A stretch of DNA of 64,000 bases. Source: Patescibacteria group bacterium. Lineage in GTDB: Bacteria; Patescibacteriota; Minisyncoccia; Phycocordibacterales; UBA2100. The translations under genes were made by a program, and so were the position numbers. This document shows positions 1 through 64,000 of this stretch, one piece after another. Under the pieces are notes generated by a model. That model saw only the letters and a list, made by a program, of their open reading frames with translations. It was not told the DNA's origin and did not search any database. The first letter of the stretch is position 1; the number at the start of each line of letters is the position of its first letter. The DNA lies in the NCBI GenBank assembly GCA_038062075.1, contig JBBTXY010000003.1, positions 17,589 to 81,588 of the forward strand, written 5' to 3'.

Positions 1-2
1 AC

Positions 3-464
3 GTCATTGTCGGGGCGCAGATTGACGAGCCGAACTACGTCCAGAAGTTAATGCAAACGGTGCGCGAGAGCGGCGTCGAGGACAGTGTCGATTTCGTGAA
101 AGATATCTCAGATGAACGTCTGCGCGAGCTCTATCAAGGAGCGTCGCTTTTCATGCTCACGTCGGTGAACGAAGGAGGCCACTTCGAAGGATTCGGGCTC
201 GTCTTTCTAGAGGCGGCGGCGTACGGGCTCGCGAGCATCGGGACGAAGGGGAACGGCATCGAAGATGCGATTATCGACGGGAAGACCGGCATCTTGGTGC
301 CGCAATACGACGTCGAAGCGACCGCCGCCGCCATTGTGCGTCTCATGCGCGATACTGAATTGCGCACGCGCCTTGGCGCGGCCGCGAGAGCGCACGCGGA
401 GGCTCGCGCGTGGCCACATGTGGTGCGCGAGTACGAACAGCTCTACAAGAGGGTTCTTTCCTGA
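3..464 (+). CDS. Glycosyltransferase family 4, C-terminal fragment (5' end outside window)
   Basis: Open frame from window edge; GT4 C-terminal signature 'SVNEGGHFEGFGLVFLEAAAYGLASIGTKGNG...GILVP' (EX7E-like). Confidence 0.6.
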   Translation, partial: VIVGAQIDEPNYVQKLMQTVRESGVEDSVDFVKDISDERLRELYQGASLFMLTSVNEGGHFEGFGLVFLEAAAYGLASIGTKGNGIEDAIIDGKTGILVPQYDVEATAAAIVRLMRDTELRTRLGAAARAHAEARAWPHVVREYEQLYKRVLS

Positions 465-504
465 TTATATGGTTTCCACGTGGAAATTTTAAATGATCGC
501 GTTT

Positions 505-1605
505 TCATTCTCCTGCCTTCGGACGGATTGAATGCATAATATCCCTAATCTGTTGTAAGCTTTTGAGAAAGTTCTCCGCTGAGTCGGTACTCTTGACCCC
601 TTCAGAAAAATCTTCGGGTTTGTATTTTGAGCGAAATATTTCGGAGAGCTTCCCATAAATACTTTCGTCTTCATGCCGACTGTACCCAAATCGCGATAAC
701 GCCTTGATCGAACCCCTATTCAAAACCATTTCCATTTCCTTTAAATAGCTTCGGTCACCGATCAAAAATTTTCTCGCATATTCTTTCCAGATGTCCATAC
801 ATGTAATGTCGGGATTGGTTTTCTCGCGGTTCTTTTTTACAAGGCCGATAATCATATAAAGCACGTGTCTGTAGTGTATATAAATACCATCTAGTAACTC
901 ATCGTCTATGGAACCATCTAAAATACCGCCTTGGATATTGAGTTCTTCAACAAACGCTTCCTCAAGTCCAGAAAAATAGCCTTTGATTTCTGGACGATTC
1001 CCACCAACCCTTTCTCGAACTATCTCTACACCGCCTCCACCTTGCACAAAGTCTTTATTGCTGGCGCTGTAAGCAACAAAATCGGTCTTGGTACGACTGT
1101 GCAAGAGTTCGTGGCTCATGTCATGAACAAGCTCACGGCGAGCGAATTCGCTTTTTTCATCACGTAAAACGATTTTGTTTTCCCGTCTGCGGTACATTCC
1201 GAATAAGGGCTGAATTTTGCCACTGTCTCTATCAAGGAGACCTTTCGCAAATACAATGCGAGGAACGGGTTCTTTGACTGATTCATCACGAGATACGCTG
1301 AGGTAGGAATAAATCTTGGCTACTCTCTGTTTCGCAATTTTAAATTGTTTCAGTTCTTCGGGCGTTGGTTCCCTTGACTCCACAAGTTCATCGGTGGGTG
1401 GAATATCCTTAAAGGCATTCAAAATTCTTTTTTTCTTGTCGGGGGACTCTGGCATCACAACAGTATAGAGCCGACAATCTATCCCTTCAATCAACCAAAC
1501 GGACCTCACACTTGAATACCTTTGCCCATCGGACAGCATGCTGTTTTTTCGGCTTAAAAGTGTTACAATCCAGCGGTTTCCAGCCGTAAAATATGAAGCT
1601 TCCAA
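505..1605 (-). CDS. Hypothetical protein with HExxH (HELLH) motif; lower GC than neighbours
   Basis: 366-aa ORF; AT-richer than flanking DNA; contains 'VHDMSHELLHS'. True start may be the internal ATG at 1539, because the divergent + gene starts at 1593. Confidence 0.45.
   Translation of the reverse strand: MEASYFTAGNRWIVTLLSRKNSMLSDGQRYSSVRSVWLIEGIDCRLYTVVMPESPDKKKRILNAFKDIPPTDELVESREPTPEELKQFKIAKQRVAKIYSYLSVSRDESVKEPVPRIVFAKGLLDRDSGKIQPLFGMYRRRENKIVLRDEKSEFARRELVHDMSHELLHSRTKTDFVAYSASNKDFVQGGGGVEIVRERVGGNRPEIKGYFSGLEEAFVEELNIQGGILDGSIDDELLDGIYIHYRHVLYMIIGLVKKNREKTNPDITCMDIWKEYARKFLIGDRSYLKEMEMVLNRGSIKALSRFGYSRHEDESIYGKLSEIFRSKYKPEDFSEGVKSTDSAENFLKSLQQIRDIMHSIRPKAGE
1561..1569 (+). promoter_or_regulatory. 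Extended -10 element TGTTACAAT upstream of GT2 gene
   Basis: TGnTAcAAT 24 nt upstream of ATG 1593; same motif upstream of 27640. Confidence 0.35.
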
Positions 1606-2390
1606 CCATCACCATAACTCTTATCGCGCGCAATGAAGCGCATAATCTCGACGCTTTTATCGAGACGATTGCGCCGATTGCCGATGAGCTTGTCGTCTGC
1701 TACACGCCATCGAGCGACGACACGCTCACGAGGCTCGAAGAATGGAAAGTGAAGACGTCGTATCCTGTCATCATATTCCAGTACGCGGATGTACCGTTCC
1801 ATTTCGGTAAATCACGCAATGAGACGATCAAGCGAGCGACCAAGGACTACATTTTTATGCTCGATGCCGATGAAAGGCTGACGCCCGCATTTTGTGCGCG
1901 CATCAAGCAATTTCTCGCGGAGAAACAGCCGAAGGCGGTCTCGATGCAGCGGCAGGACGACGTAACGCCGCATCTCATCGACCCGCAGACGCGCATCGTG
2001 AAAAACCACGAGCGTATTGTGTATGCGACGGATGTCGCAGGGCAGCTGCATGAGCACCTCGAATTGCCGGAGCCGGCGGTCTGGTTCGACGAGCCGTTCA
2101 TCCACAGCCAGGGGAAAGGTCATTGGGTCTATGACCACGATCGTCTGTTCATTCTTCTCGCGCGCGAGGTCGCACGAGGCGAAAACACCAAAGGGCTTTT
2201 CCGCGAGATCCTGCGCGCATTCGCGAGTTTCTTCTACAAGTTCCGCAAGGAATATATCCGCAAGCAAACGTACAAAGACGGAAAGATCGGCTTCAAGTAC
2301 GCATTCCTGCGTGGTTTCCATGCCTTCCTCATCCATATTTTCATCGGTCTCAAGCCGCGCGTTAAAGCTCATGTTGAAAATAACCACTAG
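1593..2390 (+). CDS. Glycosyltransferase family 2 (LPS-core KdtX/WaaE-like)
   Basis: N-terminal 'ITLIARNEAHNL...' GT-A fold, DADE (DxD) motif. Confidence 0.75.
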   Translation: MKLPTITITLIARNEAHNLDAFIETIAPIADELVVCYTPSSDDTLTRLEEWKVKTSYPVIIFQYADVPFHFGKSRNETIKRATKDYIFMLDADERLTPAFCARIKQFLAEKQPKAVSMQRQDDVTPHLIDPQTRIVKNHERIVYATDVAGQLHEHLELPEPAVWFDEPFIHSQGKGHWVYDHDRLFILLAREVARGENTKGLFREILRAFASFFYKFRKEYIRKQTYKDGKIGFKYAFLRGFHAFLIHIFIGLKPRVKAHVENNH

Positions 2391-3084
2391 CTGGGATGAC
2401 GGGGATGTTCTCGACGAACGCGTGATGCAGCTCCTCGAGAAGTATGGTCTCAAAGGGACGTTCTATATTCCGCGGGACTATTGGGGGGAACGGCTCTCAG
2501 ACGAGCGTATTCGTGAACTCTCCGAAAAGTTTGAGATAGGCGCCCACACGCTCACGCATGCCGATCTCACGAAACTTTCACTCGAGGAGGCGGAACGGGA
2601 GATCAGAGGAAGCAGAAAGTGGCTCGAAGAAGTGACCGGAAAACCCGTCGAGATATTCTGCTACCCGCGCGGACGGTATACGCCAGCGGTGCGGGAGCTG
2701 GTTACTAAAGCCAGATTTCGGGGCGCCCGTACGACGAAGCAATTCTCGCTTACAGTGGGGGATCCGTTCGAGATGGAAACGACCGTACACGTGTATCCTC
2801 TGCCAGTGCGTTTCAGTGCGGGAATACGACGAATATTTGGCCCCATCCGCGAGCGCTATCCCGGCTATCGCTCGCTTGGAGTCTCCATCTTTGATATGCG
2901 CAGTTTCGAATCCGCGGCGAAGGCGTCTTTCGATACTGCCCTAGCGCGCGGCGGCATCTTCCATCTCTGGGGGCACTCGTGGGAGATCGAAAAGTACGGA
3001 CTGTGGGAAGCGTTTGAGCGTGTGTGCGCATACATCGGCAACCGTGCGGATTGCAGATATGTGACGAATGCAGAACTCGTATGA
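2371..3084 (+). CDS. Polysaccharide deacetylase (CE4 / NodB homology domain)
   Basis: 'TTSWDDG' (TFDDG motif 1) plus 'HTLTH' His motif. Start at internal ATG 2371; upstream part of track ORF 2017.. overlaps the GT2 gene in another frame. Confidence 0.75.
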   Translation: MLKITTSWDDGDVLDERVMQLLEKYGLKGTFYIPRDYWGERLSDERIRELSEKFEIGAHTLTHADLTKLSLEEAEREIRGSRKWLEEVTGKPVEIFCYPRGRYTPAVRELVTKARFRGARTTKQFSLTVGDPFEMETTVHVYPLPVRFSAGIRRIFGPIRERYPGYRSLGVSIFDMRSFESAAKASFDTALARGGIFHLWGHSWEIEKYGLWEAFERVCAYIGNRADCRYVTNAELV

Positions 3085-4319
3085 AAATTCTCATTCTTCA
3101 AGACGATTTCCCGCCGCGCCACATCGGGGGCAGCGGATCTATCGCGTATGCCTTGGCGCAAGAACTCCGGAAGCGGGGCCATGAAGTCGAAGTGGTAACG
3201 GCGGTGCAGGATCGGGCGCTCGTTGGGGAGACGACATACGAGGGCATTCCCGTACACAACATCTTTGCGCCCTACTCGAAGCGCTTTAATGCATATACGT
3301 GCCTATGGAATCCGCCCGCGATCCGCGAGCTCACAAAAATTCTTGCTAATTTCAAGCCGGAGATTGTGCATGCGCACAGCGTGAACGGGTATCTCTCATA
3401 CGGCTCGCTCGTGATCGCGAAGAAAAGCGGCGCACGCGTCGTTCTCACGTGTCACGATGTCATGGCGTTCAACTACTCGAAGCTTACCGAATTCATAGAT
3501 CCCGACGACACGGCTGTCCACGAACGGTACGACTACCGCGTAAGTGCCTTCCGGCAACTGCGCGAATCCCGATTCCGCTACAATCCCTTCAGGAATATCG
3601 TCATTAGGCATATCCTGCACAACTACGTTGATGTTCTGACGGCGGTCTCCGATGCTCTGCGGCAGGCGCTCGAAGATAATGGCGTCCCAGGTGCCGTCGT
3701 CATCCATAACGGGATAGATGTTGCCGAATGGAAAGAAAATCCGGCACGCGATCGCGCGTTCAAGGAAAGGCACGGGCTCGGCGATTCCGTGATTCTTTTC
3801 GGCGGTCGCATTTCCGGCATTAAGGGAACGGATAAGATCCTCGACGCGCTCGCGCGAGTGCGCACGCAGGTGCCTGACGTCCAGCTTCTCGTTATAGCAA
3901 AAGAGGGCGAATCGCTCGACCGGATGCGGGCGCTGGCGAAAGAGCGCGCTGTCGCAGAGGCGCTCGTTGCGCCCGGCTGGCTTTCAGGGGATGATCTGAA
4001 AGCTACGTATCATGCGAGCGCTGTTGTCGCAGTTCCCACGCTCTCGTTCGATTCCTTCCCGACGATGAATCTTGAAGCCTTCGCATGCACAAAGCCGGTC
4101 GTCGCCACCTGCTTCGGCGGCTCGCGAGAGTTGGTCGAAGATGACATTTCGGGTTACATCGTGAATCCGTATAATGTGCCGATGCTCGCTGAAAAAATAA
4201 CCGATCTTTTGTCCGACAAAAGCAAGGCGGAGCGATTTGGAGAAAAGGGCCTTGAGCGCGTCGCGAGAGAATTCACGCTTGAAAAGCAAGCCGAGGGGTT
4301 TGAGAAGCTATACCGATAG
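3081..4319 (+). CDS. Glycosyltransferase family 4
   Basis: ATGA start/stop overlap with upstream gene; GT4 N-domain 'MKILILQDDFPPRHIGGSG', C-domain 'E..E' motif. Confidence 0.8.
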   Translation: MKILILQDDFPPRHIGGSGSIAYALAQELRKRGHEVEVVTAVQDRALVGETTYEGIPVHNIFAPYSKRFNAYTCLWNPPAIRELTKILANFKPEIVHAHSVNGYLSYGSLVIAKKSGARVVLTCHDVMAFNYSKLTEFIDPDDTAVHERYDYRVSAFRQLRESRFRYNPFRNIVIRHILHNYVDVLTAVSDALRQALEDNGVPGAVVIHNGIDVAEWKENPARDRAFKERHGLGDSVILFGGRISGIKGTDKILDALARVRTQVPDVQLLVIAKEGESLDRMRALAKERAVAEALVAPGWLSGDDLKATYHASAVVAVPTLSFDSFPTMNLEAFACTKPVVATCFGGSRELVEDDISGYIVNPYNVPMLAEKITDLLSDKSKAERFGEKGLERVAREFTLEKQAEGFEKLYR

Positions 4320-4322
4320 ACC

Positions 4323-5492
4323 ATGTTCACCATTTTTGCCAACATGTTCATAAACTCGGAGGAGCGCTTCGAGCACCTGAAGGATTCGTTCGAATCGTTC
4401 AGTACCGTGAGCGATGATTGGCTCATCAATATCCGAGGAAGATTTCGTGAACCTGTCATCGCCTGGCTTAAGGAGCGTCTCGGTGATAGAGCGACCTTTT
4501 TCGAACTCCTCGACGATTCGCGCGGCTGGACCGTGAATTCACTGGACATGGTTCGGCACGCCAGACACCCGTATGTCTTGTTCTGGCTGGAAGATCATAT
4601 GAATATCGCTCCGCAGTCGTATCTGCGCGATGTAGTCGAGGAGATGGCGGAGCACAAAGCCGACTACCTCCAGCATTCGTGGTGGCAGAACGGAAAATAC
4701 AGGCACTATTTTGACATCTTTGACCGACAACAGGGCACATCGATCGACACAGTCACCATTGGATATAACGAGTGGAAGAAGTGGCAAGACGCTGGCGACA
4801 ACGTGCAAATCATCTCTCTTCTCGGTATTTTCGAGAAGCATTTTCTCATCAAGATGCTGCAGTACGATCGCTTTATGCTTCCCATGTCGGTTAGGTCGTG
4901 GATTTTTCGCATCATGACTTTGTTGCAGCGGATGGGCCTGCGTTTCGATCAAAAGAAATGGTATCACCGGATCAATCGCTTGCTGCATTTCAAGATCCGC
5001 AGGCAACCGAAGGAAACCCCGCACGATTTCGAGAAAGAGCCGAATCGTTTTGACGTTCTTCCGATCCGGACTTCGGTTCCGCACCGCGAATTGTTCGCGT
5101 GCATGGATGATGATGACGATCCGGCGTGGAGGTCGTCTTTGATGACGCGCGGTCTCTACCCCTTGCGGGATCGCCTCGTGCGGTGGGACGAAAAAAAGCA
5201 GCCTGCGAAGCATTCACGCACCATCGCGGCGCTTAAGAAGGGCGCGTCGCTCCGGGAAGCGTACTGCTACTACAGCGCGAAAGGGGTGCGCCACGTGCTT
5301 TCTCGCGAATATATCCGCGTCGCGCGTGGGCGCGTCCGGGTTGCGGTGAAAGACGAACATGTCGAGCTGGGGGCGGGAGAAGGAGCCGCATTTTTCACCA
5401 ACATTCTACACGACATCGTCGCACTCGAAGACGCGGAGATCGAGCGATTCACGCCTGCAATCGGGCTTGCCCCGCACTATCTCCTGACGTAG
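4323..5492 (+). CDS. Hypothetical protein in glycan operon (no recognised domain)
   Basis: 389-aa ORF, tightly packed in operon; Trp/His-rich, no family recognised by eye. Confidence 0.5.
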   Translation: MFTIFANMFINSEERFEHLKDSFESFSTVSDDWLINIRGRFREPVIAWLKERLGDRATFFELLDDSRGWTVNSLDMVRHARHPYVLFWLEDHMNIAPQSYLRDVVEEMAEHKADYLQHSWWQNGKYRHYFDIFDRQQGTSIDTVTIGYNEWKKWQDAGDNVQIISLLGIFEKHFLIKMLQYDRFMLPMSVRSWIFRIMTLLQRMGLRFDQKKWYHRINRLLHFKIRRQPKETPHDFEKEPNRFDVLPIRTSVPHRELFACMDDDDDPAWRSSLMTRGLYPLRDRLVRWDEKKQPAKHSRTIAALKKGASLREAYCYYSAKGVRHVLSREYIRVARGRVRVAVKDEHVELGAGEGAAFFTNILHDIVALEDAEIERFTPAIGLAPHYLLT

Positions 5493-5501
5493 CATGGGCT
5501 G

Positions 5502-6044
5502 ATGACCGTATCGAAGGGCAAAAAGCCCAAGCATTTCATCCTTGACGTGGACGGTGTCATGACCGACGGCCAGTTTTATTACTCTGCCGAGGGGAAGGCG
5601 ATGAAGGCGTTCGGGCCGGATGACCATGATGGGCTTCTCTTATTGAAGCCCTATATCAACATCCATATCGTGACCGGCGACAAGAAGGGATTTCCGATAA
5701 CCAGGAAGCGTATTGCTGACGATATGAAGATGAAGCTCGACGTAGTGAGCACGGTTGAGCGGCTGCAGTGGATGAAGGAAAGCGGGTATGAGCTCGATGA
5801 GACGATCTACATGGGAGATGGCATTTTTGACGCCGTCGTCTTCGATAAAGTGGCGTATGCAATCGCGCCCGCGAATGCGTTCTACCTCACCAAAGAGCGC
5901 GCTGATTTTGTGACGCGATCCGTTGGCGGCGACAGCGCCGTTGCGGAAGCATGCGTGCACATTCTTGAGAAATTCTTCACGCCGTTCGACCCCCTCCACT
6001 TCAAGCTCGAGAAGTCGAGCGGCGAGTGGGGCGCACACGCATAA
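5502..6044 (+). CDS. HAD-IIIA phosphatase, KdsC/YrbI family (KDO-8-P / sialic-acid-9-P phosphatase-like)
   Basis: 'LDVDGVMTDG' motif I; typical KdsC length of 180 aa. Confidence 0.7.
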   Translation: MTVSKGKKPKHFILDVDGVMTDGQFYYSAEGKAMKAFGPDDHDGLLLLKPYINIHIVTGDKKGFPITRKRIADDMKMKLDVVSTVERLQWMKESGYELDETIYMGDGIFDAVVFDKVAYAIAPANAFYLTKERADFVTRSVGGDSAVAEACVHILEKFFTPFDPLHFKLEKSSGEWGAHA

Positions 6045-6046
6045 CT

Positions 6047-7621
6047 ATGAAGCACAAAGTCTGCATTCTCGCGGCAGGAGTGGGGAATCGGATGGGCGAG
6101 CTCTCCGAGCACGTCAATATCGCCGTCTTGCCCGTCAACAACAAAGCGGTGATTTCCTACATCATCGAGAAGTTCCCGATGCAGACCGAGTTTGTGATCG
6201 CGGTCGGCCACAAGAAAGAGACCGTCATCGACTATTTGAAACTTGCGCATCCCGAGCGAAGATTCACCTTCGTGCACGTCGACAAATACACCGGTCCGGG
6301 CACGGGCCCCGGGTACAGTATCCTGAAGTGCGAGAAGCACCTCCGGGAGCCCTTTATATTCTTTACGGCCGATACCATGGTCTTGGAGGATATTCCTCCG
6401 CCGGATCAGAACTGGATGGGAATCGCGCCGGTCAAGGAAACCGAGCTTTACTGCACGGTCCGCATGAGGAACAACCTCATCGTCCAGCTCGACAACAAGA
6501 TAAAGACCGACAACAAATTCGCTTTTATCGGGCTCGGCGGGGTGAAGGACTATGAAGATTTCTTCAGCGTGCTCACGCATGACCAGGAAATCCAGAAAGG
6601 CGAAGTGCAGGTCGTGACCGGATTTGCGCGCCTCATTGAAAAGAAACTCGTGCCCATAGGCTTCACGTGGTTTGACACCGGCTCCTTTAAGAACTACGCG
6701 GACACCAACCGCAACTTCTCCGGCGGCGGCACAAAATTCGATTTCAGCAAGGGCGATGAATTTCTGTATTTTGTGAACGGTCGTGTCATCAAGTTTTTTG
6801 CTGACGCGAAGACAGCGAAGAACCGCTATGAGCGCGCCACAAAACACCTGAAAGGTCTCGCGCCAAAAATGGAAGCGCACCGCGGCAATTTCTATTCGTA
6901 CAAACTCGTCGAAGGGCAGACGCTCTACAGCATGCTGAACGCGCGGCTCGTCAGGGAATTTCTCGCGTGGGCGTCCAAGCATCTGTGGAAACCGCTCAAG
7001 CTCGACGCGAAGAAGAAAAAAGAATTCGCCGCCGCGAGCAGGCGCTTTTATCGCGACAAAACGCTCGAGCGCGTCGAGGCATATCAGAAAAAAGTCGGGG
7101 AAGGAGAACGAGCAATCATCAATGGCCTCGAAGTGCCGCCGATTGCCGAGCTCCTCGGTAAGGTTGACTGGGACACGATGTCGGAGAGTATCCCCGTTCC
7201 CTTCCACGGCGATCTGCAGTTCGACAACGTTCTCTACGTGGGCGCAAAGAAAGGGCGGCATCCGTTCGTTCTTTTGGACTGGCGTCAGGATTTCGGCGGC
7301 CTCATCCACGCCGGCGACCTCTACTACGACCTCGCCAAGCTCTACGGCGGAGTGACGATGTCCTACCCCTTGATCAAAGAAGGCATGTTCACCTACACGG
7401 GCACGGACACCTCGGCCGACTACAAATTCTTCATCAAGAGCGATCTTCTGGAAGCCAAGGACGAGCTGGAAGATTTCATTCTCGCCAACAAGTACGACCT
7501 CAAAAAAATCCGGACGCTGACCGCGCTCATATTTCTCAACATGGCGCCCCTCCACCACGACCCGTTTGACCGGCTGTTGTACCACCACGGACGCTCGATG
7601 CTCCACAAAGCACTGAAGTGA
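6047..7621 (+). CDS. Bifunctional sugar-1-P nucleotidyltransferase (N) :: APH/choline-kinase-like kinase (C)
   Basis: N-terminal 'ILAAGVGNRMG' NTP_transferase P-loop; C-terminal 'HGDLQFDNVLY' Brenner kinase motif and 'DWRQD'. Same architecture as LicC-LicA and MurU-AmgK systems. Confidence 0.7.
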   Translation: MKHKVCILAAGVGNRMGELSEHVNIAVLPVNNKAVISYIIEKFPMQTEFVIAVGHKKETVIDYLKLAHPERRFTFVHVDKYTGPGTGPGYSILKCEKHLREPFIFFTADTMVLEDIPPPDQNWMGIAPVKETELYCTVRMRNNLIVQLDNKIKTDNKFAFIGLGGVKDYEDFFSVLTHDQEIQKGEVQVVTGFARLIEKKLVPIGFTWFDTGSFKNYADTNRNFSGGGTKFDFSKGDEFLYFVNGRVIKFFADAKTAKNRYERATKHLKGLAPKMEAHRGNFYSYKLVEGQTLYSMLNARLVREFLAWASKHLWKPLKLDAKKKKEFAAASRRFYRDKTLERVEAYQKKVGEGERAIINGLEVPPIAELLGKVDWDTMSESIPVPFHGDLQFDNVLYVGAKKGRHPFVLLDWRQDFGGLIHAGDLYYDLAKLYGGVTMSYPLIKEGMFTYTGTDTSADYKFFIKSDLLEAKDELEDFILANKYDLKKIRTLTALIFLNMAPLHHDPFDRLLYHHGRSMLHKALK

Positions 7622-7623
7622 GT

Positions 7624-8631
7624 ATGAGCCACGCGTTCAATGCACGCTTGGGCATTGGCCCGATGAGCACCGAAGCCATCGAGGCGACCTTTCACTATTC
7701 GCATTTCTACCGCAAAGAGCTGATGCTCATCGCGTCGAAAAATCAGATCGACTGGGGCGGCGGCTACGTCAACAACTGGACGACGAGGGACTATATAGAT
7801 TTCGTGCGTGCGATGCGTGCGAAATATCCTTTGGCCAACGTCCACGTGTGCCGCGATCACTGCGGGCCGGGATTCAACGGCATCCACGATTTGAAGGATG
7901 TCTACAAGACGATCGAAGACGACATCGCAAGCGGCTTCGATCTCATCCATATTGATTTCTGCCATTTTCTCGGCACCAAAGACGAGCAGTTCGACGAATC
8001 GAGACGGGCGATCAAGCACTGCCTCATGCTCAATCCGAAGATACGCATCGAGGTCGGTACCGACGAGAATATCGGTGTCACGTACGGTCTGCCGAACATT
8101 AACGAGCTTGAAAGGGAGATTGATTTCTTCAGAAGCGTCTGCGATCCGGAGTTCTACGTTGTCCAGACCGGCTCCTTGGTCTTGGAGACGCATCAGGCAG
8201 GCTCGTTCAACACGCCGTTCGTCGAGAAAATGTCCCTGCTCCTGCGTGAGAAGGGTATCAAAATGAAAGAGCACAATGCGGACTATCTCACGGAAGATGA
8301 CATTCTCCTCCGAAAGGGCCTTGTCGGCGCGATGAACATCGCGCCGCAACTTGGCGTGATTCAGACGCACTACATTCTTTCTAAATGCGCGGTGTATGGA
8401 CTCGACTCATCGGAATTTCTCAATAAAGTCTACGAGTCAGGCAAATGGAAGAAGTGGCTGAAGGATAACACTGCCGAGAACAAGATGCTCTGCTGTACGA
8501 TAGCGGGCCACTACCTCTTTGCTTCGGATGAGTACCGGCGTCTTGTTGATAAACTGGAGCGGTACGAAGATGTGCGGGAAGCTATCACGAACGAGCTTGC
8601 AAAGCTCATTGATCACTATGTTGCGCGGTAA
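7624..8631 (+). CDS. GatZ/KbaZ-family protein (tagatose-bisphosphate aldolase accessory / sugar-phosphate 4-epimerase family)
   Basis: 'LIASKNQIDWGGGYVNNWTTRDYIDFV...VCRDHCGP' resembles the GatZ 'ATSNQVNQFGGYTGMTP...GGDHLGP' block as recalled from memory. Confidence 0.55.
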   Translation: MSHAFNARLGIGPMSTEAIEATFHYSHFYRKELMLIASKNQIDWGGGYVNNWTTRDYIDFVRAMRAKYPLANVHVCRDHCGPGFNGIHDLKDVYKTIEDDIASGFDLIHIDFCHFLGTKDEQFDESRRAIKHCLMLNPKIRIEVGTDENIGVTYGLPNINELEREIDFFRSVCDPEFYVVQTGSLVLETHQAGSFNTPFVEKMSLLLREKGIKMKEHNADYLTEDDILLRKGLVGAMNIAPQLGVIQTHYILSKCAVYGLDSSEFLNKVYESGKWKKWLKDNTAENKMLCCTIAGHYLFASDEYRRLVDKLERYEDVREAITNELAKLIDHYVAR

Positions 8632-9331
8632 AACCATACTTATCACAGGCTCCTCCCGCGGTATCGGCGCCGCAACCGCGCGCCTCGCCAAAAAATACGG
8701 TGCGACTGTGATCCTACACGGGAAAGAGGATTCGAAAGAATTGAAGAAACTCTCCAAAGAGCTTGCCGCACAGTATGTTGTCTTTGATGTCGCAGACGAG
8801 CGCGCCGCTCGAAAGGCAATCGCGAAACGCGGCGTCGACATTCTGGTGAACAATGCGGGGATCAGCATCTCGAAGCCATTTCAGGAGCTCACGAGCAGGG
8901 ACTGGCATGAGACGCTTTCGACGAATGTCATGGGGGTCGTGAACGTCTCGAAAGCGGTTATTCCGGCGATGGTGAAAAGAAAGCACGGCACGATCGTCAA
9001 CGTCTCGTCAATAAAGGGGTACCCCCATACGGCCGGCCGTGCGGCCTTTGCCGCTTCGAAGGCCGCGATTATCACGCTTACGGCGAGCATGGCAAAAGAA
9101 TTCGCTCCGCAGATTCGCGTCAATGCCGTCGCTCCTGGATTCACGGAAACAGAGACGACGAAGAAAGCGTGGGGCGAGCGGATCTATACGCAGATCAGCA
9201 CAACGCCCTTAGGGAGAGCGGCACAGCCGGAGGAGATCGCACAAGCGATTCTCTTTCTCGCAAGCGACGCGTCAGCGTTCATGACGGGGCAGACGATGAT
9301 TGTTGATGGCGGATACAGTATCGCGGGGTAA
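8618..9331 (+). CDS. Short-chain dehydrogenase/reductase (FabG-like)
   Basis: 'TILITGSSRGIGAATA' Rossmann, 'NNAG', S-Y-K triad region; starts inside upstream gene end. Confidence 0.8.
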   Translation: MLRGKTILITGSSRGIGAATARLAKKYGATVILHGKEDSKELKKLSKELAAQYVVFDVADERAARKAIAKRGVDILVNNAGISISKPFQELTSRDWHETLSTNVMGVVNVSKAVIPAMVKRKHGTIVNVSSIKGYPHTAGRAAFAASKAAIITLTASMAKEFAPQIRVNAVAPGFTETETTKKAWGERIYTQISTTPLGRAAQPEEIAQAILFLASDASAFMTGQTMIVDGGYSIAG

Positions 9332-9340
9332 TATACCGGT

Positions 9341-9811
9341 ATGGATCGGAAAAAATGGAGTCAGGAGGAAAAAGATGTTAAGCTTGTCGCGAAGCCGTGG
9401 GGTAACGGCACGATTGGCGGCGTGGAAGGGGTTGGAGAACTGTGGCTCAATTACAAACGCGGGGAGAACGTGGGCGATGAAGAGAAGCGCTATGTGTTCA
9501 AGAAACTCTACATCAAGAAGGGAACCAAGACGAGCTTCCAATATCATATAAATAAATTGGAGACGAATCACCTCATCAGCGGTCTGGCAGAAGGACACAT
9601 GGAAAATGACAACGGAGAGATGGAGAAGAGTATTTTCGGGCCTGGTGATTCGTGGACTATTCCCTGCGGCAAAAAACATCGTCTCATCGCGCTTGAGGAT
9701 ATGGTCATGTTGGAAGCTTCGACGCCGGAAGTGGATGATGTGGTGCGCATCGCAGATGACACAGGTCGTGGAGACGGCCGCATCGAAAGCGAGCACCAAA
9801 AGGGAAACTGA
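9341..9811 (+). CDS. Cupin-fold protein, type-II phosphomannose-isomerase C-domain-like
   Basis: 'KPWG...ELW' and 'GPGDSWTIPCGKKHRL' cupin motifs. Confidence 0.6.
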   Translation: MDRKKWSQEEKDVKLVAKPWGNGTIGGVEGVGELWLNYKRGENVGDEEKRYVFKKLYIKKGTKTSFQYHINKLETNHLISGLAEGHMENDNGEMEKSIFGPGDSWTIPCGKKHRLIALEDMVMLEASTPEVDDVVRIADDTGRGDGRIESEHQKGN

Positions 9812-9812
9812 T

Positions 9813-10730
9813 ATGGCTGAAACACTCCAACAAAAAGAGCCGTCACTCGTAGAACGATTCAAAGAGATTGGTTTCGATGATCATGTGATGCTTGCGGCAC
9901 AAGGTGCCGCGCGACTGGGTGCGCGGCAGATATTGAAATTCCACGGTGCGAGTCAGGAGAAACTTCGAACGGAATTGAAGGCAGGCGATATGACTCCTGT
10001 TACGGCTGCGGATATTGCATCGGAAGAGGCGATTCTCAAAATCATAACGACTCGATTGTATTCTCCAGACGAAGTACATGCGGAGGAAAAAGGCCGCGCT
10101 GATACCGCTGAGCACAGTATTATGTGGTACGTTGATCCTCTGGATGGCACTCGGAGTTTTACGCGTGAACAAACAGCTTCCACTGTAGGTATCTGCATGT
10201 ATGAACACAACGAGCCACACACCGCAGTAATCTGTCGACCGTTCCAGTGTGAGCTATTACTCGCGGGTAAAGGAAGAGGCGCATTTGTATTTCCACTTGA
10301 CGACAAGCAGAAAATAATCGGTCCGGCAAAGCGCGTTCACGTAGCAGAGAGAAAAGATCTCACAGGTGGGATTTTCTATTGGGACGGCGTCATGACAGGA
10401 AAGAATGTCGATCGTGCCCTCAGGATGTTTGAAGGGGTGATAGCGGATACCGGAAAAACCGATTTCCGCGCGTTGGGGACGAATATAGGCGAGCAGGCCG
10501 AAGTTGCGCTCGGACACGGCGACTTAAAGTTAACGACCGGCGTCGGGGGATTCTACGATATCGCAGTGGGGGGGTTAATAATCCAGGAAGCCGGAGGGGA
10601 GGTTATTGATGAAAACGGCAAGCCGATAAGCCCGGGATCTAAAGCTGCGCTCTTTGGTAATCCGGAACTCATTAAAAAGTACGGCCCCTTGTTCCAACAG
10701 TGCTATGCGGGCTATGACGGTTTCGCTTAG
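9813..10730 (+). CDS. Inositol monophosphatase family protein (IMPase/FBPase/CysQ fold) paralogue 1
   Basis: 'WYVDPLDGTRSF' plus 'EE' metal-binding motifs. Confidence 0.8.
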   Translation: MAETLQQKEPSLVERFKEIGFDDHVMLAAQGAARLGARQILKFHGASQEKLRTELKAGDMTPVTAADIASEEAILKIITTRLYSPDEVHAEEKGRADTAEHSIMWYVDPLDGTRSFTREQTASTVGICMYEHNEPHTAVICRPFQCELLLAGKGRGAFVFPLDDKQKIIGPAKRVHVAERKDLTGGIFYWDGVMTGKNVDRALRMFEGVIADTGKTDFRALGTNIGEQAEVALGHGDLKLTTGVGGFYDIAVGGLIIQEAGGEVIDENGKPISPGSKAALFGNPELIKKYGPLFQQCYAGYDGFA

Positions 10731-10738
10731 AGCGCCCT

Positions 10739-11458
10739 ATGATCAACTATAAGGTTCTACTTCCGACATCTGGTACGGGTTCGCGACTGAAGGAAATAAC
10801 AAAAAATACCAATAAAGCATTAGTCTCTATTGCAGGAAAGCCTGCCATTGAATATATTCTTTCCTCTTATCCCAAAGAGGTACCAATAGTCGTCACGCTC
10901 GGGTACCTCGGAGAGAGCGTGAAAGCGTACCTCGAAAGCAATCACTCTGATCGGACATTCGAATTTGTGTGGGTTGATAAGTACGAAGGGCCCGGATCGA
11001 GCCTTGGCTATTCGATGCTGAAAGCAAAAGACAACCTCCAGTGCCCCTTCATCTTCCACGCCTGCGACGGCATCTTTGTGGAGCCTATCCCTACGCCGGA
11101 ATACAACTGGATAGGCGGATTTGTGGATGACTGGGAGACGACTAACTTGCCGCTTGAACAGTACCGGACACACACAATGAAGGACGGCGTGATACTCAAT
11201 CTCAATGACCGCGGAATTCCCGGATTTGATTCCATTCACATCGGCCTCGACGGCATCTTCGATTACAAAATCTATTGGGAGACCCTGCAGGCGATTTACG
11301 ATAAAGACCCGAACGACGCGCAAATATCCGATGTGCCCATTCTTGATGCGATGATACAAGCAGGCGTGCAATTCAAATGGATCCCCTACAAAGTCTGGCT
11401 CGACACGGGGAATATTCCCGCACTGCAGAGAACCACAGATTTTCTTTCTACTCAATAA
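10739..11458 (+). CDS. Sugar/alcohol-phosphate nucleotidyltransferase (LicC-like), paralogue of the N-domain of 6047-7621
   Basis: 'KVLLPTSGTGSRL'; 'FVWVDKYEGPGSSLGYSML..PFIFHACDGI' is collinear with 'FVHVDKYTGPGTGPGYSIL..PFIFFTADTM' in the fusion. Confidence 0.7.
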   Translation: MINYKVLLPTSGTGSRLKEITKNTNKALVSIAGKPAIEYILSSYPKEVPIVVTLGYLGESVKAYLESNHSDRTFEFVWVDKYEGPGSSLGYSMLKAKDNLQCPFIFHACDGIFVEPIPTPEYNWIGGFVDDWETTNLPLEQYRTHTMKDGVILNLNDRGIPGFDSIHIGLDGIFDYKIYWETLQAIYDKDPNDAQISDVPILDAMIQAGVQFKWIPYKVWLDTGNIPALQRTTDFLSTQ

Positions 11459-11464
11459 AGTAAG

Positions 11465-11488
11465 AAGCCCCGGTCCTTACCGGGGCTT
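11465..11488. terminator. Bidirectional hairpin terminator between convergent genes
   Basis: Perfect 9-bp stem AAGCCCCGG/CCGGGGCTT with 6-nt loop, directly after stop codon 11458. Confidence 0.5.
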
Positions 11489-11499
11489 CCACGTCACTG

Positions 11500-12186
11500 T
11501 CACTGAATGAGTTGTTCTCGCGCCCACGCGAGCAGTTCTATCGGCAGGTCAGGTTGAGGGTCGCTCCAACCCTTTCCCGGCCAGTCTGCTACACGCACAA
11601 ACTCGTTTAAAAGTTCTGCGCGATGCAGGGGGTTTTCTGCACACAAAGGATCATGCATACACACCACCTGATAGTCGGCAGAGAAACCTTTCTCATCCCG
11701 TGCGATTTTTGTGTGCACGGCATACACCCGCCGAGCACTCCTTGGGTGTACCACCAGAATGATCCGAGTATGTGGCAATCCAAGCCGCACGATCGTGTCT
11801 ATGCCGAAGCGGGAGTTTTCTGCCCCGTTCTTTGCTTTTGTCTCAAGGCGGATCACGTCGCAGGGTACACCGTGGTCAGCGACCAGCAGATTTCTTTGAT
11901 GTATCGCCTCGGAACCGGAAGCTCTGGATAGCTCGCCGGAGTCTTTGCCGATGCCGCCTGTAAGCAAGATCCAGTCGATCTTTCCCAGGCGGTACAGTTT
12001 GGCTGCCGCCCGCGCCACCTCCGCATCTTCCCTGCAGAAGACAAAAGCGCCATTGGCATATTGTACACGGGAGTCATCCGGGGGCAGGAGTCCCATACCC
12101 ATGTACAACGCAACCTGCTGAAGTTTCTCTGAGTCCTTCAAAGGACCCTCCTCTCTGTTCGCTCTTCGCTTCAGCAAGCGAAGCAC
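11500..12186 (-). CDS. DUF218 / YdcF(ElyC/SanA)-like envelope-associated protein
   Basis: 'WILLTGGIGKDSGELS..SEA...ETKAKNGAENS' DUF218 pattern. Confidence 0.55.
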   Translation of the reverse strand: MLRLLKRRANREEGPLKDSEKLQQVALYMGMGLLPPDDSRVQYANGAFVFCREDAEVARAAAKLYRLGKIDWILLTGGIGKDSGELSRASGSEAIHQRNLLVADHGVPCDVIRLETKAKNGAENSRFGIDTIVRLGLPHTRIILVVHPRSARRVYAVHTKIARDEKGFSADYQVVCMHDPLCAENPLHRAELLNEFVRVADWPGKGWSDPQPDLPIELLAWAREQLIQ

Positions 12187-12294
12187 GAGGAGAAAGCTTT
12201 GTCAATTGGAATGTAGCTGGGCGCAGGCGACATTACATGCGGCCGCGACAACGATCATGTCTGGTGGCTATCTTCGGGCAGAGGAAATATAGTA

Positions 12295-12333
12295 GGTAAA
12301 AAACAAACGGTCTCCCCAGCGGGCTGGGGAGAC
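12295..12333 (-). terminator. Rho-independent terminator for IMPase gene (minus strand)
   Basis: Perfect 10-bp stem GGTCTCCCCA/TGGGGAGACC; on minus strand followed by a T-run (GTTTGTTTTTT). Confidence 0.6.
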
Positions 12334-12351
12334 CGAAAGATCGTGTGCTCG

Positions 12352-13227
12352 CTAAACGCGCAACACCTTGTCGCATAGATAGTCGACGATTTGCGGTGAG
12401 TTGCCGGTAACGAGGACGTCATACGCGAGGACGTCAAGAGGGTCGCATTCGGTGAATGAAAAGAGCTCCTTCTTGAACGCCCGGCAGAATCCGCCTGCCT
12501 GCTCCACGAGCAGTGACCCGCAGACATCCCACGGGCCGCCGATTGCGAGCGTGAGCGATCCGGCGATGGAGCGAGCACCATTCGCGACGAGCGCCTGATG
12601 CAAGCCGTTCGAGCCCGGGAGCAGGATTTTCACCTCGCCGTTAAGCGAAGCAAAGAGCTTCGCAGTCTGCGCATCGGTGAGTATCTGCCGACCAGCGCGC
12701 TTAAAGCCATGCGAGACGTCGACGAGAATTGTCAGTTGCTCGTTGACCTCGCTCGTCCTCTTGCCGTCCCATTCGTTGCCGACTTGTATCGGGGCCGAGT
12801 TTTCTCCTGTGGCGAAATTGTGCCACAGAAGCTGGGTTAGCGTTATGTCGCTCGCTGACCATATCCGGCCGGTAGCCGGTTCGCCAATGACGCACCGTGT
12901 TACCTTATGTACATTGTGGTCGTACGTTGCCGCGATGACTGTTGATGTTGCCAATCCGATGGCGAAGGCTCGCGTGCCGTCCATCGGATCCACCAATATT
13001 TTGACTGGCGCATCCACCGTGTGTCGGTCGGACTCCTCGGCATGGATGTAGGTGCCGGGGATGCCTTGCAGAACCTCAAGCATTGCCGCTTGGCTCTGCT
13101 TGTCGGTCGGCGTCACTTGCGTGCCGTCCGTCTGCTTCACTGCGGTCGTGGTCGGCCGGCCTTGGTTGGCACGGACGACTTTCATGCCCGCGATCACTGC
13201 CGTCGTGAGACGGTCGAGCATCTCCAT
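12352..13227 (-). CDS. Inositol monophosphatase family protein paralogue 2
   Basis: 'ILVDPMDGTRAF' motif. Confidence 0.75.
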   Translation of the reverse strand: MEMLDRLTTAVIAGMKVVRANQGRPTTTAVKQTDGTQVTPTDKQSQAAMLEVLQGIPGTYIHAEESDRHTVDAPVKILVDPMDGTRAFAIGLATSTVIAATYDHNVHKVTRCVIGEPATGRIWSASDITLTQLLWHNFATGENSAPIQVGNEWDGKRTSEVNEQLTILVDVSHGFKRAGRQILTDAQTAKLFASLNGEVKILLPGSNGLHQALVANGARSIAGSLTLAIGGPWDVCGSLLVEQAGGFCRAFKKELFSFTECDPLDVLAYDVLVTGNSPQIVDYLCDKVLRV

Positions 13228-13363
13228 TTCTGTACTCCCTTAAAGAGCGAGTGGCATAATGCCACGAGGCAAAAACTATATCACGCCGATAGCAATGTGA
13301 CAAGAGTCGCATTGCCGCTTGTGCTCGAGTCAAAAAGGCTCCATTAATGATATTGTATGCACA

Positions 13364-14278
13364 ATGAAGAAGAAGATTTTGGTGACTGGAGTCGCTGGAT
13401 TCATCGGAAGCAATCTCGCGAAAAGGCTCGTCGAGGCGGGGTATGACGTGGTCGGCTTGGACAACTTTTCCCAGGGCATCCCCGAGCATGTGCCTTCCGG
13501 CATGCGTTTCAAGCAAGCCGATATCCGCTCCCGCGACATAGCACCACTCTTTCGTGGGATAGACGTCGTCTTTCACCTTGCCGCGAAGAATTCGCTTCGG
13601 GATTGCCAGGAAGATCCTGTGGGCACGATGGAGATGAATGTCGTCGGGACCGCGAACGTTTTCGACGTGTCCTTAAAAGCCGGCGTGAAGAAAGTGATCT
13701 ACGCGCAATCGTCGGTTGTTGAAGAAGGCGAGGAGCGCAGAAAAGGTTTCTATGCGATAAGCAAGATCACAGATGAGCTACTCGCGGGCGGGTTTCAGAC
13801 TATGGGTCTCACGACGGTCGGCCTCCGCTATTTCAATGTCTACGGCCCGGGGCAGGATTATCGCCGCTCCTCGCCGCCCATTATGAGCCGCTTCATCTCC
13901 ACGCTCCTCAAAGGGGAGCAGCCAGTTCTTTTTGAGGGTGATGAGAACAACAAGCGCGATTTCATACACGTCGACGACATCAACGATTTCCATCTCCTCT
14001 GTGTCGAAGACGAGCGGGTCGACAATCGAGTGTTTCGGCTAGGGACCGGGAAGAATTTCTCGATGGTTGAAGTGCTCGATACGGTTCAGAAAGTGCTCGG
14101 CACTCACACCGAGTCCTCCCACAAGCCGCGCCCTCCGCATGATCCTCCAGTCCAAACCCTCGCCGATATCAGCGAAACGACCGCACTCGGATGGCAGCCG
14201 ACAATCGGGCTTGAAGAAGGAGTCCGTAGTATGGTGCCCTATATCAAGGCTGAAATAGAGCGCGGGGCTCTCAAGTAG
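13364..14278 (+). CDS. NAD-dependent nucleotide-sugar epimerase/dehydratase (extended SDR)
   Basis: 'ILVTGVAGFIGSNL', 'YAISK' YxxxK. Confidence 0.8.
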   Translation: MKKKILVTGVAGFIGSNLAKRLVEAGYDVVGLDNFSQGIPEHVPSGMRFKQADIRSRDIAPLFRGIDVVFHLAAKNSLRDCQEDPVGTMEMNVVGTANVFDVSLKAGVKKVIYAQSSVVEEGEERRKGFYAISKITDELLAGGFQTMGLTTVGLRYFNVYGPGQDYRRSSPPIMSRFISTLLKGEQPVLFEGDENNKRDFIHVDDINDFHLLCVEDERVDNRVFRLGTGKNFSMVEVLDTVQKVLGTHTESSHKPRPPHDPPVQTLADISETTALGWQPTIGLEEGVRSMVPYIKAEIERGALK

Positions 14279-14310
14279 ACAAGCCCAGATCAAGGGAGTA
14301 CTCTGGCACA

Positions 14311-15303
14311 ATGATAATCACACGGACGCCATTTCGGGTGACTCTTGGCGGCGGCGGGACGGATTTGCCTGCCTACTACGAAAAACACGGCGGGTTCATC
14401 TTTTCCGCCGGACTCGACAAATACATGTATGTGACGGTAAACCGCCCTATGGAAGATGATCTCGTCCGCATCAAATACAGCGCGACTGAAGTCGTCAAGA
14501 AAGTAAAAGACATCAAGCATCCGATCGCACGAGAAGCTCTTACCATGCTGGGCGTTGAGAAGCAGGTCGAGATCAGTTCGGTTGCGGATGTTTCTGCGGG
14601 TACTGGTCTTGGCTCATCGAGCTGTTATGCGGTCGGGATTCTCCACGCGCTCCACGTGATGAAGCGCGATTATGTGCCGCTCCAGACGATCGCGGAAGAA
14701 GATTTTCTTCTGGAGAATAAGAAACTTGGCCGTCCGATAGGGAAGCAAGACCCCTACATGGCCGCGTTCGGCGGGCTCACGGTCTTAGATATCGCCAAAA
14801 ACGGTTCTGTGAAAGTCCGCAAAGCAAATGTATCGCAAGAAGCGGCCGACACGCTGAATCGCAACATGCTCATGTTCTTTACGGGGGTCACACGCAGTGC
14901 CGACGACATTCTCAAGCAACAGTCAAAGGCCTTCAAAGGAAACAAAAAAGACGCGACCGAGAGCATGCACTACATCAAGGAGATTGGGCACGAGATACTT
15001 GCGGCCATGGAGGATGACGAAGTTGATGAAGTGGGAAGGCTCTTCGATGCACACTGGCGACACAAGAAGAAGACAGCAAGCGGCATGTCGAACTCGAAGT
15101 TTGATGCGATCTACGAGACGGCGAAAGATGCCGGGGCGCTTGGGGGGAAGATTTCCGGCGCTGGCGGCGGCGGATTCTTTACATTCTATGTCCCGGAGAG
15201 GCACAAAGAATTCAGGAAGGCAATGCAGAAGTACGGCCTTCGCGAACTTCGCTACCACTTTGACTTCGAGGGATCAAAAGTCTTGGCCGACATCAGCCAG
15301 TAG
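14311..15303 (+). CDS. hddA: D-glycero-alpha-D-manno-heptose 7-phosphate kinase (GHMP kinase)
   Basis: 'MIITRTPFRVTLGGGGTDLP' HddA-type N-terminus; GHMP 'GLGSSS' motif. Confidence 0.7.
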   Translation: MIITRTPFRVTLGGGGTDLPAYYEKHGGFIFSAGLDKYMYVTVNRPMEDDLVRIKYSATEVVKKVKDIKHPIAREALTMLGVEKQVEISSVADVSAGTGLGSSSCYAVGILHALHVMKRDYVPLQTIAEEDFLLENKKLGRPIGKQDPYMAAFGGLTVLDIAKNGSVKVRKANVSQEAADTLNRNMLMFFTGVTRSADDILKQQSKAFKGNKKDATESMHYIKEIGHEILAAMEDDEVDEVGRLFDAHWRHKKKTASGMSNSKFDAIYETAKDAGALGGKISGAGGGGFFTFYVPERHKEFRKAMQKYGLRELRYHFDFEGSKVLADISQ

Positions 15304-15305
15304 CT

Positions 15306-16040
15306 ATGAAGGATCCGAAGCCGGTGCACAAACTGCGTCTGAAGATATTCGCTGATGGCGCAGAGAAAGACGGCATGCTCGCGCTTGCGAAAGAGCCTTT
15401 TATTAAGGGGTTTACCACCAACCCGACTCTCATGAAAAAGGCGGGTATTACTGATTATGCGGCGTTTGCAAAAGATATTCTCGCCTCCATAACAAAAAAA
15501 CCCATCTCATTCGAGGTTTTTTCCGACGATTTTGATGAGATGGAGCGGCAGGCGCGCATCATCAATGCGTGGGGGGAGAATATCTACGTGAAAATTCCGG
15601 TTACCAACACGAAAAAGAAGTCGGCCGCGGCGCTCGTCAGAAAGCTCTCTCATGAAGGGATTCGACTCAATGTCACGGCGCTTCTTACGCTTGTGCAAGT
15701 GAAGGAAATGACCGCAGCGCTCTCGCCGAAAACTCCCGCGATCATTTCTGTCTTTGCCGGCCGCATTGCGGATACGGGTTACGACCCGCTTCCTATCATG
15801 AAAGCCGCAAAAGCGATCACCTTGAGAAAGAAAAATATTGAGCTTCTCTGGGCGTCGCCGCGCCAGCTCTTTGACATCTACAATGCCGAGGCTGCGGGAG
15901 CCGATATTATTACGGTGACGCACGACGTTCTCAAAAAACTCGACAAGATCGGGTACGACCATACGGCACTTTCCCTGGACACGGTGAAAATGTTCTATGA
16001 CGACGGCCAGAAAGTTGGCTACACACTCTATGAAGCGTGA
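15306..16040 (+). CDS. tal: Transaldolase (short Tal/Fsa type)
   Basis: 'LKIFADGAE...GFTTNPTLM' transaldolase signature; lies between hddA and gmhA. Confidence 0.8.
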   Translation: MKDPKPVHKLRLKIFADGAEKDGMLALAKEPFIKGFTTNPTLMKKAGITDYAAFAKDILASITKKPISFEVFSDDFDEMERQARIINAWGENIYVKIPVTNTKKKSAAALVRKLSHEGIRLNVTALLTLVQVKEMTAALSPKTPAIISVFAGRIADTGYDPLPIMKAAKAITLRKKNIELLWASPRQLFDIYNAEAAGADIITVTHDVLKKLDKIGYDHTALSLDTVKMFYDDGQKVGYTLYEA

Positions 16041-16047
16041 GGCAAAA

Positions 16048-16710
16048 ATGAGAACGAAGAAGAAGCGCACTCGCACAAAAAAGCGGATCGCAAGAAAAAC
16101 GAGCTACCACGATCACATTCACGGCTACTTGGACGAAGTGAAGCTTATCGCGGAGCGGATTGATCGCGAAGCGATCAATGACATGATCAACCTGCTTGCG
16201 GATGTGCGCGATAAAAAGGGGCGGCTCTTCATTCTTGGTGTTGGCGGCTCTGCGGCCAACGCTTCTCATGCCGTCAATGATTTTCGAAAAATCGGGCACA
16301 TCGAGGCATACACGCCGGTGGATAATGTCGCAGAGTTAAGCGCCCGTACGAACGACGACGGATGGGAATCGGTCTTCGCCCGATGGCTGGAGCGCAGTGG
16401 CGTTCGGAAAGATGACGCCGTCATGGTGTTTTCTGTTGGCGGCGGGAATGCCGAGAAGAATATAAGCGCCAATATCGTGCATGCACTTAACACTGCCAAA
16501 GCTGCAGGCGCGAAGATCATGGGTATCGTGAGCCGTGATGGAGGTTATACCGCACAAGTTGCCGATGCCTGTGTCATCGTGCCAGTCGTAAATCCCGACA
16601 ACGTGACCGCGCACGCGGAGGCGTGGCAGGCGGTCGTCTGGCACGCGATGGTCCTCCATCCGAAATTCAAGCGTATTGAGGCAACATGGGAGTCAATCCA
16701 AAAAAGATAG
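16048..16710 (+). CDS. gmhA: Sedoheptulose-7-phosphate isomerase (SIS domain)
   Basis: 'LFILGVGGSAANASHAVNDF' SIS motif; N-terminal Lys/Arg-rich extension. Confidence 0.7.
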   Translation: MRTKKKRTRTKKRIARKTSYHDHIHGYLDEVKLIAERIDREAINDMINLLADVRDKKGRLFILGVGGSAANASHAVNDFRKIGHIEAYTPVDNVAELSARTNDDGWESVFARWLERSGVRKDDAVMVFSVGGGNAEKNISANIVHALNTAKAAGAKIMGIVSRDGGYTAQVADACVIVPVVNPDNVTAHAEAWQAVVWHAMVLHPKFKRIEATWESIQKR

Positions 16711-17294
16711 AACTTATTCGCCAAGTGTGGGCAAAAGGGAACCGTGTCGCACGGCCCGCAGTTTTTTTTGACAGGGACGGGGTTGTGATCCGACAGCGTA
16801 ATGTGGTGAGCGAGGAGAAACATATGCGCCCGCTTGCGGGAGCAGCTGCAGGACTACGCTCACTTCAGGAGTGCGGATTTCTGCTCATCATCATCACGAA
16901 TCAGCCGTCCATTGAAAAGGGTATGGTGACGGAGGCGCGCGCGCGAAGACTTAATGAGTATTTATACCAGGAGCTCAAGAAAAAAAGAGTAACATTTGAC
17001 GCATCGTACACGTGTCCGCATCGTTTCGGGACGGAGTGCACCTGCCGCAAGCCGGGTCTCGAGCTCATCCGCGCGGCACAAAAAGATTTCAAAATTGATA
17101 TGAAGCAGAGCTGGCTTATCGGCGATACGACGCGTGATATGGAAACTGGACGCCGCGCCAAGCTAAAGACGATTCTCGTCAAAACCGGCGATGGCGGGAA
17201 AGATAAAAGATTTTTCAAAACGCGAGGGGACATTGAAACGCGAAATTTGCGCCTCGCGGCGCAGGCCATTGCAAAGAAGAAGGGCCGACTGTAA
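16686..17294 (+). CDS. gmhB: D,D-heptose 1,7-bisphosphate phosphatase (HAD-IIIA, Zn-binding CxHx..CxC)
   Basis: 'VFFDRDGVV' plus 'CPHRFGTECTCRKP' zinc motif typical of GmhB/HisB-N. Confidence 0.7.
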   Translation: MGVNPKKIELIRQVWAKGNRVARPAVFFDRDGVVIRQRNVVSEEKHMRPLAGAAAGLRSLQECGFLLIIITNQPSIEKGMVTEARARRLNEYLYQELKKKRVTFDASYTCPHRFGTECTCRKPGLELIRAAQKDFKIDMKQSWLIGDTTRDMETGRRAKLKTILVKTGDGGKDKRFFKTRGDIETRNLRLAAQAIAKKKGRL

Positions 17295-17307
17295 TGAAAG
17301 TCGGCCC
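17282..17307. terminator. Hairpin terminator between convergent gmhB and HAD genes
   Basis: 9-bp perfect stem GGGCCGACT/AGTCGGCCC; gmhB stop codon lies in the loop. Confidence 0.5.
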
Positions 17308-17317
17308 CCTCGTCCTT

Positions 17318-18019
17318 TTAGGAAAGGTTTTCGATAAGCGCAAGCATGTTGATCTCGCGCCAGTCGAAAAAGATGCGACAAACGCCAGCCTCGACAAGCG
17401 CGGCAACCGTCGTTGGTCGAATGACGACCGGCATTCCGATTGCTTTTGACCCGGCCCCTCTCAGAGCCTTGACGCCGCGGGGTGAATCTTCGAAACCAAT
17501 CTGATCTCTAGGGTCAATTCCCATGACATCGGCGGTCCGCAGGAACACATCTGGAGCGGGCTTCTCGTTTCTGACGTGCTCGCGGAGAACGATTGTCTTT
17601 TTGTCGAACAGCTCACTGAGTCCTGATCGCTCAAGAAGTGTCATGGCTTGCCCTTCTGGTGTAAGAGAACCAATGGCAAGCTTTAAGCCCAGCGCTTGTG
17701 CTATCCTGAATGCCTCAAGAAATCCTGGGCGGGTCTCAATGGGCACTGTCGCGAGCAGACGCTCGTAGTAGTATTTGTCGCGGCTTAGCACTTCACCAAC
17801 TGCTATGCTGGTGCGTGCTGCTGGATCGAGCAGGGCAAAAATGTCTTCACACACTCGCTCATCCGGCCCACCGATGAAGTGCGGTAATTTCACATACGCC
17901 TCTTCGAGTGTGAGGTTAACTCCGAATTCTGCCGCCGTCGCGAGATGGCCGTAGTGGTGTGCAGTTTCAACGTTAACAACAGTACCTTCGAGGTCGAAGG
18001 CGATTCCTCTTATGGGCAT
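17318..18019 (-). CDS. HAD-IA hydrolase (beta-phosphoglucomutase/phosphatase-like)
   Basis: 'IAFDLEGTV' motif I; HAD core. Confidence 0.7.
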   Translation of the reverse strand: MPIRGIAFDLEGTVVNVETAHHYGHLATAAEFGVNLTLEEAYVKLPHFIGGPDERVCEDIFALLDPAARTSIAVGEVLSRDKYYYERLLATVPIETRPGFLEAFRIAQALGLKLAIGSLTPEGQAMTLLERSGLSELFDKKTIVLREHVRNEKPAPDVFLRTADVMGIDPRDQIGFEDSPRGVKALRGAGSKAIGMPVVIRPTTVAALVEAGVCRIFFDWREINMLALIENLS

Positions 18020-18031
18020 GACACCCTCCTT

Positions 18032-18466
18032 TCATTTCAAAGATGTGAATGCGAGTCCGACGACGCCGATTACGATAAAAGCCGTGAAGGCGATTTTGGG
18101 GCCGGTCACCGGATCACCGAAGAAGATCGGCCCGCCGATAGCATTCGTGACAATGACAAGTGCCGGCATCAGCGTCATGTAGAGCGAGATCTGCGTCCCC
18201 GCAGCTGTTTGCAGCTTGGGGAACAACATATGCCCAGCGAGATTGAGACATCCCGCAATGAGCATATATTTCGCTCCGGTTGAAACAAGTGTTGCCGAAG
18301 ATATCCTTCCCGGTAAGAAGGGAAGAAATCCGATCGTCGTGACCGCATTCAAGAGAAAGCCTCTGACGAACGGGTCGGAGATGTCGCTTGCCTGCGCCAC
18401 AAGGGGCCAGCCGCCCCAAAATACGACTCCGATCAGCGCCACAAGCGCCAATGAGGTGATGTCCAT
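18032..18466 (-). CDS. Small 4-TMS membrane protein (DMT/EamA-like; ArnE/F-like candidate)
   Basis: 144 aa, four hydrophobic spans. Confidence 0.4.
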   Translation of the reverse strand: MDITSLALVALIGVVFWGGWPLVAQASDISDPFVRGFLLNAVTTIGFLPFLPGRISSATLVSTGAKYMLIAGCLNLAGHMLFPKLQTAAGTQISLYMTLMPALVIVTNAIGGPIFFGDPVTGPKIAFTAFIVIGVVGLAFTSLK

Positions 18467-18565
18467 CGGTTTATCCTTTCAAGGTGCAGTTTGAACGCAG
18501 CCAAGATAGTACCACAAGTATTGAGTATTACAAGTGGGCGGGGGTGCAGTTCGTAATCAGCCTGC

Positions 18566-19552
18566 CTACGCAGTTGCATCAGGTCTGCGGACCGACCACC
18601 CATGCTTTGGCAGTTGGTCGAAGAGCCACTCTGCGATTGCTGGTTCGCCGGCGACGAAGCCGAGGCGGTTTTCGCGGCTCGCCACGGAAAAGGAACGCTC
18701 GTCGTATTCTGCTGCTGGAACGAGTTTCGAAGTCCCGTCGTTTGCATCCATGTCCGGGACGAGACGAAAGAATTTGAAGACCCTTCCGCTCTCGAGGACG
18801 GCGCGGTACATCGGTGCCCAATCCCATGGTTTTTGCGGCGTTTGGATCAGAGCCTGAAGTCTTCCGGTGGCTATTTGTGCAAGCGCTAAGAGGCCGGAGT
18901 TTGCCAGTGTCCACGCACGGATCTGCGACGCGATAGACGGGACGGCGGACATGAACGGCTGGTGGAGCGTCGCGTCAACTCCCATCGCTACAATTGCATC
19001 TTTGCGCGCTGTGCCTTCGTGCAACGGCTCGATGCGCTCGGGCTTCTTGGCACCCCATTCAGTAATGTACACACCTTTCCCTTTTTCTGCCGTAACCGTC
19101 ATACCGCCGTTGAGCGCCGGCGCGTGCAGGACGCTTCCTATAAGCTCGCCATGCTGCATAAGCCCTGCGCCAACCGACCAGGTGCCCAGTTTGTTCGCGT
19201 ATCCGGCCGTGCCATCTATGGGATCCATGACGACAACGTTGGCCATTTCGAGTATTCCCTTAGGATTATTGATATCAAGCACCTTCCCGCCGCCTACACC
19301 TCCTTCTTCGGAGAGAATGTAGGCCTCGGGAAATGCGTGGCCGATGTTCTCAAAAAGTATGTCTTGTGCGCGCACGTCCCCGCTGGTGATACCAGAACGA
19401 TGGCTTTCGTCTCCCTTGATCTCGAATGCCCGCTCTTCAAGCTCTTTTATCGATGAACCCGCTGAAACAACCGCACCTAATAATCGAGCGATTGATCTTG
19501 GATTTTCGAGTGTTACGTCAGTCCTTTCGATCATGTCATTCTTTGTGCGCAT
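18566..19552 (-). CDS. Inositol monophosphatase family protein paralogue 3
   Basis: 'VVMDPIDGTAGY' motif. Confidence 0.7.
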   Translation of the reverse strand: MRTKNDMIERTDVTLENPRSIARLLGAVVSAGSSIKELEERAFEIKGDESHRSGITSGDVRAQDILFENIGHAFPEAYILSEEGGVGGGKVLDINNPKGILEMANVVVMDPIDGTAGYANKLGTWSVGAGLMQHGELIGSVLHAPALNGGMTVTAEKGKGVYITEWGAKKPERIEPLHEGTARKDAIVAMGVDATLHQPFMSAVPSIASQIRAWTLANSGLLALAQIATGRLQALIQTPQKPWDWAPMYRAVLESGRVFKFFRLVPDMDANDGTSKLVPAAEYDERSFSVASRENRLGFVAGEPAIAEWLFDQLPKHGWSVRRPDATA

Positions 19553-20291
19553 CTCCGAGTATCGCGTCCTCGACGAGCATGCGGAGATCCGAGGGAGCCA
19601 GGAATTTCTGCGACAGCTGCGGATTATTCTCTTTTACGAGCTCGAACAGCTCTTTTTCTACTATTTCCGTTATTTCTTCCTGTTTGTCGAAAAGCGGGGT
19701 ACCGCCATACAGCTCATTCCCAACATCAATATTCATTTTCGGGCTCCGTTTCCGCAGAGCTTCGAAACGTTGGTGCCAATCTTGCAGATATGCACGCCCG
19801 TCAGGCGTCGTACCGAGACACGAGTCCACATACCTCATTATCTTTTCTTTCATGTTCCATGTATCGAAATCCCGCAAGTCATGTCCCGTCACTCTCTCAA
19901 TGCCGCGTTTCTCCCGCTCCATTTGATCAAGTATCTTTGAGTCCGATCCGGTCATGACGAGTCCCTCTGATGTCCGCGTTCCCGGCAATTGCGCCTGTTC
20001 TTTCTGCAGACGCTTGTCCCAATCATGGGTCAGGGCGGCGGACGTGAGCTCGTGCAGGTCGGCCTCCTCAAGCCCCGCGAGCCTGCCGAGCATGTATGCG
20101 GTGACGCCCGCAAGCAAGCAGTGTTCGGCGATATTGCGCCAACCTTCGGATCCGTGGCCCAATATCTTCCCTTTCTTTAGGACGCGCATCGCATCAATGT
20201 GGGACAACGCGAAACGCGAGAAATATTTCGTCTTTGCATCTTCTTGTACGGGCTTCTCTAATGGCATATTTTTGCTGGGAACATAGAACAT
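19536..20291 (-). CDS. HD-domain phosphohydrolase
   Basis: 'H..LLAG' ... 'LTHDWDK' HD motif. Confidence 0.65.
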   Translation of the reverse strand: MFYVPSKNMPLEKPVQEDAKTKYFSRFALSHIDAMRVLKKGKILGHGSEGWRNIAEHCLLAGVTAYMLGRLAGLEEADLHELTSAALTHDWDKRLQKEQAQLPGTRTSEGLVMTGSDSKILDQMEREKRGIERVTGHDLRDFDTWNMKEKIMRYVDSCLGTTPDGRAYLQDWHQRFEALRKRSPKMNIDVGNELYGGTPLFDKQEEITEIVEKELFELVKENNPQLSQKFLAPSDLRMLVEDAILGDAHKE

Positions 20292-20313
20292 TATACGTTA
20301 CAGTGAGGGCGTC

Positions 20314-21618
20314 ATGAGTTCGGGATATATCATAGGCGTCATAGGATTATGGCACTTGGGGGAGGTGTATTCGGCATGTTTGGCGGAGATCGGCCACACG
20401 GTCGTTGGGTTGAGTGAAGACATAACCCTCATTGAGAATTTCCAGAAGAACATTCCGCCGCTTGCGGAACCGAAACTCACCGAGTTGCTTGAAGCGAACC
20501 AGAAAGCCGGGCGGCTCTCATTCTCGACCGATCTATCGAAGGTGAAAGATTCCACGATCGTGTGGTTTACAGAAGATGTCCCGACTGACGAGAACGACAC
20601 GGCGGATGTCTCAGGACTTATCGGCACTGCGAAAAAGATCGCGCCATATCTCTTTCAAGGAGTTACCATCGCCGTTTCAAGCCAGCTTCCTGTTGGTACT
20701 TCTGCGAACATTATTGAGACGATCAAAGCCACACGACCTGATTTACAGTTTGAGTATTTCTATTCGCCGGAAAACCTGCGCTTAGGAGACGCGGTCAGGT
20801 GCTTCATGGAGCAGAAACGAGTCGTCGTGGGTGCACAAACACCGCGCGGACTGGAGGTGGCAAGGGAGATTTTCGCGCCCTTGAAGACGGAAATCGTAAG
20901 CATGTCGCCAGCATCTGCGGAAATGGCCAAGCATGCTCTGAATGCGTGGCTTGCGACGTCCATCGGATTCGCAAACGACCTCGCCGACGTGTGCGAGAAA
21001 GTCGGCGCTGATGTCGAGGATGTTATCAAAGCATTAAAGAGCGAGCCGCGGGTGGGGGAGAAAGCCTATCTTTTCGCGGGGCTCGGATTCGCAGGCTGGT
21101 CCATTGCTCGCGACTTGAAAGTACTCATGGCAGTAGCTGGAGAGAAGCACATTGAGCTTCCCATCATCGCTGGTGCCTACGCGAAAAACCGCGCGCGCAC
21201 GAGCATCGTCCTTGCCCGACTGCGCGAACGCTTCGGCGAGATCAAAGGTAAAACATTCGCCATTTTTGGCGTCACCTATAAGGCAGGAACGCCGACTTTG
21301 CGCCATTCGCAATCTCTTCAGGTAGAAGCGGAGTTATGGGCTGCGGGCGCGACGATCCGGCTCTACGATCCGCTCGCAAGAGCTGATGATGTTGCGGTCG
21401 TAACGCCCGCAGCGTTCTTTAACGATCCGTATGAGGCAGTGCAGGGTGCTGATGGCGTCCTTATCCTCGTTCCCGATAGAGCCTTACAGGAGTTGGATTT
21501 CAAAAAAATCGCATCTATAATGCGAACGCCGTTTCTTTTTGATGCACAAAACATTTTGGTTTCGAAAGAGACAACCATTCGCGCCGAAGGCATTGAGTAT
21601 AGTAGTATTGGACGATGA
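20314..21618 (+). CDS. Nucleotide-sugar 6-dehydrogenase family (UgdH/TviB/WbpA-like) with catalytic Cys replaced by Ser
   Basis: 'IGVIGLWHLGEVYSA' NAD fold; 'VCEKVGADVEDVIKAL' central domain; active-site block 'GLGFAGWSIARD' aligns to the canonical 'GxGxGGSCFPKD' (Ser codon TCC at 21100-21102). Confidence 0.75.
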   Translation: MSSGYIIGVIGLWHLGEVYSACLAEIGHTVVGLSEDITLIENFQKNIPPLAEPKLTELLEANQKAGRLSFSTDLSKVKDSTIVWFTEDVPTDENDTADVSGLIGTAKKIAPYLFQGVTIAVSSQLPVGTSANIIETIKATRPDLQFEYFYSPENLRLGDAVRCFMEQKRVVVGAQTPRGLEVAREIFAPLKTEIVSMSPASAEMAKHALNAWLATSIGFANDLADVCEKVGADVEDVIKALKSEPRVGEKAYLFAGLGFAGWSIARDLKVLMAVAGEKHIELPIIAGAYAKNRARTSIVLARLRERFGEIKGKTFAIFGVTYKAGTPTLRHSQSLQVEAELWAAGATIRLYDPLARADDVAVVTPAAFFNDPYEAVQGADGVLILVPDRALQELDFKKIASIMRTPFLFDAQNILVSKETTIRAEGIEYSSIGR

Positions 21619-22604
21619 ATCCCGGGATGAAAATCGCGCTTGTTGGCGCAGGAGGCATAGGGAGCACGTGGGCGAAAGCGCTTCAGAAGAGCGGCGCGCA
21701 CGTATCTGTTGTCGTTGATACAGACGAGTCGAGAGCCAAAGAAGCTGCCGTCATGCTTGGAGCGGAGTCTACGACCGACTGGAAGGAAGCCGTGGGAAGA
21801 GCGGACGCGGCGATTGTTGCCGTGCCGCACGTGTATTTGGCGCCGATAGTGAAAGGATTTCTCTCAGGAGGAGTACATGTGCTGTGCGAAAAACCAGGGG
21901 GGATTTCGTCGCACGAGGTGGCGGACGTAGTCGCACTCGCATCACAGAAAGGCCTCGTCTACATGCCCGGCTTCAATCATCGCTATCATCCTGCGTTTGC
22001 GGAGGCGAAGAGGCGCTTCGACGCGAGCGAGATAGGAGACCTCATGTTCATCCGTGCCCGATATGGTTTCGGCGGGCGGAAGGACTTTGAGAAAGAATGG
22101 CGGTTCGATGCGGGAGTTTCCGGCGGGGGTGAGCTTCTCGATCAGGGCATCCACATGATAGACATAGCGCGCTGGTTCATGAGGGACATTGTCGACGTCA
22201 AAGGCTTCGCGGAGAATATGTTCTGGGGCGGAGGAGTCGAAGATAACAGCTTTCTCCTTCTGCGGAATGCCGCGCATCGAGTCGCGCAGATCCATGTGTC
22301 GTGGACGAATTGGGACTGGATACACTCGTTCGAGATATTTGGCACAAAAGGCTATCTCATTATCGACGGTCTTGATTCGCGCTATCGCGGCCCGGAGCGG
22401 CTGACAGTGGGGCATGCCGATCCGCGTGCCGGGACTTTTCCTACGGAAGAAACCATCACGTATGCGGAAGAGAAGAAAGAAGATTCCCTGCGGCGGGAGG
22501 CTGAGGCGTTCGCAGAAGCCGTCGCGGGGAAAGCAGTTGCCATTCCGAGCGGAGCCGATGCGGTCGCAGCACTTCGTATTGTCGAAGAGGTATATGGGAA
22601 ATAA
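21615..22604 (+). CDS. Gfo/Idh/MocA-family NAD(P) oxidoreductase
   Basis: 'MKIALVGAGGIG' N-terminal Rossmann, 'EKP' motif. Confidence 0.75.
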   Translation: MNPGMKIALVGAGGIGSTWAKALQKSGAHVSVVVDTDESRAKEAAVMLGAESTTDWKEAVGRADAAIVAVPHVYLAPIVKGFLSGGVHVLCEKPGGISSHEVADVVALASQKGLVYMPGFNHRYHPAFAEAKRRFDASEIGDLMFIRARYGFGGRKDFEKEWRFDAGVSGGGELLDQGIHMIDIARWFMRDIVDVKGFAENMFWGGGVEDNSFLLLRNAAHRVAQIHVSWTNWDWIHSFEIFGTKGYLIIDGLDSRYRGPERLTVGHADPRAGTFPTEETITYAEEKKEDSLRREAEAFAEAVAGKAVAIPSGADAVAALRIVEEVYGK

Positions 22605-23409
22605 AACGGCATTGATCACGGGTGGCAGTCGCGGAATAGGGCTCGCGATCGCGCGAGGCTTGGCAAACGACGGATACGAGGTGATCCTGGTTGCGCGTAA
22701 ACAGGAAGAACTTAACGATGTGCAAAAGAGCATGCCGTCTCGCGCACAGACGTTCGCGGTTGATGTCACTGATGCGGAGGCGGTCGCTGGAATGTGTCGG
22801 ACGATTCCTGCACTCGATATTCTCGTCAACGCCGCAGGCGTGATAGAGCCGATCGGATCGATCGAGAATGTCGATCCGGAGCAATGGCTCCAGCTCTTGA
22901 AAATCAATGTGTTCGGGACATTCCTCATGACACACGCCTGCGTCCCGCTCCTTGCAAAACGCGGTGGCACCATCATTAATTTCGTGGGAGGTGGAGAAGG
23001 CGCGTTTCCGAATTTCAGCGCGTATGCCGCAAGCAAGGGCGCAATCGCGCGCTTCACCGAAACCGCTGCGGTGGAGCTGAAGACAAAGAACATCACGGTG
23101 AACGCCATAGCGCCGGGGCCGGTCAACACGAAGATGACGGACAACATGATAGCTGCAGGGGAGGACGCGGGAGCACAATACGAACGGGCGCTTAAGCAAA
23201 AAGAGAGTGCCGCGGCGACGCCGGAGAAGGTCGTGCGTCTCGCACTCTGGCTGTGTTCCGATGCGTCTCGCGGCATCACGGGGAAAATTATCTCCGCGCA
23301 ATGGGATGACTACGAGAAGTTTCCGGAACATAGAAAAGAGATTTCCTCGACCGACGTGTACACAATGCGGCGTGTGCGGCCGAAGGACCGCGGACTCTCA
23401 TGGGAATGA
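22594..23409 (+). CDS. Short-chain dehydrogenase/reductase
   Basis: 'TALITGGSRGIGLAIA', 'NAAG', 'YAASKGA'; start at internal ATG 22594. Confidence 0.75.
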   Translation: MGNKTALITGGSRGIGLAIARGLANDGYEVILVARKQEELNDVQKSMPSRAQTFAVDVTDAEAVAGMCRTIPALDILVNAAGVIEPIGSIENVDPEQWLQLLKINVFGTFLMTHACVPLLAKRGGTIINFVGGGEGAFPNFSAYAASKGAIARFTETAAVELKTKNITVNAIAPGPVNTKMTDNMIAAGEDAGAQYERALKQKESAAATPEKVVRLALWLCSDASRGITGKIISAQWDDYEKFPEHRKEISSTDVYTMRRVRPKDRGLSWE

Positions 23410-24125
23410 TCACGCAAGCAGTCATATCAGCAGGAGGATTCGGGACTCGTTTGAAGCCATTTACTGATACTGCACCAAAGCCCATGGTGCCAATTTTAGG
23501 TAAACCGCTTCTGGAGTGGCACATCGAGCAATTTAAGAAGCATGGTGTGACCGAGTTTTTTCTTACGCTGCATTATTTGCCCGAGGTTATAAGGGAGTAT
23601 TTTCAAGACGGTTCATCCCGAGGCGTGCATATTGAGTATGTGGTTGAAGCAGAGCCACTCGGCTCTGCGGGAGGATTGAAACTCGTAGAGAAGAAATTAG
23701 ACACGCGATTCTTTTACATCTACGGCGATACCTTCAGTCTCATGGACTATTCCGCGATGGCACAAAACTACGCGACAAGAAAGGATCCTCTTGGCATGCA
23801 GAGGATGAAGCAGACCGGCGACTACGCTGATGCTGACGTTGCAGAACTCGATGAAAATTGCAGGTTTGTCGGCATTCATGCGAAGCCACATTCGCATATA
23901 TACAAAAACGCCTATCGTATGCGCGGCGTCTTTATTCTTGAAAAGGAGATATGCAACTTCATTCCAGATGGCCCGTCAGACTTGGCTAAGCAGGTGCTTC
24001 CAGCGGTGCTTGCCGCGGGCAAGAATTTCTACGGCTACGAGTGCGACGATTACTCGAAAGGCATTGATACTGTCGAAAAACTGCGGGAGGTTGAAAGCTA
24101 CCTCACAACGCGCGGGTTAGGATAG
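23400..24125 (+). CDS. Sugar-1-phosphate nucleotidyltransferase (HddC/GMPP-like)
   Basis: 'AVISAGGFGTRLKPFTDTAPKPMVPILGKPLLEW'. Confidence 0.7.
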   Translation: MGMITQAVISAGGFGTRLKPFTDTAPKPMVPILGKPLLEWHIEQFKKHGVTEFFLTLHYLPEVIREYFQDGSSRGVHIEYVVEAEPLGSAGGLKLVEKKLDTRFFYIYGDTFSLMDYSAMAQNYATRKDPLGMQRMKQTGDYADADVAELDENCRFVGIHAKPHSHIYKNAYRMRGVFILEKEICNFIPDGPSDLAKQVLPAVLAAGKNFYGYECDDYSKGIDTVEKLREVESYLTTRGLG

Positions 24126-25103
24126 TTCTGAAAGACGCACAACACGTTTCTCTTGGAAGGAGCGACGTCCCGCATCTACAACATGCGCCTGTACGAGCAG
24201 GTCTTCTTCGTAGCGTTTTGTGCTTGCTTCGCCCAAGGCCACCTCGCTGCAAAAGTCATCAACCATGAGTTTGAAATGATCGGCCGGCTCGATGCATATT
24301 TCTTCGCGGGCATTTCCGACTTCTAGAAATATTCTCACGGCCAAGTCTTTGGGAACCGCATAGGCCCGCTCCATACTGATGCTTCCTTTCGTTCCGAGCA
24401 CGCGGTATGTGGAGCGATAGTCGGAGTCGAACGCGCTTGAGATAGAGGCAGTGCGGCCGGAATACGTAAGAGTGGCGTCAGCTTTCACATCCACTCCGAG
24501 CGCGGGATCTATCGTCAGGTTGCAGGTGATACTTTGCGGCTCTTCGCCGAAAGCAAAGCGGCTGGCGCGGATGGGATAAACAAGCGCGTCATAGTAAATG
24601 CCTCCGCCTAAGCGTGCATTGAGCCGGATATTGCCAACGTCAGGCATGGGGAATGCAAAGCGGCCTTCGAATCCGGTTATTTCTCCGAGTGTGCCGCTCT
24701 GGATGATCTCGCGTACCCGTTTCTGTTGCGGGTGGTAGAGGAACATGAAGCCCTCCATCAGGCGCACATTATTTGCGCGCGCGGCAGTCACCATTTTTTG
24801 TGCTGACGCATACGAAAGCGCGGCGGGCTTCTCGCACCACACGTGTTTGCCTGCTTCGAGTGCGCGAACACTCCATTCTTCGTGGAGGGAATTGGGAAGG
24901 GAAATATAGACCGCGTCTATGTTCGGATTCGCGAGCACGTTTTCGTACGAACTGGCCGGGCAATCGAATCCCTGCACATTCGCAGGAGTGCGGCTCCCTA
25001 CCATTGCCAACTCCGCGTGCGTGCTTGCAATAATCGCGGGGATCGCGGCTTTTTTCGCGATGCGTGATGCGCCCAAAACCCCGAATCGTATCTTGTTGTG
25101 CAT
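24117..25103 (-). CDS. Gfo/Idh/MocA-family oxidoreductase
   Basis: 'IRFGVLGASRIA', 'EKP' motif. Confidence 0.75.
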   Translation of the reverse strand: MHNKIRFGVLGASRIAKKAAIPAIIASTHAELAMVGSRTPANVQGFDCPASSYENVLANPNIDAVYISLPNSLHEEWSVRALEAGKHVWCEKPAALSYASAQKMVTAARANNVRLMEGFMFLYHPQQKRVREIIQSGTLGEITGFEGRFAFPMPDVGNIRLNARLGGGIYYDALVYPIRASRFAFGEEPQSITCNLTIDPALGVDVKADATLTYSGRTASISSAFDSDYRSTYRVLGTKGSISMERAYAVPKDLAVRIFLEVGNAREEICIEPADHFKLMVDDFCSEVALGEASTKRYEEDLLVQAHVVDAGRRSFQEKRVVRLSELS

Positions 25104-25111
25104 CCAAAGGT

Positions 25112-25537
25112 TTACGCGGCAGGCGGTTTGTAGTTCGGATCGCCATGATCGCCGACACCCATGCCGAGGTTTTCGTGGATGATCGGGACCTTGCAGTCAT
25201 CCCATTTTTTGGTGAGAAATGTCACGATGTTCATGTCGGTGATCGCGTAAAGGACGTGGACGACGCCGCGCGGCGTATAGGTGCAATCGCCTTTCCCCAC
25301 ATAGAGGAAATCTTCCTTCCCGTTCTCATCCTTCGAGACGAGGACGCCGTGGCCGTCGGTGATGACGTAGTACTCGTCGAATTCGGGGTGGGAGTGGTTG
25401 CCGCGGATCTTGCCCTTATTGATGAACTGAAAATTGAATTCGACAATGGGTTTTTCGGGGTAGAAGGTGAAGATGCCGCCGCGCCCGTCGCGGACGGTAT
25501 CAAGGTTGCACGCAGGCTGGATCTTTCTCGTATTCAT
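25112..25537 (-). CDS. Cupin, FdtA/QdtA(WxcM)-like NDP-4-keto-6-deoxyhexose 3,4-ketoisomerase
   Basis: 'RGNHSH' (RGxHxH) motif; ~140 aa. Confidence 0.5.
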   Translation of the reverse strand: MNTRKIQPACNLDTVRDGRGGIFTFYPEKPIVEFNFQFINKGKIRGNHSHPEFDEYYVITDGHGVLVSKDENGKEDFLYVGKGDCTYTPRGVVHVLYAITDMNIVTFLTKKWDDCKVPIIHENLGMGVGDHGDPNYKPPAA

Positions 25538-25620
25538 AGGGCTACTGTATCAGAAAGACATGACCTCGCAACGGAACGCAAGCGTCTTCCCATTCGCTCC
25601 GGATTCTGTAGACTGGTGCG

Positions 25621-26271
25621 ATGGGTTTCATCTTTCAGCCGAACCGTCACGTGCTGTTGCAGCAGGTGACGAAGTATGCCTATTACATCCATGGCAGGAC
25701 GCTTGATGTCGGCTGTGGGCCAACCCCCCGGTACCGTCACTTGTTCAAGGAGTGCACGGAATACGTGAAGATGGACATCGAGGCGGGAGAAAATGTTGAT
25801 GTCGTTGGTTTCGCCGAAGCGATACCGTTTCCTGACGATTCGTTCGACTCCATCGTCTGCACCGAGACCATTCAGGATGTTTTTGAGCCGGTCAAAGGCA
25901 TAACCGAATTCGCGAGGGTATTGAAGAAAGGCGGTGTTGTGCTTATGACGGCGCCAAGCATTTCAAGGCAATCGGAGAGCCGGACCGATAATTGGCGATT
26001 CACTCGGCATAGCTTCAGGAAGCTCGCAGAAGACGCCGGCTTCAGAGTCGAGGTATTCGAACAACGCGGAGCATTCTGGAGCACGCGAGCACAGCTCACT
26101 ATAAGCTACTGGATTGCCAAATTCGGGGTCTATGGCGCATGGTACGAACGACCGTTCGGAATTCTGGCATCGGCGTTCGGAAGGTTCTCAATATGGCTCG
26201 ATGGGTTCGAGAAGGAGCCGTTGCGCAACGCATTCACGAACGGGTATCTCCTTGTCGGGAGGAAATCATGA
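25621..26271 (+). CDS. Class I SAM-dependent methyltransferase
   Basis: 'LDVGCGP' motif I, Methyltransf_11-like. Confidence 0.7.
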   Translation: MGFIFQPNRHVLLQQVTKYAYYIHGRTLDVGCGPTPRYRHLFKECTEYVKMDIEAGENVDVVGFAEAIPFPDDSFDSIVCTETIQDVFEPVKGITEFARVLKKGGVVLMTAPSISRQSESRTDNWRFTRHSFRKLAEDAGFRVEVFEQRGAFWSTRAQLTISYWIAKFGVYGAWYERPFGILASAFGRFSIWLDGFEKEPLRNAFTNGYLLVGRKS

Positions 26272-27549
26272 GGAGGTGTGTTCTTTGTTTCGGATCGCGT
26301 ACCACAGATACCACGTAATGACGCACGACGCCGCATAGGTAAGCACTTGCCCGGCGACCGCGCCCCAGAGACCGAATGTCTTGATAAGAAGAAGAGCGCT
26401 TATCGCGGCAATGATGCTGGGGATGTTCCACAGATACAAGAGGCGTCTCGGGATGAGCGTGACGCGGGAATCAATAGCGGCACCCACGAGTGCAGTCCCG
26501 ACCTGGAGGAGGATCGTGATGGAAAAGAAGAGTGAGAGCGGGACGGCTTCGATGTATTGGGGGAAGAAGATAAAGTAAAACGGATATGCGAGCAGACAGT
26601 AGGCGAGCGTTATGCCAGCCCCCAGGATGAAGAGCACGCCGGTGCGCTTCATGAGGATGCTCTTGATGGCCGCAGTGCTCTGTCCTGCAAGTTTCGGCAG
26701 CGCAAGGATGGTCGGCGTATTCACGATGGTTCGCAGGTGGGAGACCGGTGCCATCGCGAATGCAAACAGTGCGAGTTCGGCAGCGCCGAGGTAATGGAAA
26801 ACGAGGATGGCGTCGAGTGACGATATCACGATGTTGGATGCGTTGATGGCGCTGGAGTGGAGCGCGTAGGAGAGCGCGCCGGGTTCGTTTGTGTCGTTTG
26901 AGGGGAATTTACGGAGCGTTATCTGCAGGGAAATATATCGTGTGAGCGTCCAGGCGCTGGCATACACTGCAAAGATAATAATGGGATTGTCGGTGAAGAA
27001 GAGTGTGGCGATAAGCGCCGCGGCAGCGGCGATCTGCCCGAGGACGCCAAGAATGCTTGAGAGCTTGAAATCTTTCTTCCCCACAAGAACCGCATTGAAT
27101 ATCCCAAACGGCTCCATGAAAGGAATGAAGAACGCCGCGAAGATGAGCCCAGTGCCAAGCGTATCGTTCCCGTTGTAGAAGTAGTACGCCGCGCCGCAGA
27201 GGGCGCCCAAGGAGCCGAGAAGGCTCCAGCGCATCTTCGCCCAGAGCCCCATCATGACCGTGCCGTCGTTCCCGCGTGCGGCACCCTGCGTGACGGCGGT
27301 GTCCATCCCGCGCAGACAGGCGACGCAGAAGATGCCGAAGAGGGTGAGAATGTATTTGTAGACGCCGTAATCGTGCTGGGTGAGAAGATTTGCAAAGGCA
27401 AGCGCAAGGAGAAATGAGACTGCGGCAGTTATAATGGAAGAACTTGAGAGCCAAAAACTGCCCCGCGCAAGGTAGACCATGTCGGTCCCGGTATATTTCT
27501 CGCTCCAGCGCAAGGCGCGCACGAGCTGTTCCTTCGAGTACCGATACAT
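26266..27549 (-). CDS. Wzx-like oligosaccharide flippase (MOP superfamily)
   Basis: 427 aa, ~12 TMS, polysaccharide-biosynthesis-protein pattern. Confidence 0.65.
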   Translation of the reverse strand: MYRYSKEQLVRALRWSEKYTGTDMVYLARGSFWLSSSSIITAAVSFLLALAFANLLTQHDYGVYKYILTLFGIFCVACLRGMDTAVTQGAARGNDGTVMMGLWAKMRWSLLGSLGALCGAAYYFYNGNDTLGTGLIFAAFFIPFMEPFGIFNAVLVGKKDFKLSSILGVLGQIAAAAALIATLFFTDNPIIIFAVYASAWTLTRYISLQITLRKFPSNDTNEPGALSYALHSSAINASNIVISSLDAILVFHYLGAAELALFAFAMAPVSHLRTIVNTPTILALPKLAGQSTAAIKSILMKRTGVLFILGAGITLAYCLLAYPFYFIFFPQYIEAVPLSLFFSITILLQVGTALVGAAIDSRVTLIPRRLLYLWNIPSIIAAISALLLIKTFGLWGAVAGQVLTYAASCVITWYLWYAIRNKEHTSS

Positions 27550-27624
27550 CGCACCATCCTAGCGCGAAGAGCGTGTTTTTGATAGACAGAGCGCGAGACA
27601 GTTCCCTTGTGGTTCGTCGGCGGA

Positions 27625-27633
27625 TGATACAAT
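27625..27633 (+). promoter_or_regulatory. Extended -10 (TGATACAAT) immediately upstream of NYN gene; near-leaderless
   Basis: TGnTAcAAT 7 nt upstream of ATG 27640. Confidence 0.35.
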
Positions 27634-27639
27634 CGCCGC

Positions 27640-28140
27640 ATGCGCAAGCCAGATAGCAACTACGCGTTCATCGATGCGCAGAACGTGTACATGGGGACGA
27701 GGGCGACTGGATGGACGATAGACGCATTCAAACTCCGCGTGTATCTGCGCGAGACATTCGATGTTGAGCGCGCATATTGGTTCGTCGGTTTCCTATCAGA
27801 CATGCAAGACTTCTACACACTGCTTCAGCGCGCAGGATATGTGCTCATATTCAAGGAAGTATCGCGTGATCACGAAGGGACACCGAAAGGGAATGTCGAC
27901 GTCGACCTCACGCTTCATGCTGTGGATTTGCAGTCGGAGTACGACAAGGCTGTCCTCCTCACGAGCGATGGGGATTTCGCCAGTCTGGTGCGCTACTTAC
28001 GCGAGCGCGGCAAGCTTCGTGCGATCTTGAGCCCGAATCGCGCACGTACATCAAGACTCCTTCGCAAGGCGGTCGGCAGCAGTGCGAGCTTGCAGTATCT
28101 CGAAGATGCAAAACAAAAGATCGCACGCGCAGCGTTATGA
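27640..28140 (+). CDS. NYN/LabA-like (PIN-related) domain protein
   Basis: 'AFIDAQNV' ... 'VLLTSDGDF' NYN motifs. Confidence 0.65.
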   Translation: MRKPDSNYAFIDAQNVYMGTRATGWTIDAFKLRVYLRETFDVERAYWFVGFLSDMQDFYTLLQRAGYVLIFKEVSRDHEGTPKGNVDVDLTLHAVDLQSEYDKAVLLTSDGDFASLVRYLRERGKLRAILSPNRARTSRLLRKAVGSSASLQYLEDAKQKIARAAL

Positions 28141-28340
28141 GAACCAATAGCCCCTCAAAAAAGAAAAAGCCCTCCGAGGGACGAACCCTTTGGCGAGCTT
28201 CTTCATAGTGATTAGCTACATACTAGCAACCATCCGTAAAAAGTCAATGAGAAAAATGGGGATTGGGCAGGGCTGTGCGGCTGAAGTCGCGTCTGATACT
28301 GCAGCTAGCGCATGTAAGCCATTTTTGATAGATTGCGCGG

Positions 28341-29438
28341 ATGCAAGGGAAGAAAGTCTCCCGACGAGCTGACCATCGGTATGCTGTAATCATGGCCGGT
28401 GGGACTGGCACGCGGCTTTGGCCCTTGAGCCGTAGAGAGAAGCCGAAGCAATTTCAGCAGTTAGTGGGGGATACGACATTGCTCCAGGAAATGTACAGAC
28501 TTCTCTCAAACTCTTTTCCACCAGAACATATTTTTATTCAGACCACGCCCTCGTACCTGCATTTCGTCAAAGAACAGCTTCCGCAGGTTTCGTCGGAGCG
28601 CATTCTAGTGGAGCCTGAGATTCGAGACACGGCCCCCGCATTTGCGTATATGGCGGCACGCATCGCAGCGCTTGATGAAAAAGCGAATGTCGGCATTTTC
28701 TTTTCCGACCATCTCATCGAGACGCCCTCCCGATTTACCGCCGCAATCGAGCACGCATTCAAGGTTGTGACCGCATTTCCCGAATACATGGTACTGGTGG
28801 GTGTGTCGCCGCTTTTCCCGCATACAGGGCTTGGCTATATCCAGCTGGATCCGAAGAGGAAGGTAGGTGCCAATACCTATAGGGTGAAGTCGTTCGTCGA
28901 AAAACCCAATGCTACAGAGGCCCGCCGACTTGCGCGGTCGGATACGTATTTGTGGAACACCGGCTACAAAATCATGTCAGTGCAGAGAATGTTGCACCTG
29001 CTTTCAAGTACGAAAGAATATGCATCCGCTATACAAATGCTTAAGAAGGCCATACGAGAGGACGATGACACGGCGTTGCGCGCCGTATATACAAAGTTTA
29101 AAAAGAAATCCTTTGAGTACGTTTTCACCGAACGTGCGAAGAATCTCGCGGTTGTCCGCTCGAATATGCGGTGGTCGGATGTGGGCGATTGGGAAACAGT
29201 CCATCGAATCTTAACAAAGAAAAAGAAATCAGGCCTGCATACTGGCGGAAAAGTCATCCAGCATGATTCTAAAAATACGCTCCTTTTGAGCAATCATCGC
29301 TCCATTGTCGCCGTAGGTGTCGAGGGCTTGATTGTGGTCGAAACGGAGAATGCGGTTTTGGTGATGTCGAAATACCAAAGCCAGGACATCAAACGGACGA
29401 TAGAAAAATTGATCAAGCAGGAACCGGATCTACTCTGA
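28341..29438 (+). CDS. manC: Mannose-1-phosphate guanylyltransferase (no C-terminal cupin)
   Basis: 'YAVIMAGGTGTRLWPLSRREKPKQF'. Confidence 0.75.
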   Translation: MQGKKVSRRADHRYAVIMAGGTGTRLWPLSRREKPKQFQQLVGDTTLLQEMYRLLSNSFPPEHIFIQTTPSYLHFVKEQLPQVSSERILVEPEIRDTAPAFAYMAARIAALDEKANVGIFFSDHLIETPSRFTAAIEHAFKVVTAFPEYMVLVGVSPLFPHTGLGYIQLDPKRKVGANTYRVKSFVEKPNATEARRLARSDTYLWNTGYKIMSVQRMLHLLSSTKEYASAIQMLKKAIREDDDTALRAVYTKFKKKSFEYVFTERAKNLAVVRSNMRWSDVGDWETVHRILTKKKKSGLHTGGKVIQHDSKNTLLLSNHRSIVAVGVEGLIVVETENAVLVMSKYQSQDIKRTIEKLIKQEPDLL

Positions 29439-29444
29439 TTTTTT

Positions 29445-30401
29445 ATGAAAGAACATATATTAGTTACGGGTGGCGCGGGGTTTATCGGCTCGAATTGCGC
29501 GAATATTCTTGCTGAGAAGGGGTATGATGTTGTTGCGCTCGACAATCTGTCGCTCGGCACCGTGGCGAATCTTGAGAAGCGTGTTCGTTTCGTTGAGGGA
29601 GATGTACAAGACCCGCGCACGCTTGAGGCGATCGGTCCAGTTGCATATGTGATACATCTTGCCTCATCTTCATCTGCTCCAATGTTTGCGGACGATCTCG
29701 TAGGGAGTGTTGGGAACAACATCCTCGGGCATGTCCAAATCTTAGAATACGCACGTCGCACTGGCGCACGCAAGGTGCTCTACGCCTCTACCTCATCCAT
29801 CTACGGCAACAATCCCACGCCGCTCTCGGAAAATCAGTCTGTGACGCCTCCGAATTTTTATGCTGCCACAAAGCATAGTCAGGAAGAGCTCTCACAGGTC
29901 TATCAGCAGGTGTACGGTCTCGAGATCATCGGATTTCGCTTCATGAGCGTCTACGGTCTGCACGAGGAACATAAGGGGCGATTCGCAAATCTCGTTTCCC
30001 AGTTCATCTGGGGCATGGAACAAGGGAAGCGGCCTGTGCTCTATGGCGATGGGAGTCAGACGCGCGACTTTGTGAATGTGCGCGATGTGGTGAATGCGTT
30101 CGAGCTCGCCATAGGTACGGCCAACAGATTCGGCTCGACGGTGTTTAACGTTGGCACGACACGCGCGACATCACTTTTAGAACTAGTGCACATCATCAAT
30201 CGCGTTATGGGGACACATATCGAACCGGAACTGGTTCCCAATCCCGTCAAAGCGGGCTACATCATGGCGCAGCAAGCCGATCTCTCGAAGATCCAGAGCG
30301 AACTTGGCTATGCACCGGCGGTCGCCCTCGAGGCGGGAATTCGTGAAATCGTCTCGTATCGAAAGGGTAATCCGGTACCACCTCCTTCTTTAAGTTTTTA
30401 G
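29445..30401 (+). CDS. NAD-dependent nucleotide-sugar epimerase
   Basis: 'ILVTGGAGFIGSN', 'YAATK'. Confidence 0.75.
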   Translation: MKEHILVTGGAGFIGSNCANILAEKGYDVVALDNLSLGTVANLEKRVRFVEGDVQDPRTLEAIGPVAYVIHLASSSSAPMFADDLVGSVGNNILGHVQILEYARRTGARKVLYASTSSIYGNNPTPLSENQSVTPPNFYAATKHSQEELSQVYQQVYGLEIIGFRFMSVYGLHEEHKGRFANLVSQFIWGMEQGKRPVLYGDGSQTRDFVNVRDVVNAFELAIGTANRFGSTVFNVGTTRATSLLELVHIINRVMGTHIEPELVPNPVKAGYIMAQQADLSKIQSELGYAPAVALEAGIREIVSYRKGNPVPPPSLSF

Positions 30402-30419
30402 GGGCTAAAAAGCGAAAAC

Positions 30420-31382
30420 TTACGCGTTATAGTGCGGATTCTGGACGTCAATCAGGTGAGCCGCGCGGATGAGCTCATCAATTCCTTGTTCCATAGAAAC
30501 GGTCGTTTTGTATCCGAGGCTTCCGAGTTTTTTATATGACACGAGGTAGTCCCGCTGGTCGATATCCTTACCGACATCGGCGAAGTGAAGAAAGTAGTCG
30601 GTCTTTTTCTTGATCATCAGGCACACCTCTTCTTTGGTGAAGTTCAAACTATCGTCTCCCACGTTGTATATTTCTCCTTGCATCTTCTTGTACTGCTCGA
30701 GTGCAAAAAGAAACGCCCGCGCCATGTCGCGCACATGGATAAAGGTTCGCATAAAATGTTTTTCGTAGACGATGAGGCTTCGATCACGCACTGCGCGGTA
30801 CGTAAAATCGTTGGGCATAAGGTCAAGGCGCATCCGCGGCGAGATGCCAAAAGCGGTCGCGAATCGGAAGATGACATACTCTTTGTTTTTCTTTACGATC
30901 TCCTCGGCTTTGGTTTTCTGTCTGCCGTAGTGCGAAAGGGGGTTGAGCGGCGTCGTTTCGGTGCAGATCGCTTCTTTCATCTTTCCGTAGTTGCTTCCGG
31001 TGGAAGCGAACACGACGGGGATCTTTCTTCCAGCAGCTTCTACGAGGATCTTCGTTCCGTTCACGTTCGTGTCGTACGAAAGCTTCGGGTCTTTCTGACA
31101 CGCGGGGGCGCCCACGATCGCCGCAAGGTGAATGACCGCATCTACCCCCCGCATGGCTTTCGCAACGTCTGCTCGATTCCGGACATCCCCTCGTATGAAT
31201 TCGAGGTTTGGATGCGCGAGGACAGGAAGAAGCCCTACGCCGCCGAGGCGCAGTGAATCAAGGACGCGCACCGTGTAGCCGTTGCTCAAAAGGAGCGGGA
31301 CCAAGGACGTCCCGACATAGCCGGCGCCCCCGGTGACGAGCACGGTGTTGAATACACGCTTCTTCCGCGAAGGTCGAGCCAT
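30420..31382 (-). CDS. NAD-dependent epimerase/dehydratase
   Basis: 'VLVTGGAGYVGTSL', 'YGRQK'. Confidence 0.7.
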   Translation of the reverse strand: MARPSRKKRVFNTVLVTGGAGYVGTSLVPLLLSNGYTVRVLDSLRLGGVGLLPVLAHPNLEFIRGDVRNRADVAKAMRGVDAVIHLAAIVGAPACQKDPKLSYDTNVNGTKILVEAAGRKIPVVFASTGSNYGKMKEAICTETTPLNPLSHYGRQKTKAEEIVKKNKEYVIFRFATAFGISPRMRLDLMPNDFTYRAVRDRSLIVYEKHFMRTFIHVRDMARAFLFALEQYKKMQGEIYNVGDDSLNFTKEEVCLMIKKKTDYFLHFADVGKDIDQRDYLVSYKKLGSLGYKTTVSMEQGIDELIRAAHLIDVQNPHYNA

Positions 31383-31391
31383 GGGAGCACG

Positions 31392-32717
31392 TTATACGGA
31401 ATGAGGAGTTTTTTCAAGTCGGTGCGCATGCGTGCGCCGGAAGAGAATAAGACCGAGAAATCCGATAAGAATAAAGAACGGGAGGTAGGGCGTATTGAAA
31501 CGCGGGACAACGTTGAAGAAGCTCAAGGTGATGATATTATAAAAAATGAAAAGGAGCGCGAGGATGCCGAGCGCTCGGACATCCCCCTTGCCTTTGGTGC
31601 GTATTAGCTGGTAGAGACCGAAGAGAAAGAATGAATAGATGAAGAGGTACTGCACCGGCCTGAAATAGCGGTTGAGGGTGTCGGAATAATCGTGCTCGAT
31701 GTAACCGAGTTTTACCATCTCCACCACATTGCCGTAGAGGTAGTGCCCGGGGCGGGAGAGTATCGTATGAATGTTCTTCGCCCTGATGCGCGCGACGGCT
31801 TCGCTCGTGGTCGCAAGCGTCTCGTATTCGTAGCCGAGCTTTTTGAATTCGTTGTCGGTCAGGAACTGCGTGTTCTCGCCGCCGGAGATACTGCGCCAGA
31901 GCCAGTCGCGGAGATACCTCGTGATCTCGCCGTAGGAGAGCTCGGCGCGGACGGCGCGATAGTACAGCATGTCATTCTGCCGGCCGCTCGTGACTGCAAA
32001 GACGCCGGTGTTTGCGTAGATGTAGGATGCAAATGAAAGGGGGATCACGGCGAATACTGCGAGTGCGATGATAGTGTTGCGCATGACCTGCCACGATAGT
32101 GGCCGGGCATATATGAGATAGAAGAAGGCAATGAAGAATGGGAAGAGAACGAATTGGAACCGCACCAGCGCTTCATAGCCGAAGGCGAGTCCGAGGAGCG
32201 CGTACCAATACCATGGCGCTGCCGCGGGAGAGCGCATGATACGCACACAGAGGAGAAGGATCACGCCGAGCATGAAGATGAACAGAGGCTCTGCACCGGT
32301 TTCGTTGGTGTGGTGGCCGAGTATCGGCTGTGATGCGATGCAGATGCCGGCCACAAGTGCGATCCATGTTTCTCCGTAATGTTTTAAAATGCGATAAATG
32401 ATGAATCCGAGAAGTCCGAGAAGGAGCGCCTGCGTGAACGATGCGGCGAGAAGGGCGAGGGGCGTTTCGATGCCGAAGATCTTGTAGAAGGGCAGAAGAT
32501 AGAACGACACGCCCGGCTCACGGTAGATGCTGAACGTGACACCGTCGAGGCTGTAGCCATTTCCGAGCGAAAGATTCTTTGCGTAGGCGCTGTAATCAGC
32601 CGCATCTTTCCAGCCAGGGTCATGGATGAGTCCGAAAACGAAGAAATTTGCGATTGCGAGCGCCATCAACAAGACAAGTATCCAAATGTCTTTTGAACGG
32701 GATGTCATGGTGAGCAT
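31392..32717 (-). CDS. GT-C fold membrane glycosyltransferase (ArnT/PMT, GT39/83-like)
   Basis: Multi-TMS; 'DPGWKDAADY' first-loop acidic motif. Start trimmed to ATG 32717 to avoid overlap with divergent gene. Confidence 0.55.
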   Translation of the reverse strand: MLTMTSRSKDIWILVLLMALAIANFFVFGLIHDPGWKDAADYSAYAKNLSLGNGYSLDGVTFSIYREPGVSFYLLPFYKIFGIETPLALLAASFTQALLLGLLGFIIYRILKHYGETWIALVAGICIASQPILGHHTNETGAEPLFIFMLGVILLLCVRIMRSPAAAPWYWYALLGLAFGYEALVRFQFVLFPFFIAFFYLIYARPLSWQVMRNTIIALAVFAVIPLSFASYIYANTGVFAVTSGRQNDMLYYRAVRAELSYGEITRYLRDWLWRSISGGENTQFLTDNEFKKLGYEYETLATTSEAVARIRAKNIHTILSRPGHYLYGNVVEMVKLGYIEHDYSDTLNRYFRPVQYLFIYSFFLFGLYQLIRTKGKGDVRALGILALLFIFYNIITLSFFNVVPRFNTPYLPFFILIGFLGLILFRRTHAHRLEKTPHSV

Positions 32718-32783
32718 TAAGTATACGGCACAAGGTCTGTGGATATCCCTCAAAGACGTCTTGTTCTGTTGTATCATCCTGAC

Positions 32784-33809
32784 ATGGGAAAAATCGCATC
32801 GAAACGAGACCTTATTGTTCTTGGTGTTTTGGGAACATTTGTTCTAGGAGTTTTTTACCTGACGCCGGTCGCATCCGGAGGGCCCAATAAGCAACTGGCC
32901 CCGAAGATTTCAAATATCGCTGTGACCTATATTACCCCGTACACGGCGATCATCACGTGGGATACGGACATGCCTACGACAGGAATGGCCCACTACGGGC
33001 TCAAGGCCGGTAGTATGGGCGCGGGCGCGGGCGGCTCGCCGGGTCCCGTCACGGCTCATGCTGCGACACTGGGCAATCTCTCTCCATCAATGAAATATTA
33101 TTTTTACGTTGATGCGAGCAATCCAGTGACCAATGGATTTTCAAAATCAAAGCCGTTCTCATTTACTACGCTTACGTCCGCTCCGCGAGACGTCACCCCT
33201 CCTCCGCCACCGACGGTTACTGGTAGTGCGGCTTCAGCTTCTCAAATCAACCTGACCTGGAGCGCGTCTGCTGATATCAGCGGTATTGCGGAATATCGTG
33301 TATTCCGTAACGGACGCGTGGTCGGGATTGTTAATGGAATTACGAGAAGCTACGTTGATACAGGTCTTGGCGATGGCGGTCTTCAGCCGTCAACCACGTA
33401 CAGCTATACAGTTAATGCCGCTGATGCGGCAGGCAACTGGTCAGTGCAATCATCTCCAGTCTCGATCACAACACTTGCAGGTCCCCCCGATATAATTACG
33501 CCCACGACTCCTGCAGGGCTTGCCGTCATCTCCACCACAGCATCTTCTGCTTCGCTTTCATGGTCTCCCGCAACCGACAATGTCGCAGTCAGAGGATACA
33601 AGGTGTATCGTGATGGAGCACAAGTCGCCACTCCGGGAGGGACAAGCCATACCGACTCTGGGCTCACCGCATCAACCGCGTATAATTATATGGTCGCGGC
33701 GTATGATGCGGCAGGCAATACGTCGGCCCAATCAGCACCAATAACTGCTACGACCCTTGTAGCTCCTCCAGCCACTACGACGTCGCCGACCGCCACCAGC
33801 ACTCCCTAG
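32784..33809 (+). CDS. Membrane-anchored protein with three fibronectin-III-like repeats, Thr/Pro-rich tail
   Basis: N-terminal TM; two ~90-aa internal repeats ('..LTWSASADISGIAEYRVFRNG..' / '..LSWSPATDNVAVRGYKVYRDG..'). Confidence 0.6.
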   Translation: MGKIASKRDLIVLGVLGTFVLGVFYLTPVASGGPNKQLAPKISNIAVTYITPYTAIITWDTDMPTTGMAHYGLKAGSMGAGAGGSPGPVTAHAATLGNLSPSMKYYFYVDASNPVTNGFSKSKPFSFTTLTSAPRDVTPPPPPTVTGSAASASQINLTWSASADISGIAEYRVFRNGRVVGIVNGITRSYVDTGLGDGGLQPSTTYSYTVNAADAAGNWSVQSSPVSITTLAGPPDIITPTTPAGLAVISTTASSASLSWSPATDNVAVRGYKVYRDGAQVATPGGTSHTDSGLTASTAYNYMVAAYDAAGNTSAQSAPITATTLVAPPATTTSPTATSTP

Positions 33810-33810
33810 A

Positions 33811-33967
33811 GCATGTCTGGAAACCCGTGGTACCCAGGTAGAACTGTTTTGTTTTCGTTGCGAGACGCCTCTTCGGAGCCTGAAGTGTAGCCGAGCTACA
33901 TTGAGGGCGAGAAGAGGTGTCGAGTAGAAAACAGAACAGTTCTAGCAGGGGAGGTTTCCAGATATGC
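33811..33967. repeat. 157-bp imperfect palindrome (MITE/ERIC-like element or giant bidirectional terminator)
   Basis: Terminal inverted repeats GCATGTCTGGAAACC / GGTTTCCAGATATGC; internal matched blocks TAGAACTGTT, TTGTTTTC; central hairpin TGTAGC-cga-GCTACA. Confidence 0.6.
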
Positions 33968-33981
33968 TCTAGCACGGGCTA

Positions 33982-35301
33982 TCACTTCGCGAACACAAGG
34001 AACTTGTAGCCGAGGAAGTTGCCAAGGATCGCGGTGAGAATCGTAAAGAGGAGCGCGATGTTGGCCCACAGGGTGGTTGATATCCCTGCAGGAGCTCCGA
34101 CGATGTTCACTAATACATGGATGATGCCGAGGTTCACCAGCGCGGTTGTTGAGGTGACGGCGAAGAAACGCATGTACTGCCGTGTGCGGTTCTGGGGCGG
34201 CGTGTGGTGGAACGTCCAAAACATATTCCAGAAGAACGACTGCGAAATGACGATGGCGAAGGTAATGAGCGCGAAGAACGTCACGATAAGACCCTCGGAA
34301 ACGCCGCTTATGAAGATCAACGAATTGAAGATCGCCATGTTGAGCGTGGTATTGAAAATGCCCACGATGCCATAGCGGCTGAATTCCGCGGCACTGTGCT
34401 TGTGCAGGGGGAGAAGCGCGAGCCCCATCGCGCCGCAGACGAGCCCGGCAGGCACGACAAGAAGCAAGAATGCGATCGTAAGGGATGTGGGAATGCCGCG
34501 CTCGGTAAGGATCGCGAATATACCGAGATTGTGCAGGATCGGGATGAGGAGGACCGCGACGGCGATGCCAAGCGTTGCGATAAAATACGCGTCGCGCCGC
34601 GAGAGGCTGGTGCGGGTGCGCATGTAGAGCGCAAAAAGAGCGAGCCCCATGCTCGGACCGTCGCGAAGGAGCCGGATTGAGGTCTGTGATTCGTTCACGA
34701 GGGTGACCGGTATGAATGCGATCGAATCGCCCCTGTGTTGTGCGAGGTAGAGCACGTCCACATCAAAGGTGTACCCATCCGTCTTAAGCTCGCGGAAAAT
34801 GATTCGTCCGATGTCGGCGCGCACCCCTTTAAACCCGCACTGCGTGTCAGCGACCGGTTCGAGAAGTATCGTGTTCGCAAGCAGGGAAAAAATGACACTT
34901 GAGAGCTGGCGTTCGGGGCGTCGCTTGGTCTCGAATCTCGAATCCGGAAGGTGCCGCGAGCCGCAGACGAGATCCGCGCCCTTTGAGAATTCTTTGAGCG
35001 CGGTATCGATCGCGCTGAAGTCATAGGGCAAGTCTATGTCCGTGAAGAACACATACTCGCCTTCTGCGGCAAGCACGCCGGCGCGCACGGCCGCTCCTTT
35101 GCCGCGGTTGGCTGGCAAGGTAATAACCCGTATCGGGGCAGGTACATCCCGTAAGATCGCCGGGGTGCCGTCGGTCGAGCCATCGTCGACGAGGATGATC
35201 TCGAGGACGTCAGAACGCGATCGGACCCAACGATCCAGGTGCGTGATGGTGGCGCGGAGCTTGCCTTCGAAGTTATAGACTGGGATGACGAGCGAGATCA
35301 T
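33982..35301 (-). CDS. Polyprenol-phosphate glycosyltransferase (GT2, DPM1/ArnC/GtrB-like) fused to C-terminal GtrA-like 4-TMS domain
   Basis: 'ISLVIPVYNFEG', 'VDDGSTDGT', 'DIDL' DxD; C-terminal hydrophobic GtrA-type domain. Confidence 0.7.
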   Translation of the reverse strand: MISLVIPVYNFEGKLRATITHLDRWVRSRSDVLEIILVDDGSTDGTPAILRDVPAPIRVITLPANRGKGAAVRAGVLAAEGEYVFFTDIDLPYDFSAIDTALKEFSKGADLVCGSRHLPDSRFETKRRPERQLSSVIFSLLANTILLEPVADTQCGFKGVRADIGRIIFRELKTDGYTFDVDVLYLAQHRGDSIAFIPVTLVNESQTSIRLLRDGPSMGLALFALYMRTRTSLSRRDAYFIATLGIAVAVLLIPILHNLGIFAILTERGIPTSLTIAFLLLVVPAGLVCGAMGLALLPLHKHSAAEFSRYGIVGIFNTTLNMAIFNSLIFISGVSEGLIVTFFALITFAIVISQSFFWNMFWTFHHTPPQNRTRQYMRFFAVTSTTALVNLGIIHVLVNIVGAPAGISTTLWANIALLFTILTAILGNFLGYKFLVFAK

Positions 35302-35335
35302 ACGGAAGGCGATAGTAGCACGAATGCTCGGGCGG

Positions 35336-36793
35336 TTATTTGCGCTCCAACATGAGATACGCCGCTGCCATCCCGCTTTCGTGGTAGCCGCTGAAGAGCG
35401 CCTGCTTTTGTTCGTAGGCCTCGTGAGAGAGGAGGATTATGTCGGGGACGCCTTTTTCGATGAGGTGGAGCTGCTCCTCCCCATAGAGAATCGTCTCCGT
35501 CGGCTGCAGGTACTGGTAATACTTTGTGGTAGGGAGGAATATTACCGCTGCAGGGCTGTTGTAGATGAAAATACTCTTATTCTCCGGGAACGAAGAGAAG
35601 TATTCTATCATTTGGGCGGTACGCGTCGTGTTGTAATGTTCGGCGACCCACGATGCGTAGTTAAGCTGATAGAACTGCATGAGCGTAAGAGCGGCGACGA
35701 TAAAGATGACGCCGAACGTAGCATACGGCCGAAGATATGCGCGGCGCTGTCCTGCTGCTTCGGCAAGGACTTGCAGGGATTGCGGCATAAAGAGAAGCGC
35801 AAACACCATCGCTTGGAAAAGGTAGCGATACCATCCGGCGGTTCGTAAGTATGCGAAGAGAACCATAACGGCAAAGACGAACGCAGACTTCTCGACGAGC
35901 GATATCTGCCCTTTCTGGTAGAGCCGGATGAGAAGTCCAGCGGTCCACACGAGCATGAGCGCTGCGCAATAAAGCGGCGTCGTCTCCGTGAAGAATCCAA
36001 TGAGATTGTGCATCACGGTTTCCGGTATTGAGGCGACGCCGTAGGGATTCGCATAATAGGAAAGTATGAGGGAAGGGTCCACGTGTCCGAATTGGAGATA
36101 CATCCAGAGGGCAAGCGGTGCGATGAATGCGACGAGGGCCGCACCGATGTTCCTCACGTGCAGCGGGATGGACCGAACATGGAAGAGAAGGACGAGACCT
36201 ATCGCCGCCGGCATGAGGAGAAAGATGGGTTTTGTCGCGGCGACGAGACCTGTTGTAAGCCCAAGAAAGACGTAGTGCCAAATGCCCTCGAAGTTCCGCT
36301 CGCCGAGGCGATGGAGCGCGAGAAGCGCGAGCATCGAATAGAAAAGACCGGGGATCTCCCCGAGCACGTTCTTGCCGTTGCCATAGATGATGGGGAACGT
36401 CGCGAGGAGCGCGAGTCCGAGAAGAGCGTTACGCGATCCCGCGACGCGGACGAGAAGCACCCAGGCGGAAAGGGCAAACAGTATGATGAAAAGTACCATT
36501 GGGATGCGTGCTGCGAGAAGTGAGTTACCAAAGAGTTTGAGCGATGCCGCAACTGGTGCAATAAGCGGATAGCCGACCGTGAGGAAGTCAATCTGACGGA
36601 ACTCACCCGGTGCGACCTGGACGGTCTGCTCTCCGCGCTCACCGAACGACTGGGCGACCTGGATGTAGATACCCTCGTCATACCATGTCGGCGGGCTTTC
36701 GGTCAGGCGGTACGTCGCATAGAAGACGACGACTCCGAGGAGGCACGCGAGGATACCGACATACGCTTTCGAGGGGAGTGCCGAAGTGGGCAT
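35336..36793 (-). CDS. GT-C fold membrane glycosyltransferase (ArnT/PMT-like)
   Basis: 'TWYDEGIY' DE motif in first extracytoplasmic loop; ~12 TMS. Confidence 0.6.
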   Translation of the reverse strand: MPTSALPSKAYVGILACLLGVVVFYATYRLTESPPTWYDEGIYIQVAQSFGERGEQTVQVAPGEFRQIDFLTVGYPLIAPVAASLKLFGNSLLAARIPMVLFIILFALSAWVLLVRVAGSRNALLGLALLATFPIIYGNGKNVLGEIPGLFYSMLALLALHRLGERNFEGIWHYVFLGLTTGLVAATKPIFLLMPAAIGLVLLFHVRSIPLHVRNIGAALVAFIAPLALWMYLQFGHVDPSLILSYYANPYGVASIPETVMHNLIGFFTETTPLYCAALMLVWTAGLLIRLYQKGQISLVEKSAFVFAVMVLFAYLRTAGWYRYLFQAMVFALLFMPQSLQVLAEAAGQRRAYLRPYATFGVIFIVAALTLMQFYQLNYASWVAEHYNTTRTAQMIEYFSSFPENKSIFIYNSPAAVIFLPTTKYYQYLQPTETILYGEEQLHLIEKGVPDIILLSHEAYEQKQALFSGYHESGMAAAYLMLERK

Positions 36794-36826
36794 ACAAAGA
36801 GATTTCTATGATACCCTGCAAGCACT

Positions 36827-37726
36827 ATGGAAGCCACCGTGCGTTCGCTCGCGCGCAGAGCCGTCACGGGACTTCTCCACCTCCTTCCGAGCGGCGCGCC
36901 GCCGCGTATCTATGCCACGCTCTTCCGTGGCCCGTTGGGAAAAATAGGGAACCCGCTCATCAAGGCGCTTCTGCCGGTGCAGGTACGTCTCCCTGAAGGC
37001 CTCATCATCCTCAACCGCGAGGATCCGACCGTCTCTGCCGCGATTGCCTTCGGGGTTTTCGAACCGTATGAGACGCAGCTTTTCAGGGAAGCGGTGCGGC
37101 CCGGGATGACGGTCGTCGATATTGGTGCGAACATTGGCTACTTCACGGTGATCGCCGCCCACCTCGCGGGGAAAACGGGCCGCGTTATCGCCTTCGAACC
37201 GGCGCCGGAGAATTTTCGCGTGCTCACCGAGACGTTGAGCGTGAACGGATTCGTAACGGCACGTGCATACCAGGTGGCTATTGCAGACAAGGAAGGGACG
37301 CTGATCTTGAACCTCTTCGATTCCAACAAAGGCAAGCATTCGCTCGTCAAAGACAAGAGCGACGAGAAAGGTTTCGACGGATCGATACGCGTGAGCGCCA
37401 CGACACTCGATGCGTTCTGTGCATCGCACGATGTCGGTACGATCGATGTCATTAAGATGGACATCGAGGGCGCGGAATCACTCGCGCTCTCTGGCATGCA
37501 CCAGGCGCTCGCCGATACGAAGGTCCTTTTTATGGAATTCACGCCCTCCGCGATACGGAAAGTAAGGGATGAGCCCGAAGCAGTCCTGCGCTTCCTGCGT
37601 GAGAAAGGATTCAAAGTATCCTCGATCGAAGAGCACACGAGATCGACGCGTCCGATCGCGGACGTCCGAGCATTCATACGTTCAATACCGGATGGCGAGT
37701 GTGCAAATCTACTGTGCAAGAAATGA
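36827..37726 (+). CDS. FkbM-family methyltransferase
   Basis: 'VVDIGANIGYFT' plus 'IDVIKMDIEGAE' FkbM motifs. Confidence 0.7.
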   Translation: MEATVRSLARRAVTGLLHLLPSGAPPRIYATLFRGPLGKIGNPLIKALLPVQVRLPEGLIILNREDPTVSAAIAFGVFEPYETQLFREAVRPGMTVVDIGANIGYFTVIAAHLAGKTGRVIAFEPAPENFRVLTETLSVNGFVTARAYQVAIADKEGTLILNLFDSNKGKHSLVKDKSDEKGFDGSIRVSATTLDAFCASHDVGTIDVIKMDIEGAESLALSGMHQALADTKVLFMEFTPSAIRKVRDEPEAVLRFLREKGFKVSSIEEHTRSTRPIADVRAFIRSIPDGECANLLCKK

Positions 37727-37735
37727 CGGGTGTTT

Positions 37736-38800
37736 CTAGGCGCCGCGCTCGCGCAAAAGGCGATACCACGCGAGCATCCGCTTCAGACCTTCTTCGAGTG
37801 TCACGTCCGGTTCGTAGCCGAGTTCGGTGCGCGCCTTCGTGATGTCCGGCAGACGGCGGCTCGGATCGCCGACCGGATACCCTTCCGGATATTCCGCATG
37901 TTGGATATCAAGGGGCGATCCGTAGACGCTTTCCACCTTCTTTGCGAGGTTGTAGATGGAGATCTCTCCCTCGTCGGTCCCGATGTTATACGCTTCGCCG
38001 CTTCTTCCAAGGAGAAGGGCGCGCAGAAAACCGTTGAGACAATCGGTCGTATAGGCGAACGTACGGGTTTGCGCGCCACGATTATGGATCTCGATCGTGC
38101 TGCCGTCGAGCGCGGCATTGAGGAAATTCGGCAGAACGCGCTTGTCGTCTATTTTCATACCGGGACCGTAGGCATTGAACGGCCGCACGCTCACGACGGG
38201 GACCCCGTGCACGCGGTGATAGATCGTCGCGATGGTCTCGCCGACACGCTTCGATTCGTCGTAGCAGGCGCGCAGGCTCGTGCAGGAGACATGGCCGTGG
38301 TACTCCTCTGTGGTCGGGATGTTCTCGGGGGTCGGATCGCCGTAGATCTCGCTCGAGCTGAAGTAGAGGACGCCTTTCGCTTTCTTTGCGCGCGCCAACT
38401 CGAGCGTATGCCGCAGGCCGTCGATAGTCGCCGTCAGCGTTTCCATCGGGTATTTCGCGTAGTAGACGGGGGATGCGATCGATGCCGCGTGCATGATGTA
38501 ATCGATATTCCGCTCGGTCTCGAATGGCACGCATACGTCATGCTGTATGAATTCAAGATTCGAGTCGTCCATGGTGAAGAGCGGACTGCCCTTCACGCCG
38601 GTGATGAAATTGTCCAGCGCGATCGTGTGCACGGGCTTTGTGAAGCGCGTGCGATTGAGGTATTGCATCAGGCCGACGATATGGTTCCCCAAAAAGCCGC
38701 CAGCGCCATTGATGAGGATCGTGGTGCCTTCCAAACGGTCGGCTACGTCTCCGAGTTTGCGAGCGACTTCGGAGAATTGCGCTTCGATAAATGCGGGCAT
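37736..38800 (-). CDS. UDP-glucuronate decarboxylase-like (UXS/ArnA-C-like) extended SDR
   Basis: 'ILINGAGGFLGNH', 'ACYDESKRVGET' (cf. UXS 'ACYDEGKRVAET'), 'FNAYGP'. Confidence 0.7.
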   Translation of the reverse strand: MPAFIEAQFSEVARKLGDVADRLEGTTILINGAGGFLGNHIVGLMQYLNRTRFTKPVHTIALDNFITGVKGSPLFTMDDSNLEFIQHDVCVPFETERNIDYIMHAASIASPVYYAKYPMETLTATIDGLRHTLELARAKKAKGVLYFSSSEIYGDPTPENIPTTEEYHGHVSCTSLRACYDESKRVGETIATIYHRVHGVPVVSVRPFNAYGPGMKIDDKRVLPNFLNAALDGSTIEIHNRGAQTRTFAYTTDCLNGFLRALLLGRSGEAYNIGTDEGEISIYNLAKKVESVYGSPLDIQHAEYPEGYPVGDPSRRLPDITKARTELGYEPDVTLEEGLKRMLAWYRLLRERGA

Positions 38801-38838
38801 ACGAGACGGCAGTGTAGCAGATAACGGCTGTTTCGGGA

Positions 38839-40197
38839 ATGGTCAAAGCGCTCTGCAGAGGCGCGTGTGCATTGTTGACACAGTCCACATCCTGGACAAT
38901 GATGCTACGGATGAAGGCACGCTATCCGAAACATCATGCGATACGGACCGGCCACATCGCGCGCTGTCAGATATGCAATTCCTTGAAACTGCATCTCATT
39001 CTGGATCTCGGGTTCCAGCCGCCGGCTGACTCGCTCTTAACGACGCAGATGCTCAATGAGCCGGAGAAGACGTATCCCCTGCGGATGGTGTGGTGCGAGA
39101 AATGCACGGGGGTCCAGCTCGATTACTGCGTCGACGGAAAAGAGGTGTATCACCCGAACTATCCATACCGAAGCGGCATCACGAAGCCCTTGGCAGAATA
39201 TCAGCGGAACATCAGCCACTCTCTCATTGAGAAGTACAATCTCGGCCCGAAAGACCTCGTGATAGACGTTGGCTCCAACGACGGGACGCTCCTTAGCGGC
39301 TTCAAGGAAAAAGGCGTGCGGGTCTTAGGCGTTGAGCCGACGAACACTGCCGATATCGCGAACAAAAGCGGCATCAAAACCGTCAAGTCGTTTTTCGACA
39401 TCAAAACAGCGCGTGCGATACGGAAGAAATACGGCAAGGCCGCAGTCATGACCGCGACCAATGTCTTTGCGCACATGCAGACTTTGGGCGAGGTGATCAT
39501 GGGTATCTATGAACTTCTCGAGGACGACGGCGTGTTCGTTTCCGAATCGCACTATCTTTTGGATGTCATCAAAGACAATCAATTCGATACGATATACCAC
39601 GAGCACCTGCGGACGTATTCACTGCACTCCCTTATCGCGCTTTTCAAGCAGTATGATTTCACCATAACGGATGTCGAGCGGGGGAGCCGGTACGGCGGCA
39701 ATATCCGCGTGCATGTCACCAAAGGGAAGGGGAGAAAGGCGAGTCCCGCAGTCGGGAAGCTGCTCGCGGAGGAGAAGAAATTCGGGCTCGGCAAGCTGAA
39801 GACTTACACGACGTTCGCAAAGCGTGTCCGGAAGGCGCGGCTAGAACTCATAGACTTCCTTATTCAGGCGAAGAAGAAAGGCAAGCGCATCGCCGGGAAA
39901 TCAAGTCCCGCCCGTGCCGCGACCCTTCTTAATTACTATGGCATCGACACCGAGCTCATTCCGTATCTGGCTGAACAGCCGACCTCGCTGAAACTTAATC
40001 AGTATCTGCCCGGCGGGCACATTCCGATTGTTGATGAAAAGATTCTTCGTAAAGACAAGCCTGATTACATCGTTTTAATGGCGTGGCATTATGCGAAGGA
40101 GATCTCCAAACGTCTCAAGGTTGAAGGCATACGATCGGACTTTGTCGTGCCGCTTCCCGAAGTGCGCGTGATAAAAAATGCGGCGGTAAAAGCGTAG
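38839..40197 (+). CDS. Zinc-ribbon NDP-sugar C-methyltransferase family (TylCIII-like; Methyltransf_13 + MTase + C-MTase C-domain), copy 1
   Basis: 'CQICNS...CEKC' zinc ribbon, 'VIDVGSNDG' motif I, C-terminal domain. Start probably an internal Met (~38899). Confidence 0.6.
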   Translation: MVKALCRGACALLTQSTSWTMMLRMKARYPKHHAIRTGHIARCQICNSLKLHLILDLGFQPPADSLLTTQMLNEPEKTYPLRMVWCEKCTGVQLDYCVDGKEVYHPNYPYRSGITKPLAEYQRNISHSLIEKYNLGPKDLVIDVGSNDGTLLSGFKEKGVRVLGVEPTNTADIANKSGIKTVKSFFDIKTARAIRKKYGKAAVMTATNVFAHMQTLGEVIMGIYELLEDDGVFVSESHYLLDVIKDNQFDTIYHEHLRTYSLHSLIALFKQYDFTITDVERGSRYGGNIRVHVTKGKGRKASPAVGKLLAEEKKFGLGKLKTYTTFAKRVRKARLELIDFLIQAKKKGKRIAGKSSPARAATLLNYYGIDTELIPYLAEQPTSLKLNQYLPGGHIPIVDEKILRKDKPDYIVLMAWHYAKEISKRLKVEGIRSDFVVPLPEVRVIKNAAVKA

Positions 40198-40200
40198 CGC

Positions 40201-41226
40201 ATGCTCAACGTTGCTATTGTCGGCTCGGGTTTTGGTCGGTACGGTCTCCTGCCTGCGTTTGCTGCGGTGCCGCAGTGCACGGTTGTCGCGGTATGCGGGA
40301 AGAAAACAGATTCCCTTCGTAAAGATTGCCGGCGTTTTGGTGTTGAACATATCTACGAAGACTGGCGTGCGCTTTTGAAGAACGAGCGTATTGACGCGAT
40401 TGCGCTCGCGGTAACGCCGCGCGCGCAATACACGATTTCGAAAGCGGCGCTTCGCCAAGGCATCCATGTTTTCGCGGAAAAGCCGCTGGCGGTGGATCTC
40501 GCGCAGGCGAACGAACTCTTGCGCCTCGCACGGAAAAAACGCATTGTCACTGCGGTTGATTTCACCTTTCCGGAAATCGCCGCATGGCAGAAGGTCAAGC
40601 GATTGCTCGATGCGAAGACCTACGGCGAATTGCGGCATATCACAGCGAATTGGGATTTTTTGAGCTACGATATTGCGCACAAACGGAAGTCGTGGAAGAC
40701 CATCGCCGCCGAAGGCGGCGGAGCGCTGTCATTCTTTTTCTCGCACGGGTTGTACTATCTCGAGCATTTCGCGGGGACAATCTCGGATGTGCAGAGTAAC
40801 TTCTCGTACGCGAAGGAAAGTCTCGGCGGCGCGGAGGCGGGCGTCGATATGCTGCTCACGTTCCAGAGCGGAGTCATGGGAAGTGCGCACATCTCCTGCG
40901 CCGCGCGGGGTCTCCACCGCCACCAGCTTCTCTTCCACTGCGCACGTGCGACGATCGTGCTTGAGAACGAAGGGAGCCATATGAGCGGCTTCACGCTCAC
41001 CGTCTACGAGAAAGGGGCGCGGCGCATCGCGGTTTCTGCCGAGCGAGTCGTCAAGCATCAAGATCCACGCGTTCCTTTCGTGAAAAAGATCGCCGCACGG
41101 TTTGTCAGGAGCTGCCGGAGCGGCGCAACGATGCACCCGGGTTTTAAGGAGGGAGTGCGTGTGCAGGAGCTGATAGCACAGATACGATCCCGGCACACAG
41201 GTACGAAACCACGAGCTGCACGTTGA
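40201..41226 (+). CDS. Gfo/Idh/MocA-family oxidoreductase (cassette copy 1)
   Basis: 'VAIVGSGFGRYG', 'EKP'. Confidence 0.7.
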   Translation: MLNVAIVGSGFGRYGLLPAFAAVPQCTVVAVCGKKTDSLRKDCRRFGVEHIYEDWRALLKNERIDAIALAVTPRAQYTISKAALRQGIHVFAEKPLAVDLAQANELLRLARKKRIVTAVDFTFPEIAAWQKVKRLLDAKTYGELRHITANWDFLSYDIAHKRKSWKTIAAEGGGALSFFFSHGLYYLEHFAGTISDVQSNFSYAKESLGGAEAGVDMLLTFQSGVMGSAHISCAARGLHRHQLLFHCARATIVLENEGSHMSGFTLTVYEKGARRIAVSAERVVKHQDPRVPFVKKIAARFVRSCRSGATMHPGFKEGVRVQELIAQIRSRHTGTKPRAAR

Positions 41227-41245
41227 TAAAGGCCTGTACAATGGT

Positions 41246-42685
41246 ATGTCTCGTATGAAAGAGCAGACATTCGATTATATTGTTCTTGGCGGCGGTGTCT
41301 CGGGTTTGGGATTCGCGAAGCGGGTGAGCGAGAACAGCAGGTCGGTGTTGGTCCTCGAAAAAGAAGCAGTTGTCGGCGGCCTCTCGCGGAGCCTCCAGCA
41401 TAAGGGGTTTTATCTGGACTTTTGCGCGCATCGCTTCCACACAAAGAACAAAGCTCTCCTTGATGAGATCCGTTCGCTTCCCGGTCTCACGATGGAGCGC
41501 CATATCAAGAAGAGCCGCATCTACATGTTCGGGAAGTATTTGAAGTATCCGTTCGAGATACAGAATCTCCTTCGCGCCATGCCTATCACCCAGAGCTTCC
41601 TTTCAGGGCTCTCGTTCCTCAAGAACCTCGCGTTGAAATCGCTGCGAACGACGCGAGACCTGCGCTCATATAAAGATTGGTTCGTTCATCTCTATGGTAC
41701 ACGCCTGTATGAAGTCATGTGCCGGCCGTATACCTCGAAGATATGGCATCGTGATCCCAGCGAGATATCCGCAGATTGGGCCGATCAGCGTTTCCAAGGA
41801 GAGAACCTCTCCAAGCTTCTCGGGCGGATCATGAAGAAGATACTCACGCTGGATTTCAGTTCATACAATCTGGAGGACGACAGCCTCGCCCCGGATGGCG
41901 GCGCATTCTACTATCCACTGCGCGGCATCCAGGAGATGCCGGACGCGCTCGCGCGCTCAGCGGAGCGGAATGGCGCTCGCATTCTCACGAAGACAACGGT
42001 CACTAAGGTGAATACCGCTGCACGTACGGTTACGTTCGAGCACGAGGGGGTTCCTCGTACGGTCTCCTATGCTCAACTGATATCGACGATCCCCCTGCAT
42101 GCATACTATGCGCTCCAGGAGCGGCGCGATCCAAGGATCGAAAAGCACCTCACCAGCCTCACGTACATGGACATCATCTTTGTCTATCTATTTCTGGACA
42201 TTCCCCAGGTCTCCAACGACCACTGGTTGTATTTCCCGGACCCGGACATTATCTTCAATCGCGCCGTTGAGTTCTCGAACTGGTCGCCGCAGATGTGCCC
42301 ACCGGGGAAGACCGCGATTTGTTTCGACATCACGGTATTCCTCGAATCACCGGAATGGCAGATGAGCGATGAGGTGCTCATCGAGCGGACGATCGCCGAC
42401 GCGGCGCGCGTGGAGTATGTTAGAAAAGAGCATGTCGAAGAGGGGTTGGTTTTCCGCGTCACGCACGCGTATCCGTTCTACGACCTCGACTATCGAACGA
42501 AACTGGATGCGATCGTCCGCTTTCTTGAGACGGAACACGTGCATCTTCTCGGTCGCACTGGCATTTTCCGCTACAACAACTCCGACAACTCCATCGAGAT
42601 GGGCTTCGAGCTTGCGGAGAAGATGCTTGCCGGGAGATCTGCCGCGAGCGCTCACGAATATCGGGTAAAAGAAGTGAGCTACTGA
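41246..42685 (+). CDS. FAD-dependent oxidoreductase (amine-oxidase/PPO/Glf-like Rossmann), copy 1
   Basis: 'DYIVLGGGVSGLGFA...VLEKEAVVGG' dinucleotide-binding motif. Confidence 0.65.
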   Translation: MSRMKEQTFDYIVLGGGVSGLGFAKRVSENSRSVLVLEKEAVVGGLSRSLQHKGFYLDFCAHRFHTKNKALLDEIRSLPGLTMERHIKKSRIYMFGKYLKYPFEIQNLLRAMPITQSFLSGLSFLKNLALKSLRTTRDLRSYKDWFVHLYGTRLYEVMCRPYTSKIWHRDPSEISADWADQRFQGENLSKLLGRIMKKILTLDFSSYNLEDDSLAPDGGAFYYPLRGIQEMPDALARSAERNGARILTKTTVTKVNTAARTVTFEHEGVPRTVSYAQLISTIPLHAYYALQERRDPRIEKHLTSLTYMDIIFVYLFLDIPQVSNDHWLYFPDPDIIFNRAVEFSNWSPQMCPPGKTAICFDITVFLESPEWQMSDEVLIERTIADAARVEYVRKEHVEEGLVFRVTHAYPFYDLDYRTKLDAIVRFLETEHVHLLGRTGIFRYNNSDNSIEMGFELAEKMLAGRSAASAHEYRVKEVSY

Positions 42686-42690
42686 CGGAT

Positions 42691-44079
42691 ATGCATCTCC
42701 TGCGGAGCATGTTCGGCGAGAAAAGGATACGCTTTACGCTTTTCGCGATCTCTCTCCTCGCGCACCTCGTCGTATTCGCGCTGCTCCTCGTGCACTACGG
42801 TCCGTCGGCATCTTTTTTTTCGGTCGACGGGTCGTTGAATGGCAACGACGCGCAGCACTACGTGACGATCGCGAAGAATCTTGCGGAGGGGAACGGGTAC
42901 TCCCGTTTCCCGGACGCGCCATTCGAGCCGGATGCGTTCCGTACGCCACTTCTCCCGCTCTATTTCGTCCCCTTCGTCTTTTTCGGCGGCCTGCCCCTCA
43001 TATGGCTCCCCATTCTTCTTTTAAATCTAATCCTCGCATTCGCGGCGGTCCTCATGTACAAGCTGGCACGGCTCTTCCTCCCGCATGGATATGCGGCGGC
43101 CGCCGGGCTCGCCATGGCGCTTGACCCCTTGTTTTTGTACCGCAGCCAGCTCGCGGAACCGGACGCGCTCTTCGTGTTTCTCACGCTCGGTGCTGCATAC
43201 TTCTGCGCGCTGTTCTGGGGGACCGCGCGTCCTCGCTACATCCTCTTTTCGTCGGTCATCTTAGGCATCTCCATCCTTCTCAAACCGACCGGACTGTATG
43301 TCGCGATCATCCTCTTTGCATGCCTCGCCGCGTTCGTCTTTTTCTTCAGACGAGGAGAGTGGCGCATGCATGCGAGGCATCTCATTTTCGGGGCATTGAT
43401 ACTACTGGCGCTTCTTGCGCCATGGCTGATACGCAACCACGCGTCCTTCGGCGTCTGGGGTATCTCGAGCGTCGGCGGATTTAATCTCTACGAATTCTAT
43501 ACGGTGAACCAGCGGTTGCCCGGTGAGCAAGTGCCCGAGAACATAGCGACGAGCAGTCGGGAACCGAGCCGACACCTTCCGAACCAGTCATACTTTACGG
43601 ACGTTGCAATGGAGAGGATACGAGAGGCGCCGCTCTCCTATGCGAAAGAACAGGCGGTGGGGACGTTGCGCAACCTGTTCGTTTCGGAGTTGCCGGTCAT
43701 CTACTACTATGGCCATAGCGCTCTCTTGCCTTTTCCCTACAATCCGGAGTCAACAACAAACCTGCGCGAACTTCTGCTCCAAGGGGACGGAGCGAGCGTC
43801 TTCTTTGCGCTTGCCCACAATATCCCGAAGGTTCTCTGGTTCGCCGCGCTTCTTTTTGTCTATATCCTTACCTTTCTCGGCTGGCTGTACGCATGGAAGA
43901 AGGATCGTGTCGTCTTCCTCATGTTCACCTCCTTCATCCTGATCTTCGGGTATTTTGTCGTCGCCTCGGGACCGTATGTCGACGCTAAATACCGGATGCC
44001 CGCAATGCCGCTCATCGTGATAGTGTGTGCATATGGCGTTTATGAGTTGCGGAGTCAATGGTGGCGAATACGACCATGA
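42691..44079 (+). CDS. GT-C fold membrane glycosyltransferase (ArnT/PMT-like)
   Basis: Multi-TMS, Dol-P-sugar transferase-like topology. Confidence 0.55.
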   Translation: MHLLRSMFGEKRIRFTLFAISLLAHLVVFALLLVHYGPSASFFSVDGSLNGNDAQHYVTIAKNLAEGNGYSRFPDAPFEPDAFRTPLLPLYFVPFVFFGGLPLIWLPILLLNLILAFAAVLMYKLARLFLPHGYAAAAGLAMALDPLFLYRSQLAEPDALFVFLTLGAAYFCALFWGTARPRYILFSSVILGISILLKPTGLYVAIILFACLAAFVFFFRRGEWRMHARHLIFGALILLALLAPWLIRNHASFGVWGISSVGGFNLYEFYTVNQRLPGEQVPENIATSSREPSRHLPNQSYFTDVAMERIREAPLSYAKEQAVGTLRNLFVSELPVIYYYGHSALLPFPYNPESTTNLRELLLQGDGASVFFALAHNIPKVLWFAALLFVYILTFLGWLYAWKKDRVVFLMFTSFILIFGYFVVASGPYVDAKYRMPAMPLIVIVCAYGVYELRSQWWRIRP

Positions 44080-44954
44080 GTATTGAAAAAGCATTTGACC
44101 ATAATTCCTTCAGAGGCGAAATACTGCGCCCTGATTTTTTGCGGAGCGTCGTTGAGGCGGGGAATCTCGCACTTAACGTTCGACAAGAGGGTCTTACATC
44201 CGAGGTTAAATCAACAAAGGAAGACATTGTCACCCGCGGCGACCTTGCTGTTTCTTCGATGCTGCGCGAGCGGCTCTCACAGCTTTTCCCGGGGATTGTC
44301 TTTATTGACGAAGAAGTCCCGGAGAGCGACTCGCTTGATATAACAGCGCATGCGATGGTCGCCATCATTGACCCCATTGATGGCACGACGAATTACTATA
44401 ACAAGGGAGAAAAAGATTCTTCGGAAGCTCCCGCAAACCCGAACTGGGCCGTTTCGGTTGGGATCACACGAGAGGGAAAACTACACGCCGGGGTCATATA
44501 TCAGCCAATGCTGCAGAAGTTATTTTATGCGGAAAGGGGTCGTGGTGCCTATATGAATGGCAAACGTCTTCATGTCTCGACGACCCAGTCGCTTTCGGAT
44601 GCGCGGCTCATCTACGATTACCCCTATCCTAAAGACAAGAAGGAATACGAGCTTACCGGCCGTGTACTTGCTGCGCTGGAGCCGCAGATAACGTCTGCAG
44701 AGCGGCTCGGGAGCGCTGTCGTAGAGACCATGGAAGTGGCAGAGGGGAAAAGCGACTTCTTTATGCTTTTGAGGACCCAGCCATGGGATGTGGCCGCCGC
44801 GGCTGTTATCGTCGAAGAGGCGGGCGGGACAGCTTTTAATGCAACAGGTGAGCCGTTCAAAATCGGCAACCGCTCGATCGTACTCACAAATGGAAAGATT
44901 GAAATCGCGCCTCTGATACATCTCATTTACCAGAAATTGGGGAGTGATTCATAA
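44058..44954 (+). CDS. Inositol monophosphatase family protein paralogue 4
   Basis: 'AIIDPIDGTTNY'. Confidence 0.7.
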   Translation: MVANTTMSIEKAFDHNSFRGEILRPDFLRSVVEAGNLALNVRQEGLTSEVKSTKEDIVTRGDLAVSSMLRERLSQLFPGIVFIDEEVPESDSLDITAHAMVAIIDPIDGTTNYYNKGEKDSSEAPANPNWAVSVGITREGKLHAGVIYQPMLQKLFYAERGRGAYMNGKRLHVSTTQSLSDARLIYDYPYPKDKKEYELTGRVLAALEPQITSAERLGSAVVETMEVAEGKSDFFMLLRTQPWDVAAAAVIVEEAGGTAFNATGEPFKIGNRSIVLTNGKIEIAPLIHLIYQKLGSDS

Positions 44955-45004
44955 GTCCGGTGCACTGCCTTGCACCCAAGCGCAAAGTAGTGTTTATTGT
45001 GCGG

Positions 45005-46060
45005 ATGCAAAGAAAGATCGAGAAGTCCTCCAAGCCCAAAGGGGAAAAGCCACCAAAAAAAGTCCTCATTACCGGCGCGGCGGGGTTCATCGGTCATCAC
45101 CTGCTGGACTATCTCTTGCAAAAGACCGATTGGGATTTTGTCCTCCTCGATCGGCTCGATGTGTCGGGGAACCTCGATCGTGTTCGGGACATTCCTTCGT
45201 ATGAAGCGAACCGGCATCGCATCCAATTCGAATGGCATGATCTGAAAGCGCCCGTGAATGATTCCCTCGCAAAGCGTCTGGGCAACCCGCACTACATTTT
45301 ACATCTTGCCGCATCAAGCCACGTCGATCGTTCCATCGAGGATCCGATGCTCTTTGCAATGGATAATGTCGTCGGCACGGTCAATATTCTCAATTTTGCA
45401 CGCACATGCAGCAACCTCGAGAAATTCATAAATTTCTCGACCGACGAAGTATTTGGTCCTGCACCCGAAGGGCACGCGCACAAAGAAGACGAGCCGCACC
45501 GGCCCTCAAACCCCTATTCGGCATCGAAAAGCGGGCAGGAAGCATTCGGCTACGCGTTTTTCGTCACGTACGGCCTTCCTGTCGTCACAACGCACACCAT
45601 GAATAATTTTGGGATCCGGCAGCATCCTGAAAAGCTCCTGCCAAAGACCATTTGTTCCGTTCTAAACGGAACGCCGATGCCTATTTTTGCGAAATTGAAC
45701 GCCAAAAGAAAACTTGAGGCTGTTGGCAGCCGCTACTGGATCAACTGCTGGAACACATCGTCTGCTGTGCACTTCCTTCTTGAGCACGGCTCGCCCGGCG
45801 AGAGCTACAACATCATCGGATTCGACGAATTCACGAATCTCGAGATCGCGGAAAAGATCGCAAAGATCATCGGCAAAAAACTCATCCCGAAATTCGTCGA
45901 CTTCCACGCCGTCCGTCCCGGCCATGACCGGCGCTACGCTCTCGACGGCAGCAAGATAAAGAAAATGGGGTGGAAACCTGAAATCCCTTTCGACACATCG
46001 CTCCGTGATACGGTCGAATGGTACCTTGAGCCGAAGAATCGGCATTGGCTGAACGATTGA
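45005..46060 (+). CDS. rmlB: dTDP-glucose 4,6-dehydratase-like
   Basis: 'VLITGAAGFIGHHL', 'STDEVFG', 'YSASKSGQE'. Confidence 0.75.
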   Translation: MQRKIEKSSKPKGEKPPKKVLITGAAGFIGHHLLDYLLQKTDWDFVLLDRLDVSGNLDRVRDIPSYEANRHRIQFEWHDLKAPVNDSLAKRLGNPHYILHLAASSHVDRSIEDPMLFAMDNVVGTVNILNFARTCSNLEKFINFSTDEVFGPAPEGHAHKEDEPHRPSNPYSASKSGQEAFGYAFFVTYGLPVVTTHTMNNFGIRQHPEKLLPKTICSVLNGTPMPIFAKLNAKRKLEAVGSRYWINCWNTSSAVHFLLEHGSPGESYNIIGFDEFTNLEIAEKIAKIIGKKLIPKFVDFHAVRPGHDRRYALDGSKIKKMGWKPEIPFDTSLRDTVEWYLEPKNRHWLND

Positions 46061-46065
46061 TTGAT

Positions 46066-46776
46066 ATGAAAGGTCTCATACTCGCCGGTGGGAAGGGGAC
46101 GCGGTTGCAGCCCGTGACGTACGTGGTGAACAAGCACATGGTGCCCATCATCAACCGTCCGATGATACTCTACCCCCTTGAGACCCTGAAGTATTTGGGC
46201 GCAACCGACATCATGGTCGTTTCAGGAGGCGGGCACATCGGCGGCATCGCGGAATTTTTGGGCGATGGGTCGGAGTATGGTGTCTCGCTCACGTACCGGG
46301 TCCAAAAAGCCGCGGGCGGTATCGCGCAGGCACTTGGGCTCGCCAAAGATTTTGTTGACGGGCATTCTGTTGCGGTCGTTTTAGGTGACAACATTTTTGA
46401 GAATACGAAGCTTCCGAAAGTACCGAAGAGTGCAGGTGTTGATGAAGCATTCCTCTATTTCGCGCGCACTAAAGATCCAAGCCGCTTCGGCGTGCCGGTT
46501 TTCAAGAAGAACGGCGCGGTCGCGAAGATAGAAGAGAAGCCTACAAAACCTAAGAGCAAGTATGCGGTGACGGGCCTCTATGTGTATCCGCCGAACGTCT
46601 TCGATATCGTCGCCAAACTTAAACCGTCGGCGCGCGGCGAGCTTGAGATCACCGATGTCAACAATTGGTACATCGAAAAGGGGAAATGCAGCCACGCGCT
46701 TTTCAAAGGATTCTGGTCCGATGCGGGGACGCGGGAGTCACTCAAGCAAGTGATAGACTGGGCATACAAGGCCTGA
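46066..46776 (+). CDS. rmlA: Glucose-1-phosphate thymidylyltransferase-like (short form)
   Basis: 'MKGLILAGGKGTRLQPVT'. Confidence 0.7.
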   Translation: MKGLILAGGKGTRLQPVTYVVNKHMVPIINRPMILYPLETLKYLGATDIMVVSGGGHIGGIAEFLGDGSEYGVSLTYRVQKAAGGIAQALGLAKDFVDGHSVAVVLGDNIFENTKLPKVPKSAGVDEAFLYFARTKDPSRFGVPVFKKNGAVAKIEEKPTKPKSKYAVTGLYVYPPNVFDIVAKLKPSARGELEITDVNNWYIEKGKCSHALFKGFWSDAGTRESLKQVIDWAYKA

Positions 46777-46781
46777 ATGAT

Positions 46782-47492
46782 ATGGACACGGCGATCGAAG
46801 GGAAGCTCTCGAGCGTTTCTTTCTTTTGCCCTGCCTATCATGATGAGAAGAACTTGCCGGTTTTGATACCGCGCGTGCACGCATTTCTCTCCGAGATCGC
46901 GCACCGATTCGAGATCGTCATCGTCGAAGATGGGAGCCCTGACACAACGGGGGAGGCGGCTGACGCACTTGCCGCACGATACAAAGAAGTCCGCGTCATA
47001 CATCATCCGAAGAACCTCGGCTATGGAGGTGCTATCCGCGACGGGTTCCTCAACAGCCGTCTGGACTATGTCATGTATACCGACGGCGACAACCAATACG
47101 ACCCCCGCGAATTCGAGGCGGCACTCCCGCTTTTAAGAGAGGCAGATGTCGTGAGCGGGTATGTCCGCGAAAAGGCCGTGAGCGACCTCCGGAAACTGCA
47201 ATCCACTATCTTCAACCTTATGGTCGCCGTGTTGTTTTTTGTCTGGATCCGGGACATCAACTGCTCGATGAAGATATACAAGCGGAAAGTGCTTGATGCG
47301 ATCGAGATAAAAAGCATGAGCGCTTTTATCGATGCGGAAATGCTGGTGTGCGCGCGCCGTGCGGGGTTTCGCATCGCACAATTCCCGGTCACGCACTTTC
47401 GCCGGACCGAGGGCCTTCCGAGCGGATCGAAACTTGCCGTCATCGTCCCCACCATTATGGATATGCTGAAATTTAGATTCGGGCTATTATAA
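46782..47492 (+). CDS. Polyprenol-phosphate glycosyltransferase (GT2, DPM1-like)
   Basis: 'VSFFCPAYHDEKNL', 'VEDGSPDTT', 'TDGD' DxD. Confidence 0.7.
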   Translation: MDTAIEGKLSSVSFFCPAYHDEKNLPVLIPRVHAFLSEIAHRFEIVIVEDGSPDTTGEAADALAARYKEVRVIHHPKNLGYGGAIRDGFLNSRLDYVMYTDGDNQYDPREFEAALPLLREADVVSGYVREKAVSDLRKLQSTIFNLMVAVLFFVWIRDINCSMKIYKRKVLDAIEIKSMSAFIDAEMLVCARRAGFRIAQFPVTHFRRTEGLPSGSKLAVIVPTIMDMLKFRFGLL

Positions 47493-47498
47493 AGCCCC

Positions 47499-48398
47499 AT
47501 GATTACCACGAACGATACAGTGCTCATCACCGGCTGCGGTGGCATGCTCGGCGAAGGCGTCTACAAGCGCTTTAAGGATCATGTGAAGGTGTTTGCGACC
47601 GATATTGATCTGAACGAGCCGTGGCTTACGCATCTCGATGTGCGGGATGCGACAGAGGTTGAGAAACGCCTCGACGAGATACGGCCTGACTACATCGTCC
47701 ACCTCGCTGCGCTCACGGACATGGAATACTGTGAGACGCATCCGGAGGACGCGCAGGCGACGAATGCTGACGCAGTCGCTCATTTCGCGCCGTATGTGGA
47801 AAAGAACGCGACGCCGTTCGCGTATATCTGCACTGCCGGCATCTTCGACGGAGAAAAAGAAGTGTATCAGGAAGACGACATTCCCAATCCTTTGAGCGTG
47901 TATGGGAAGACGAAATACAGCGGGGAGCTGAACGCAAAGAAATATCAAAAACATGTCGTCGCGCGCGCCGGCTGGATGATGGGCGGGGGTCCTACAAAAG
48001 ACAAGAAATTCATCAATAAGCTCATCAAACAGGTGAAGGGTGGAGCGAAAGAGCTCTTTGTCGTGGACGACAAATTGGGGACACCCTGCTACACCTACGA
48101 TCTCGCCAATATCCTCTATACGCTCCTGGATAAAGGGCACCACGGCGTCTTCCACGGGGTCTGTGAAGGGGGAGGTTCGCGAGCGGAAATCGCACGCTTT
48201 CTTTTACAATGTCTCGGTCGCGAAGATGTGAAGATAACAGAAGTTGCTTCTGATTATTTCAAGACAACCTATTTCGCGCCGCGTCCGCGATCGGAGAAGA
48301 TGATCAATAAGCACCTGCATGACCTCGGCCTCAACCTGACGCGCGATTGGCATGACGCCGTCGAGGACTACGCCCGCACGTTCGACTGGGGCGTATGA
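47499..48398 (+). CDS. rmlD: dTDP-4-dehydrorhamnose reductase-like
   Basis: 'VLITGCGGMLG', 'YGKTK'. Confidence 0.7.
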   Translation: MITTNDTVLITGCGGMLGEGVYKRFKDHVKVFATDIDLNEPWLTHLDVRDATEVEKRLDEIRPDYIVHLAALTDMEYCETHPEDAQATNADAVAHFAPYVEKNATPFAYICTAGIFDGEKEVYQEDDIPNPLSVYGKTKYSGELNAKKYQKHVVARAGWMMGGGPTKDKKFINKLIKQVKGGAKELFVVDDKLGTPCYTYDLANILYTLLDKGHHGVFHGVCEGGGSRAEIARFLLQCLGREDVKITEVASDYFKTTYFAPRPRSEKMINKHLHDLGLNLTRDWHDAVEDYARTFDWGV

Positions 48399-49693
48399 CG
48401 GCATCGGGCTTTGCATCATTTGTGCAACGCCACAAAACCGAGCTCATCATTTTCAGCGGCGCGCTCCTCATCCGCGTGCTGTACGTGGTCCTGATCCAGG
48501 CGGTTTCGGGTGCGCACGGCTTTATCTCGCATGCCGATGCCTACTTTTTCTACTACCGCGCCGCACTCAATCTTCTCGAACACCACGTGTTGAGCATCGC
48601 GGAAATGGCCCCCTATTACCCAGATGCGTACCATACGCCGCTCTACGCACTCTTCCTCGCCGGGCTTATCGCGCTCAAGGTGCCGTTAGGGGGGGTTGTT
48701 CTGGTGCAGAGCGTGTTTTCTTCGCTGACGGCGGTCCTGGCCTATAGGATCGGCATCATCCTCTCCCGCCGTGCATGGATCGGGGTTTTTGCCGCAGTGC
48801 TTGTCGCGCTCGAACCGATGTCCTTGTACTGGAACGGGCTTCTCATGTCTGACGTCCTTTTCGGATTCTTGCTGACGGTATCCTACTACCTTCTCATAAC
48901 CGGACGGTATCGTATAAGCGCGGTCGCACTCGGGCTTTCTGCCCTCACCCGCCCGATCATGCTCTACCTTGCTCCGGTCTTTTTTCTTGCCATGGTGTTT
49001 GGAGAGTTCCGGCGCGAGAGGACATTCTGGGAGAACAGTGCGCGTACGCTCGCTTCGTTCGCGATCTTCGTTGCGATTATCTTCCCGTGGTTCGTGCATA
49101 ATAAGATAACGTCAGACACGTGGGCATTCACGAGCGCAGGATGGTATGAGATTTATGTCGCACCACTTCAGGAGTTCACGAAGCGGTATGGATATGAAGT
49201 GCCGGACGTAGAGACGTTGGGAGCCTCTGATTTCTCGCGCTTTAACTTTTCCTACTCTTCGCGCTATCGTGATGTGGCGCTTCCACTCATCATCCAGCAT
49301 CCGATTCAATACGGCCTTACGCATCTGTCCCGTTCGGCGAGGTCGGTGGTCACGAACCGCTACGAATACCTCGTGAACGTCGTCATTAAGTCACAAGTGC
49401 CGTCTCTATACGAGCGTTTTTCTAGCATTTTTTCACTGCTGCTTGTCGTAGGATGGTTGTTTTGGATCATCGTGTATCTTCTGTGCGCGGTCGCATTCTT
49501 CGAGAAGGAGATACGAATCTGGTGGTTCTTTTTAGCTGGACTCTTTCTCATCAACATCCTACTCTCGGGCGGGATCAATCCCGGAGGCGCCGAGATGAGC
49601 CGCTACATGCTTGGGCTCCATGCGTTCTTTTTCGCATTCGCGGGCGTCGGTGTACAGGTAATATCGCGATGGCGGAATTCGTTCAATGAGTGA
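48395..49693 (+). CDS. GT-C fold membrane glycosyltransferase (ArnT/PMT-like)
   Basis: Multi-TMS, overlaps rmlD stop (ATGA). Confidence 0.55.
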   Translation: MTASGFASFVQRHKTELIIFSGALLIRVLYVVLIQAVSGAHGFISHADAYFFYYRAALNLLEHHVLSIAEMAPYYPDAYHTPLYALFLAGLIALKVPLGGVVLVQSVFSSLTAVLAYRIGIILSRRAWIGVFAAVLVALEPMSLYWNGLLMSDVLFGFLLTVSYYLLITGRYRISAVALGLSALTRPIMLYLAPVFFLAMVFGEFRRERTFWENSARTLASFAIFVAIIFPWFVHNKITSDTWAFTSAGWYEIYVAPLQEFTKRYGYEVPDVETLGASDFSRFNFSYSSRYRDVALPLIIQHPIQYGLTHLSRSARSVVTNRYEYLVNVVIKSQVPSLYERFSSIFSLLLVVGWLFWIIVYLLCAVAFFEKEIRIWWFFLAGLFLINILLSGGINPGGAEMSRYMLGLHAFFFAFAGVGVQVISRWRNSFNE

Positions 49694-49820
49694 TAAAATG
49701 CTGCCCTATATGCCCGTACACACGAAATGGCATAGCGCTTAGAATTGTAATCGGTTATTCTACAAACTCTATGGTGTCAATTTACAAGTCATCTGTAGGG
49801 GCATTCGTTGCGCAGCAACA

Positions 49821-51026
49821 ATGCCATTTCGTGTGACGGGTATGCACTGTCGCCTGTGCCGTCATGAGAACACGCTTGAGTTCCTGGATCTGGGGAAACA
49901 GCCTCTCGCCAACAAATATCCGAAAAAAGAGGAGTTTGAGACCGAGGATTTCTTTCCCGTAAAGGTCTTTTTCTGTCCAGAGTGCAAGAGCGTGCAGCTC
50001 GGAACACAGGTCTCGCGCGAGAGGATGTTTGAAGACTACTTTTATCTTTCGTCGGTGAATACGGGACTCGTGAAGCAGTATGAAGTATTTGCGAAGACTC
50101 TTGCGGATTCGAGATTTGTTGTCGACATAGGCTCGAATGACGGCATATTATTGAAACCTCTGAAAGAGATGGGGGTCAAAGCCGTCGGCGTCGAACCCTC
50201 CATCAATGTGTCAAAGATAGCGAACGATGCGGGCCTCACCACGATCACCTCATTCTTCGATGCGAGAGCGGCCGCACAGGTAGAGAAAGAGTACGGAAAG
50301 CCCGATGTGATCACAGGCTTCAGCATGTTCTCGCACCTGGGGGACCCGCATGATTTTATCGAAGATGTGAAAAATCTCCTGATGGACGACGGCAGATTCA
50401 TCCTGGAGATCGAATATGTCGATACCATGCTGAAGAACATGTCCTTCGAACGATTTTACTTGGATAGGATCTCCTACTATTCCGTAACCTCGCTTGAGAA
50501 CTTGTTCCAGCAGCACGGCATGTACCTCTCCGACGTGGAGGAGACGGATTCTCATGGGGGGTCATTGCGCGCAACGGTGCAAAAGAAAGGAAAGGGTCAG
50601 GTGCCAACGGAGCGCGTCGCGCGTCATATCACGTATGAGGCGAAGAAGCTGACAGCAGAGAGCCTGACCGAATTCGGGAATGAGGCCATGGCGCAGATAG
50701 CAGCGCTTCGCGGAAAATTAGAGGAATTCAAAGCTGCCGGACTGAAGGTTGCTGGCTTCGGTGCGCCGGCACGCGTCTCCACATTATGCAATTTCGGCCG
50801 TATCGGCCCCGAACTCATTGCATGTATCGTGGACGAGACCCCGCTAAAGCAAAATCGACACAGCCCCGGGACACACATTCCCATCGTGCCGATGTCGCAT
50901 CTGGAAAAGTACCGACCAGACATCTTTGTCGTTTTTGTACATGAATACTTCGACGTCGTGAAGAAAAAGTTATCTGGGGCATCATATCGCTACCTGTTCC
51001 CGATACCGCCAAAAGAAGTACACTAA
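49821..51026 (+). CDS. Zinc-ribbon C-methyltransferase family, copy 2
   Basis: 'CRLCRH...CPEC', 'VVDIGSNDG'; collinear with 38839-40197. Confidence 0.65.
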   Translation: MPFRVTGMHCRLCRHENTLEFLDLGKQPLANKYPKKEEFETEDFFPVKVFFCPECKSVQLGTQVSRERMFEDYFYLSSVNTGLVKQYEVFAKTLADSRFVVDIGSNDGILLKPLKEMGVKAVGVEPSINVSKIANDAGLTTITSFFDARAAAQVEKEYGKPDVITGFSMFSHLGDPHDFIEDVKNLLMDDGRFILEIEYVDTMLKNMSFERFYLDRISYYSVTSLENLFQQHGMYLSDVEETDSHGGSLRATVQKKGKGQVPTERVARHITYEAKKLTAESLTEFGNEAMAQIAALRGKLEEFKAAGLKVAGFGAPARVSTLCNFGRIGPELIACIVDETPLKQNRHSPGTHIPIVPMSHLEKYRPDIFVVFVHEYFDVVKKKLSGASYRYLFPIPPKEVH

Positions 51027-51031
51027 TCAAC

Positions 51032-51958
51032 ATGACACGCCTTGCACTCTTCGGGCACGGACGGTGGGGGAAAGCTATTCTCCGGACGCTCGAGGGGTTC
51101 CCCGAAGTGTCGGTTACTGTCGTGGGCCGCGGCGAAACGCCAGGAGCGAACGTTGATGGCGCCATTATCGCAACGCCTGTCTCGACGCACGCCGAACTCG
51201 CGCTCCCGCTTATCGAGCGCGGAGTTCCCCTACTCATAGAAAAACCTCTGACGGCTTCCGTTGAGGAAGCGAACCGTCTCGAGGCTGCTGCCGAAAAGGC
51301 AGACACGCTTGTGCAGGTCGGGCATATTCATCTGCATAATCCGGCATTTATGAAAGTACAAGAACTGCTGCCAACACTAGGCCGCATCCGATATCTCTCA
51401 TTTGAGGGGATGAATAACGGGCCGGCGCGCAATGACGCATCGGTTTTATGGGACTGGCTTCCGCATCCCTTGTCGATGACGTTACGTCTTGTGGAGGCCG
51501 CGCCTCTATCGGTGCAGGCGTGGGGAATAAACTGTTTACGCCCCGACACGCAGGCGCTGTACGACATTGGCATCGTGAGATATGTATTTGAAGGAGGTGC
51601 GTCCTTGCTATGTTCGGTGAATTGGCTCTCGCCCGAGAAGCGCACCAAAATGACAATCGTCGGCGAAACGAGCTCGTTGGTTCACACCGATACGGATGCG
51701 CAGAAACTCGTGCTCTACGAAGGGATGGGCCCGGCTGTTGACGGGATGCAGGTGACGCACCAGGCTCCGTCCGTCTCGTATCCTGCCTATGGGGGTGGCT
51801 GGCCGCTGGAGCACGAACTGCACGCGTTTATTGACGCTCTGCAGAAAGGGTCTCGTGACCGATCAGAGTTGGCATTCGGTGCTCGGATCGTGCGATTGAT
51901 CGCCGCCGCGCACACATCGATCGAAACGGAAGGCCGAGCGGTGACCCTCAATATATAA
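51032..51958 (+). CDS. Gfo/Idh/MocA-family oxidoreductase (cassette copy 2)
   Basis: 'LALFGHGRWG', 'EKP'. Confidence 0.65.
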   Translation: MTRLALFGHGRWGKAILRTLEGFPEVSVTVVGRGETPGANVDGAIIATPVSTHAELALPLIERGVPLLIEKPLTASVEEANRLEAAAEKADTLVQVGHIHLHNPAFMKVQELLPTLGRIRYLSFEGMNNGPARNDASVLWDWLPHPLSMTLRLVEAAPLSVQAWGINCLRPDTQALYDIGIVRYVFEGGASLLCSVNWLSPEKRTKMTIVGETSSLVHTDTDAQKLVLYEGMGPAVDGMQVTHQAPSVSYPAYGGGWPLEHELHAFIDALQKGSRDRSELAFGARIVRLIAAAHTSIETEGRAVTLNI

Positions 51959-51966
51959 TCCACCCC

Positions 51967-53406
51967 ATGTCTTCCGGTATCACACGTAAGAAGTTTGTTA
52001 TACTCGGCGCGGGGCCTGCTGGCATGGGGGCTGCGTGGGAACTCCATACAAAGGGCGCGAAAGACATCACGGTCGTCGATCGCAACGACCGTGTCGGCGG
52101 TCTCGCACGCACGTTTACGTTCAAAGGCTATCGTTTCGATGTTGGGCCACACCGATTTCTGACGAAATATCCGGAAGTCGAAGTTCTGTGGAAGCAGCTC
52201 TTAGGCGACGACCTCTTGACCCGTCCGCGACTCACGCGCATTTATTATCGCGGACGTTTTTTTCTATATCCTCTCAAGATGGTGAACGCACTCTGGAATC
52301 TCGGATTTTGGCAGAGCATCCTCGCGGGCTTGAGTTTCCTGAAGGCGCAGATACTGTGGCGTGGGAAGGAGCCGAAGAATTTCGCCGAGTGGACCACGAA
52401 GACCTTCGGCAACCGGATGTCCCAGGCGTTTTTCCGGGACTATTTCAGGAAGGTGTGGGGGATAGGCGCGCACGAGGTCGGGATAGAGTGGGCCGGCCAG
52501 CGCATCAAAGGGATACGTATTCGTGATTTTTTTGGCAATAAGCTGAAAGAATTCGTCTGGCAGCAGAGGTCCGAGAATATCGGCAATCAGTTCTTGTATC
52601 CACGCCACGGTGCAGGGCAATTCTACGAAGCGATGAAACAGGAACTCGAGAGGGCCGGCGTGCATTTCAACCTCGGGCACGAGGTAGTCGCGGTGTGCCA
52701 CGAGGGCGAACATATCACTACGGTTGAAACCGAAGGACCGAATGGCGCGCACGAAATCTTCTCGGGCGACGTGTTCATATCGAGCATACCGGCGAATTTC
52801 CTCGTACAGTCACTCACGCCGGCAGTTTCTGCGAACGTGCTGGCTCTGACGGATACGATGCGTTTCCGTGCGCATATCGCGGTCAATATGATAATCAAAC
52901 GGAAGGATCTCTTTGCTGATTCGTGGTTCTATATCCAATCGTCCGAATTCCGCATCGCTCGCATCGGGAATTACGGCGCATTTAGCCCGGACATGTTGGG
53001 ACGGCCCGACACCTCCGCAATAGGGGTCGAATTCTTTTGCCACGCGGGCGATACGTTCTGGAAACAGAGCGACGAGGATATTATCGCACGTGCGGTAGAT
53101 GAATTGGTCCAGCTCGGGTTTATTGCGCGGGAAGAATTCGACGGCGCGTTCGTCGTCAGACATGCAGATGCATACCCGATGTATTACTTAGGGTATCGTG
53201 AGGAGTTCGCGCGCTTGCGGACGTATCTGGAAGGCTTTGAGAACTTACGGCTCACCGGCCGTGCGGGGATGTATAAGTACAAAGACCAAGATCACGCGCT
53301 CTATACGGGGATCCTGACGGTTCGGAACCTCTTCGGAGAGCATAACGACGTATGGGAGCTCGGAGAAGAAAAGGAATTTTTTGAAGAGAAAACAGTTTCT
53401 AAATGA
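51967..53406 (+). CDS. FAD-dependent oxidoreductase, copy 2
   Basis: 'KFVILGAGPAGMGAA...VVDRNDRVGG'; paralogue of 41246-42685. Confidence 0.65.
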   Translation: MSSGITRKKFVILGAGPAGMGAAWELHTKGAKDITVVDRNDRVGGLARTFTFKGYRFDVGPHRFLTKYPEVEVLWKQLLGDDLLTRPRLTRIYYRGRFFLYPLKMVNALWNLGFWQSILAGLSFLKAQILWRGKEPKNFAEWTTKTFGNRMSQAFFRDYFRKVWGIGAHEVGIEWAGQRIKGIRIRDFFGNKLKEFVWQQRSENIGNQFLYPRHGAGQFYEAMKQELERAGVHFNLGHEVVAVCHEGEHITTVETEGPNGAHEIFSGDVFISSIPANFLVQSLTPAVSANVLALTDTMRFRAHIAVNMIIKRKDLFADSWFYIQSSEFRIARIGNYGAFSPDMLGRPDTSAIGVEFFCHAGDTFWKQSDEDIIARAVDELVQLGFIAREEFDGAFVVRHADAYPMYYLGYREEFARLRTYLEGFENLRLTGRAGMYKYKDQDHALYTGILTVRNLFGEHNDVWELGEEKEFFEEKTVSK

Positions 53407-55658
53407 TGCCAAGTCCTTCCCGTGCTACAATCCTCTCCATGTTCGAAAAGGCATTGCGCACCATAGTCCTTGCGGGAGTGTTCGCGCTCCCGTTTCTCGT
53501 CCTCTACGTCTCGACGTCGCTCTTCTTTCCCTTCATTACGGGCAAGAATTTTGCCTTTCGCATCATCATCGAGATCATTGCCGGTGCATGGTTTTCTCTT
53601 GCACTAGTCAAGACCGAGTACCGGCCGCGGCGCTCGTGGCTTTTGTGGGCCTTCGCGGCCTTCGTACTTCTGATCGGTATTTCTGATATCTTCGGCGTCT
53701 ATCCGGAGAAGAGTTTTTGGAGCAACTATGAGCGCATGGAAGGGTGGGTGACGCTTGCGCATCTCTTTGTATATTTCGTCGTCGCGGTTTCGGTCCTCAA
53801 CACCGAGCGTCTCTGGAAGTACTGGTGGCACACGACACTTGGCGTCTCCGTCATCGTCGCTTGCATTGGTCTTTTCCAACTTGCGGGATGGGTCCCCATT
53901 AATCAAGGGGGAGCCCGCGTCGATGCGCGCATTGGGAACGCCACCTACCTCGGCGTCTACATGCTGTTCCATGTGTTCATGGCGGCGCTCTTTCTCGCAC
54001 GAGCGTGGGTTGAGCGGGCAAATGAGCGTACTCTGTACGTATCGCTCTATGGGGGAATCATTCTCCTCAATTCATTCGTTCTCTTTTTCACCGCGACGCG
54101 CGGCGCGATCTTAGGGCTCCTTGGCGGATTCCTCTTGAGTGGTCTCATTCTCATCCTACTTGCACCGCGCTCCCGCGTCGCATGGCGAGTTGGGAGCGTT
54201 ATTGCGGCGTTCATCATTCTTACAGGGGCGTTCTGGGCTGTGCGCGATCAGGCGTGGGTCCATCGGATAGAGCCCTTGCACCGCCTCGCGACCATTCTCT
54301 CCGACGGCACGACATTCTCGCGCTTCCTAAACTGGGGGATGGCCCTGCAAGGCTTCAAAGAGCGACCGATACTCGGCTGGGGTCAAGAGAATTATGCGGC
54401 GGTCTTCGACAAATACTACAACCCTGCCATGTACGCGCAGGAGCAGTGGTTCGACCGCACCCATAACATCATCTTTGATTGGCTCATCGCGGGCGGTATC
54501 CTCGGGCTTCTCGCATATTTCTCACTCTATCTTTTCGCACTCATCACTCTGTGGCGAAGCGGTCCGCCTGCGCGCGACGGATCGGGCGCGCGGTCAGGCG
54601 CATTCGCGCTGTATGAGCGCGCGATCCTCACCGGGCTCTTCGCAGGCTACTTCTTCTACCTCCTGTTCACCTTCGACAACATCACGAGCTACCTGCTCTT
54701 TATTTCGCTCTTGGCGTACATCGCGGCGCGCGCGACGGCGGGCGCGTCACCTCCGGTGCGCCCACCGATAACGCCGCTCTCACTCACGAGCTTGCCGATT
54801 GTAGTGGCAGTTATGCTTGTGGGAACGGGCGGGCTCGTGTGGTACGTGAATGCTGATGCGCTCGCCGCGAATCGGGCGCTCATCCAGGGACTTATGCCGT
54901 ATGCCGAAGGAGCATCGAAGAACCTTGCGTTTTTCGAGCAAGCGCTTGAGCGTGGGCATGGGAAGCAGGAAATACGCGAACAGTTCGCGCAGGCGGCGAT
55001 GAGCGTGATTGGTGCTCCCGGAGTGCCCAACGACTTGAAACAGCGTTTTGTACAGCGTGCGGCCGAGGAACTGGTGAAGCAGGCGAATGATGCGCCGCAA
55101 CACGCACGTGGCGCATTCTTTCTCGGCATCCTTCTTGATCGCGCCGGCGCATATGCGGACGCGAAACTGGCGCTTGAGCAAGCGCACGAGCGCTCACCAC
55201 AGAAACAAGGCGTTCTCTTCGAGTTTGGGTTGAATGCGTTCGCGCGCGGTGCAAACGACGAAGCACTTCAGTACTTTAAGTCGGCGTATGAAAGTGCGCC
55301 GCAGTATGCGGAAGCGTTTGCGTACTACGGTGCCGCGCTGATCCAAACGGGGCATGAGAAAGAAGCGGAGGAGCTTCTCGCGCCGTTGATAGGTACACGC
55401 ACTGCGGCGCATCAGCGCATCGCTGCCGCATATGCCGCTCGCGGGAAGTTCGATGCGATTATTGCTATCTGGAGTCCCTACATAGAGAAAAATCCTACCG
55501 ATTTCGACTCACGGCTTGTTATCGTCAGCGCATACTATTCCAAAGGAGACCGCGCGCGAGCGCTGCAGGAGCTTGAGCGTATGCGGCAGGAAATCCCCGG
55601 CGCAGCTGCGCAGATCGATGAACTGATCCGTCAGGCACAGAGCGGGGCGATACAGTAG
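53403..55658 (+). CDS. O-antigen ligase/polymerase-family (Wzy_C) membrane protein with C-terminal TPR domain
   Basis: 'FFTATRGAILGLLGG' Wzy_C motif; ~10 TMS; C-terminal ~250 aa of TPR-like Ala-rich repeats. Confidence 0.6.
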   Translation: MMPSPSRATILSMFEKALRTIVLAGVFALPFLVLYVSTSLFFPFITGKNFAFRIIIEIIAGAWFSLALVKTEYRPRRSWLLWAFAAFVLLIGISDIFGVYPEKSFWSNYERMEGWVTLAHLFVYFVVAVSVLNTERLWKYWWHTTLGVSVIVACIGLFQLAGWVPINQGGARVDARIGNATYLGVYMLFHVFMAALFLARAWVERANERTLYVSLYGGIILLNSFVLFFTATRGAILGLLGGFLLSGLILILLAPRSRVAWRVGSVIAAFIILTGAFWAVRDQAWVHRIEPLHRLATILSDGTTFSRFLNWGMALQGFKERPILGWGQENYAAVFDKYYNPAMYAQEQWFDRTHNIIFDWLIAGGILGLLAYFSLYLFALITLWRSGPPARDGSGARSGAFALYERAILTGLFAGYFFYLLFTFDNITSYLLFISLLAYIAARATAGASPPVRPPITPLSLTSLPIVVAVMLVGTGGLVWYVNADALAANRALIQGLMPYAEGASKNLAFFEQALERGHGKQEIREQFAQAAMSVIGAPGVPNDLKQRFVQRAAEELVKQANDAPQHARGAFFLGILLDRAGAYADAKLALEQAHERSPQKQGVLFEFGLNAFARGANDEALQYFKSAYESAPQYAEAFAYYGAALIQTGHEKEAEELLAPLIGTRTAAHQRIAAAYAARGKFDAIIAIWSPYIEKNPTDFDSRLVIVSAYYSKGDRARALQELERMRQEIPGAAAQIDELIRQAQSGAIQ

Positions 55659-55785
55659 CACGAAAAAGATCCACTGCGGAGGACGGGTGCGAGCTCCAAA
55701 AGTGAAAGTCAAATTGTGAGTGCCGCCGCCCTCCACAGTAGATCCTTCTTTCCCAAGTGTATCGACTTCCCATAAAAACGCAAAA

Positions 55786-55800
55786 CCCGCCGAAGGCGGG
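55786..55800 (-). terminator. Hairpin CCCGCC-gaa-GGCGGG with T-tract on minus strand
   Basis: On minus strand followed by TTTTGCGTTTTT; no annotated minus-strand ORF upstream. Confidence 0.35.
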
Positions 55801-56066
55801 ATCTGCGCGACTTTCTCTGGGCATCACATCTTTGTGACACTCACGTAGTTATCATAGCGCATCGAACTGGAAACGCAATCGTATGCATACTGATCTTTTC
55901 TTAGTTTCCATTTTTGATTTTTGTCTCTCTTTAGTTATCCACAGAAAAAATAAAAAACACATGCATGACGCACATAGAGTGCAATAATTCAGAAAACGCA
56001 TCAACATACGCAAAGCAACGATGCGGGTCGAATGTTTTAGTCCCTAGGGAAAACTAAAAAAATACT

Positions 56067-56117
56067 ATGGCCAAGAAAAAGAAGGCGAAGAAGGCAAAGA
56101 AGTCTCGCCGCCGATAA
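56067..56117 (+). CDS. 16-codon Lys/Arg-rich mini-ORF (MAKKKKAKKAKKSRRR) upstream of secA
   Basis: ATG..TAA intact, AGGGA 14 nt upstream, followed immediately by a strong terminator; too short for the ORF track. Confidence 0.3.
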   Translation: MAKKKKAKKAKKSRRR

Positions 56118-56137
56118 GACCTCCTCGGTCTATCCGA

Positions 56138-56170
56138 GAAGAACCCTCCTCTGGAGGGTTCTTCTCTTTT
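56138..56170 (+). terminator. Strong rho-independent terminator/attenuator
   Basis: 12-bp perfect stem GAAGAACCCTCC/GGAGGGTTCTTC, 3-nt loop, then TCTTTT. Confidence 0.65.
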
Positions 56171-56255
56171 GAGGCCAAACATTTTTTCAATGCAAAAACG
56201 TTCGTCCGATGAGTCGCCAAAGCGACTCGTTTAGGGTAGGATATTCCAACTGCAT

Positions 56256-58799
56256 ATGTCGTTTCTCAATCAATGGTTCGGAGATGGCTCCGGGAGCGCC
56301 TTACGCCGGGCCGAACCTATAGTCGGGAAGGTCAATGCTCTTGAGGAGAGTTTCAAAGTGCTCTCGGACGAGGCGCTGAAGGCGAAAACGACCGAATTTA
56401 AGGGGCGTCTCGAGAAAGGTGGGACCTTGGACGATCTTATGCCCGAGGCCTTTGCGGCGGTGCGGGAAGCCTCCCGCCGCACGCTTGGTCAGCGTCATTT
56501 CGATGTGCAGCTCATTGGCGGTGCGGTCTTGCACCAAGGCGGCATCGCAGAGATGCGCACCGGCGAAGGGAAGACCTTAGTCGCGACACTTCCAGCCTAT
56601 CTAAATGCACTCGAAGGGAAAGGCGTGCATGTCGTGACCGTGAACGACTACCTCTCGCGGCGCGATGCCGTGTGGATGGGACAGATCTACTGGGCGCTCG
56701 GGATGACGACTGCTGTCCTGAACCACGAAAGTTCGTTCCTCTACGATCCAAGCGCGGTACCGCAGGAAGAGAAGGCGGAAGATGAGAAGGTACAGGATGA
56801 ACTCGGCGCATTCAAGGTTGTGCATGAATTCCTCCGTCCCATCTCGCGCGAAGAAGCCTACGCGGCGGACATCACCTATGGAACCAACAACGAGTATGGT
56901 TTCGACTACTTGCGCGATAACCTTGAATACGAGCCGGGAAAGATCCGCCAAAAGCAGCACCACTTCGCTATTGTTGACGAAATTGACTCCATCTTGATCG
57001 ACGAAGCGCGCACGCCCCTCATCATCTCTGCGCCGGTTGCCGACGCCGAGGGTCTCTATCAGACATTCGCGCAGATCGCTACGACGATGAAAGAAGACGA
57101 AGATTATACTGTCGAGCATAAGCATCGCGCCATCATCATGACCGACGCGGGCATCGAGAAAGCCGAAGCAGCGCTTGGTCTTGGCTCCATCTACACCGAT
57201 GCCGGTATCAAGTATGTGCACCATCTGGAGACGGCCGTGCGCGGGAAGGCCCTGTTCCAGCGCGATAAGGAATATGTCGTGCGGGGCGGGGAAGTCATCA
57301 TCGTGGATGAATTCACGGGCCGCATGCAGCCAGGCAGACGCTGGAGTGAAGGCTTGCACCAGGCGATCGAGGCCAAAGAAGGCGTCGCCATACAAAAAGA
57401 GAGCCGCACGTTCGCGTCCATCACGTTCCAGAATTATTTCCGTCTTTACACGAAGCTTGCCGGGATGACGGGCACTGCCGCGACCTCTTCGGAAGAGTTC
57501 TTCAAGGTCTATGGGTTGACGACCGTCGCCATCCCAACGAACAAGCCGCCGAAGCGCGTTGATCACGATGACATGATGTTCCAATCGGAGAGCGGGAAGA
57601 TGCACGCGATCGCGAAGCGCGTCAAAGACCTGCACGAAAAAGGGCAGCCCGTCCTCGTCGGCACCGTTTCCGTCGAGAAGAACGAACTTCTCTCCACCCA
57701 TTTCAAACAAGCAGGTATCCCGCACGAACTTCTCAACGCGAAGAACCACGAGCGGGAAGGCGAGATCATCGCACAGGCCGGACGCAGGGGCGCCGTCGTC
57801 ATCGCGACGAATATGGCCGGCCGCGGCGTCGACATCAAGCTTGGAGGAAATCCGGCAACTGACGAGCAGTATGAGGAAGTGAGAAACGCAGGCGGTCTTT
57901 TCGTCCTCGGCACGGAGCGGCACGAAGCGCGGCGCATTGACAATCAGCTGCGCGGCCGTGCTGGCCGCCAAGGAGATCCTGGTGAGACGCAATTCTTCGT
58001 TTCCCTCGAAGATTCGCTGATGAAGATATTCGCCTCTGATGTTATCAAGCGAGTGATGGGCACCTTCAAGATCCCCGAAGACGAGCCTATTTACAATTCG
58101 ATGATAACGAAATCGTTGGAGCGTGCGCAGACGAGGATCGAGGAGATGAATTTCGATTCGCGCAAACATGTGCTTGCCTACGACGACGTCTTGAACGTGC
58201 AGCGCAAGAGCATCTACGAGCGTCGCCGCGCTCTTCTTGTTGGCGGCAACGAGACCGTCGATGGAGAACTCGGCCGCGTCGCGGAATTCATTCTCGAAGA
58301 GAAAGACGCGTGGAGGGGAAAGATCCAAGAACTAAAAACTAAGAACGGGGAAGCATTTTATCCCGCTGTGAGGCGTTTACTTCTGCAAACCGTCGATCTT
58401 CTGTGGGTCGAGCACCTCGAAGCGATGGAATACCTGCGCTCCTCGGTGAACCTGCGCGCGTACGGCCAGCGCGATCCTTTGGTGGAATACAAGAAAGAAG
58501 GCCTGCGCCTTTTCCAAGGGATGGAAGCATCCTACACGTTGCACGTTGCCTCAACTGTGCCTGGCCTGTTCGGAGCGCAACAGCGCGAAGGCCTGCCTGC
58601 CGCAGTCTTGACGAAGGCGGGGGAAGTCGTGCAAAAAGCTGCGCAATCTATTACCGCATCGCACGTGCACACCGGCATCAAAAAATACGGCCGCAACGAC
58701 AAGGTCACCATCACCGACGGCACGACGACGCAGGAAATGAAATTCAAGAAGGCAGAGCGGCTCTTACAAACTGGTCAGTGGAAAATTGTTGAGCGTTGA
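56256..58799 (+). CDS. secA: Preprotein translocase ATPase SecA (short form, no C-terminal zinc finger)
   Basis: 'RTGEGKTLVATLPAYLNAL', DEAD-like 'IVDEIDSILIDEARTPLIIS', 'TNMAGRGVDIKLGG'. Confidence 0.95.
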   Translation: MSFLNQWFGDGSGSALRRAEPIVGKVNALEESFKVLSDEALKAKTTEFKGRLEKGGTLDDLMPEAFAAVREASRRTLGQRHFDVQLIGGAVLHQGGIAEMRTGEGKTLVATLPAYLNALEGKGVHVVTVNDYLSRRDAVWMGQIYWALGMTTAVLNHESSFLYDPSAVPQEEKAEDEKVQDELGAFKVVHEFLRPISREEAYAADITYGTNNEYGFDYLRDNLEYEPGKIRQKQHHFAIVDEIDSILIDEARTPLIISAPVADAEGLYQTFAQIATTMKEDEDYTVEHKHRAIIMTDAGIEKAEAALGLGSIYTDAGIKYVHHLETAVRGKALFQRDKEYVVRGGEVIIVDEFTGRMQPGRRWSEGLHQAIEAKEGVAIQKESRTFASITFQNYFRLYTKLAGMTGTAATSSEEFFKVYGLTTVAIPTNKPPKRVDHDDMMFQSESGKMHAIAKRVKDLHEKGQPVLVGTVSVEKNELLSTHFKQAGIPHELLNAKNHEREGEIIAQAGRRGAVVIATNMAGRGVDIKLGGNPATDEQYEEVRNAGGLFVLGTERHEARRIDNQLRGRAGRQGDPGETQFFVSLEDSLMKIFASDVIKRVMGTFKIPEDEPIYNSMITKSLERAQTRIEEMNFDSRKHVLAYDDVLNVQRKSIYERRRALLVGGNETVDGELGRVAEFILEEKDAWRGKIQELKTKNGEAFYPAVRRLLLQTVDLLWVEHLEAMEYLRSSVNLRAYGQRDPLVEYKKEGLRLFQGMEASYTLHVASTVPGLFGAQQREGLPAAVLTKAGEVVQKAAQSITASHVHTGIKKYGRNDKVTITDGTTTQEMKFKKAERLLQTGQWKIVER

Positions 58800-58843
58800 A
58801 ATGGAATGTGTACCTCTCATGGGATTGTTAGAGGCAGCGGAGT

Positions 58844-58880
58844 CCAGCACCAATGTTTCTTCAAGAAACATTGGTGCTGG
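58844..58880 (+). repeat. Perfect 17-bp-stem hairpin downstream of secA
   Basis: CCAGCACCAATGTTTCTT-ca-AAGAAACATTGGTGCTGG; no U-tract follows. Confidence 0.45.
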
Positions 58881-58953
58881 GCGGAGCCCTTGCTTGCAAC
58901 AGGGAAGTGGAAGATCATAGCGTAGCCGACTGGAATTTTTAAGGGAAGCGGGT

Positions 58954-60405
58954 ATGATTGCCCGCATGTCCGAATTCGTTCCTACGATAGGTCTTGAGAT
59001 TCATGCGGAGCTGAAGACGCGCACTAAGATGTTCTGCAACTCGAAGAATGACCCCGAAGAAAAGCGGCCGAATGTGAATATCTGCCCCGTCTGTCTCGCG
59101 CATCCTGGAACGCTTCCGGTCATCAATAGGGAAGCTGTGCGACATGTTCTGCGCGTGGGCGTCGCGCTTGGCGGCGAGCTTGCTGATTACACTGAATTTG
59201 ACCGCAAGAATTATTTCTATCCTGACCTCCCCAAGGGTTACCAGGTCAGTCAGTACGAATTCCCGCTTGTTTCTAGGGGGTCGCTAAACGGCATTGTCAT
59301 CACGCGCGTGCATCTTGAAGAGGACACGGCGAGCTCCATCCACGATGCCAAAACGGGAGCTACACTTATAAACTTTAACCGCTCCGGCGTTCCTTTGATG
59401 GAGCTGGTGACAGAGCCCGTGATACACACGGCGGAGGAAGCGGGGAACTTCGCACGCGAGCTGCAGATTCTCCTGCGCTATCTTGATGCGAGCGATGCCG
59501 ATATGGAGAAAGGGCAGATGCGCCTTGAAGCGAATGTTTCCGTTTCCGATTCTGACGTGCTTGGCACCAAAGTGGAAGTGAAAAATATCAACTCGTTCCG
59601 CGCGATGGAGCGGGCAATCGCCTATGAGATCAAACGCCAGAGCGACGTTCTTGCTCGCGGTGAGCGCGTAATTCAAGAGACCCGCGGTTGGGACGATACG
59701 AAGCAGCAGACATTCTCGCAGCGTGTAAAAGAAGTTGCCGCCGATTACCGATATTTTCCCGATCCCGATCTGCCATCATTGAAACTCTCGGAGATCTCTG
59801 AGTTTTCGCATGACGTACTTATGCAGTCGATCCCCGAATTACCAGAGGCGCGCAGGGGGCGCTATGCAGAGTGGGGGATAAAGCCGGCTGACGCGGAGCA
59901 GTTCGTGAGCTATCCCCGCCTCGGTGCTTTCTTCGACGAGGTGGCAGAAAGGCATCTTGGCGACGCTGCCTTTATCCAACGCTCGGCAAATTACATTGCG
60001 AACGATTTAGTGAAGATAATCCGAGATACCGGAGAGCAAGATACGGAATTGATTGCTGAAATACCGATTTCAGCTACCAGATTCGAGAAAATAATCAGGC
60101 TCATAGGAGAGGGGAAGATCTCCTCTCGGGTGGCCAAAGACCTACTAGTGCACACGATAGAAGAGGGCAAAGAGCCTGAGACGATCGCCAAGGAGCGCGG
60201 GCTCTTTACTGAAGCCCAAGGTGCAGGCGTCGAACCCATCATCGAAAAGATTCTCGAAGAACATGCTTCGGTGGTCGCTGATTATAAAAAGGGGAAAGAG
60301 GCTGCGCTGCAATTTCTCATCGGCCAGTGCATGCGTGTGCTTAAAGGCGCAGCGGATCCTGTAGAGCTTCGCGCGAGGATACTTGAGAAAATTACTACAA
60401 AGTGA
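58954..60405 (+). CDS. gatB: Asp/Glu-tRNA(Asn/Gln) amidotransferase subunit B
   Basis: 'PTIGLEIHAEL', 'NICPVCLAHPGTLPV', 'VHLEEDT', C-terminal GatB/YqeY domain. Confidence 0.9.
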   Translation: MIARMSEFVPTIGLEIHAELKTRTKMFCNSKNDPEEKRPNVNICPVCLAHPGTLPVINREAVRHVLRVGVALGGELADYTEFDRKNYFYPDLPKGYQVSQYEFPLVSRGSLNGIVITRVHLEEDTASSIHDAKTGATLINFNRSGVPLMELVTEPVIHTAEEAGNFARELQILLRYLDASDADMEKGQMRLEANVSVSDSDVLGTKVEVKNINSFRAMERAIAYEIKRQSDVLARGERVIQETRGWDDTKQQTFSQRVKEVAADYRYFPDPDLPSLKLSEISEFSHDVLMQSIPELPEARRGRYAEWGIKPADAEQFVSYPRLGAFFDEVAERHLGDAAFIQRSANYIANDLVKIIRDTGEQDTELIAEIPISATRFEKIIRLIGEGKISSRVAKDLLVHTIEEGKEPETIAKERGLFTEAQGAGVEPIIEKILEEHASVVADYKKGKEAALQFLIGQCMRVLKGAADPVELRARILEKITTK

Positions 60406-60985
60406 TCATAGTCGCCAGGAACCTACGGATCTCAACATCTCCTCAGCTTACAGAGATGAGGTCCAGACAAAATAATTTTGGTGCGATGATTCTTACTTCC
60501 ACACCGAACTGGTCTTAAAAGAGACGCTAGTTATGGTATGGGAACCATACGAGCTATCTGAATGTGTGCTTGATGCTTTTCGGCAACAAGAGAATACATT
60601 TTGTAATTGACCAGAGAGAGCTTGAGTGTATGACTCATGCTTCGATATTCAAGAATTTCAGGCTCATTTCACCGGTCGTATATTCCACTCCCAGCTGAAA
60701 AGGGAGTAGATCGCTCAATGCAAGGATCGCATCAATTTCAATCCCGGTCGCAATAATGGCACTTCAAGCATTGTAGGGGAGTCACATCCATGATCATTCT
60801 GGTTAGAAATGAGTGGTGGAGAATATTGTAATTATTTTTACAACATATCTTCGCTAGGTTGCGCCCTTAAGGATACGATCGTGCCTCGTCTAGGTCCCAA
60901 ACGGGGATTTCGAGGGTCAAAATGGCAAAATCTGCTGTGATTTCAGGCTGGCGTGGGGATTGTGGTAGCCATTTTATGGCTTATT

Positions 60986-61027
60986 TAGCAAGGCTAAACC
61001 TCGCATGTGCGAGGTTTAGCCTTGCTA
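60986..61027. repeat. Perfect 40-bp palindrome (TAGCAAGGCTAAACCTCGCA|TGCGAGGTTTAGCCTTGCTA)
   Basis: Exact reverse-complement arms with no spacer, 108 bp upstream of the HuH transposase start. Confidence 0.65.
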
Positions 61028-61134
61028 GGTGAGCCAAGATATCCAGATTTTAGGCTTTTGAGGTCTTTTCAGTCCTAAAGTAGGTGCAATAATGGTTCCT
61101 GAAGCCCGGGGAGGTATTTTCGAGTCAGGAAAGT

Positions 61135-61815
61135 ATGAGACGGACCACATTTGCTGAAGGTGAATACTACCATTTGTATAATCGTGGGGTCGATAAGCGC
61201 ACTGTTTTCAGCACGCGCGGCGATTTCGAACGCTTCAAAGCGTATCTATATCTTCTGAACGACGAAGAGAGCACGCGGGCATCAAATTTCTTTGAAGGTA
61301 CGCGAGGGAAAGACCCTTATGAAAACGCGCGGGGAAACCCCCTTGTCGCGATCGGCGCGTACTGCCTCATGCCAAACCATTTCCATCTCCTCGTCACACC
61401 CCTTCTTGAACATGGCGTCCCGCGCTTCATGCAAAAACTCCTCACCGCTTATACAATGTACTTCAATGAGCGTACCCTTCGCTCCGGAAGTCTTTTTGAA
61501 GGAACATACAAGAGCCGTCATGCGGAGAGCGACACGTACCTCAAGTATCTCTACGCCTACATCCATCTTAACCCGGCGCGTTTTTTTATTACTGATTGGC
61601 AGAAGGCAACCGAAGGAGATCTGCATTCACTGGAACATAAGATCGCGACATATCCGTATTCAAGCGCGCACGAATATTTCACATCGAAGTATGTCATCAC
61701 ATCGCCATCGCATTTTCCGCGGCACTTTGTGCGGGCGAAAGACATACGATCACACCTTAATTTCTGGTTGAGGTTCAGAGTAGGTGAGGAGAAGCCTGTT
61801 CTCGGGGAAACGTAA
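61135..61815 (+). CDS. IS200-like / REP-associated tyrosine (HuH Y1) transposase
   Basis: 'YHLYNRGVDKRTVF', HuH 'CLMPNHFHLLV', catalytic Tyr region 'YLYAYIHLNP'. Confidence 0.7.
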   Translation: MRRTTFAEGEYYHLYNRGVDKRTVFSTRGDFERFKAYLYLLNDEESTRASNFFEGTRGKDPYENARGNPLVAIGAYCLMPNHFHLLVTPLLEHGVPRFMQKLLTAYTMYFNERTLRSGSLFEGTYKSRHAESDTYLKYLYAYIHLNPARFFITDWQKATEGDLHSLEHKIATYPYSSAHEYFTSKYVITSPSHFPRHFVRAKDIRSHLNFWLRFRVGEEKPVLGET

Positions 61816-61870
61816 AAAAGAGATATTGACACATCAGTTATCTCGTTGGATACCCAACAATATCTTTTTT
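61815..61870 (+). promoter_or_regulatory. Consensus -35 TTGACA (61826-61831) bracketed by inverted repeat AAAAAAGAGATATTG / CAATATCTTTTTT
   Basis: Lies between tnpA stop and HTH gene 61931; either IS right-end hairpin or operator/promoter. Confidence 0.35.
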
Positions 61871-61930
61871 AGCCTTATTCTTGCTGCCGAGATTCTCCAC
61901 AGGGGCGGTCAATGAGTAGAGACAACCTGC

Positions 61931-62929
61931 ATGTTCGTGGATATAATCCGAGACATGGCTCAGGAGATAAATCTCGGAGGGACGATATACATTTCTTCAA
62001 AGCAGGCAGCCGAGATTACCGGCTACGCCCAGGATTATGTCGGCCAACTTGCACGTAGCGGTGCTATCGAAGCGAAGCGGATCTCAGGGCTTTGGTATAT
62101 TCATGAGGACTCGATCCGACAACACAAAGAGAAGACCGATGCGTACGTCCCACAGCCGCCGCAGCCAGAGCGAGTTCAAGAAGCTGAAGTAAGTTTGTCA
62201 TTGGACGGAAAGGACTATGTCTCTGCAAAACGTGCATCAAAGCTCACAGGCTATTCCCAGGACTATGTGGGGCAATTGGCGCGCTCTGGACAGGTGTTGT
62301 CACGCCAGATCGGGAACCGGTGGTATGTTGACCGTACGTCGCTCGTCGAACACAAGAAAAAGAAAGATTCGTTGCTAGCCACAGTCCAGAGGGACTCGGT
62401 TGGCCTTGCCTCGGCATCAGAGGAAGGAGAAAACATCACAGAAGAGGCGATATCGGAGAGCCGAGACACGCATTTTACATATATTAATGAGGATAATCAG
62501 CCGATTCCTCAAATCCCTGAGAAAGAATCCAGCTATCCCGACACCAGTCTTGAAGGTCGTTCTGCTCCAGAAGAGACTCTCGAGAGCGATGTTGTCAATC
62601 AGATCCCCATACATGTCGTCTGGGCGCCAAGGCAAGGCCGTCTGGGCGCTTCATCTGGACCCGGAGGGAGGTCACATGCCAATCTCTCAAAGAGAAGCAT
62701 CTTACTTGCAGCCGGAGGTTCCTTGCTTGTTGGCATGCTTGCGCTGGTCTTATACTTAGGAGTTAGTGGTGTCTTTACTTTGCCTATTCACAATCTCGGA
62801 TTACCGAGAAATGAAGCAGCCAAAGGGTACCTTGGCAATAGTATTATTGTCAGGAGGGTGGGTGATAGTATTCACCAACTCGCTGAGATTCTCTTTTCAA
62901 AAGAAGTAGTTTATCAAAGGGTCCCATAG
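61931..62929 (+). CDS. Membrane-anchored protein with two tandem excisionase-type HTH (HTH_17-like) repeats
   Basis: Repeats 'SSKQAAEITGYAQDYVGQLARSGAIEAKRISGLWYIHEDSI' / 'SAKRASKLTGYSQDYVGQLARSGQVLSRQIGNRWYVDRTSL'; C-terminal TM 'ILLAAGGSLLVGMLALVLYLGV'. Confidence 0.55.
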   Translation: MFVDIIRDMAQEINLGGTIYISSKQAAEITGYAQDYVGQLARSGAIEAKRISGLWYIHEDSIRQHKEKTDAYVPQPPQPERVQEAEVSLSLDGKDYVSAKRASKLTGYSQDYVGQLARSGQVLSRQIGNRWYVDRTSLVEHKKKKDSLLATVQRDSVGLASASEEGENITEEAISESRDTHFTYINEDNQPIPQIPEKESSYPDTSLEGRSAPEETLESDVVNQIPIHVVWAPRQGRLGASSGPGGRSHANLSKRSILLAAGGSLLVGMLALVLYLGVSGVFTLPIHNLGLPRNEAAKGYLGNSIIVRRVGDSIHQLAEILFSKEVVYQRVP

Positions 62930-63181
62930 GTAGAGGGAGAAATGTCATATTAGGACAACGCGGAAGCCTTTTCAGGCTCTTTTGACTTTAATCTACCCAT
63001 ATAGGGCATATCGGGGTGCCGAGAATACTCTCCGTCAGTCGTAACCCCGTCAGCTACTTACGTAGTGCTTGGTTTCTGGAGCAAAAAGACGTGAGTTCCC
63101 GGTTGAGTTCCCGGAGAGATCTGATAAAAAGCTATGTGATCTTTGTTATCCCCACATGAATAATGCAAGCGGGTCTGAGAG

Positions 63182-63211
63182 CCGACTTAGCTAATAAAAT
63201 ATAGCTAAGTC
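63182..63211 (+). promoter_or_regulatory. Perfect 10-bp-stem hairpin with AT-rich loop (candidate operator / -10) upstream of HTH gene
   Basis: CGACTTAGCT-aataaaatat-AGCTAAGTCG, 17 nt upstream of ATG 63228. Confidence 0.35.
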
Positions 63212-63227
63212 GAATATCCGACTACGC

Positions 63228-64000
63228 ATGGGAAACAGCGAGGACGAACTTTTCTTTGACGGCATTCGGTATCTCTCTGCGGCGGATGCAGCAGCGTCTT
63301 CTGGTTTGCATCGCGACTATGTCGCGCGTCTCGCGCGTGAAGGAAAAATACGCGCGAAGCGCATTGGTAAGAGTTGGTACGTCAACAAGGCGTCATTCGA
63401 AGAGTTTCTCGTTCGTCAGGAATACGAACACGCGAAACGCCGCAAAGAGCTCATGCACGATCGTCGGCGCGAGTATATTCGCGCATCGCGCATCGCGCAT
63501 GGGAAGGAAGCAACACTCTCTTTCTCGAAAGATGTACTGACTTCTCTTTCTTCTACTACAACGGAGACGAAAGAAAAGGCAAAAAGTTTAGTTCGCACGG
63601 GTACGTACAATGTTCAGCGCGCTCTTGCCATTGCGGCGTCGCGCGCACAAGCGCACGCGGGAGTTCCTGTTTCGCACTTCGCGGCATTCCACGTGCCGCA
63701 CCCGGTGACCGAATTCGCGCATAAGGCCGTCGCGCTCATCACCGCGTTCGTTCTCATCTTCGGCGCATACTCGCTTGTCGATGCGCGCTATGCGCGCTTC
63801 GCACTCGAGACGATGCGTCATTCGACAGAGAGGATCATGCAAACAGGAACGTATGCTCTTAAGGGAGGTGCGGTGGAATGGGCGCGCGATGCGGCATCGC
63901 AGCTCGCGGCCGCGGCCACGAATTCCGGTGCGACCCTCGATGCTCTGTATGGTTCTTTCACACCGGATGCGGACACATCGTTCTCCCTATTTGCACGCAC
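63228..64000 (+). CDS. Excisionase-type HTH + TM protein, paralogue of 61931-62929 (3' end outside window)
   Basis: Open frame to window end (no stop, hence absent from ORF track); 'SAADAAASSGLHRDYVARLAREGKIRAKRIGKSWYVNKASF'; TM 'AVALITAFVLIFGAYSLV'. Confidence 0.5.
   Translation, partial: MGNSEDELFFDGIRYLSAADAAASSGLHRDYVARLAREGKIRAKRIGKSWYVNKASFEEFLVRQEYEHAKRRKELMHDRRREYIRASRIAHGKEATLSFSKDVLTSLSSTTTETKEKAKSLVRTGTYNVQRALAIAASRAQAHAGVPVSHFAAFHVPHPVTEFAHKAVALITAFVLIFGAYSLVDARYARFALETMRHSTERIMQTGTYALKGGAVEWARDAASQLAAAATNSGATLDALYGSFTPDADTSFSLFAR

Follow-up and report, generated by a model that had tools for sequence, protein, structure and literature searches.

The window, the 64,000-nucleotide stretch of DNA analysed here, derives from a groundwater Patescibacteria MAG and contains, at 5502–11458 on the + strand, a block of seven ORFs, each beginning with ATG and separated, in order, by 2, 2, −14, 9, 1, and 8 nt. 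Public annotation of the source contig gives the same ORFs, save for an alternative IMPase start. A preliminary description had presented the block as a seven-gene operon with tight junctions, ended by a hairpin terminator. The seven ORFs, their tight junctions, and the hairpin were confirmed, with two corrections: only genes 1–5 (hereafter, the cassette) are conserved as a unit, and the tight block starts further upstream. Specifically, the co-directional tight block reaches upstream to at least 3024, with gaps upstream of the cassette of 9 nt to the gene at 4323–5492 and 3 nt to a GT4 gene. A 12-bp, G+C-rich hairpin is present at 11463–11490, between convergent gene ends; no clear U-tract or T-run follows it on the + strand, and it is probably a bidirectional terminator.

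Predicted activities of the core genes

HMM or fold evidence reproduced all domain assignments of the preliminary description, with several family scores of the window proteins falling under curated cut-offs. Core gene 1 (5502–6044, + strand) encodes a KdsC-like HAD-IIIA phosphatase (TIGR01670, 73 bits, below cut-off). Its product scores 72 bits with the KdsC equivalog and 70 bits with KDN-9-P phosphatase, both under the cut-offs; has best PDB sequence matches that are all KdsC/YrbI; and is predicted to strip a terminal phosphate from a sugar phosphate. Core gene 2 (6047–7621, + strand) encodes a fusion of a sugar-phosphate nucleotidyltransferase (NTase; residues ~1–225) and an APH/choline-kinase-like kinase (residues ~230–524), with an NTP_transf_3 match over GA (31 bits) and a weak APH match. 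Sugar-1-P enzymes align with the NTase domain from one end to the other, and LicC and inositol-1-P cytidylyltransferases score level with RmlA. By structure, the kinase domain neighbours APH(4), choline kinases, FN3K, and MTR kinase, with anomeric sugar kinases not singled out. Source annotations often label the fusion protein "choline kinase".

Core gene 3 (7624–8631, + strand) encodes a compact GatZ/KbaZ-like TIM barrel of the class-II-aldolase fold, which scores 24.8 bits against PF08013, just short of the GA of 26.7. The fold comparison that the preliminary description had named for this protein bore out the assignment: with an AF2 model (pLDDT 88.7), Foldseek returned GatZ (2fiq, TM 0.80) as the best match, followed by class II FBP/TBP aldolases. 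The NQ..GGY, DH.GP, IHxD, and EHxxDY motifs line up with GatZ, and the catalytic residues D87/H88 and H257 are retained, at positions to which Zn-site and catalytic-base roles have been given (PMC11907403). Both proteins have the D-H pair and also the second of the His residues in the proposed Zn site. The cassette protein is ~85 residues shorter than GatZ/KbaZ (335 vs 420 aa), is ~14–18% identical, falls under the Pfam gathering score, and has a biosynthetic, not catabolic, context. E. coli GatZ/KbaZ have been reported to be F6P/T6P 4-epimerases (PMC11907403), and the cassette protein is predicted to be a ketose-phosphate C4 epimerase, or an aldolase.

Core gene 4 (8618–9331, + strand) encodes a FabG/glucose-1-dehydrogenase-like classical SDR (adh_short_C2, 198 bits), with the glucose 1-dehydrogenase subfamily as best NCBIfam match (210 bits vs a cut-off of 215). 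Core gene 5 (9341–9811, + strand) encodes a type-II-PMI-like cupin, a putative ketose-phosphate/aldose-phosphate isomerase. The PF01050 match, weak in the window protein itself, is found in 18/18 cupin family members (best E 5e-10), and matches to GMP_PMI models extend to the model C-terminus. Residues S65, Q67, H69, E74, and H113 and a D..R..D...R tail are invariant.

Distribution and neighbourhood of the cassette

The evolutionarily conserved unit comprises five genes (5502–9811), encoding the KdsC-like HAD, the NTase::kinase fusion, the GatZ-like protein, an oxidoreductase, and the cupin. Across 80 loci from different species, clustered ORF calls place the fusion gene in 80/80, the GatZ-like gene in 72/80, and the cupin gene in at least 62/80; tblastn places a KdsC-like HAD beside the fusion gene in ~61/80; and 61/80 have one dehydrogenase, be it of the one fold or the other. 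In particular, the oxidoreductase slot contains a FabG-like SDR in 22 loci, an SdhL-type/AroE-like protein in 39, and both in 0. Depending on the lineage, one or the other of two unrelated folds supplies the redox step. The SDR is predicted to carry this step in the window, with the SdhL-type protein taking its place elsewhere. The AroE-like member matches HI0607 (SdhL) over its full length (142 bits) and keeps the catalytic Lys/Asp, with an N-terminal Ser-x-x-x-Arg-Pro-x-Asn-x-Gly replacing the carboxylate-binding Ser-x-Ser of AroE. We know of no physiological substrate for SdhL; the shikimate-dehydrogenase family does contain a keto-sugar reductase, 5-ketofructose reductase (PDB 7cok).

All six activities are retained in 73 IMG/VR viral contigs, where a triple fusion (cupin::NTase::kinase) is accompanied by genes for a short AroE-like protein, a GatZ-like protein, and a small HAD; the cupin is joined in frame to the NTase-kinase in 70–73 of these contigs. 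Co-occurrence of the six activities is obligatory. A synteny search of the kind the preliminary description had suggested thus recovered the same gene set in 153 loci (80 genome loci and 73 viral contigs), spanning two domains of life and viruses, and this recurrence makes the arrangement far from chance. The carriers are CPR bacteria, DPANN archaea, Gram-negative lineages, and tailed phages. The cellular copies lie in glycan clusters, and the DPANN copies are ~55% identical to, and interleaved with, CPR copies; the cassette is widely transferred.

The GatZ/KbaZ, PMI, IMPase, and SDR families each include catabolic or central-metabolic members, as would suit catabolic or housekeeping genes adjacent by chance, such as tagatose/galactitol utilisation genes beside unrelated transferases. 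This explanation is extremely improbable, being effectively refuted by the synteny. The gene set is always anchored on the kinase-NTase fusion within glycan clusters; no catabolic-operon transporter or regulator recurs among the neighbour families; and the HMM searches, for which the preliminary description had raised housekeeping families as a possible outcome, missed all housekeeping equivalog cut-offs.

Neighbours include Leloir-type GTs, Wzx flippase, Wzy_C/Wzy-like ligases, methyltransferases, NAD epimerase/dehydratases, DegT aminotransferase, and other sugar-modifying enzymes, and a ROK sugar kinase adjoins the cassette in three loci. With a Patescibacteria MAG as host, the earlier label "LPS-core" is an unlikely one for this context, and "surface glycan cluster" is the safer choice. 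The gene 9 nt upstream of the cassette (4323–5492, + strand) encodes a 389-aa protein assigned to no family, with zero NCBIfam matches and a weak C-terminal Cupin_2 match alone. In 10 other loci, a homologue (29–67% identity) is located no further than 10 kb from the cassette, and in six of them it adjoins the cassette directly; the protein is a candidate transferase or modifier acting on the cassette product.

The last two genes of the block are rare accessories, accompanied by genes for a DUF218 protein and another IMPase. The first encodes an IMPase-superfamily phosphatase (9813–10730, + strand; PF00459 (Inositol_P), 114 bits) that misses every cut-off of the HisN, CysQ, and SuhB equivalogs and has homologues in only ~11/80 loci. 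The other encodes a stand-alone NTase (10739–11458, + strand; PF00483 (NTP_transferase), 24 bits), a paralogue of the fusion N-terminal domain (32% identity, BLASTP E 5e-37) with orthologues in ~17 loci, often adjoining IMPase or DUF218 genes. The DUF218 protein (11500–12186, − strand; PF02698, 37.7 bits) has orthologues (35–49% identity) no more than ~4 kb from the cassette in 9 CPR/DPANN loci; in five of these, the fusion gene follows immediately downstream. The second IMPase-superfamily protein (12352–13227, − strand; PF00459, 59 bits) is of another subtype (28% identity to the first) and has homologues near the cassette in loci L001, L006, L008, L019, L027, and L028. A transaldolase/FSA gene and a heptose-type block with canonical-looking GHMP/SIS/HAD genes lie 2 kb downstream in the window, and the stand-alone NTase may serve that block.

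Proposed pathway and alternatives

On balance, genes 5502–9811 appear to encode a self-contained pathway for the de novo synthesis of a rare sugar, starting from a central ketose phosphate, and for its supply as an NDP-sugar to the adjoining glycosyltransferases. The folds and families, retained catalytic motifs, co-occurrence of the six activities, and glycan-cluster context described above are observed; the substrates, step order, redox position, nucleotide used, and final sugar are what we infer. The reproduced domain calls and the glycan-cluster neighbours support the earlier proposal of an activated unusual sugar. The accompanying claim that no canonical pathway matches also stands: no characterised cluster with this gene set was found among PDB sequences, NCBIfam equivalogs, plasmid/phage records, and the full-text literature; the cassette ORFs missed all curated NCBIfam equivalog cut-offs; and the searches found no characterised homologue, solved structure, or paper on function for the cassette proteins.

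In step 1, the GatZ-like barrel would epimerise a ketose phosphate at C4 through Zn-dependent retro-aldol/aldol chemistry, with fructose-6-P to tagatose-6-P and sedoheptulose-7-P to D-manno-heptulose-7-P as candidate reactions. In step 2, the PMI-like cupin would turn the new ketose phosphate into an aldose phosphate of talo/galacto-type configuration; in step 3, the NAD(P) oxidoreductase (SDR here, SdhL-like elsewhere) would alter one carbinol or carbonyl centre; and in step 4, the KdsC-like HAD would take off the terminal phosphate, as KdsC does ahead of CMP-Kdo formation. The APH-like kinase domain would then phosphorylate the anomeric hydroxyl (step 5), and the fused NTase domain would condense the sugar-1-P with an NTP (step 6). 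A variant order in the style of the heptose pathway, in which the kinase would act first to give a bisphosphate and the phosphatase next, is equally compatible with the data.

The GatZ-like protein could instead be a true aldolase, with the cassette extending a chain to a higher sugar, like Kdo or the lincosamide octose. The cupin would isomerise a pentose or hexose phosphate, the aldolase would add a C3 unit (dihydroxyacetone or DHAP), and the resulting heptulose, octulose, or nonulose phosphate would undergo reduction, lose its phosphate to the KdsC-like enzyme, and be activated. The combination of isomerase, aldolase-fold protein, KdsC-like phosphatase, and NTase parallels KdsD/KdsA/KdsC/KdsB of the Kdo route; in every KdsC-family substrate, a polyol side chain ends in a phosphate; the fold neighbours include class II aldolases, YdjI among them; and the downstream transaldolase/FSA gene and heptose-type block would suit such chemistry. 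We nevertheless consider chain extension distinctly unlikely: the nearest fold and motif matches are GatZ/KbaZ, reported epimerases and not aldolases; PMI-type cupins are known for hexose-6-P substrates; and a C3 donor lacks direct evidence.

In the NDP-sugar reading, the obligatory dehydrogenase is without explanation, since a plain route from ketose phosphate to NDP-aldose requires no redox chemistry. The reductase would gain a natural role in the synthesis of an NDP-polyol or phospho-alcohol donor by LicA/LicC or TarI/TarJ logic. Here the dehydrogenase would reduce a ketose or aldose phosphate to an alditol phosphate, the HAD would free the alditol, the kinase would act on a primary hydroxyl, and the NTase would form a CDP-alditol, from which alditol-phosphate would pass to a glycan or teichoic-acid-like polymer. 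Consistent with this, an E. coli plasmid capsule locus contains a distant kinase analogue with a small HAD alongside, adjoining a TagF-like CDP-glycerol glycerophosphotransferase and a Stealth protein. However, in a survey of 120 representative neighbour families, confined to those matched by two or more members, no LicD, TagF-like, or Stealth phosphotransferase recurred; the PMI-like isomerase, though universally conserved, would be redundant; and the NTase alignment with sugar-1-P enzymes runs from end to end. Moreover, the neighbouring NDP-sugar epimerase/dehydratases and aminotransferase need an NDP-aldose, with no other NTase near; the fusion is the sole recognisable NTase in 42/43 viral loci with an NDP-sugar epimerase/dehydratase. 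We therefore regard an NDP-alcohol as somewhat unlikely and favour an NDP-sugar.

An activated cyclitol (inositol-like) is very unlikely. The dehydrogenase and aldolase-fold protein would together turn a hexose phosphate into a cyclitol phosphate, by cyclisation or interconversion, and the phosphatases (HAD, IMPase) and kinase-NTase would yield an NDP-cyclitol. Cyclohexane polyols are substrates of shikimate-dehydrogenase-family enzymes, IMPase-family genes accompany the cassette here and in ~10 other loci, and the NTase domain is structurally close to inositol-1-P cytidylyltransferases. Yet the cassette contains no MIPS-like or DHQS/EEVS-like cyclase, most loci have no IMPase, and 22 loci, this one included, have an ordinary FabG-like SDR as the dehydrogenase. 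In addition, GatZ-type C3-C4 retro-aldol cleavage of a 2-ketose is not obviously ring-forming, and the PMI-like cupin suggests open-chain aldose/ketose chemistry.

Relation to known systems

The cassette has a logic in common with the GDP-D-glycero-alpha-D-manno-heptose pathway (GmhA, HddA, GmhB, HddC), whose product goes to surface glycans: ketose-P to aldose-P isomerisation, C1 phosphorylation, loss of the terminal phosphate, and nucleotidylation. The enzymes differ: the isomerase is a PMI-type cupin instead of a SIS domain, the kinase has an APH instead of a GHMP fold and is fused to the NTase, and the phosphatase is KdsC-like instead of GmhB-like. The cassette also adds two obligatory steps, those of the GatZ-like protein and the oxidoreductase, and the canonical-looking GHMP/SIS/HAD block is separate from it.

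AmgK-MurU (MurNAc/GlcNAc anomeric kinase and uridylyltransferase) and Fkp are kinase-pyrophosphorylase pairs of salvage or recycling, whereas the cassette pair ends a de novo route (epimerase, isomerase, reductase, phosphatase); PDB searches found no sequence-level match between AmgK and the cassette. LicA-LicC (choline kinase and CTP:phosphocholine cytidylyltransferase) is among the best structural or sequence neighbours of both fusion domains, but the cassette has no LicB or LicD partner, its partners being sugar-phosphate enzymes.

Bifunctional type II PMI-GMP (ManC/AlgA/XanB) likewise brings a PMI cupin and an NTase into one pathway, and the cassette cupin has matches to PF01050 and, in their C-terminal part, to the GMP_PMI models. 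As the curated cut-offs are not reached, the cassette product is probably something other than mannose-6-P. The cassette also has a kinase and a phosphatase where the PMI-GMP route uses a phosphomutase. The isomerase-NTase fusion of ManC/AlgA is mirrored by the viral cupin::NTase fusion, in which the domain order is reversed.

Gene block and conserved core

Seven plus-strand ORFs, all opening with ATG, occupy 5502–11458 as the preliminary description had proposed, and their coordinates match the public gene calls for the source contig, apart from an alternative start of the IMPase gene: a KdsC-like HAD gene (5502–6044), an NTase-kinase fusion gene (6047–7621), a GatZ-like gene (7624–8631), an SDR gene (8618–9331), a cupin gene (9341–9811), an IMPase gene (9813–10730), and a second NTase gene (10739–11458). 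The junctions are as tight as claimed, with inter-ORF gaps of 2, 2, −14, 9, 1, and 8 nt. The left boundary drawn at 5502 is arbitrary, because tight co-directional genes continue upstream: the gene for a 389-aa protein (4323–5492, plus strand) lies 9 nt away, and a GT4 gene lies 3 nt beyond that one. At the right boundary, the hairpin said to terminate the block is present as a 12-bp, G+C-rich stem (11463–11490) before the convergent DUF218 gene, and lacks a clear U-tract on the plus strand. A strong terminator-like hairpin with 12 bp, 9 G–C pairs, and a T-rich tail lies at 12308–12335 on the minus strand, downstream of the minus-strand IMPase gene. Scans of the 64-kb window returned no tRNA genes and no Rfam families at the gathering score.

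We fetched 80 species-level loci and mapped the window proteins onto each. Clustered ORF calls place the fusion in all 80 loci, the GatZ-like protein in 72, and the cupin in 62 or more; by tblastn, the KdsC-like HAD is present in about 61. The SDR occurs in 22 loci and an AroE-like gene, coding for an SdhL-type shikimate-dehydrogenase-like protein, in 39 others; no locus has both, and the 19 loci with neither are mostly short or truncated contigs. The SDR and the AroE-like protein represent a non-orthologous displacement at one obligatory redox step. The synteny of the cassette excludes chance adjacency of catabolic genes as an explanation, and also rules out the IMPase and the second NTase, present in about 11 and about 17 of the 80 loci, as core steps. 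These two genes tend to co-travel with the DUF218 gene (11500–12186, minus strand) and a gene for a second IMPase subtype (12352–13227, minus strand), both of which have orthologues near the cassette in other CPR and DPANN loci; 9813–11458 together with 11500–13227 is a recurrent accessory module. As a conserved unit, the "seven-gene operon" therefore gives way to a five-gene core (5502–9811) and an accessory set.

Further downstream, plus-strand genes at 13319–17294 code for an NAD epimerase/dehydratase, a GHMP kinase, a transaldolase/FSA protein, an SIS protein (GmhA-like), and an HAD protein (GmhB-like). This block has no NTase of its own and looks like a GDP-heptose-type or Lmb-octose-like pathway, which the stand-alone NTase (10739–11458) may serve. 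In two of the cassette loci (L044 and L052), an NTase paralogue is followed by similar GHMP, SIS, and HAD genes.

Protein families of the cassette

HMM searches reproduced all seven domain assignments of the preliminary description. Specifically, the 524-aa fusion contains an NTP_transf_3 domain and a weak APH match, the SDR has a strong FabG-like match, the IMPase a strong Inositol_P match, and the second NTase a weak NTP_transferase match. None of the seven proteins reaches an NCBIfam equivalog cut-off, and therefore none is orthologous to a named housekeeping enzyme. The cassette proteins are divergent members of the GatZ, PMI, KdsC-like HAD, NTase, and APH superfamilies, with no orthology to any characterised enzyme.

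The GatZ-like protein scores 24.8 bits against PF08013, under the gathering threshold of 26.7, with an alignment limited to the N-terminal third; precomputed Pfam assigns PF08013, flagged as weak, to an identical protein (P0121) and to most homologues. The AF2 model (pLDDT 88.7) has a class-II-aldolase TIM-barrel fold nearest to GatZ: the best Foldseek matches are 2fiq (TM 0.80) and 3txv, with TM of 0.75–0.80 and E of 1e-14, and FBP/TBP class II aldolases and YdjI rank behind GatZ. HMM alignments to GatZ place NQ..GGY, DH.GP, IHxD, and EHxxDY motifs in the protein, and the residues of these motifs, among them D78/H79, H217, and N40-Q41...G47-Y48, do not vary across 32 homologues. Both GatZ and KbaZ of E. 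coli are reported to epimerise fructose-6-phosphate to tagatose-6-phosphate, with a GatZ active site comprising D87, H88, H257, and E171 (PMC11907403). In particular, D87/H88 and H257 of the proposed Zn site of GatZ have counterparts in the GatZ-like protein, which is predicted to be a ketose-phosphate 4-epimerase or aldolase.

The cupin assignment to PMI rests on Pfam and NCBIfam; a PDB profile search returned only generic bicupins. PF01050, the C-terminal domain of type II PMI, is matched by 18 of 18 cassette cupins tested (best E 5e-10), and no other family is matched by the full set; the window cupin itself scores 21.7, under the gathering threshold of 23.6. Matches to GMP_PMI models extend to the end of those models. 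Residues Q67, H69, E74, and H113 are invariant and, going by PMI motifs, are putative metal ligands.

The HAD protein scores 73.2 against TIGR01670 (cut-off 106.95) and 71.8 against NF007019 (cut-off 208), and the PDB proteins most similar to it are all KdsC/YrbI, with KDN-9-phosphate phosphatase next. By these scores it is a KdsC-like HAD-IIIA protein rather than a KdsC orthologue.

The NTase domain of the fusion scores above the family gathering threshold and has an RmlA/GalU/LicC-type fold (PF12804/PF00483 fold). The kinase domain has an APH/choline-kinase-like fold (PF01636), with HxDxxxxN as its catalytic loop and a metal-binding Asp further along. Neither sequence nor profile searches of the PDB gave a significant match for this domain; it is placed by fold comparison, which does not single out a substrate. 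The kinase family comprises 438 clusters at 50% identity (E ≤ 1e-30), and most of the 150 clusters listed of these 438 are proteins of 500–550 aa with the kinase at about residues 230–520. The fusion as a whole has about 3,000 detectable homologues.

The AroE-like protein of orthologous cassettes matches H. influenzae HI0607 (SdhL; 1npy) over its full length (142 bits, residues 7–261) and scores 218 bits against PRK12550, below the cut-off of 306. Compared with E. coli AroE, it keeps the catalytic Lys/Asp pair and has an unlike N-terminal substrate motif. Since the shikimate-dehydrogenase family includes a keto-sugar reductase (7cok), reduction or inversion of a sugar carbon by the cassette oxidoreductase is plausible by analogy.

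Proposed pathway and glycan context

Six activities are retained throughout: a GatZ-like epimerase/aldolase, a PMI-like isomerase, an oxidoreductase, a phosphatase, a kinase, and an NTase. This set is read most economically as a route in which a rare sugar is made de novo and then activated as in salvage. The GatZ-like protein would convert a ketose phosphate to its C4 epimer; the cupin would yield the aldose phosphate; the oxidoreductase would introduce a redox modification; the KdsC-like HAD would strip the terminal phosphate, as in the Kdo pathway; the kinase would phosphorylate the anomeric position; and the NTase would transfer the nucleotidyl group. The last two steps being consecutive would explain why the kinase and NTase are fused. 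Equally possible is an order in the style of the heptose pathway, in which the kinase step would precede the phosphatase step. As a matter of chemical inference, a start from fructose-6-phosphate would give a talo- or galacto-configured hexose, and a start from sedoheptulose-7-phosphate would give a D-glycero-D-talo- or D-glycero-D-galacto-heptose. A further-reaching reading, held at somewhat under even odds, is that the product is a nucleotide-activated monosaccharide that lies outside the current glycan alphabet or has no established biosynthesis; a redox-inverted L-series sugar and an NDP-D-talo/galacto-configured hexose or heptose are candidates.

The setting of the cassette is rich in glycan genes. 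Its neighbours include GT1, GT2, and GT4 transferases, WavE-like proteins, Wzx flippases, and Wzy_C ligases, as well as sugar C-methyltransferases and many other methyltransferases, carbamoyltransferases, radical SAM proteins, NAD-dependent epimerase/dehydratases, and DegT aminotransferases. Of the 43 viral loci with an NDP-sugar epimerase/dehydratase, 42 have the fusion as their sole recognisable NTase within 8 kb. Three loci have a ROK sugar kinase abutting the cassette. Homologues of the 389-aa protein (4323–5492), which matches no Pfam or NCBIfam family except for a weak C-terminal cupin match, are no more than 10 kb from the cassette in 10 loci and directly adjacent in six; the protein may be a glycosyl- or other transferase that uses the cassette product.

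The same kinase and NTase could instead follow the logic of LicA/LicC and make an NDP-alditol or phospho-alcohol donor, which is possible at lower probability. Unlike in LicABCD, however, the LicB permease and LicD transferase are absent among the recurrent neighbours of the cassette, as are TagF-like and Stealth proteins, among the neighbour families matched by at least two members. An activated cyclitol and a chain-extension route to a higher sugar are likewise possible, each with a lower probability than the rare-sugar route. The overall logic of that rare-sugar route resembles the GDP-heptose, Kdo, PMI-GMP, and AmgK-MurU pathways, but none of these shares its combination of folds and its two extra steps. 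In particular, the GDP-heptose pathway (GmhA/HddA/GmhB/HddC) uses an SIS isomerase and a GHMP kinase, whereas the cassette has a cupin and an APH-fold kinase; SIS, GHMP, and HAD genes occur in the window as a separate block (14311–17294).

Searches of the full-text literature, the PDB, and plasmid and phage records turned up no description of the cassette in a paper, a solved structure, or an annotated record, nor the same gene order in a characterised cluster with a known product; the GatZ epimerase paper (PMC11907403) was the only useful one found by the full-text search on this gene combination. We rate the cassette as a nucleotide-sugar-biosynthesis system that is known in kind and has a variant gene set. 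If the prediction holds, it would be a widespread nucleotide-sugar route without a characterised member, would give the orphan SdhL class its first physiological role and GatZ-like epimerases a biosynthetic one, and would supply glycan-pathway annotation with one more building block and four new enzyme specificities.

A 275-aa family (c24) occurs in eight loci that belong to the second fusion clade (L047, L050, L058, L059, L065, L066, L068, and L069) and adjoins the GatZ-like gene in seven of these. It was considered as a GatY-like aldolase partner and dropped: the sequence looks like that of a GT-A-type transferase, with an N-terminal motif similar to that of GT-A glycosyltransferases, and matches no family or PDB entry.

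Distribution, transfer, and viral forms

The closest homologues of the fusion are from Kaiserbacteria and Paceibacteria, and full-length homologues of about 60% identity occur, unexpectedly, in Woese-, Pace-, Nano-, and Iainarchaeota. Within this first clade (clade A), mean CPR–DPANN identity (55.5%) equals mean CPR–CPR identity (54.5%), and CPR and DPANN sequences interleave in a neighbour-joining tree. On this basis, sequence comparison indicates inter-domain transfer of the whole cassette between CPR and DPANN, with archaeal identity taken from MAG record titles alone (MAG contigs including L005, L006, L008, L012, L014, L023, L029, L034, and L053). The second clade (clade B) is about 38% identical to the window protein and about 60% identical within itself, and has the same partners as the window cassette in a different gene order. 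Its carriers, all MAGs and SAGs, are Geobacter, Burkholderiales, Bdellovibrionota, Verrucomicrobiota, Planctomycetota, SAR86, and Pelagibacteraceae.

A third arrangement is found in 73 IMG/VR contigs (L082–L154), in which cupin and NTase-kinase make up a single in-frame cupin::NTase::kinase fusion of about 637 aa (for example, L082:7584–9557). The triple fusion is followed by a short AroE-like gene (213 aa) and the GatZ-like gene, and one of two small HAD families is present in 65 of the 73 loci. At least some of these contigs are genuine tailed phages, because tail sheath and tail fibre PHROGs lie within 8 kb of the cassette in some of them.

The episymbiotic lifestyle of CPR and DPANN depends on surface contacts, and the cassette lies in surface-glycan loci of these least understood microbes, as well as in marine and freshwater bacteria and their phages. 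If the proposed function is correct, the cassette would be a mobile module for remodelling cell surfaces, swapped among CPR, DPANN, Gram-negative bacteria, and tailed phages, and would be a documented case of a complete sugar pathway moving between domains and by way of viruses.

A look-up of cultured carriers returned only MAG or metagenome proteins, and tblastn of the fusion against plasmids and isolate phages returned only distant partial analogues, located on an E. coli capsule plasmid, in Enterococcus phages, and in one unannotated marine virus. In the capsule locus of the E. coli ST131 plasmid NZ_CP103510.1 (L081, 26–34 kb), genes for a 131-aa HAD and for an APH-family protein of 536 aa adjoin those for a TagF-like CDP-glycerol glycerophosphotransferase and a Stealth protein. 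The 536-aa protein is 26–34% identical to the cassette kinase in its kinase region, and its N-terminal 300 aa match no family. Enterococcus phages Planchet, 9183, and TJE4 (phage records H10–H13) encode a protein that is 25% identical to the fusion kinase domain and is annotated as NDP-sugar pyrophosphorylase-like or as a glycosyltransferase.

Follow-up and report, generated by a model that had tools for sequence, protein, structure and literature searches.

A nucleotidyltransferase-kinase fusion at the core of a conserved gene cassette in Patescibacteria and DPANN archaea

Known relays and the transferase-kinase fusion

Relays comparable to the NDP-heptose pathway lead to GDP-octose (LmbR/N/P/K/O) and GDP-valienol (AcbU/J/R), and LicCA occurs as a fusion in some spirochaetes. 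The NDP-heptose relay itself uses the isomerase GmhA, the kinase HddA or HldE, the phosphatase GmhB and the transferase HddC or HldE, and di- and tri-domain fused forms of these enzymes exist (PMC11573728). The cassette described here, as judged by its predicted reactions, resembles that relay in co-encoding an isomerase, a kinase, a HAD-IIIA phosphatase and a transferase, in having kinase plus transferase and isomerase plus kinase plus transferase fusions, and in lying, as heptose genes do, in surface-glycan gene clusters. Its enzymes all have different folds: a cupin replaces the SIS isomerase, an APH-like kinase the PfkB or GHMP kinase, a YrbI-type the GmhB-type HAD phosphatase, and an RmlA-like transferase the HldE cytidylyltransferase-like domain. 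It also has two components that the NDP-heptose relay lacks, namely a GatZ-like enzyme and a reductase. AmgK/MurU, taken together with MupP, shares with the cassette an APH-fold sugar kinase, an RmlA-fold transferase and a HAD phosphatase; however, the known enzymes are separate proteins, whereas the fusion family scores far below their thresholds, is found in murein-free archaea and is tied to ketose-phosphate enzymes.

The fusion is encoded by ORF 6047-7621 (+) of the window, the 64,000-nt stretch of Patescibacteria group bacterium DNA that was analysed. Its 524 aa comprise a nucleotidyltransferase (NTase) domain (6047..6721, +, aa 1-225) followed by an APH/choline-kinase-like small-molecule kinase domain (6722..7621, +, aa 226-524). 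The original prediction of a nucleotidyltransferase joined to an APH-type kinase was borne out by the folds of both domains and by intact kinase catalytic residues, and the fusion is genuine; the accompanying general idea, that a nucleotide-activated compound is made by phosphorylation and then nucleotidyl transfer, was also supported. A 574-aa antisense ORF (5882-7606, −) was rejected as a gene and regarded as a shadow of the fusion gene, because all homology was on the + strand. At 90% identity the family falls into about 3,000 clusters, and it has no family name. Homologues from Patescibacteria and from DPANN archaea share 55-65% identity, with representatives in Woesearchaeota, Pacearchaeota, Nanoarchaeota and Iainarchaeota. 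No description of the fusion or the cassette was found in the literature on Patescibacteria and DPANN transferases and kinases, on AmgK/MurU, on talose, tagatose-6-P and anomeric kinases, on shikimate dehydrogenase in CDP-capsule routes, or on CDP-2-glycerol; the relevant papers were limited to one on the GatZ epimerase and a commentary on NDP-heptose.

Foldseek assigned the NTase domain to the RmlA/MurU/GalU fold, with RmlA (4ecm), MurU (8hhd/4y7u) and GalU (3juk) as top matches (E ~1e-10). The TIGR03992 model for sugar-1-P transferases matched the domain over its full length (5e-15, aa 4-213), whereas phospho-alcohol transferases (LicC, IspD/ribitol-5-P cytidylyltransferase, IPCT) aligned with only the first ~110 residues of the domain; the best direct PDB sequence match was nevertheless LicC. 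Asp109, Lys151 and Trp208-x-Asp210-x-Gly212 were invariant in an alignment of 30 homologues, and the domain keeps the W-x-D-x-G sugar-transferase motif, which, with the full-length alignment to sugar-1-P enzymes, sets it apart from the LicA/LicC system. Counterparts of the Mg-binding acidic residues of RmlA (Asp110, Asp225) and of its sugar-phosphate Lys were identified, the equivalence being made by reading and not by structural superposition. The G-x-G-x-R-(x)n-K signature (RmlA Arg15, Lys25) is incomplete in the window's fused domain, which keeps Arg15 and has Ile25. This domain may stay active, because Arg15, Asp109 and Asp210 are still there; in GlmU, substitution of the corresponding Lys brings a loss of only about 8-fold.

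The kinase domain has the bilobal protein-kinase-like fold of the APH/choline-kinase superfamily, with the Brenner motif HxDxxxxN, a downstream Mg-binding Asp and the strand-3 Lys. Alignment of 30 homologues confirmed that the catalytic residues are present, with Lys249, HGDLQFDN at 387-394 (His387-Gly-Asp389-x4-Asn394) and Asp411 invariant; a conserved helix-C Glu was not seen among the 30 sequences aligned. PDB sequence and profile searches with the whole fusion returned matches to the transferase only and none for the kinase half, AmgK, LicA and choline-kinase models gave no match to the fusion at E<0.01, and Choline_kinase was absent from the Pfam families matched by 30 fusion members. LicA and NahK were structurally no nearer to the fusion kinase than aminoglycoside or fructosamine kinases, and LicA shares 15% identity with it.

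By these sequence, profile and structure comparisons, the fusion belongs to none of the systems LicCA, AmgK/MurU, Fkp and HldE. The likeness to LicC-LicA and MurU-AmgK that had been proposed therefore holds for the pairing of folds and fails for membership of either system; the two domains taken together also fall outside the LicCA group. LicC/LicA membership was rejected on the grounds that the kinase is not of the choline/ethanolamine kinase family and the transferase is not a LicC equivalent; LicD and choline-transporter families gave no Pfam match among the scanned ORFs from 51 to 29438 (all but a few such as 9341-9811, and some of them with no Pfam match) or among the called genes of loci L001-L006. 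Against the MurU equivalog NF045761, the fusion scored 20.9 bits (cut-off 250). Fkp was rejected since the C-terminal domain has an APH fold and not that of a GHMP kinase, and HldE/HddA-HddC since PfkB, GHMP and CTP_transf_like domains are missing from the fusion and the HddC model scored 16.9 bits against a cut-off of 300.

Genes linked to the fusion

A conserved gene set with the fusion at its core is widespread among very small symbiotic bacteria and archaea. Among 82 loci in which partners were counted within 6 kb of the fusion, a HAD phosphatase was present in 67, a GatZ-like gene in 75 and a cupin gene likewise in 75; all three occurred together in 52 of the 60 well-flanked loci (≥4 kb flank). 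This linkage spans Patescibacteria, DPANN, Omnitrophota, Planctomycetota, Elusimicrobia, Bdellovibrionota, Legionella sp. and Thaumarchaeota. The reductase partner was either an SDR (24/82) or a shikimate-DH-like enzyme (47/82), and never both (0/82). Natural fusions join several of the partners: NTase-kinase-GatZ-like (P0253), a cupin N-terminal to NTase-kinase in one polypeptide (P0263, P0272, P0282, P0288), GatZ-like-?-cupin-NTase-kinase (P0342), NTase-kinase with a GT2 glycosyltransferase (P0321), YrbI-HAD-NTase (L048, L061) and other-HAD-NTase (L025, L033).

In the window, a KdsC/YrbI-type (HAD-IIIA, cap-less) sugar-phosphate phosphatase of 180 aa (5502..6044, +) terminates 3 nt upstream of the fusion ORF. 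It matched the KdsC subfamily TIGR01670 (E 2e-20) and KdsC 1j8d in the PDB (E 5.5e-17), and has a conserved DxDGV motif. On the other side of the fusion, 7624..8631 (+) encodes a GatZ/KbaZ-like class-II-aldolase-fold TIM barrel of 335 aa, whose weak PF08013 match is below cut-off, whereas that of the Legionella sp. homologue is above it. An alignment of 73 sequences shows conservation of its Asp78-His79, Glu143 and His217, which correspond, by motif matching partly supported by alignment, to Asp87/His88/Glu171/His257 of GatZ, a metal site predicted from a model (PMC11907403). The protein thus resembles the fructose-6-P/tagatose-6-P 4-epimerases GatZ/KbaZ in PF08013 similarity and in the Asp-His, Glu and His of this site, but it is shorter (~335 aa against 420) and has Ile where GatZ has Glu44. 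On its sequence, it is probably a ketose-phosphate 4-epimerase or aldolase.

A classical short-chain dehydrogenase/reductase (SDR; 8618..9331, +, 237 aa; adh_short_C2 E 3e-58) overlaps the GatZ-like gene by 14 nt, its ATG start at 8618 having been read from the sequence. It is followed by a small cupin (9341..9811, +, 156 aa) that is akin to the catalytic domain of type II mannose-6-phosphate isomerase (PMI) and carries the PMI-type motifs, with KPWG, SxQxHxxKxE, HR and DDxxRxxD conserved; its homologues matched PF01050, and one member of its UniRef cluster is named 'Mannose-6-phosphate isomerase type II C-terminal domain-containing protein'.

Fusion-family loci lie in a glycan-synthesis context of GT2, GT4, deacetylase, Wzx flippases and PMT_2. 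The cassette most likely builds an activated sugar for the cell surface, and its conservation and consistent embedding in glycan loci indicate that this is probably a common surface sugar. Patescibacteria and DPANN archaea account for a large share of microbial diversity and live attached to other cells, and their surface chemistry is almost uncharacterised. Identification of the product would add a nucleotide-sugar pathway, assign functions to GatZ-like, cupin and APH-like families now annotated as 'hypothetical' or wrongly as 'choline kinase', and supply a marker by which the glycans of these lineages could be typed.

A second transferase and decay of the fused signature

The tightly packed same-strand run 5502-11458 closes with a stand-alone nucleotidyltransferase, NT2 (10739..11458, +, 239 aa). 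As had been proposed, it is a true paralogue of the transferase part of the fusion (32% identity, E 5e-37), but more than a spare copy, since it keeps the canonical GxGxR...K signature (SGTGSRL...NK, Arg16, Lys26) where the fused domain has Ile. Many of its 309 homologues share contigs with fusion homologues. Across the 77 loci scored, the fused-domain signature was degenerate in 18, and a second NTase lay within 10 kb in 17 of these 18 loci compared to 6 of the 59 canonical ones (Fisher p 3e-11, in a test that ignores phylogeny). Degeneration arose at at least seven separate places in a rough neighbour-joining tree, and all 24 second NTases examined kept GxGxR...K. Degenerate fused transferase domains are thus almost always tied to the presence of a second, canonical transferase, a point that is new, and such repeated decay offers a clean natural example of pseudo-enzyme formation after duplication. 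In this genome, NT2 probably performs or shares the transfer step, to judge by its signature, and the fused NTase with its Ile25 may persist chiefly for binding or as a scaffold.

The window also holds a canonical heptose module at 13319-17294 (epimerase, HddA-like, transaldolase, GmhA-like and GmhB-like), in which the HddA, GmhA and GmhB homologues are encoded at 14311-17294, apart from the cassette. Because of this separate module, the cassette product is presumably not an ordinary heptose. NT2 might serve the heptose pathway instead of the fusion, as the HddC-type transferase that the module lacks, because in locus L060 GmhB-, HddA- and GmhA-like genes come directly after its orthologue, and L005 and L051 also have genes of these types near it. 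We consider this unlikely. NT2 closes the fusion's own operon and is separated from the heptose module by two reverse-strand genes, and L007, L009 and L055 carry NT2 with no heptose genes in the ~6-10 kb downstream that were examined. Similarity of NT2 to HddC amounts to only 20.7 bits, against 91 bits for another transferase in the window (23400-24125). DPANN-type second transferases accompany degenerate fused domains where heptose genes are absent, and assignment of NT2 to the heptose module would leave unexplained why fused domains degenerate only alongside a second transferase.

A candidate relay and its alternatives

We put at roughly even the chance that the cassette of HAD phosphatase, transferase-kinase, GatZ-like enzyme, cupin and one reductase makes a sugar nucleotide by an isomerase-kinase-phosphatase-transferase relay, with NT2 acting in place of the degenerate domain or sharing its step. 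The starting material would be a ketose phosphate and not a free sugar obtained by salvage. The GatZ-like enzyme would reshape this ketose phosphate, through the C4 epimerisation shown for GatZ/KbaZ (fructose-6-P to tagatose-6-P) or through aldol chemistry, and the cupin would isomerise a ketose phosphate to an aldose phosphate. The APH-type kinase would then phosphorylate the anomeric hydroxyl to yield a 1,ω-bisphosphate, from which the KdsC-type phosphatase would strip the distal phosphate, leaving the nucleotidyltransferase to combine sugar-1-phosphate and NTP into an NDP-sugar for the neighbouring glycosyltransferases and flippase. Substrate, nucleotide and order of steps are those that the protein families suggest, and the anomeric target is one that we infer, as the hydroxyl phosphorylated cannot be read from the kinase fold; some APH-like kinases phosphorylate non-anomeric positions. 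The known substrates of KdsC/YrbI phosphatases are sugar acids of 8 or 9 carbons and not hexoses, which counts against the relay, and it is a weakness that the steps cover the GatZ-like enzyme, cupin, kinase, HAD and transferase and give the near-universal reductase no place.

The reductase would find a role in a CDP-alditol or CDP-ketose route of the teichoic-acid or capsule type, in which the NTase would act on the terminal phosphate of, for example, tagatose-6-P and the SDR or shikimate-DH-like enzyme would reduce the product to an alditol, as nucleotide-linked ketoses are reduced in CDP-6-glucitol and CDP-arabinitol synthesis. The GatZ-like enzyme would also be used, and the sequence matches include LicC and inositol-1-P cytidylyltransferase. 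This route is nonetheless quite unlikely: it has no role for kinase, phosphatase and cupin, the parts most tightly linked and fused to the transferase, and the NTase resembles sugar-1-P enzymes over its full length but phospho-alcohol enzymes only N-terminally.

Salvage of the AmgK/MurU or LicA/LicC type, in which free MurNAc, GlcNAc, another hexose or choline, acquired from the host or the surroundings, would be phosphorylated and then nucleotidylated, is a highly unlikely reading. It draws on the same pairing of an APH-like kinase with an RmlA-like or LicC-like transferase, on MurU being among the best structural matches and LicC the best PDB sequence match, and on the scavenging habit of CPR and DPANN organisms. 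The MupP-AmgK-MurU route includes a HAD phosphatase, which favours salvage, and the HAD of the cassette would act like MupP by first taking off a 6-phosphate. Against it stand the MurU, AmgK, LicA and choline-kinase model results given above, the missing Choline_kinase match, the lack of structural closeness to LicA or NahK, and the lack of LicD or choline-transporter Pfam matches among operon genes and most flanking ORFs to ~29 kb. The family is moreover abundant in DPANN archaea, which are without murein. Salvage would also leave unexplained the near-obligate linkage or fusion to a GatZ-like enzyme and a PMI-like isomerase. The free starting compound of the original prediction is unlikely, because the transferase-kinase is nearly always linked, and in some cases joined in one polypeptide, to the sugar-phosphate phosphatase, the GatZ-like ketose-phosphate enzyme and the PMI-like cupin; this favours a de novo route that begins with a ketose phosphate.

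A CDP-glycerol-type route modelled on the pneumococcal Gtp1/Gtp3/Gtp2 pathway to CDP-2-glycerol, in which a GatZ-like aldolase would supply dihydroxyacetone (phosphate), HAD and reductase would yield glycerol, and kinase and NTase would convert it to CDP-glycerol, would employ all of these enzymes and fit the LicC-like similarity of the transferase, but it is extremely improbable. The PMI-like cupin, which is joined to the transferase-kinase more often than any other partner, would have nothing to do in it, the similarity of the transferase to sugar-1-P enzymes extends along the entire domain, and release of free triose by an enzyme of the GatZ family has no precedent known to us.

If the relay from a ketose phosphate is correct, the simplest guess at its product is a talo- or galacto-configured hexose derived from fructose-6-P, with a longer-chain sugar just as plausible. 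More tentatively, and at somewhat less than even odds, the cassette may represent a new de novo route, leading to an NDP-sugar that has no biosynthesis assigned to it (e.g. NDP-D-talose or a C4-epimeric heptose or octose), whose enzymes are non-homologous to those of the heptose pathway, exchanged between Patescibacteria and DPANN as a shared surface-glycan block of episymbionts, with the fused transferase repeatedly becoming a pseudo-enzyme once a second transferase was acquired.

Between the cupin and NT2 lies a further phosphatase, of the inositol-monophosphatase/CysQ/FBPase family (9810..10730, +, 306 aa; PF00459 E 2e-32; NCBIfam HisN/CysQ/IMPase ~1e-22), whose inferred ATG at 9810 overlaps the cupin stop codon. 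A mechanically called ORF of 374 aa (9606-10730) was rejected because, for its first 68 codons, it runs through the conserved cupin gene 9341-9811 in a different frame, and the phosphatase most likely starts from ATG 9810. We regard it as an accessory part of an extended cassette; the corresponding position is filled in L060, and in L020 an IMPase is fused to a second NTase.

The transferase-kinase fusion and its family

The open reading frame at 6047-7621 (+) encoded a 524-aa protein with an ATG start, 3 nt past the stop of the upstream gene, and the predicted joining of a transferase to a kinase was borne out. Residues 1-225 carried the motif ILAAGVGNRMG and matched Pfam NTP_transf_3 (E 2.9e-7), and the sugar-1-phosphate nucleotidylyltransferase model TIGR03992 covered nearly the whole transferase domain (residues 4-213, E 5e-15). 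Alignment to sugar-1-phosphate enzymes was full-length; with LicC, IspD, and ribitol-5-phosphate and inositol-1-phosphate cytidylyltransferases, only the first ~110 residues aligned. Residues 226-524 held HGDLQFDN at 387-394. Pfam APH fell below threshold for the window kinase (E 0.006), yet matched 28 of 30 homologues, and Lys249, His387, Asp389, Asn394 and Asp411 did not vary among 30 aligned homologues. The predicted full-length structure (pLDDT 82.9) matched RmlA, MurU and GalU over its N-terminal half. An unfused transferase copy, NT2, was likewise confirmed at 10739-11458 (+) (239 aa; 32% identity to fusion residues 1-214, E 5e-37) with the conserved blocks first quoted for it, and every other feature of the original prediction was found in its predicted position. 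The predicted assignment of the fusion to the LicC-LicA/MurU-AmgK type held for the architecture and the phosphorylate-then-nucleotidylate principle, but not for membership of either system: the fusion failed every membership test run for LicA/LicC, AmgK/MurU and Fkp, and also the enzyme-family test for HldE. We conclude that it is a real, intact, very widespread and uncharacterised bifunctional enzyme.

A Patescibacteria MAG encodes proteins identical to the fusion and its neighbours (MEK7509189-195), with NCBI names that include 'HAD hydrolase family protein', 'NTP transferase domain-containing protein', 'hypothetical protein' and 'cupin'. Fusion homologues formed ~3,000 clusters at 90% identity, of which the best 120 were all full-length, 58-81% identical to the fusion, named 'hypothetical', 'NTP transferase' or 'choline kinase' in the source database, and encoded by Kaiserbacteria, other Patescibacteria, Pacearchaeota, Woesearchaeota, Nanoarchaeota and Diapherotrites/Iainarchaeota. 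More distant members (38-50% identity) were recovered when species-representative genomes were scanned, in Omnitrophota, Planctomycetota, Elusimicrobia, Bdellovibrionota, Legionella sp., SAR86, Pelagibacteraceae and Thaumarchaeota. With the kinase domain alone as query, 1,734 clusters at 50% identity were matched (438 with E<1e-30), mostly at residues ~230-525 of ~525-aa proteins.

Across the loci collected from other genomes (L001-L086), the fusion and its partners shared 55-65% identity between Patescibacteria and DPANN archaea. As this is far above expectation for vertical descent, it implies that the whole cassette (HAD phosphatase, fusion, GatZ-like barrel, cupin and one reductase) would have been exchanged between the two domains of life. 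Several contigs at ~60% identity that carry the labels Pseudomonadales, Bdellovibrionales or Gammaproteobacteria may be mis-binned. No description of the fusion or cassette was found in the literature searched. The system is of a known kind, a nucleotide-sugar activation relay, here in a new form; its interest lies in the breadth of the cassette in Patescibacteria and DPANN, its product and a repeated pseudo-enzyme pattern.

The conserved cassette and its proposed relay

Gene neighbourhood was the key evidence on the role of the fusion. Seven window genes ran closely together in one direction, either <=8 nt apart or slightly overlapping: a KdsC/YrbI-type HAD phosphatase (5502-6044, +), the fusion, a GatZ/KbaZ-like barrel (7624-8631, +), a classical SDR (8618-9331, +), a 156-aa cupin (9341-9811, +), an inositol-monophosphatase-family phosphatase (9810-10730, +) and, last, NT2. 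When the window proteins were searched by tblastn against 82 non-redundant loci with a fusion homologue, 67 had the HAD, 75 the GatZ-like gene and 75 the cupin no more than 6 kb from the fusion; all three occurred together in 52 of the 60 loci with >=4 kb of flank on each side. An NAD(P) oxidoreductase was nearly universal in the 82 loci, in two unrelated forms that never co-occurred (SDR in 24, shikimate-dehydrogenase-like in 47), and many of the 11 loci with neither were short contigs.

The HAD belonged to the cap-less YrbI subfamily, matching KdsC 1j8d (E 5.5e-17) and KDN-9-P phosphatase. Cupin homologues passed the PF01050 threshold, and the motifs KPWG, SxQxHxxKxE, HR and DDxxRxxD were present, which we take to be those of type II mannose-6-phosphate isomerases. 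Across 73 sequences, the GatZ-like protein conserved Arg77-Asp78-His79, His109/Asp111, Glu143, Lys215/His217/Asn218/Asp220 and other positions. Motif matching, partly backed by alignments, paired VCRDHCGPG, EVGTDE and KEHNADY with GDHLGP, IGTEVP and EAHSTDY of GatZ, and on this basis we equate Asp78-His79, Glu143 and His217 with E. coli GatZ residues Asp87, His88, Glu171 and His257. These four residues form a metal site proposed from a docking model, and GatZ and KbaZ were shown genetically to turn fructose-6-phosphate into tagatose-6-phosphate (PMC11907403).

Natural fusions placed the same parts in single proteins: transferase-kinase-GatZ-like (P0253), cupin-transferase-kinase (P0272, P0282, P0288), two cupins N-terminal to transferase-kinase (P0263), and, in the 1,390-aa P0342, GatZ-like, ~300 residues without domain assignment, then cupin-transferase-kinase. 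Additional transferases near the fusion in DPANN were joined to a YrbI-type HAD (L048, L061), an IMPase-family phosphatase (L020) or another HAD (L025, L033). These fusions place the kinase, the transferase, the isomerase-like cupin, the GatZ-like enzyme and a phosphatase in one pathway. P0321, in which a GT2 glycosyltransferase followed transferase-kinase, indicates that the product is probably a glycosyl donor.

The NDP-heptose relay comprises an isomerase, kinase, phosphatase and nucleotidyltransferase, with di-domain and tri-domain (isomerase/kinase/transferase) fusions (PMC11573728). It is the closest functional analogue of the cassette, which differs in using a different fold at each step and two added enzymes. 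The routes to GDP-octose in lincomycin synthesis and to GDP-valienol in acarbose synthesis run along the same lines. Since the predicted activities matched the NDP-heptose relay, we propose a five-step scheme in which the GatZ-like enzyme would reshape a ketose phosphate, the cupin would convert it to an aldose phosphate, the APH-like kinase domain would phosphorylate C1, the YrbI-type phosphatase would strip the distal phosphate, and a transferase would nucleotidylate the product. This order of kinase, phosphatase and transferase is preferred over that of MupP-AmgK-MurU because phosphatase-transferase fusions exist. The main gap in the model is the reductase, which falls outside it. The simplest candidate product is a talo- or galacto-configured hexose from fructose-6-phosphate, though a longer sugar fits the YrbI-type phosphatase and aldolase-fold enzyme just as well.

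Degenerate fused domains and the second transferase

Arg15 and Lys25 (RmlA numbering) belong to the class signature G-x-G-x-R...K. The fused domain in the window read GVGNR15MGELSEHVNI25AVLP, with Ile aligned opposite the 'PK' lysine of LicC, whereas the signature of NT2 was complete (SGTGSR16LKEITKNTNK26ALV). Arg15 and/or Lys25 were missing in 18 of 77 scorable loci (Q/K, K/I, K/R, A/R, S/K, Q/A, Q/V, Q/S, M/H, K/H, R/P, R/T, H/K, P/K), at at least seven separate places in a neighbour-joining tree; Asp109, Lys151 and Asp210 were invariant, degenerate members included. A second transferase lay within 10 kb of 17/18 degenerate but only 6/59 canonical fused domains (Fisher p 3e-11, uncorrected for phylogeny), the sole exception among the former being 2.6 kb from a contig end. 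All 24 second transferases kept the signature, and they arose from two or more sources: the window type (Patescibacteria) was 60-100% identical to NT2 and ~34% to fused domains, and the other, mostly DPANN, shared 44-64% identity with the fused domain of its own locus. Our reading of these sequence patterns is that, with a second transferase at hand, the fused domain no longer preserves its catalytic signature and is probably retained as a binding or assembly element. Loss of activity is plausible in the window protein, where Lys25 alone is missing and Arg15 is kept. In the full-length AlphaFold model m5ee901619c48 the signature loop (residues 13-28) had pLDDT <50 within an otherwise confident transferase core; the loop may be flexible or degenerate, or the low score may stem only from variable alignment at that spot.

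NT2 could instead serve a canonical NDP-heptose-type module downstream of the operon (13319-17294, +), which encoded a GalE/heptose-epimerase-like SDR, an HddA-like GHMP kinase (E 4e-45), a transaldolase, a GmhA-like SIS isomerase and a GmhB-like HAD (E 2e-37); its combination of transaldolase, isomerase, kinase and phosphatase is also reminiscent of the lincomycin GDP-octose genes. This follows from the lack of a transferase among the genes of the module and from gene order elsewhere, as the NT2 homologue lay directly upstream of GmhB-, HddA- and GmhA-like genes in L060 and near such genes in L005 and L051. However, NT2 closes the fusion's own operon, its homologues in L007, L009 and L055 were not accompanied by heptose genes in the locus sequence retrieved, second transferases of the DPANN type showed the same pattern without heptose genes, and the transferase at 23400-24125 was more HddC-like (91 bits).

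Flanking genes and the wider glycan island

Genes flanking the cassette encoded glycosyltransferases, polysaccharide deacetylase, Wzx-type flippases, PMT_2 transferases, methyltransferases and B12-radical-SAM enzymes. Several B12-binding radical-SAM and SAM methyltransferase genes occurred in L001, L002/L003 and L006 (DPANN and CPR), and a C-methyltransferase-like gene lay downstream in the Legionella sp. locus L075; the flanking B12-radical-SAM and methyltransferase genes suggest further methylation of the sugar. A more divergent form of the cassette (40% identity) had a conserved 274-aa protein without a Pfam match between the GatZ-like gene and the cupin (L075 8348-9172 and 14 other loci). 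Directly upstream of the HAD, the window encoded a 389-aa protein (4323-5492, +) with a C-terminal cupin after a ~300-aa N-terminal part, its family matches limited to weak Cupin_2; 9 of 82 loci had a homologue no more than 6 kb from the fusion, for example L005, L007 and L060 (60-79% identity) and L013, L024 and L051 (37-44%).

Three inositol-monophosphatase/CysQ/FBPase-family genes occurred within 10 kb (9810-10730, +; 12352-13227, -; 18566-19552, -), and homologues accompanied the second transferase in many loci, including as a fusion in L020. A DUF218 (SanA/YdcF-like) gene followed NT2 on the opposite strand (11500-12186, -). Homologues 35-49% identical lay beside or a few kb from the second transferase and fusion in several DPANN loci (L006 7294-7920, L012 ~8562, L059 ~9290, L061 ~9391), and the gene may be part of an extended cassette. 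The glycan island continued over 20314-29438 with a UDP-glucose/GDP-mannose dehydrogenase, two GFO/IDH/MocA oxidoreductases, another SDR, a methyltransferase, the conventional sugar-1-phosphate transferase at 23400-24125, a Wzx-type flippase (26266-27549, -) and a ManC-like GDP-mannose pyrophosphorylase (28341-29438).

What the first reader, a model, noticed from the sequence alone, without database searches (positions are those of the whole stretch)
7624..8631. GatZ/KbaZ-family protein embedded in a glycan operon, without a GatY/KbaY aldolase partner
GatZ-like proteins usually pair with a class II tagatose-bisphosphate aldolase. None is present in this window. Instead the gene is translationally coupled to a sugar kinase/transferase and an SDR. 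Some GatZ-family members act as hexose-6-phosphate 4-epimerases, so here it may create a C4-epimerised ketose-phosphate precursor for an unusual envelope sugar.
Basis: inference. Interest (0 to 1): 0.55.

Follow-up and report, generated by a model that had tools for sequence, protein, structure and literature searches.

The report
Compact GatZ-like enzyme in sugar-activation module
The gene is real and encodes a shortened, probably catalytic relative of the GatZ sugar-phosphate epimerases; it is one part of a conserved, uncharacterised gene module that most likely builds and nucleotide-activates an unusual surface sugar, and the module occurs in tiny symbiotic bacteria, tiny archaea and many phages.

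Summary
The ORF at 7624-8631 (+, 335 aa) is real. It is a remote, compact relative of GatZ/KbaZ. Pfam PF08013 gives E 1e-5 but 24.8 bits, just under the 26.7 cut-off. The AlphaFold model's best solved-structure match is GatZ (2fiq, TM 0.80). The Asp-His, His and Asp-Tyr active-site positions of GatZ are kept. No GatY-like aldolase is found in the 64-kb window or within 10 kb of 91 related loci.

The gene is packed tightly into a glycan operon. Its constant partners are not the SDR. They are a fused nucleotidyltransferase/APH-like kinase (homologous to phage RB69 gp52:53, the AfhE type), a PMI-like cupin and a small phosphatase (usually KdsC-like). This core recurs in Patescibacteria, DPANN archaea and at least 173 IMG/VR viral contigs, and natural fusions link its parts.

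Best reading: a metal-dependent ketose-phosphate 4-epimerase (or aldolase) feeds an isomerase, anomeric kinase, phosphatase and nucleotidyltransferase route to an unidentified NDP-sugar.

However, family membership is borderline, the SDR coupling is lineage-specific, and no activity is shown. I found no description of this module in the searchable literature.

The parts
7624..8631 (+). Compact GatZ/KbaZ-like TIM-barrel protein ('GatZs', 335 aa). Proposed metal-dependent ketose-phosphate 4-epimerase or aldolase.
   Evidence: PF08013 E 1e-5 (24.8 bits, below cut-off). Foldseek best match 2fiq, TMq 0.80. Residues at least 90% conserved in 87 sequences include D78 H79 H109 D111 E143 E148 H217 D220 Y221 N238 P241 Q242.
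6047..7621 (+). Fused sugar-1-phosphate nucleotidyltransferase (N-terminal, LicC/MurU-like) and APH-like sugar kinase (C-terminal). AfhE-type. The mechanical ORF starts at GTG 6026; the public gene call starts at ATG 6047.
   Evidence: NTP_transf_3 31 bits. APH E 0.006. Best PDB match is LicC 1jyk. The family HMM hits RB69 p053 (E 3e-7, HMM 6-108) and p052 (E 1e-11, HMM 268-458). G18xG20xR22 and H394-G-D396...N401, D418 are conserved.
5502..6044 (+). KdsC/YrbI-type HAD phosphatase (180 aa). Proposed to remove the distal phosphate of a sugar bisphosphate.
   Evidence: TIGR01670 E 2e-20. PDB KdsC 1j8d E 5.5e-17. D15xD17 and G105-D106..D110 motifs conserved. Found within 4.5 kb in 29/45 viral and 6/8 cellular loci.
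9341..9811 (+). PMI-like cupin (156 aa). Proposed ketose-phosphate/aldose-phosphate isomerase.
   Evidence: Cupin_2 and MannoseP_isomer hits are weak here (E 6e-5, 2e-4) and stronger in orthologues (P0129 E 1.8e-11). Q67, H69, E74, H113 conserved in 56 sequences. Adjacent to GatZs in 44/45 viral and 8/8 cellular loci. Fused to GatZs in P0129.
8618..9331 (+). FabG-like classical SDR (237 aa). A lineage-specific extra redox step, not part of the core module.
   Evidence: adh_short_C2 E 2e-58. Its start overlaps the GatZs 3' end by 14 nt. Present only in the window, L005 and L001-3. Other loci carry an AroE-like dehydrogenase instead.
9756..10730 (+). Inositol-monophosphatase-family phosphatase (324 aa). 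Frequent but not universal neighbour.
10739..11458 (+). Second, stand-alone sugar-phosphate nucleotidyltransferase (239 aa). Frequent neighbour. It may instead belong to the adjacent heptose pathway.
   Evidence: 58-84% identical copies in L005, L007, L012 and L013.
4323..5492 (+). 389-aa protein with no significant domain match (sub-threshold cupin hit at the C-terminus), directly upstream of the module. Candidate dedicated transferase (speculative).
   Evidence: Conserved next to the module in L005 (60%) and L013 (37%). No Pfam, NCBIfam or PHROG family assigned.
1593..4319 (+). GT2 (1593-2390), polysaccharide deacetylase (2371-3084) and GT4 (3081-4319), in the same tightly packed + strand gene string.

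Best explanation
The gene encodes a compact, catalytically competent member of the GatZ/KbaZ branch of the class II aldolase superfamily. It is the first enzyme of a conserved nucleotide-sugar module.

Proposed pathway:
1. GatZs uses a divalent metal held by His79, His217 and a beta5-loop carboxylate (E143, D147 or E148). Asp78 acts as base. It inverts C4 of a ketose omega-phosphate that has a free C1 hydroxyl, by retro-aldol/aldol chemistry. The simplest case is fructose-6-P to tagatose-6-P. Sedoheptulose-7-P or a pentulose-5-P are alternative substrates.
2. The PMI-like cupin isomerises the new ketose-phosphate to an aldose-phosphate.
3. The APH-like C-terminal domain of the 524-aa fusion protein phosphorylates the anomeric carbon.
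4. The KdsC-like HAD phosphatase removes the distal phosphate.
5. The N-terminal nucleotidyltransferase domain makes the NDP-sugar.
6. The surrounding glycosyltransferases, flippase and polymerase place the sugar in an envelope glycan.

In this lineage an SDR adds an optional redox step.

Shown: homology, fold, residue conservation, gene order, co-occurrence, fusions, and homology of the fusion enzyme to RB69 gp52:53.

Inferred: every catalytic activity, the order of steps, the substrate and the product.
For: **Fold and homology.**

**Active site.** GatZ D87/H88->D78/H79 and H257->H217. The HxxDY and x[IV][AG]P motifs are shared with GatZ and not with GatY (HGASG). This argues against a 1-phosphate site, that is, for a ketose with a free C1-OH, as with the F6P substrate of GatZ (inference from class II aldolase knowledge).

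**Precedent for activity.** E. coli GatZ/KbaZ act as F6P 4-epimerases in vivo (PMC11907403).

**No aldolase partner.** None in the window and none within +-10 kb in 91 loci.

**Module conservation.** NT-kinase is present in 45/45 and the cupin in 44/45 viral loci with full flanks, and both in 8/8 cellular loci.

**Rosetta-stone fusions.** NTase+APH+GatZs (P0195, 897 aa) and GatZs+PMI cupin (P0129).

**AfhE-type partner.** The NT-kinase family HMM hits RB69 p053 and p052 in the correct order. For the homologous enzymes of phage HY126, an isomerase -> 1-kinase -> HAD phosphatase -> pyrophosphorylase route to UDP-arabinose is reported (PMC13326640).

**Intact catalytic motifs.** They are conserved in all four families.

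**Glycan context.**
Against: - No biochemical data exist for any member.
- PF08013 is below its gathering threshold, and three residues reported as GatZ-specific are not conserved (C20->S15, E44->I36, K279->N238). N238 matches true aldolases such as GatY N230, so aldolase rather than epimerase chemistry is possible.
- The beta5-loop ligand is ambiguous. D147 aligns with GatZ E171 but is less than 90% conserved in the wide set, whereas E143 and E148 are conserved.
- The HAD is KdsC-like, a subfamily known for C8/C9 ulosonate phosphates. That fits a longer sugar better than a hexose.
- The order of the kinase and phosphatase steps is taken by analogy only.
- The whole genome could not be searched for a distant GatY.
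Confidence: 0.55

Rival explanations
1. GatZs is a true carbon-carbon bond-forming aldolase, not an epimerase. It condenses a dihydroxyacetone-type donor with an aldose phosphate to make a longer or unusual ketose phosphate (heptulose, octulose or similar). That ketose phosphate is then isomerised, bis-phosphorylated, trimmed and nucleotide-activated by the same partners.
For: - N238 aligns with the enediolate-stabilising Asn of true aldolases (GatY N230), not the Lys of GatZ. E44 and C20 of GatZ are also not kept.
- The phosphatase partner belongs to the KdsC/KDN-9-P family, whose known substrates are C8-C9 sugars.
- Epimerase chemistry itself passes through the aldol intermediates (PMC11907403).
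- Class II aldolase relatives with novel long-chain substrates exist among the fold matches (YdjI 6ofu, sulfofructose-P aldolase 8q59).
Against: - The third His of the aldolase metal site is absent.
- The HGxSG phosphate-binding motif of DHAP-dependent aldolases is replaced by HNADY, as in GatZ. DHAP is therefore an unlikely donor, and free dihydroxyacetone is not a usual metabolite.
- The best structural match is GatZ, not any aldolase.
Confidence: 0.25
2. It is what some databases name it: a non-catalytic chaperone subunit of a class II tagatose-bisphosphate aldolase, working in galactitol, tagatose or N-acetylgalactosamine catabolism with a GatY/KbaY encoded elsewhere.
For: NCBI names several family members 'class II D-tagatose-bisphosphate aldolase, non-catalytic subunit'. 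The best family hits are KbaZ and GatZ. More distant relatives do sit in catabolic-looking contexts: PfkB in L015 and PTS genes in the Listeria-like record.
Against: - No GatY-like ORF in the 64-kb window or within 10 kb of 91 loci, apart from weak self-hits of GatZs.
- No PTS or tagatose kinase beside it here.
- Proposed catalytic residues are invariant.
- It is fused to biosynthetic enzymes.
- It is carried by phages together with the activation enzymes.
- Even E. coli GatZ is now reported to be an epimerase.
Confidence: 0.04
3. The module's product is not an envelope sugar. It is a donor for glycosylating DNA (as in the Afh arabinosyl-5-hydroxycytosine system) or virion proteins, at least in the phage copies. 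The cellular copies would then be acquired from phages or serve another acceptor.
For: - The closest characterised relative of the NT-kinase is from a phage DNA-hypermodification pathway.
- In L014 the module lies among replication genes: DnaB, primase, dGTP diphosphohydrolase-like, PDDEXK, DNA pol III alpha pieces.
- 173 viral contigs carry the gene.
Against: - In the window and other cellular loci the module is embedded among GT2/GT4 transferases, a Wzx-type flippase, Wzy_C and PMT_2 enzymes.
- In most phage loci it also sits with GT2s, sugar methyltransferases and NDP-sugar SDRs.
- No thymidylate-synthase-like base hydroxylase was looked for or seen.
Confidence: 0.1
4. The Pfam resemblance is a chance hit on a spurious or unrelated ORF.
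For: The PF08013 score is below the gathering threshold and covers only a third of the protein. PDB sequence hits are weak, E 0.02.
Against: - More than 2,400 homologues at about 60% identity across two domains of life, and 804 representative clusters.
- A confident AF2 model whose top five hits are all GatZ-family chains.
- A bridging homologue passes PF08013 at 56 bits.
- Relatives P0195 and P0129 pass the threshold.
Confidence: 0.01

Closest known systems
E. coli GatZ / KbaZ (PF08013; PDB 2fiq) and the rhizobial homologue 3txv. From my own memory, not checked here, the Agrobacterium orthologue Atu3167 is a characterised tagatose-6-P 4-epimerase.
   Same: - Same fold, including the C-terminal helical part (TMq 0.75-0.80).
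- Shared motifs: [ST]xNQ...GGY, DH, IH[IL]D and HxxDY.
- Two His plus a carboxylate instead of the three-His site of true aldolases.
- GatZ/KbaZ convert F6P to T6P in vivo.
   Different: - About 85 residues shorter (peripheral loops and a C-terminal insertion are missing).
- Only about 14% identity to 2fiq (18% to 3txv).
- C20->S, E44->I and K279->N.
- Below the Pfam and NCBIfam cut-offs.
- No GatY/KbaY, PTS or kinase partners. The context is biosynthetic, not catabolic.
Phage Afh pathway for UDP-D-arabinofuranose: HY126 AfhE/AfhF; RB69 gp55 (API), gp52:53, gp51 (PMC13326640).
   Same: - A fused MurU/LicC-like nucleotidyltransferase and APH-like kinase of about 530-570 aa, homologous by HMM.
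- A small HAD phosphatase.
- An upstream ketose-P/aldose-P isomerase.
- The same logic: isomerise, phosphorylate C1, remove the distal phosphate, nucleotidylate.
   Different: - The isomerase is a PMI-like cupin, not a SIS-type arabinose-5-P isomerase.
- The HAD is KdsC-like, not GmhB-like (the module's HAD HMM gave no hit in the 25-kb RB69 stretch searched, which includes gp51).
- There is an extra GatZ-like enzyme upstream.
- The context here is envelope glycan synthesis in a cellular genome, not DNA modification.
- Similarity is too low for BLAST to detect.
GDP-D-glycero-alpha-D-manno-heptose pathway (GmhA, HddA, GmhB, HddC). Established knowledge; a copy lies in this window at about 14311-17294.
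   Same: The same four-step logic: ketose-P isomerase, anomeric kinase, HAD phosphatase acting on a bisphosphate, nucleotidyltransferase.
   Different: Different enzyme families at two steps (cupin vs SIS isomerase; APH-like vs GHMP kinase). No epimerase or aldolase step precedes it.
AmgK/MurU and NahK-type anomeric sugar kinases with nucleotidyltransferases (established knowledge; MurU NCBIfam hits).
   Same: An APH-fold kinase phosphorylating an anomeric hydroxyl, followed by a MurU-like nucleotidyltransferase.
   Different: Those are salvage enzymes for free amino sugars. They are encoded separately and have no aldolase-like, cupin or phosphatase partners.

Membership tests
GatZ/KbaZ-like (Pfam PF08013) | Score at or above Pfam's gathering threshold (26.7 bits) | tested here: not met
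   24.8 bits, E 1.1e-5, aa 18-125 only. Relatives P0195 (32.5) and P0129 (30.4) pass. Many homologues carry a precomputed PF08013 hit.
GatZ/KbaZ equivalogs (NCBIfam NF012002 KbaZ, TIGR02810 agaZ_gatZ) | Score above the equivalog cut-off | tested here: not met
   26.3 vs 707 and 23.0 vs 568.8 bits. It is not an orthologue of GatZ or KbaZ.
GatZ/KbaZ-like | Class II aldolase-type TIM barrel with the GatZ-type C-terminal helical extension; closest solved structures are GatZ-family | tested here: met
   AF2 pLDDT 89, pTM 0.90. Foldseek ranks 1-5 are 2fiq and 3txv, TMq 0.75-0.80; aldolases score 0.47-0.59.
GatZ/KbaZ-like | Proposed catalytic and metal residues Asp87, His88, Glu171, His257 (PMC11907403) | tested here: inconclusive
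   D78, H79 and H217 are conserved. GatZ E171 aligns with D147 (variable in the wide set), with conserved E143 and E148 nearby. This comes from a MAFFT alignment, not a structural superposition.
GatZ/KbaZ-like | Residues reported to distinguish GatZ from aldolases: Cys20, Glu44, Lys279 (PMC11907403) | tested here: not met
   S15, I36 and N238 in this family. N238 equals GatY N230.
GatZ/KbaZ-like | Genomic pairing with GatY/KbaY class II aldolase and PTS or kinase genes | tested here: not met
   No GatY-like ORF in the window or in the +-10 kb flanks of 91 loci. The rest of the genome is not available.
GatZ/KbaZ-like | F6P <-> T6P 4-epimerase activity | not testable with these tools
   Requires an enzyme assay.
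Class II FBP/TBP aldolase (PF01116) | Three-histidine metal site and HGxSG / N-x-[DA]-T DHAP-phosphate site | tested here: not met
   No His at the GatY H180 position. HNADY replaces HGASG, and NIAPQ replaces NVATE. PF01116 was not reported for the window protein.
AfhE/AfhF-type sugar activation system | Fused N-terminal nucleotidyltransferase and C-terminal APH-like kinase homologous to RB69 gp52:53 | tested here: met
   Pfam NTP_transf_3 plus APH. The family HMM hits RB69 p053 (E 3e-7) and p052 (E 1e-11) collinearly. Kinase and NTase motifs are conserved.
AfhE/AfhF-type sugar activation system | Adjacent HAD phosphatase | tested here: met
   A KdsC-like HAD lies 2 nt upstream. It is a different HAD subfamily from RB69 gp51 (no HMM hit).
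AfhE/AfhF-type sugar activation system | SIS-type arabinose-5-P isomerase supplying the aldose phosphate | tested here: not met
   The conserved isomerase candidate is a PMI-like cupin. The only SIS protein nearby belongs to the separate heptose cluster.
AfhE/AfhF-type sugar activation system | Coupling to DNA base hydroxylation and glycosylation genes | not tested
   No search for thymidylate-synthase-like genes was made. The context here is envelope glycan genes.

The most novel reading that the evidence does not exclude
The core module (GatZ-like enzyme, PMI-like cupin, AfhE-type kinase/nucleotidyltransferase and a small phosphatase) is a previously undescribed, self-contained pathway. It turns a central ketose phosphate into a rare C4-inverted NDP-aldose, for example NDP-D-talose or NDP-galactose from F6P, or an NDP-D-glycero-D-talo/galacto-heptose from S7P. 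The module has spread horizontally between Patescibacteria, DPANN archaea and their phages. There it would set a surface (or virion or DNA) sugar that matters for episymbiont attachment or phage-host recognition.
Probability: 0.35. Interest if true: 0.75.

Novelty: new variant of a known kind. Interest (0 to 1): 0.62.

Why it matters
**Function of GatZ proteins.** GatZ-type proteins were long filed as inert aldolase chaperones. This is a large, compact subfamily with more than 2,400 sequence clusters. It is about 60% identical between bacteria and archaea and never has an aldolase partner nearby. That would be a clean natural case of the catalytic (epimerase or aldolase) role, in biosynthesis rather than catabolism.

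**A defined target.** The module is small and self-contained and starts from central metabolites, so it can be reconstituted in vitro. CPR bacteria and DPANN archaea live attached to hosts and depend on their surface glycans, which are almost unknown chemically. Here is a defined, testable route to one of their sugars.

**Phage carriage.** At least 173 viral contigs carry the module. This suggests the sugar is under selection in phage-host interactions. It also extends the recently described AfhE/AfhF activation logic well beyond arabinosylated DNA.

Tried and rejected
- **Sequence search of PDB** with the protein and with a 44-sequence profile gave only weak N-terminal hits (E 0.02 and 3.5e-4). 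The fold search was needed.
- **PHROGs** has no family for GatZs or for the 363-aa and 389-aa unknowns.
- **BFVD fold search** returned only generic TIM barrels at TM about 0.4.
- **The afdb50 fold library** was unavailable.
- **tblastn of the NT-kinase against phage genomes** did not reach RB69. Only the family HMM did. The module's HAD and cupin HMMs do not hit the RB69 cluster.
- **Genome-contig scan** with the single protein returned only 5 loci.
- **The listing of cluster members** gave no organism names for distant members.
- **Literature searches** for GatZ with Patescibacteria, phage, nucleotide sugar or talose found nothing on this family.
- **The two unknown neighbour families as homologues** (window 4323-5492 versus the 363-aa cluster): BLASTP found nothing and hhalign was not significant (E 0.057, probability about 1%). 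Rejected as unproven.
- **CDP-2-glycerol-type, CDP-alditol (TarIJ, CDP-glucitol) or inositol-phosphate (IPCT/DIPPS) routes.** I considered these because of the LicC-like NTase, SDR and IMPase. They are not favoured. The SDR and IMPase are not core, the cupin is PMI-like, and the kinase/NTase fusion is AfhE-type.
- **Window as phage.** Rejected: SecA and a long cellular glycan island are present.
Full report

An ORF runs from GTG 7618 / ATG 7624 to the stop at 8629-8631 on the + strand, giving 335 aa from the ATG. It is a real gene. The identical protein is on record from a Patescibacteria MAG. 2,417 clusters match at E <= 0.001, and the best 120 are all 321-342 aa and 59-100% identical. They come from Patescibacteria (Kaiserbacteria and others) and from DPANN archaea (Nanoarchaeota, Pacearchaeota, Diapherotrites). 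An exhaustive HMMER search of 1.84 billion representatives found 804 clusters at E <= 0.001, of which 154 are at <= 1e-30.

**2. Is it GatZ/KbaZ-family?**

Only in the wide sense.
- PF08013 scores 24.8 bits (E 1.1e-5) against a gathering cut-off of 26.7. It aligns residues 18-125 to profile positions 26-138 of 420.
- The NCBIfam GatZ and KbaZ equivalogs are missed by a factor of about 25.
- Sequence searches of the PDB give only E 0.02 (single sequence) or 3.5e-4 (44-sequence profile), to 2fiq and 3txv.

Three further results settle homology.
- An AlphaFold2 model built on 44 homologues has pLDDT 89.2 and pTM 0.90.
- Its five best Foldseek matches in the PDB are the GatZ-family chains 2fiq and 3txv (TMq 0.75-0.80). 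Class II FBP/TBP aldolases, YdjI and sulfofructose-phosphate aldolase follow at 0.47-0.59.
- tblastn finds about 30% identity over about 90% of the query to a gene in Listeria-associated records (E about 1e-27). That gene encodes a 422-aa protein that passes PF08013 at 56 bits and sits in a PTS + HAD operon.

The window protein is therefore a compact, divergent branch of the GatZ/KbaZ-like family. It is about 85 aa shorter because peripheral loops and a C-terminal insertion are missing.

**3. Active site**

PMC11907403 reports that E. coli GatZ and KbaZ carry out F6P -> T6P 4-epimerisation in vivo, while FbaA, GatY and KbaY do not. It proposes Asp87 as base and a metal held by His88, Glu171 and His257. 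It names Cys20, Glu44 and Lys279 as GatZ-specific replacements of aldolase residues.

In a MAFFT alignment with E. coli GatZ and GatY:
- D87/H88 align with D78/H79, and H257 with H217.
- E171 aligns with D147 in the motif E143-V-G-T-D147-E148-N149.
- C20, E44 and K279 correspond to S15, I36 and N238. N238 equals GatY N230.
- The GatY metal ligand H180 has no counterpart.
- The DHAP-phosphate motif HGASG of GatY reads HNADY here and HSTDY in GatZ.

Across 87 cellular and viral family members, D78, H79, H109, D111, E143, E148, H217, D220, Y221, N238, P241 and Q242 are at least 90% conserved.

My reading (inference) is as follows. This is an active metalloenzyme with a GatZ-type two-His-plus-carboxylate site. 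Like GatZ, it takes a ketose whose C1 hydroxyl is free. It retains one aldolase-like residue, so aldolase chemistry cannot be excluded.

**4. No aldolase partner**

phmmer with E. coli GatY against all 543 six-frame ORFs of the window finds nothing at E <= 10. GatZ finds only the target ORF. Among 1,681 ORFs in the +-10 kb flanks of 91 related loci, the only weak GatY hits are the GatZ-like proteins themselves. The rest of the MAG could not be searched.

**5. Context in the window**

The gene sits in a tightly packed + strand string:

| Coordinates | Product |
|---|---|
| 1593-2390 | GT2 |
| 2371-3084 | Polysaccharide deacetylase |
| 3081-4319 | GT4 |
| 4323-5492 | Unknown, 389 aa |
| 5502-6044 | KdsC-like HAD |
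| 6047-7621 | Nucleotidyltransferase + APH-like kinase fusion |
| 7624-8631 | GatZ-like |
| 8618-9331 | FabG-like SDR |
| 9341-9811 | Cupin |
| 9756-10730 | IMPase-family phosphatase |
| 10739-11458 | Second nucleotidyltransferase |

The upstream stop is 2 nt before the ATG. The SDR start overlaps the 3' end by 14 nt. The remainder of the window is one long glycan island: UDP-glucose dehydrogenase, GFO/IDH/MocA, a Wzx-type flippase, two PMT_2 enzymes, a sugar C-methyltransferase and Wzy_C. It ends near SecA, so this is a cellular genome.

**6. What travels with the gene**

In nine distinct cellular loci from CPR and DPANN, the NT-kinase fusion lies immediately upstream and the cupin downstream. 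The KdsC-like HAD is usually just before them.

A scan of IMG/VR found 173 viral contigs encoding relatives at 34-45% identity. In the 80 retained loci the same genes recur in two orders: [cupin][NT-kinase][HAD][GatZ-like] or [small phosphatase][GatZ-like][cupin][NT-kinase].

Counting only loci with at least 4.5 kb on both sides:

| Partner | Viral loci (of 45) | Cellular loci (of 8) |
|---|---|---|
| NT-kinase | 45 | 8 |
| Cupin | 44 | 8 |
| KdsC-like HAD | 29 | 6 |
| SDR | 0 | 2 |

A different 120-140-aa putative phosphatase precedes the gene in the other gene order. Several loci without the SDR carry an AroE-like dehydrogenase instead.

Natural fusions tie the parts together:
- P0195 (897 aa) is nucleotidyltransferase + APH + GatZ-like.
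- P0129 (430 aa) is GatZ-like + PMI-type cupin.
- Others join the GatZ-like domain to a class I/II aminotransferase or to a GFO/IDH/MocA oxidoreductase.

Frequent further neighbours in phages are an unknown 363-aa protein (50 loci), NDP-sugar-type extended SDRs, sugar C- and O-methyltransferases, GT2s and a carbamoyltransferase. The viral nature of at least some contigs is supported by PolB, DnaB-type helicases, primase and PHROG matches.

**7. What the partners are**

- **Fusion protein.** It has an N-terminal LicC/MurU-like nucleotidyltransferase (NTP_transf_3; best PDB hit LicC 1jyk) and a C-terminal APH-like kinase with an HGDxxxxN Brenner motif. PMC13326640 describes RB69 gp52:53 and DLP3 gp82 as analogous to phage HY126 AfhE. 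It cites work showing AfhE to be a bifunctional D-arabinose-5-P kinase / UDP-arabinose pyrophosphorylase, with the HAD phosphatase AfhF converting the 1,5-bisphosphate to the 1-phosphate. A SIS isomerase supplies arabinose-5-P. An HMM of the 72-member NT-kinase family hits RB69 p053 (E 2.6e-7, HMM 6-108) and p052 (E 1.1e-11, HMM 268-458) collinearly, in a database of 154 RB69 ORFs. The partner is therefore AfhE-type, although BLAST cannot see the relationship.
- **Cupin.** It keeps Q67, H69, E74 and H113. I recall this as the metal-ligand pattern of phosphomannose isomerases. Its orthologues hit Pfam MannoseP_isomer.
- **HAD.** It is of the KdsC/KDN-9-P type, with intact DxD and GDxxxD motifs.

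**8. Most likely mechanism**

1. The GatZ-like enzyme epimerises C4 of a ketose omega-phosphate, or less likely builds one by aldol condensation.
2. The cupin isomerises it to the aldose phosphate.
3. The kinase domain phosphorylates C1.
4. The HAD removes the distal phosphate.
5. The nucleotidyltransferase domain makes the NDP-sugar.
6. The neighbouring transferases use it.

If the substrate is F6P and the cupin keeps PMI stereochemistry, the product would be an NDP-D-talose (or NDP-galactose). From S7P it would be a D-glycero-D-talo/galacto-heptose. These assignments are inference only. The KdsC-like phosphatase hints at a longer sugar.

The corrections are that the SDR is accessory, the family assignment is borderline, and the real unit is a widely distributed core module.

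**9. Comparison with the known, and novelty**

In function it resembles GatZ/KbaZ (or the rhizobial tagatose-6-P 4-epimerases), placed in front of an AfhE/AfhF- or GDP-heptose-like activation route. It is not an orthologue of GatZ or KbaZ, not a class II aldolase, and not the Afh system: the isomerase and HAD families differ, there is an extra enzyme, and the context differs.

I found no paper describing this subfamily or module. PHROGs and BFVD have nothing for it. I rate it a new variant of a known kind. It is of moderate-to-high interest because of its breadth (CPR, DPANN, phages), its testability, and its bearing on the catalytic role of GatZ-type proteins.

**10. Limits**

- No activity, substrate or product is shown.
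- The residue correspondences rest on a sequence alignment and a predicted model whose coordinates I could not inspect.
- The whole genome was not available.
- 'Viral' labels are those of IMG/VR.

Noticed in passing
window 13364-17294 (+): A canonical-looking GDP-heptose-type cluster lies just downstream: extended SDR/epimerase (13364-14278), GHMP kinase (14311-15303), transaldolase/FSA family (15306-16040), SIS_2 GmhA-like isomerase (16030-16710) and a HAD phosphatase (16686-17294). The island therefore encodes two parallel 'isomerase-kinase-phosphatase-NTase' routes built from different enzyme families. The stand-alone NTase at 10739-11458 may belong to this one.
   Followed up: partly
window 9756-10730 (+), 12352-13227 (-), 18566-19552 (-): Three inositol-monophosphatase-family paralogues lie within 10 kb. 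L005 has two in tandem, and L001-3 and L011 have one next to the module. For the first one the best NCBIfam hit is HisN histidinol-phosphatase, far below cut-off. Their substrate is unknown.
   Followed up: no
window 4323-5492 (+); L062:1485-2573 and 49 other loci: Two families of about 360-410-aa proteins with no Pfam, NCBIfam or PHROG assignment flank the module. The window's 389-aa protein is also in L005 and L013. A 363-aa family occurs in 45 viral and 5 cellular loci, usually right after the GatZ-like gene. hhalign between them is not significant (E 0.057), but it lines up an N-terminal motif and a 'DH' motif. They are candidate dedicated glycosyltransferases.
   Followed up: partly
L014 (Logan SRR14739666 contig), 1-17023: A phage-like contig carries the module ([small phosphatase][GatZ-like][cupin][NT-kinase][TylF methyltransferase]...[Caps_synth-type GT]). 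It lies between a PHP/DNA_pol3_alpha gene and a DNA_pol3_finger/HHH_6 gene, next to DnaB, primase, a dGTP-diphosphohydrolase-like gene and a PD-(D/E)XK nuclease. The glycan genes appear to lie inside or between pieces of the replicative polymerase gene.
   Followed up: no
P0239 (685 aa), P0202 (636 aa), P0195 (897 aa), P0129 (430 aa): Natural fusions exist between the GatZ-like domain and a class I/II aminotransferase, a GFO/IDH/MocA oxidoreductase, the NTase-kinase, or the PMI cupin. The aminotransferase and oxidoreductase fusions suggest that in some lineages the keto group of the product is aminated or reduced directly.
   Followed up: partly
L015 (P0247, 29% identity) and L097 6929-8197: More distant relatives sit in catabolic-looking contexts: next to a PfkB kinase with ECF sigma/FecR genes (L015), or as a full-length 422-aa GatZ-like gene in a PTS EIIA/EIIC + PRD regulator + HAD operon (L097). 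The L097 record is labelled Listeria phage but is marked UNVERIFIED_ORG, and the stretch examined shows only cellular-type genes.
   Followed up: partly
L001-L003 (Nanoarchaeota), 2967-6217: Beside the module there is a HAD-nucleotidyltransferase fusion (475-523 aa), an IMPase and a divergently oriented PfkB kinase. Several B12-binding radical SAM genes are nearby. These also recur in L004 and L011.
   Followed up: no
window 1-2000 and 60001-62000: Two stretches have lower G+C (0.488 and 0.468, against about 0.54 elsewhere). The first contains a - strand ORF (505-1605, 344-366 aa) with no family hit, lying between glycosyltransferase genes. No tRNA gene was found anywhere in the 64 kb.
   Followed up: no
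window 20314-55658: The glycan island continues for more than 35 kb: UDP-glucose dehydrogenase (20314-21618), GFO/IDH/MocA (21615-22604), Wzx-type flippase (26266-27549, -), two PMT_2/ArnT-like GT-C enzymes (31392-32777 and 35336-36793, -), a sugar C-methyltransferase (38839-40197), a flavin amine-oxidase-like protein (41246-42685) and a Wzy_C + TPR protein (53403-55658). SecA follows at 56256-58799.
   Followed up: partly
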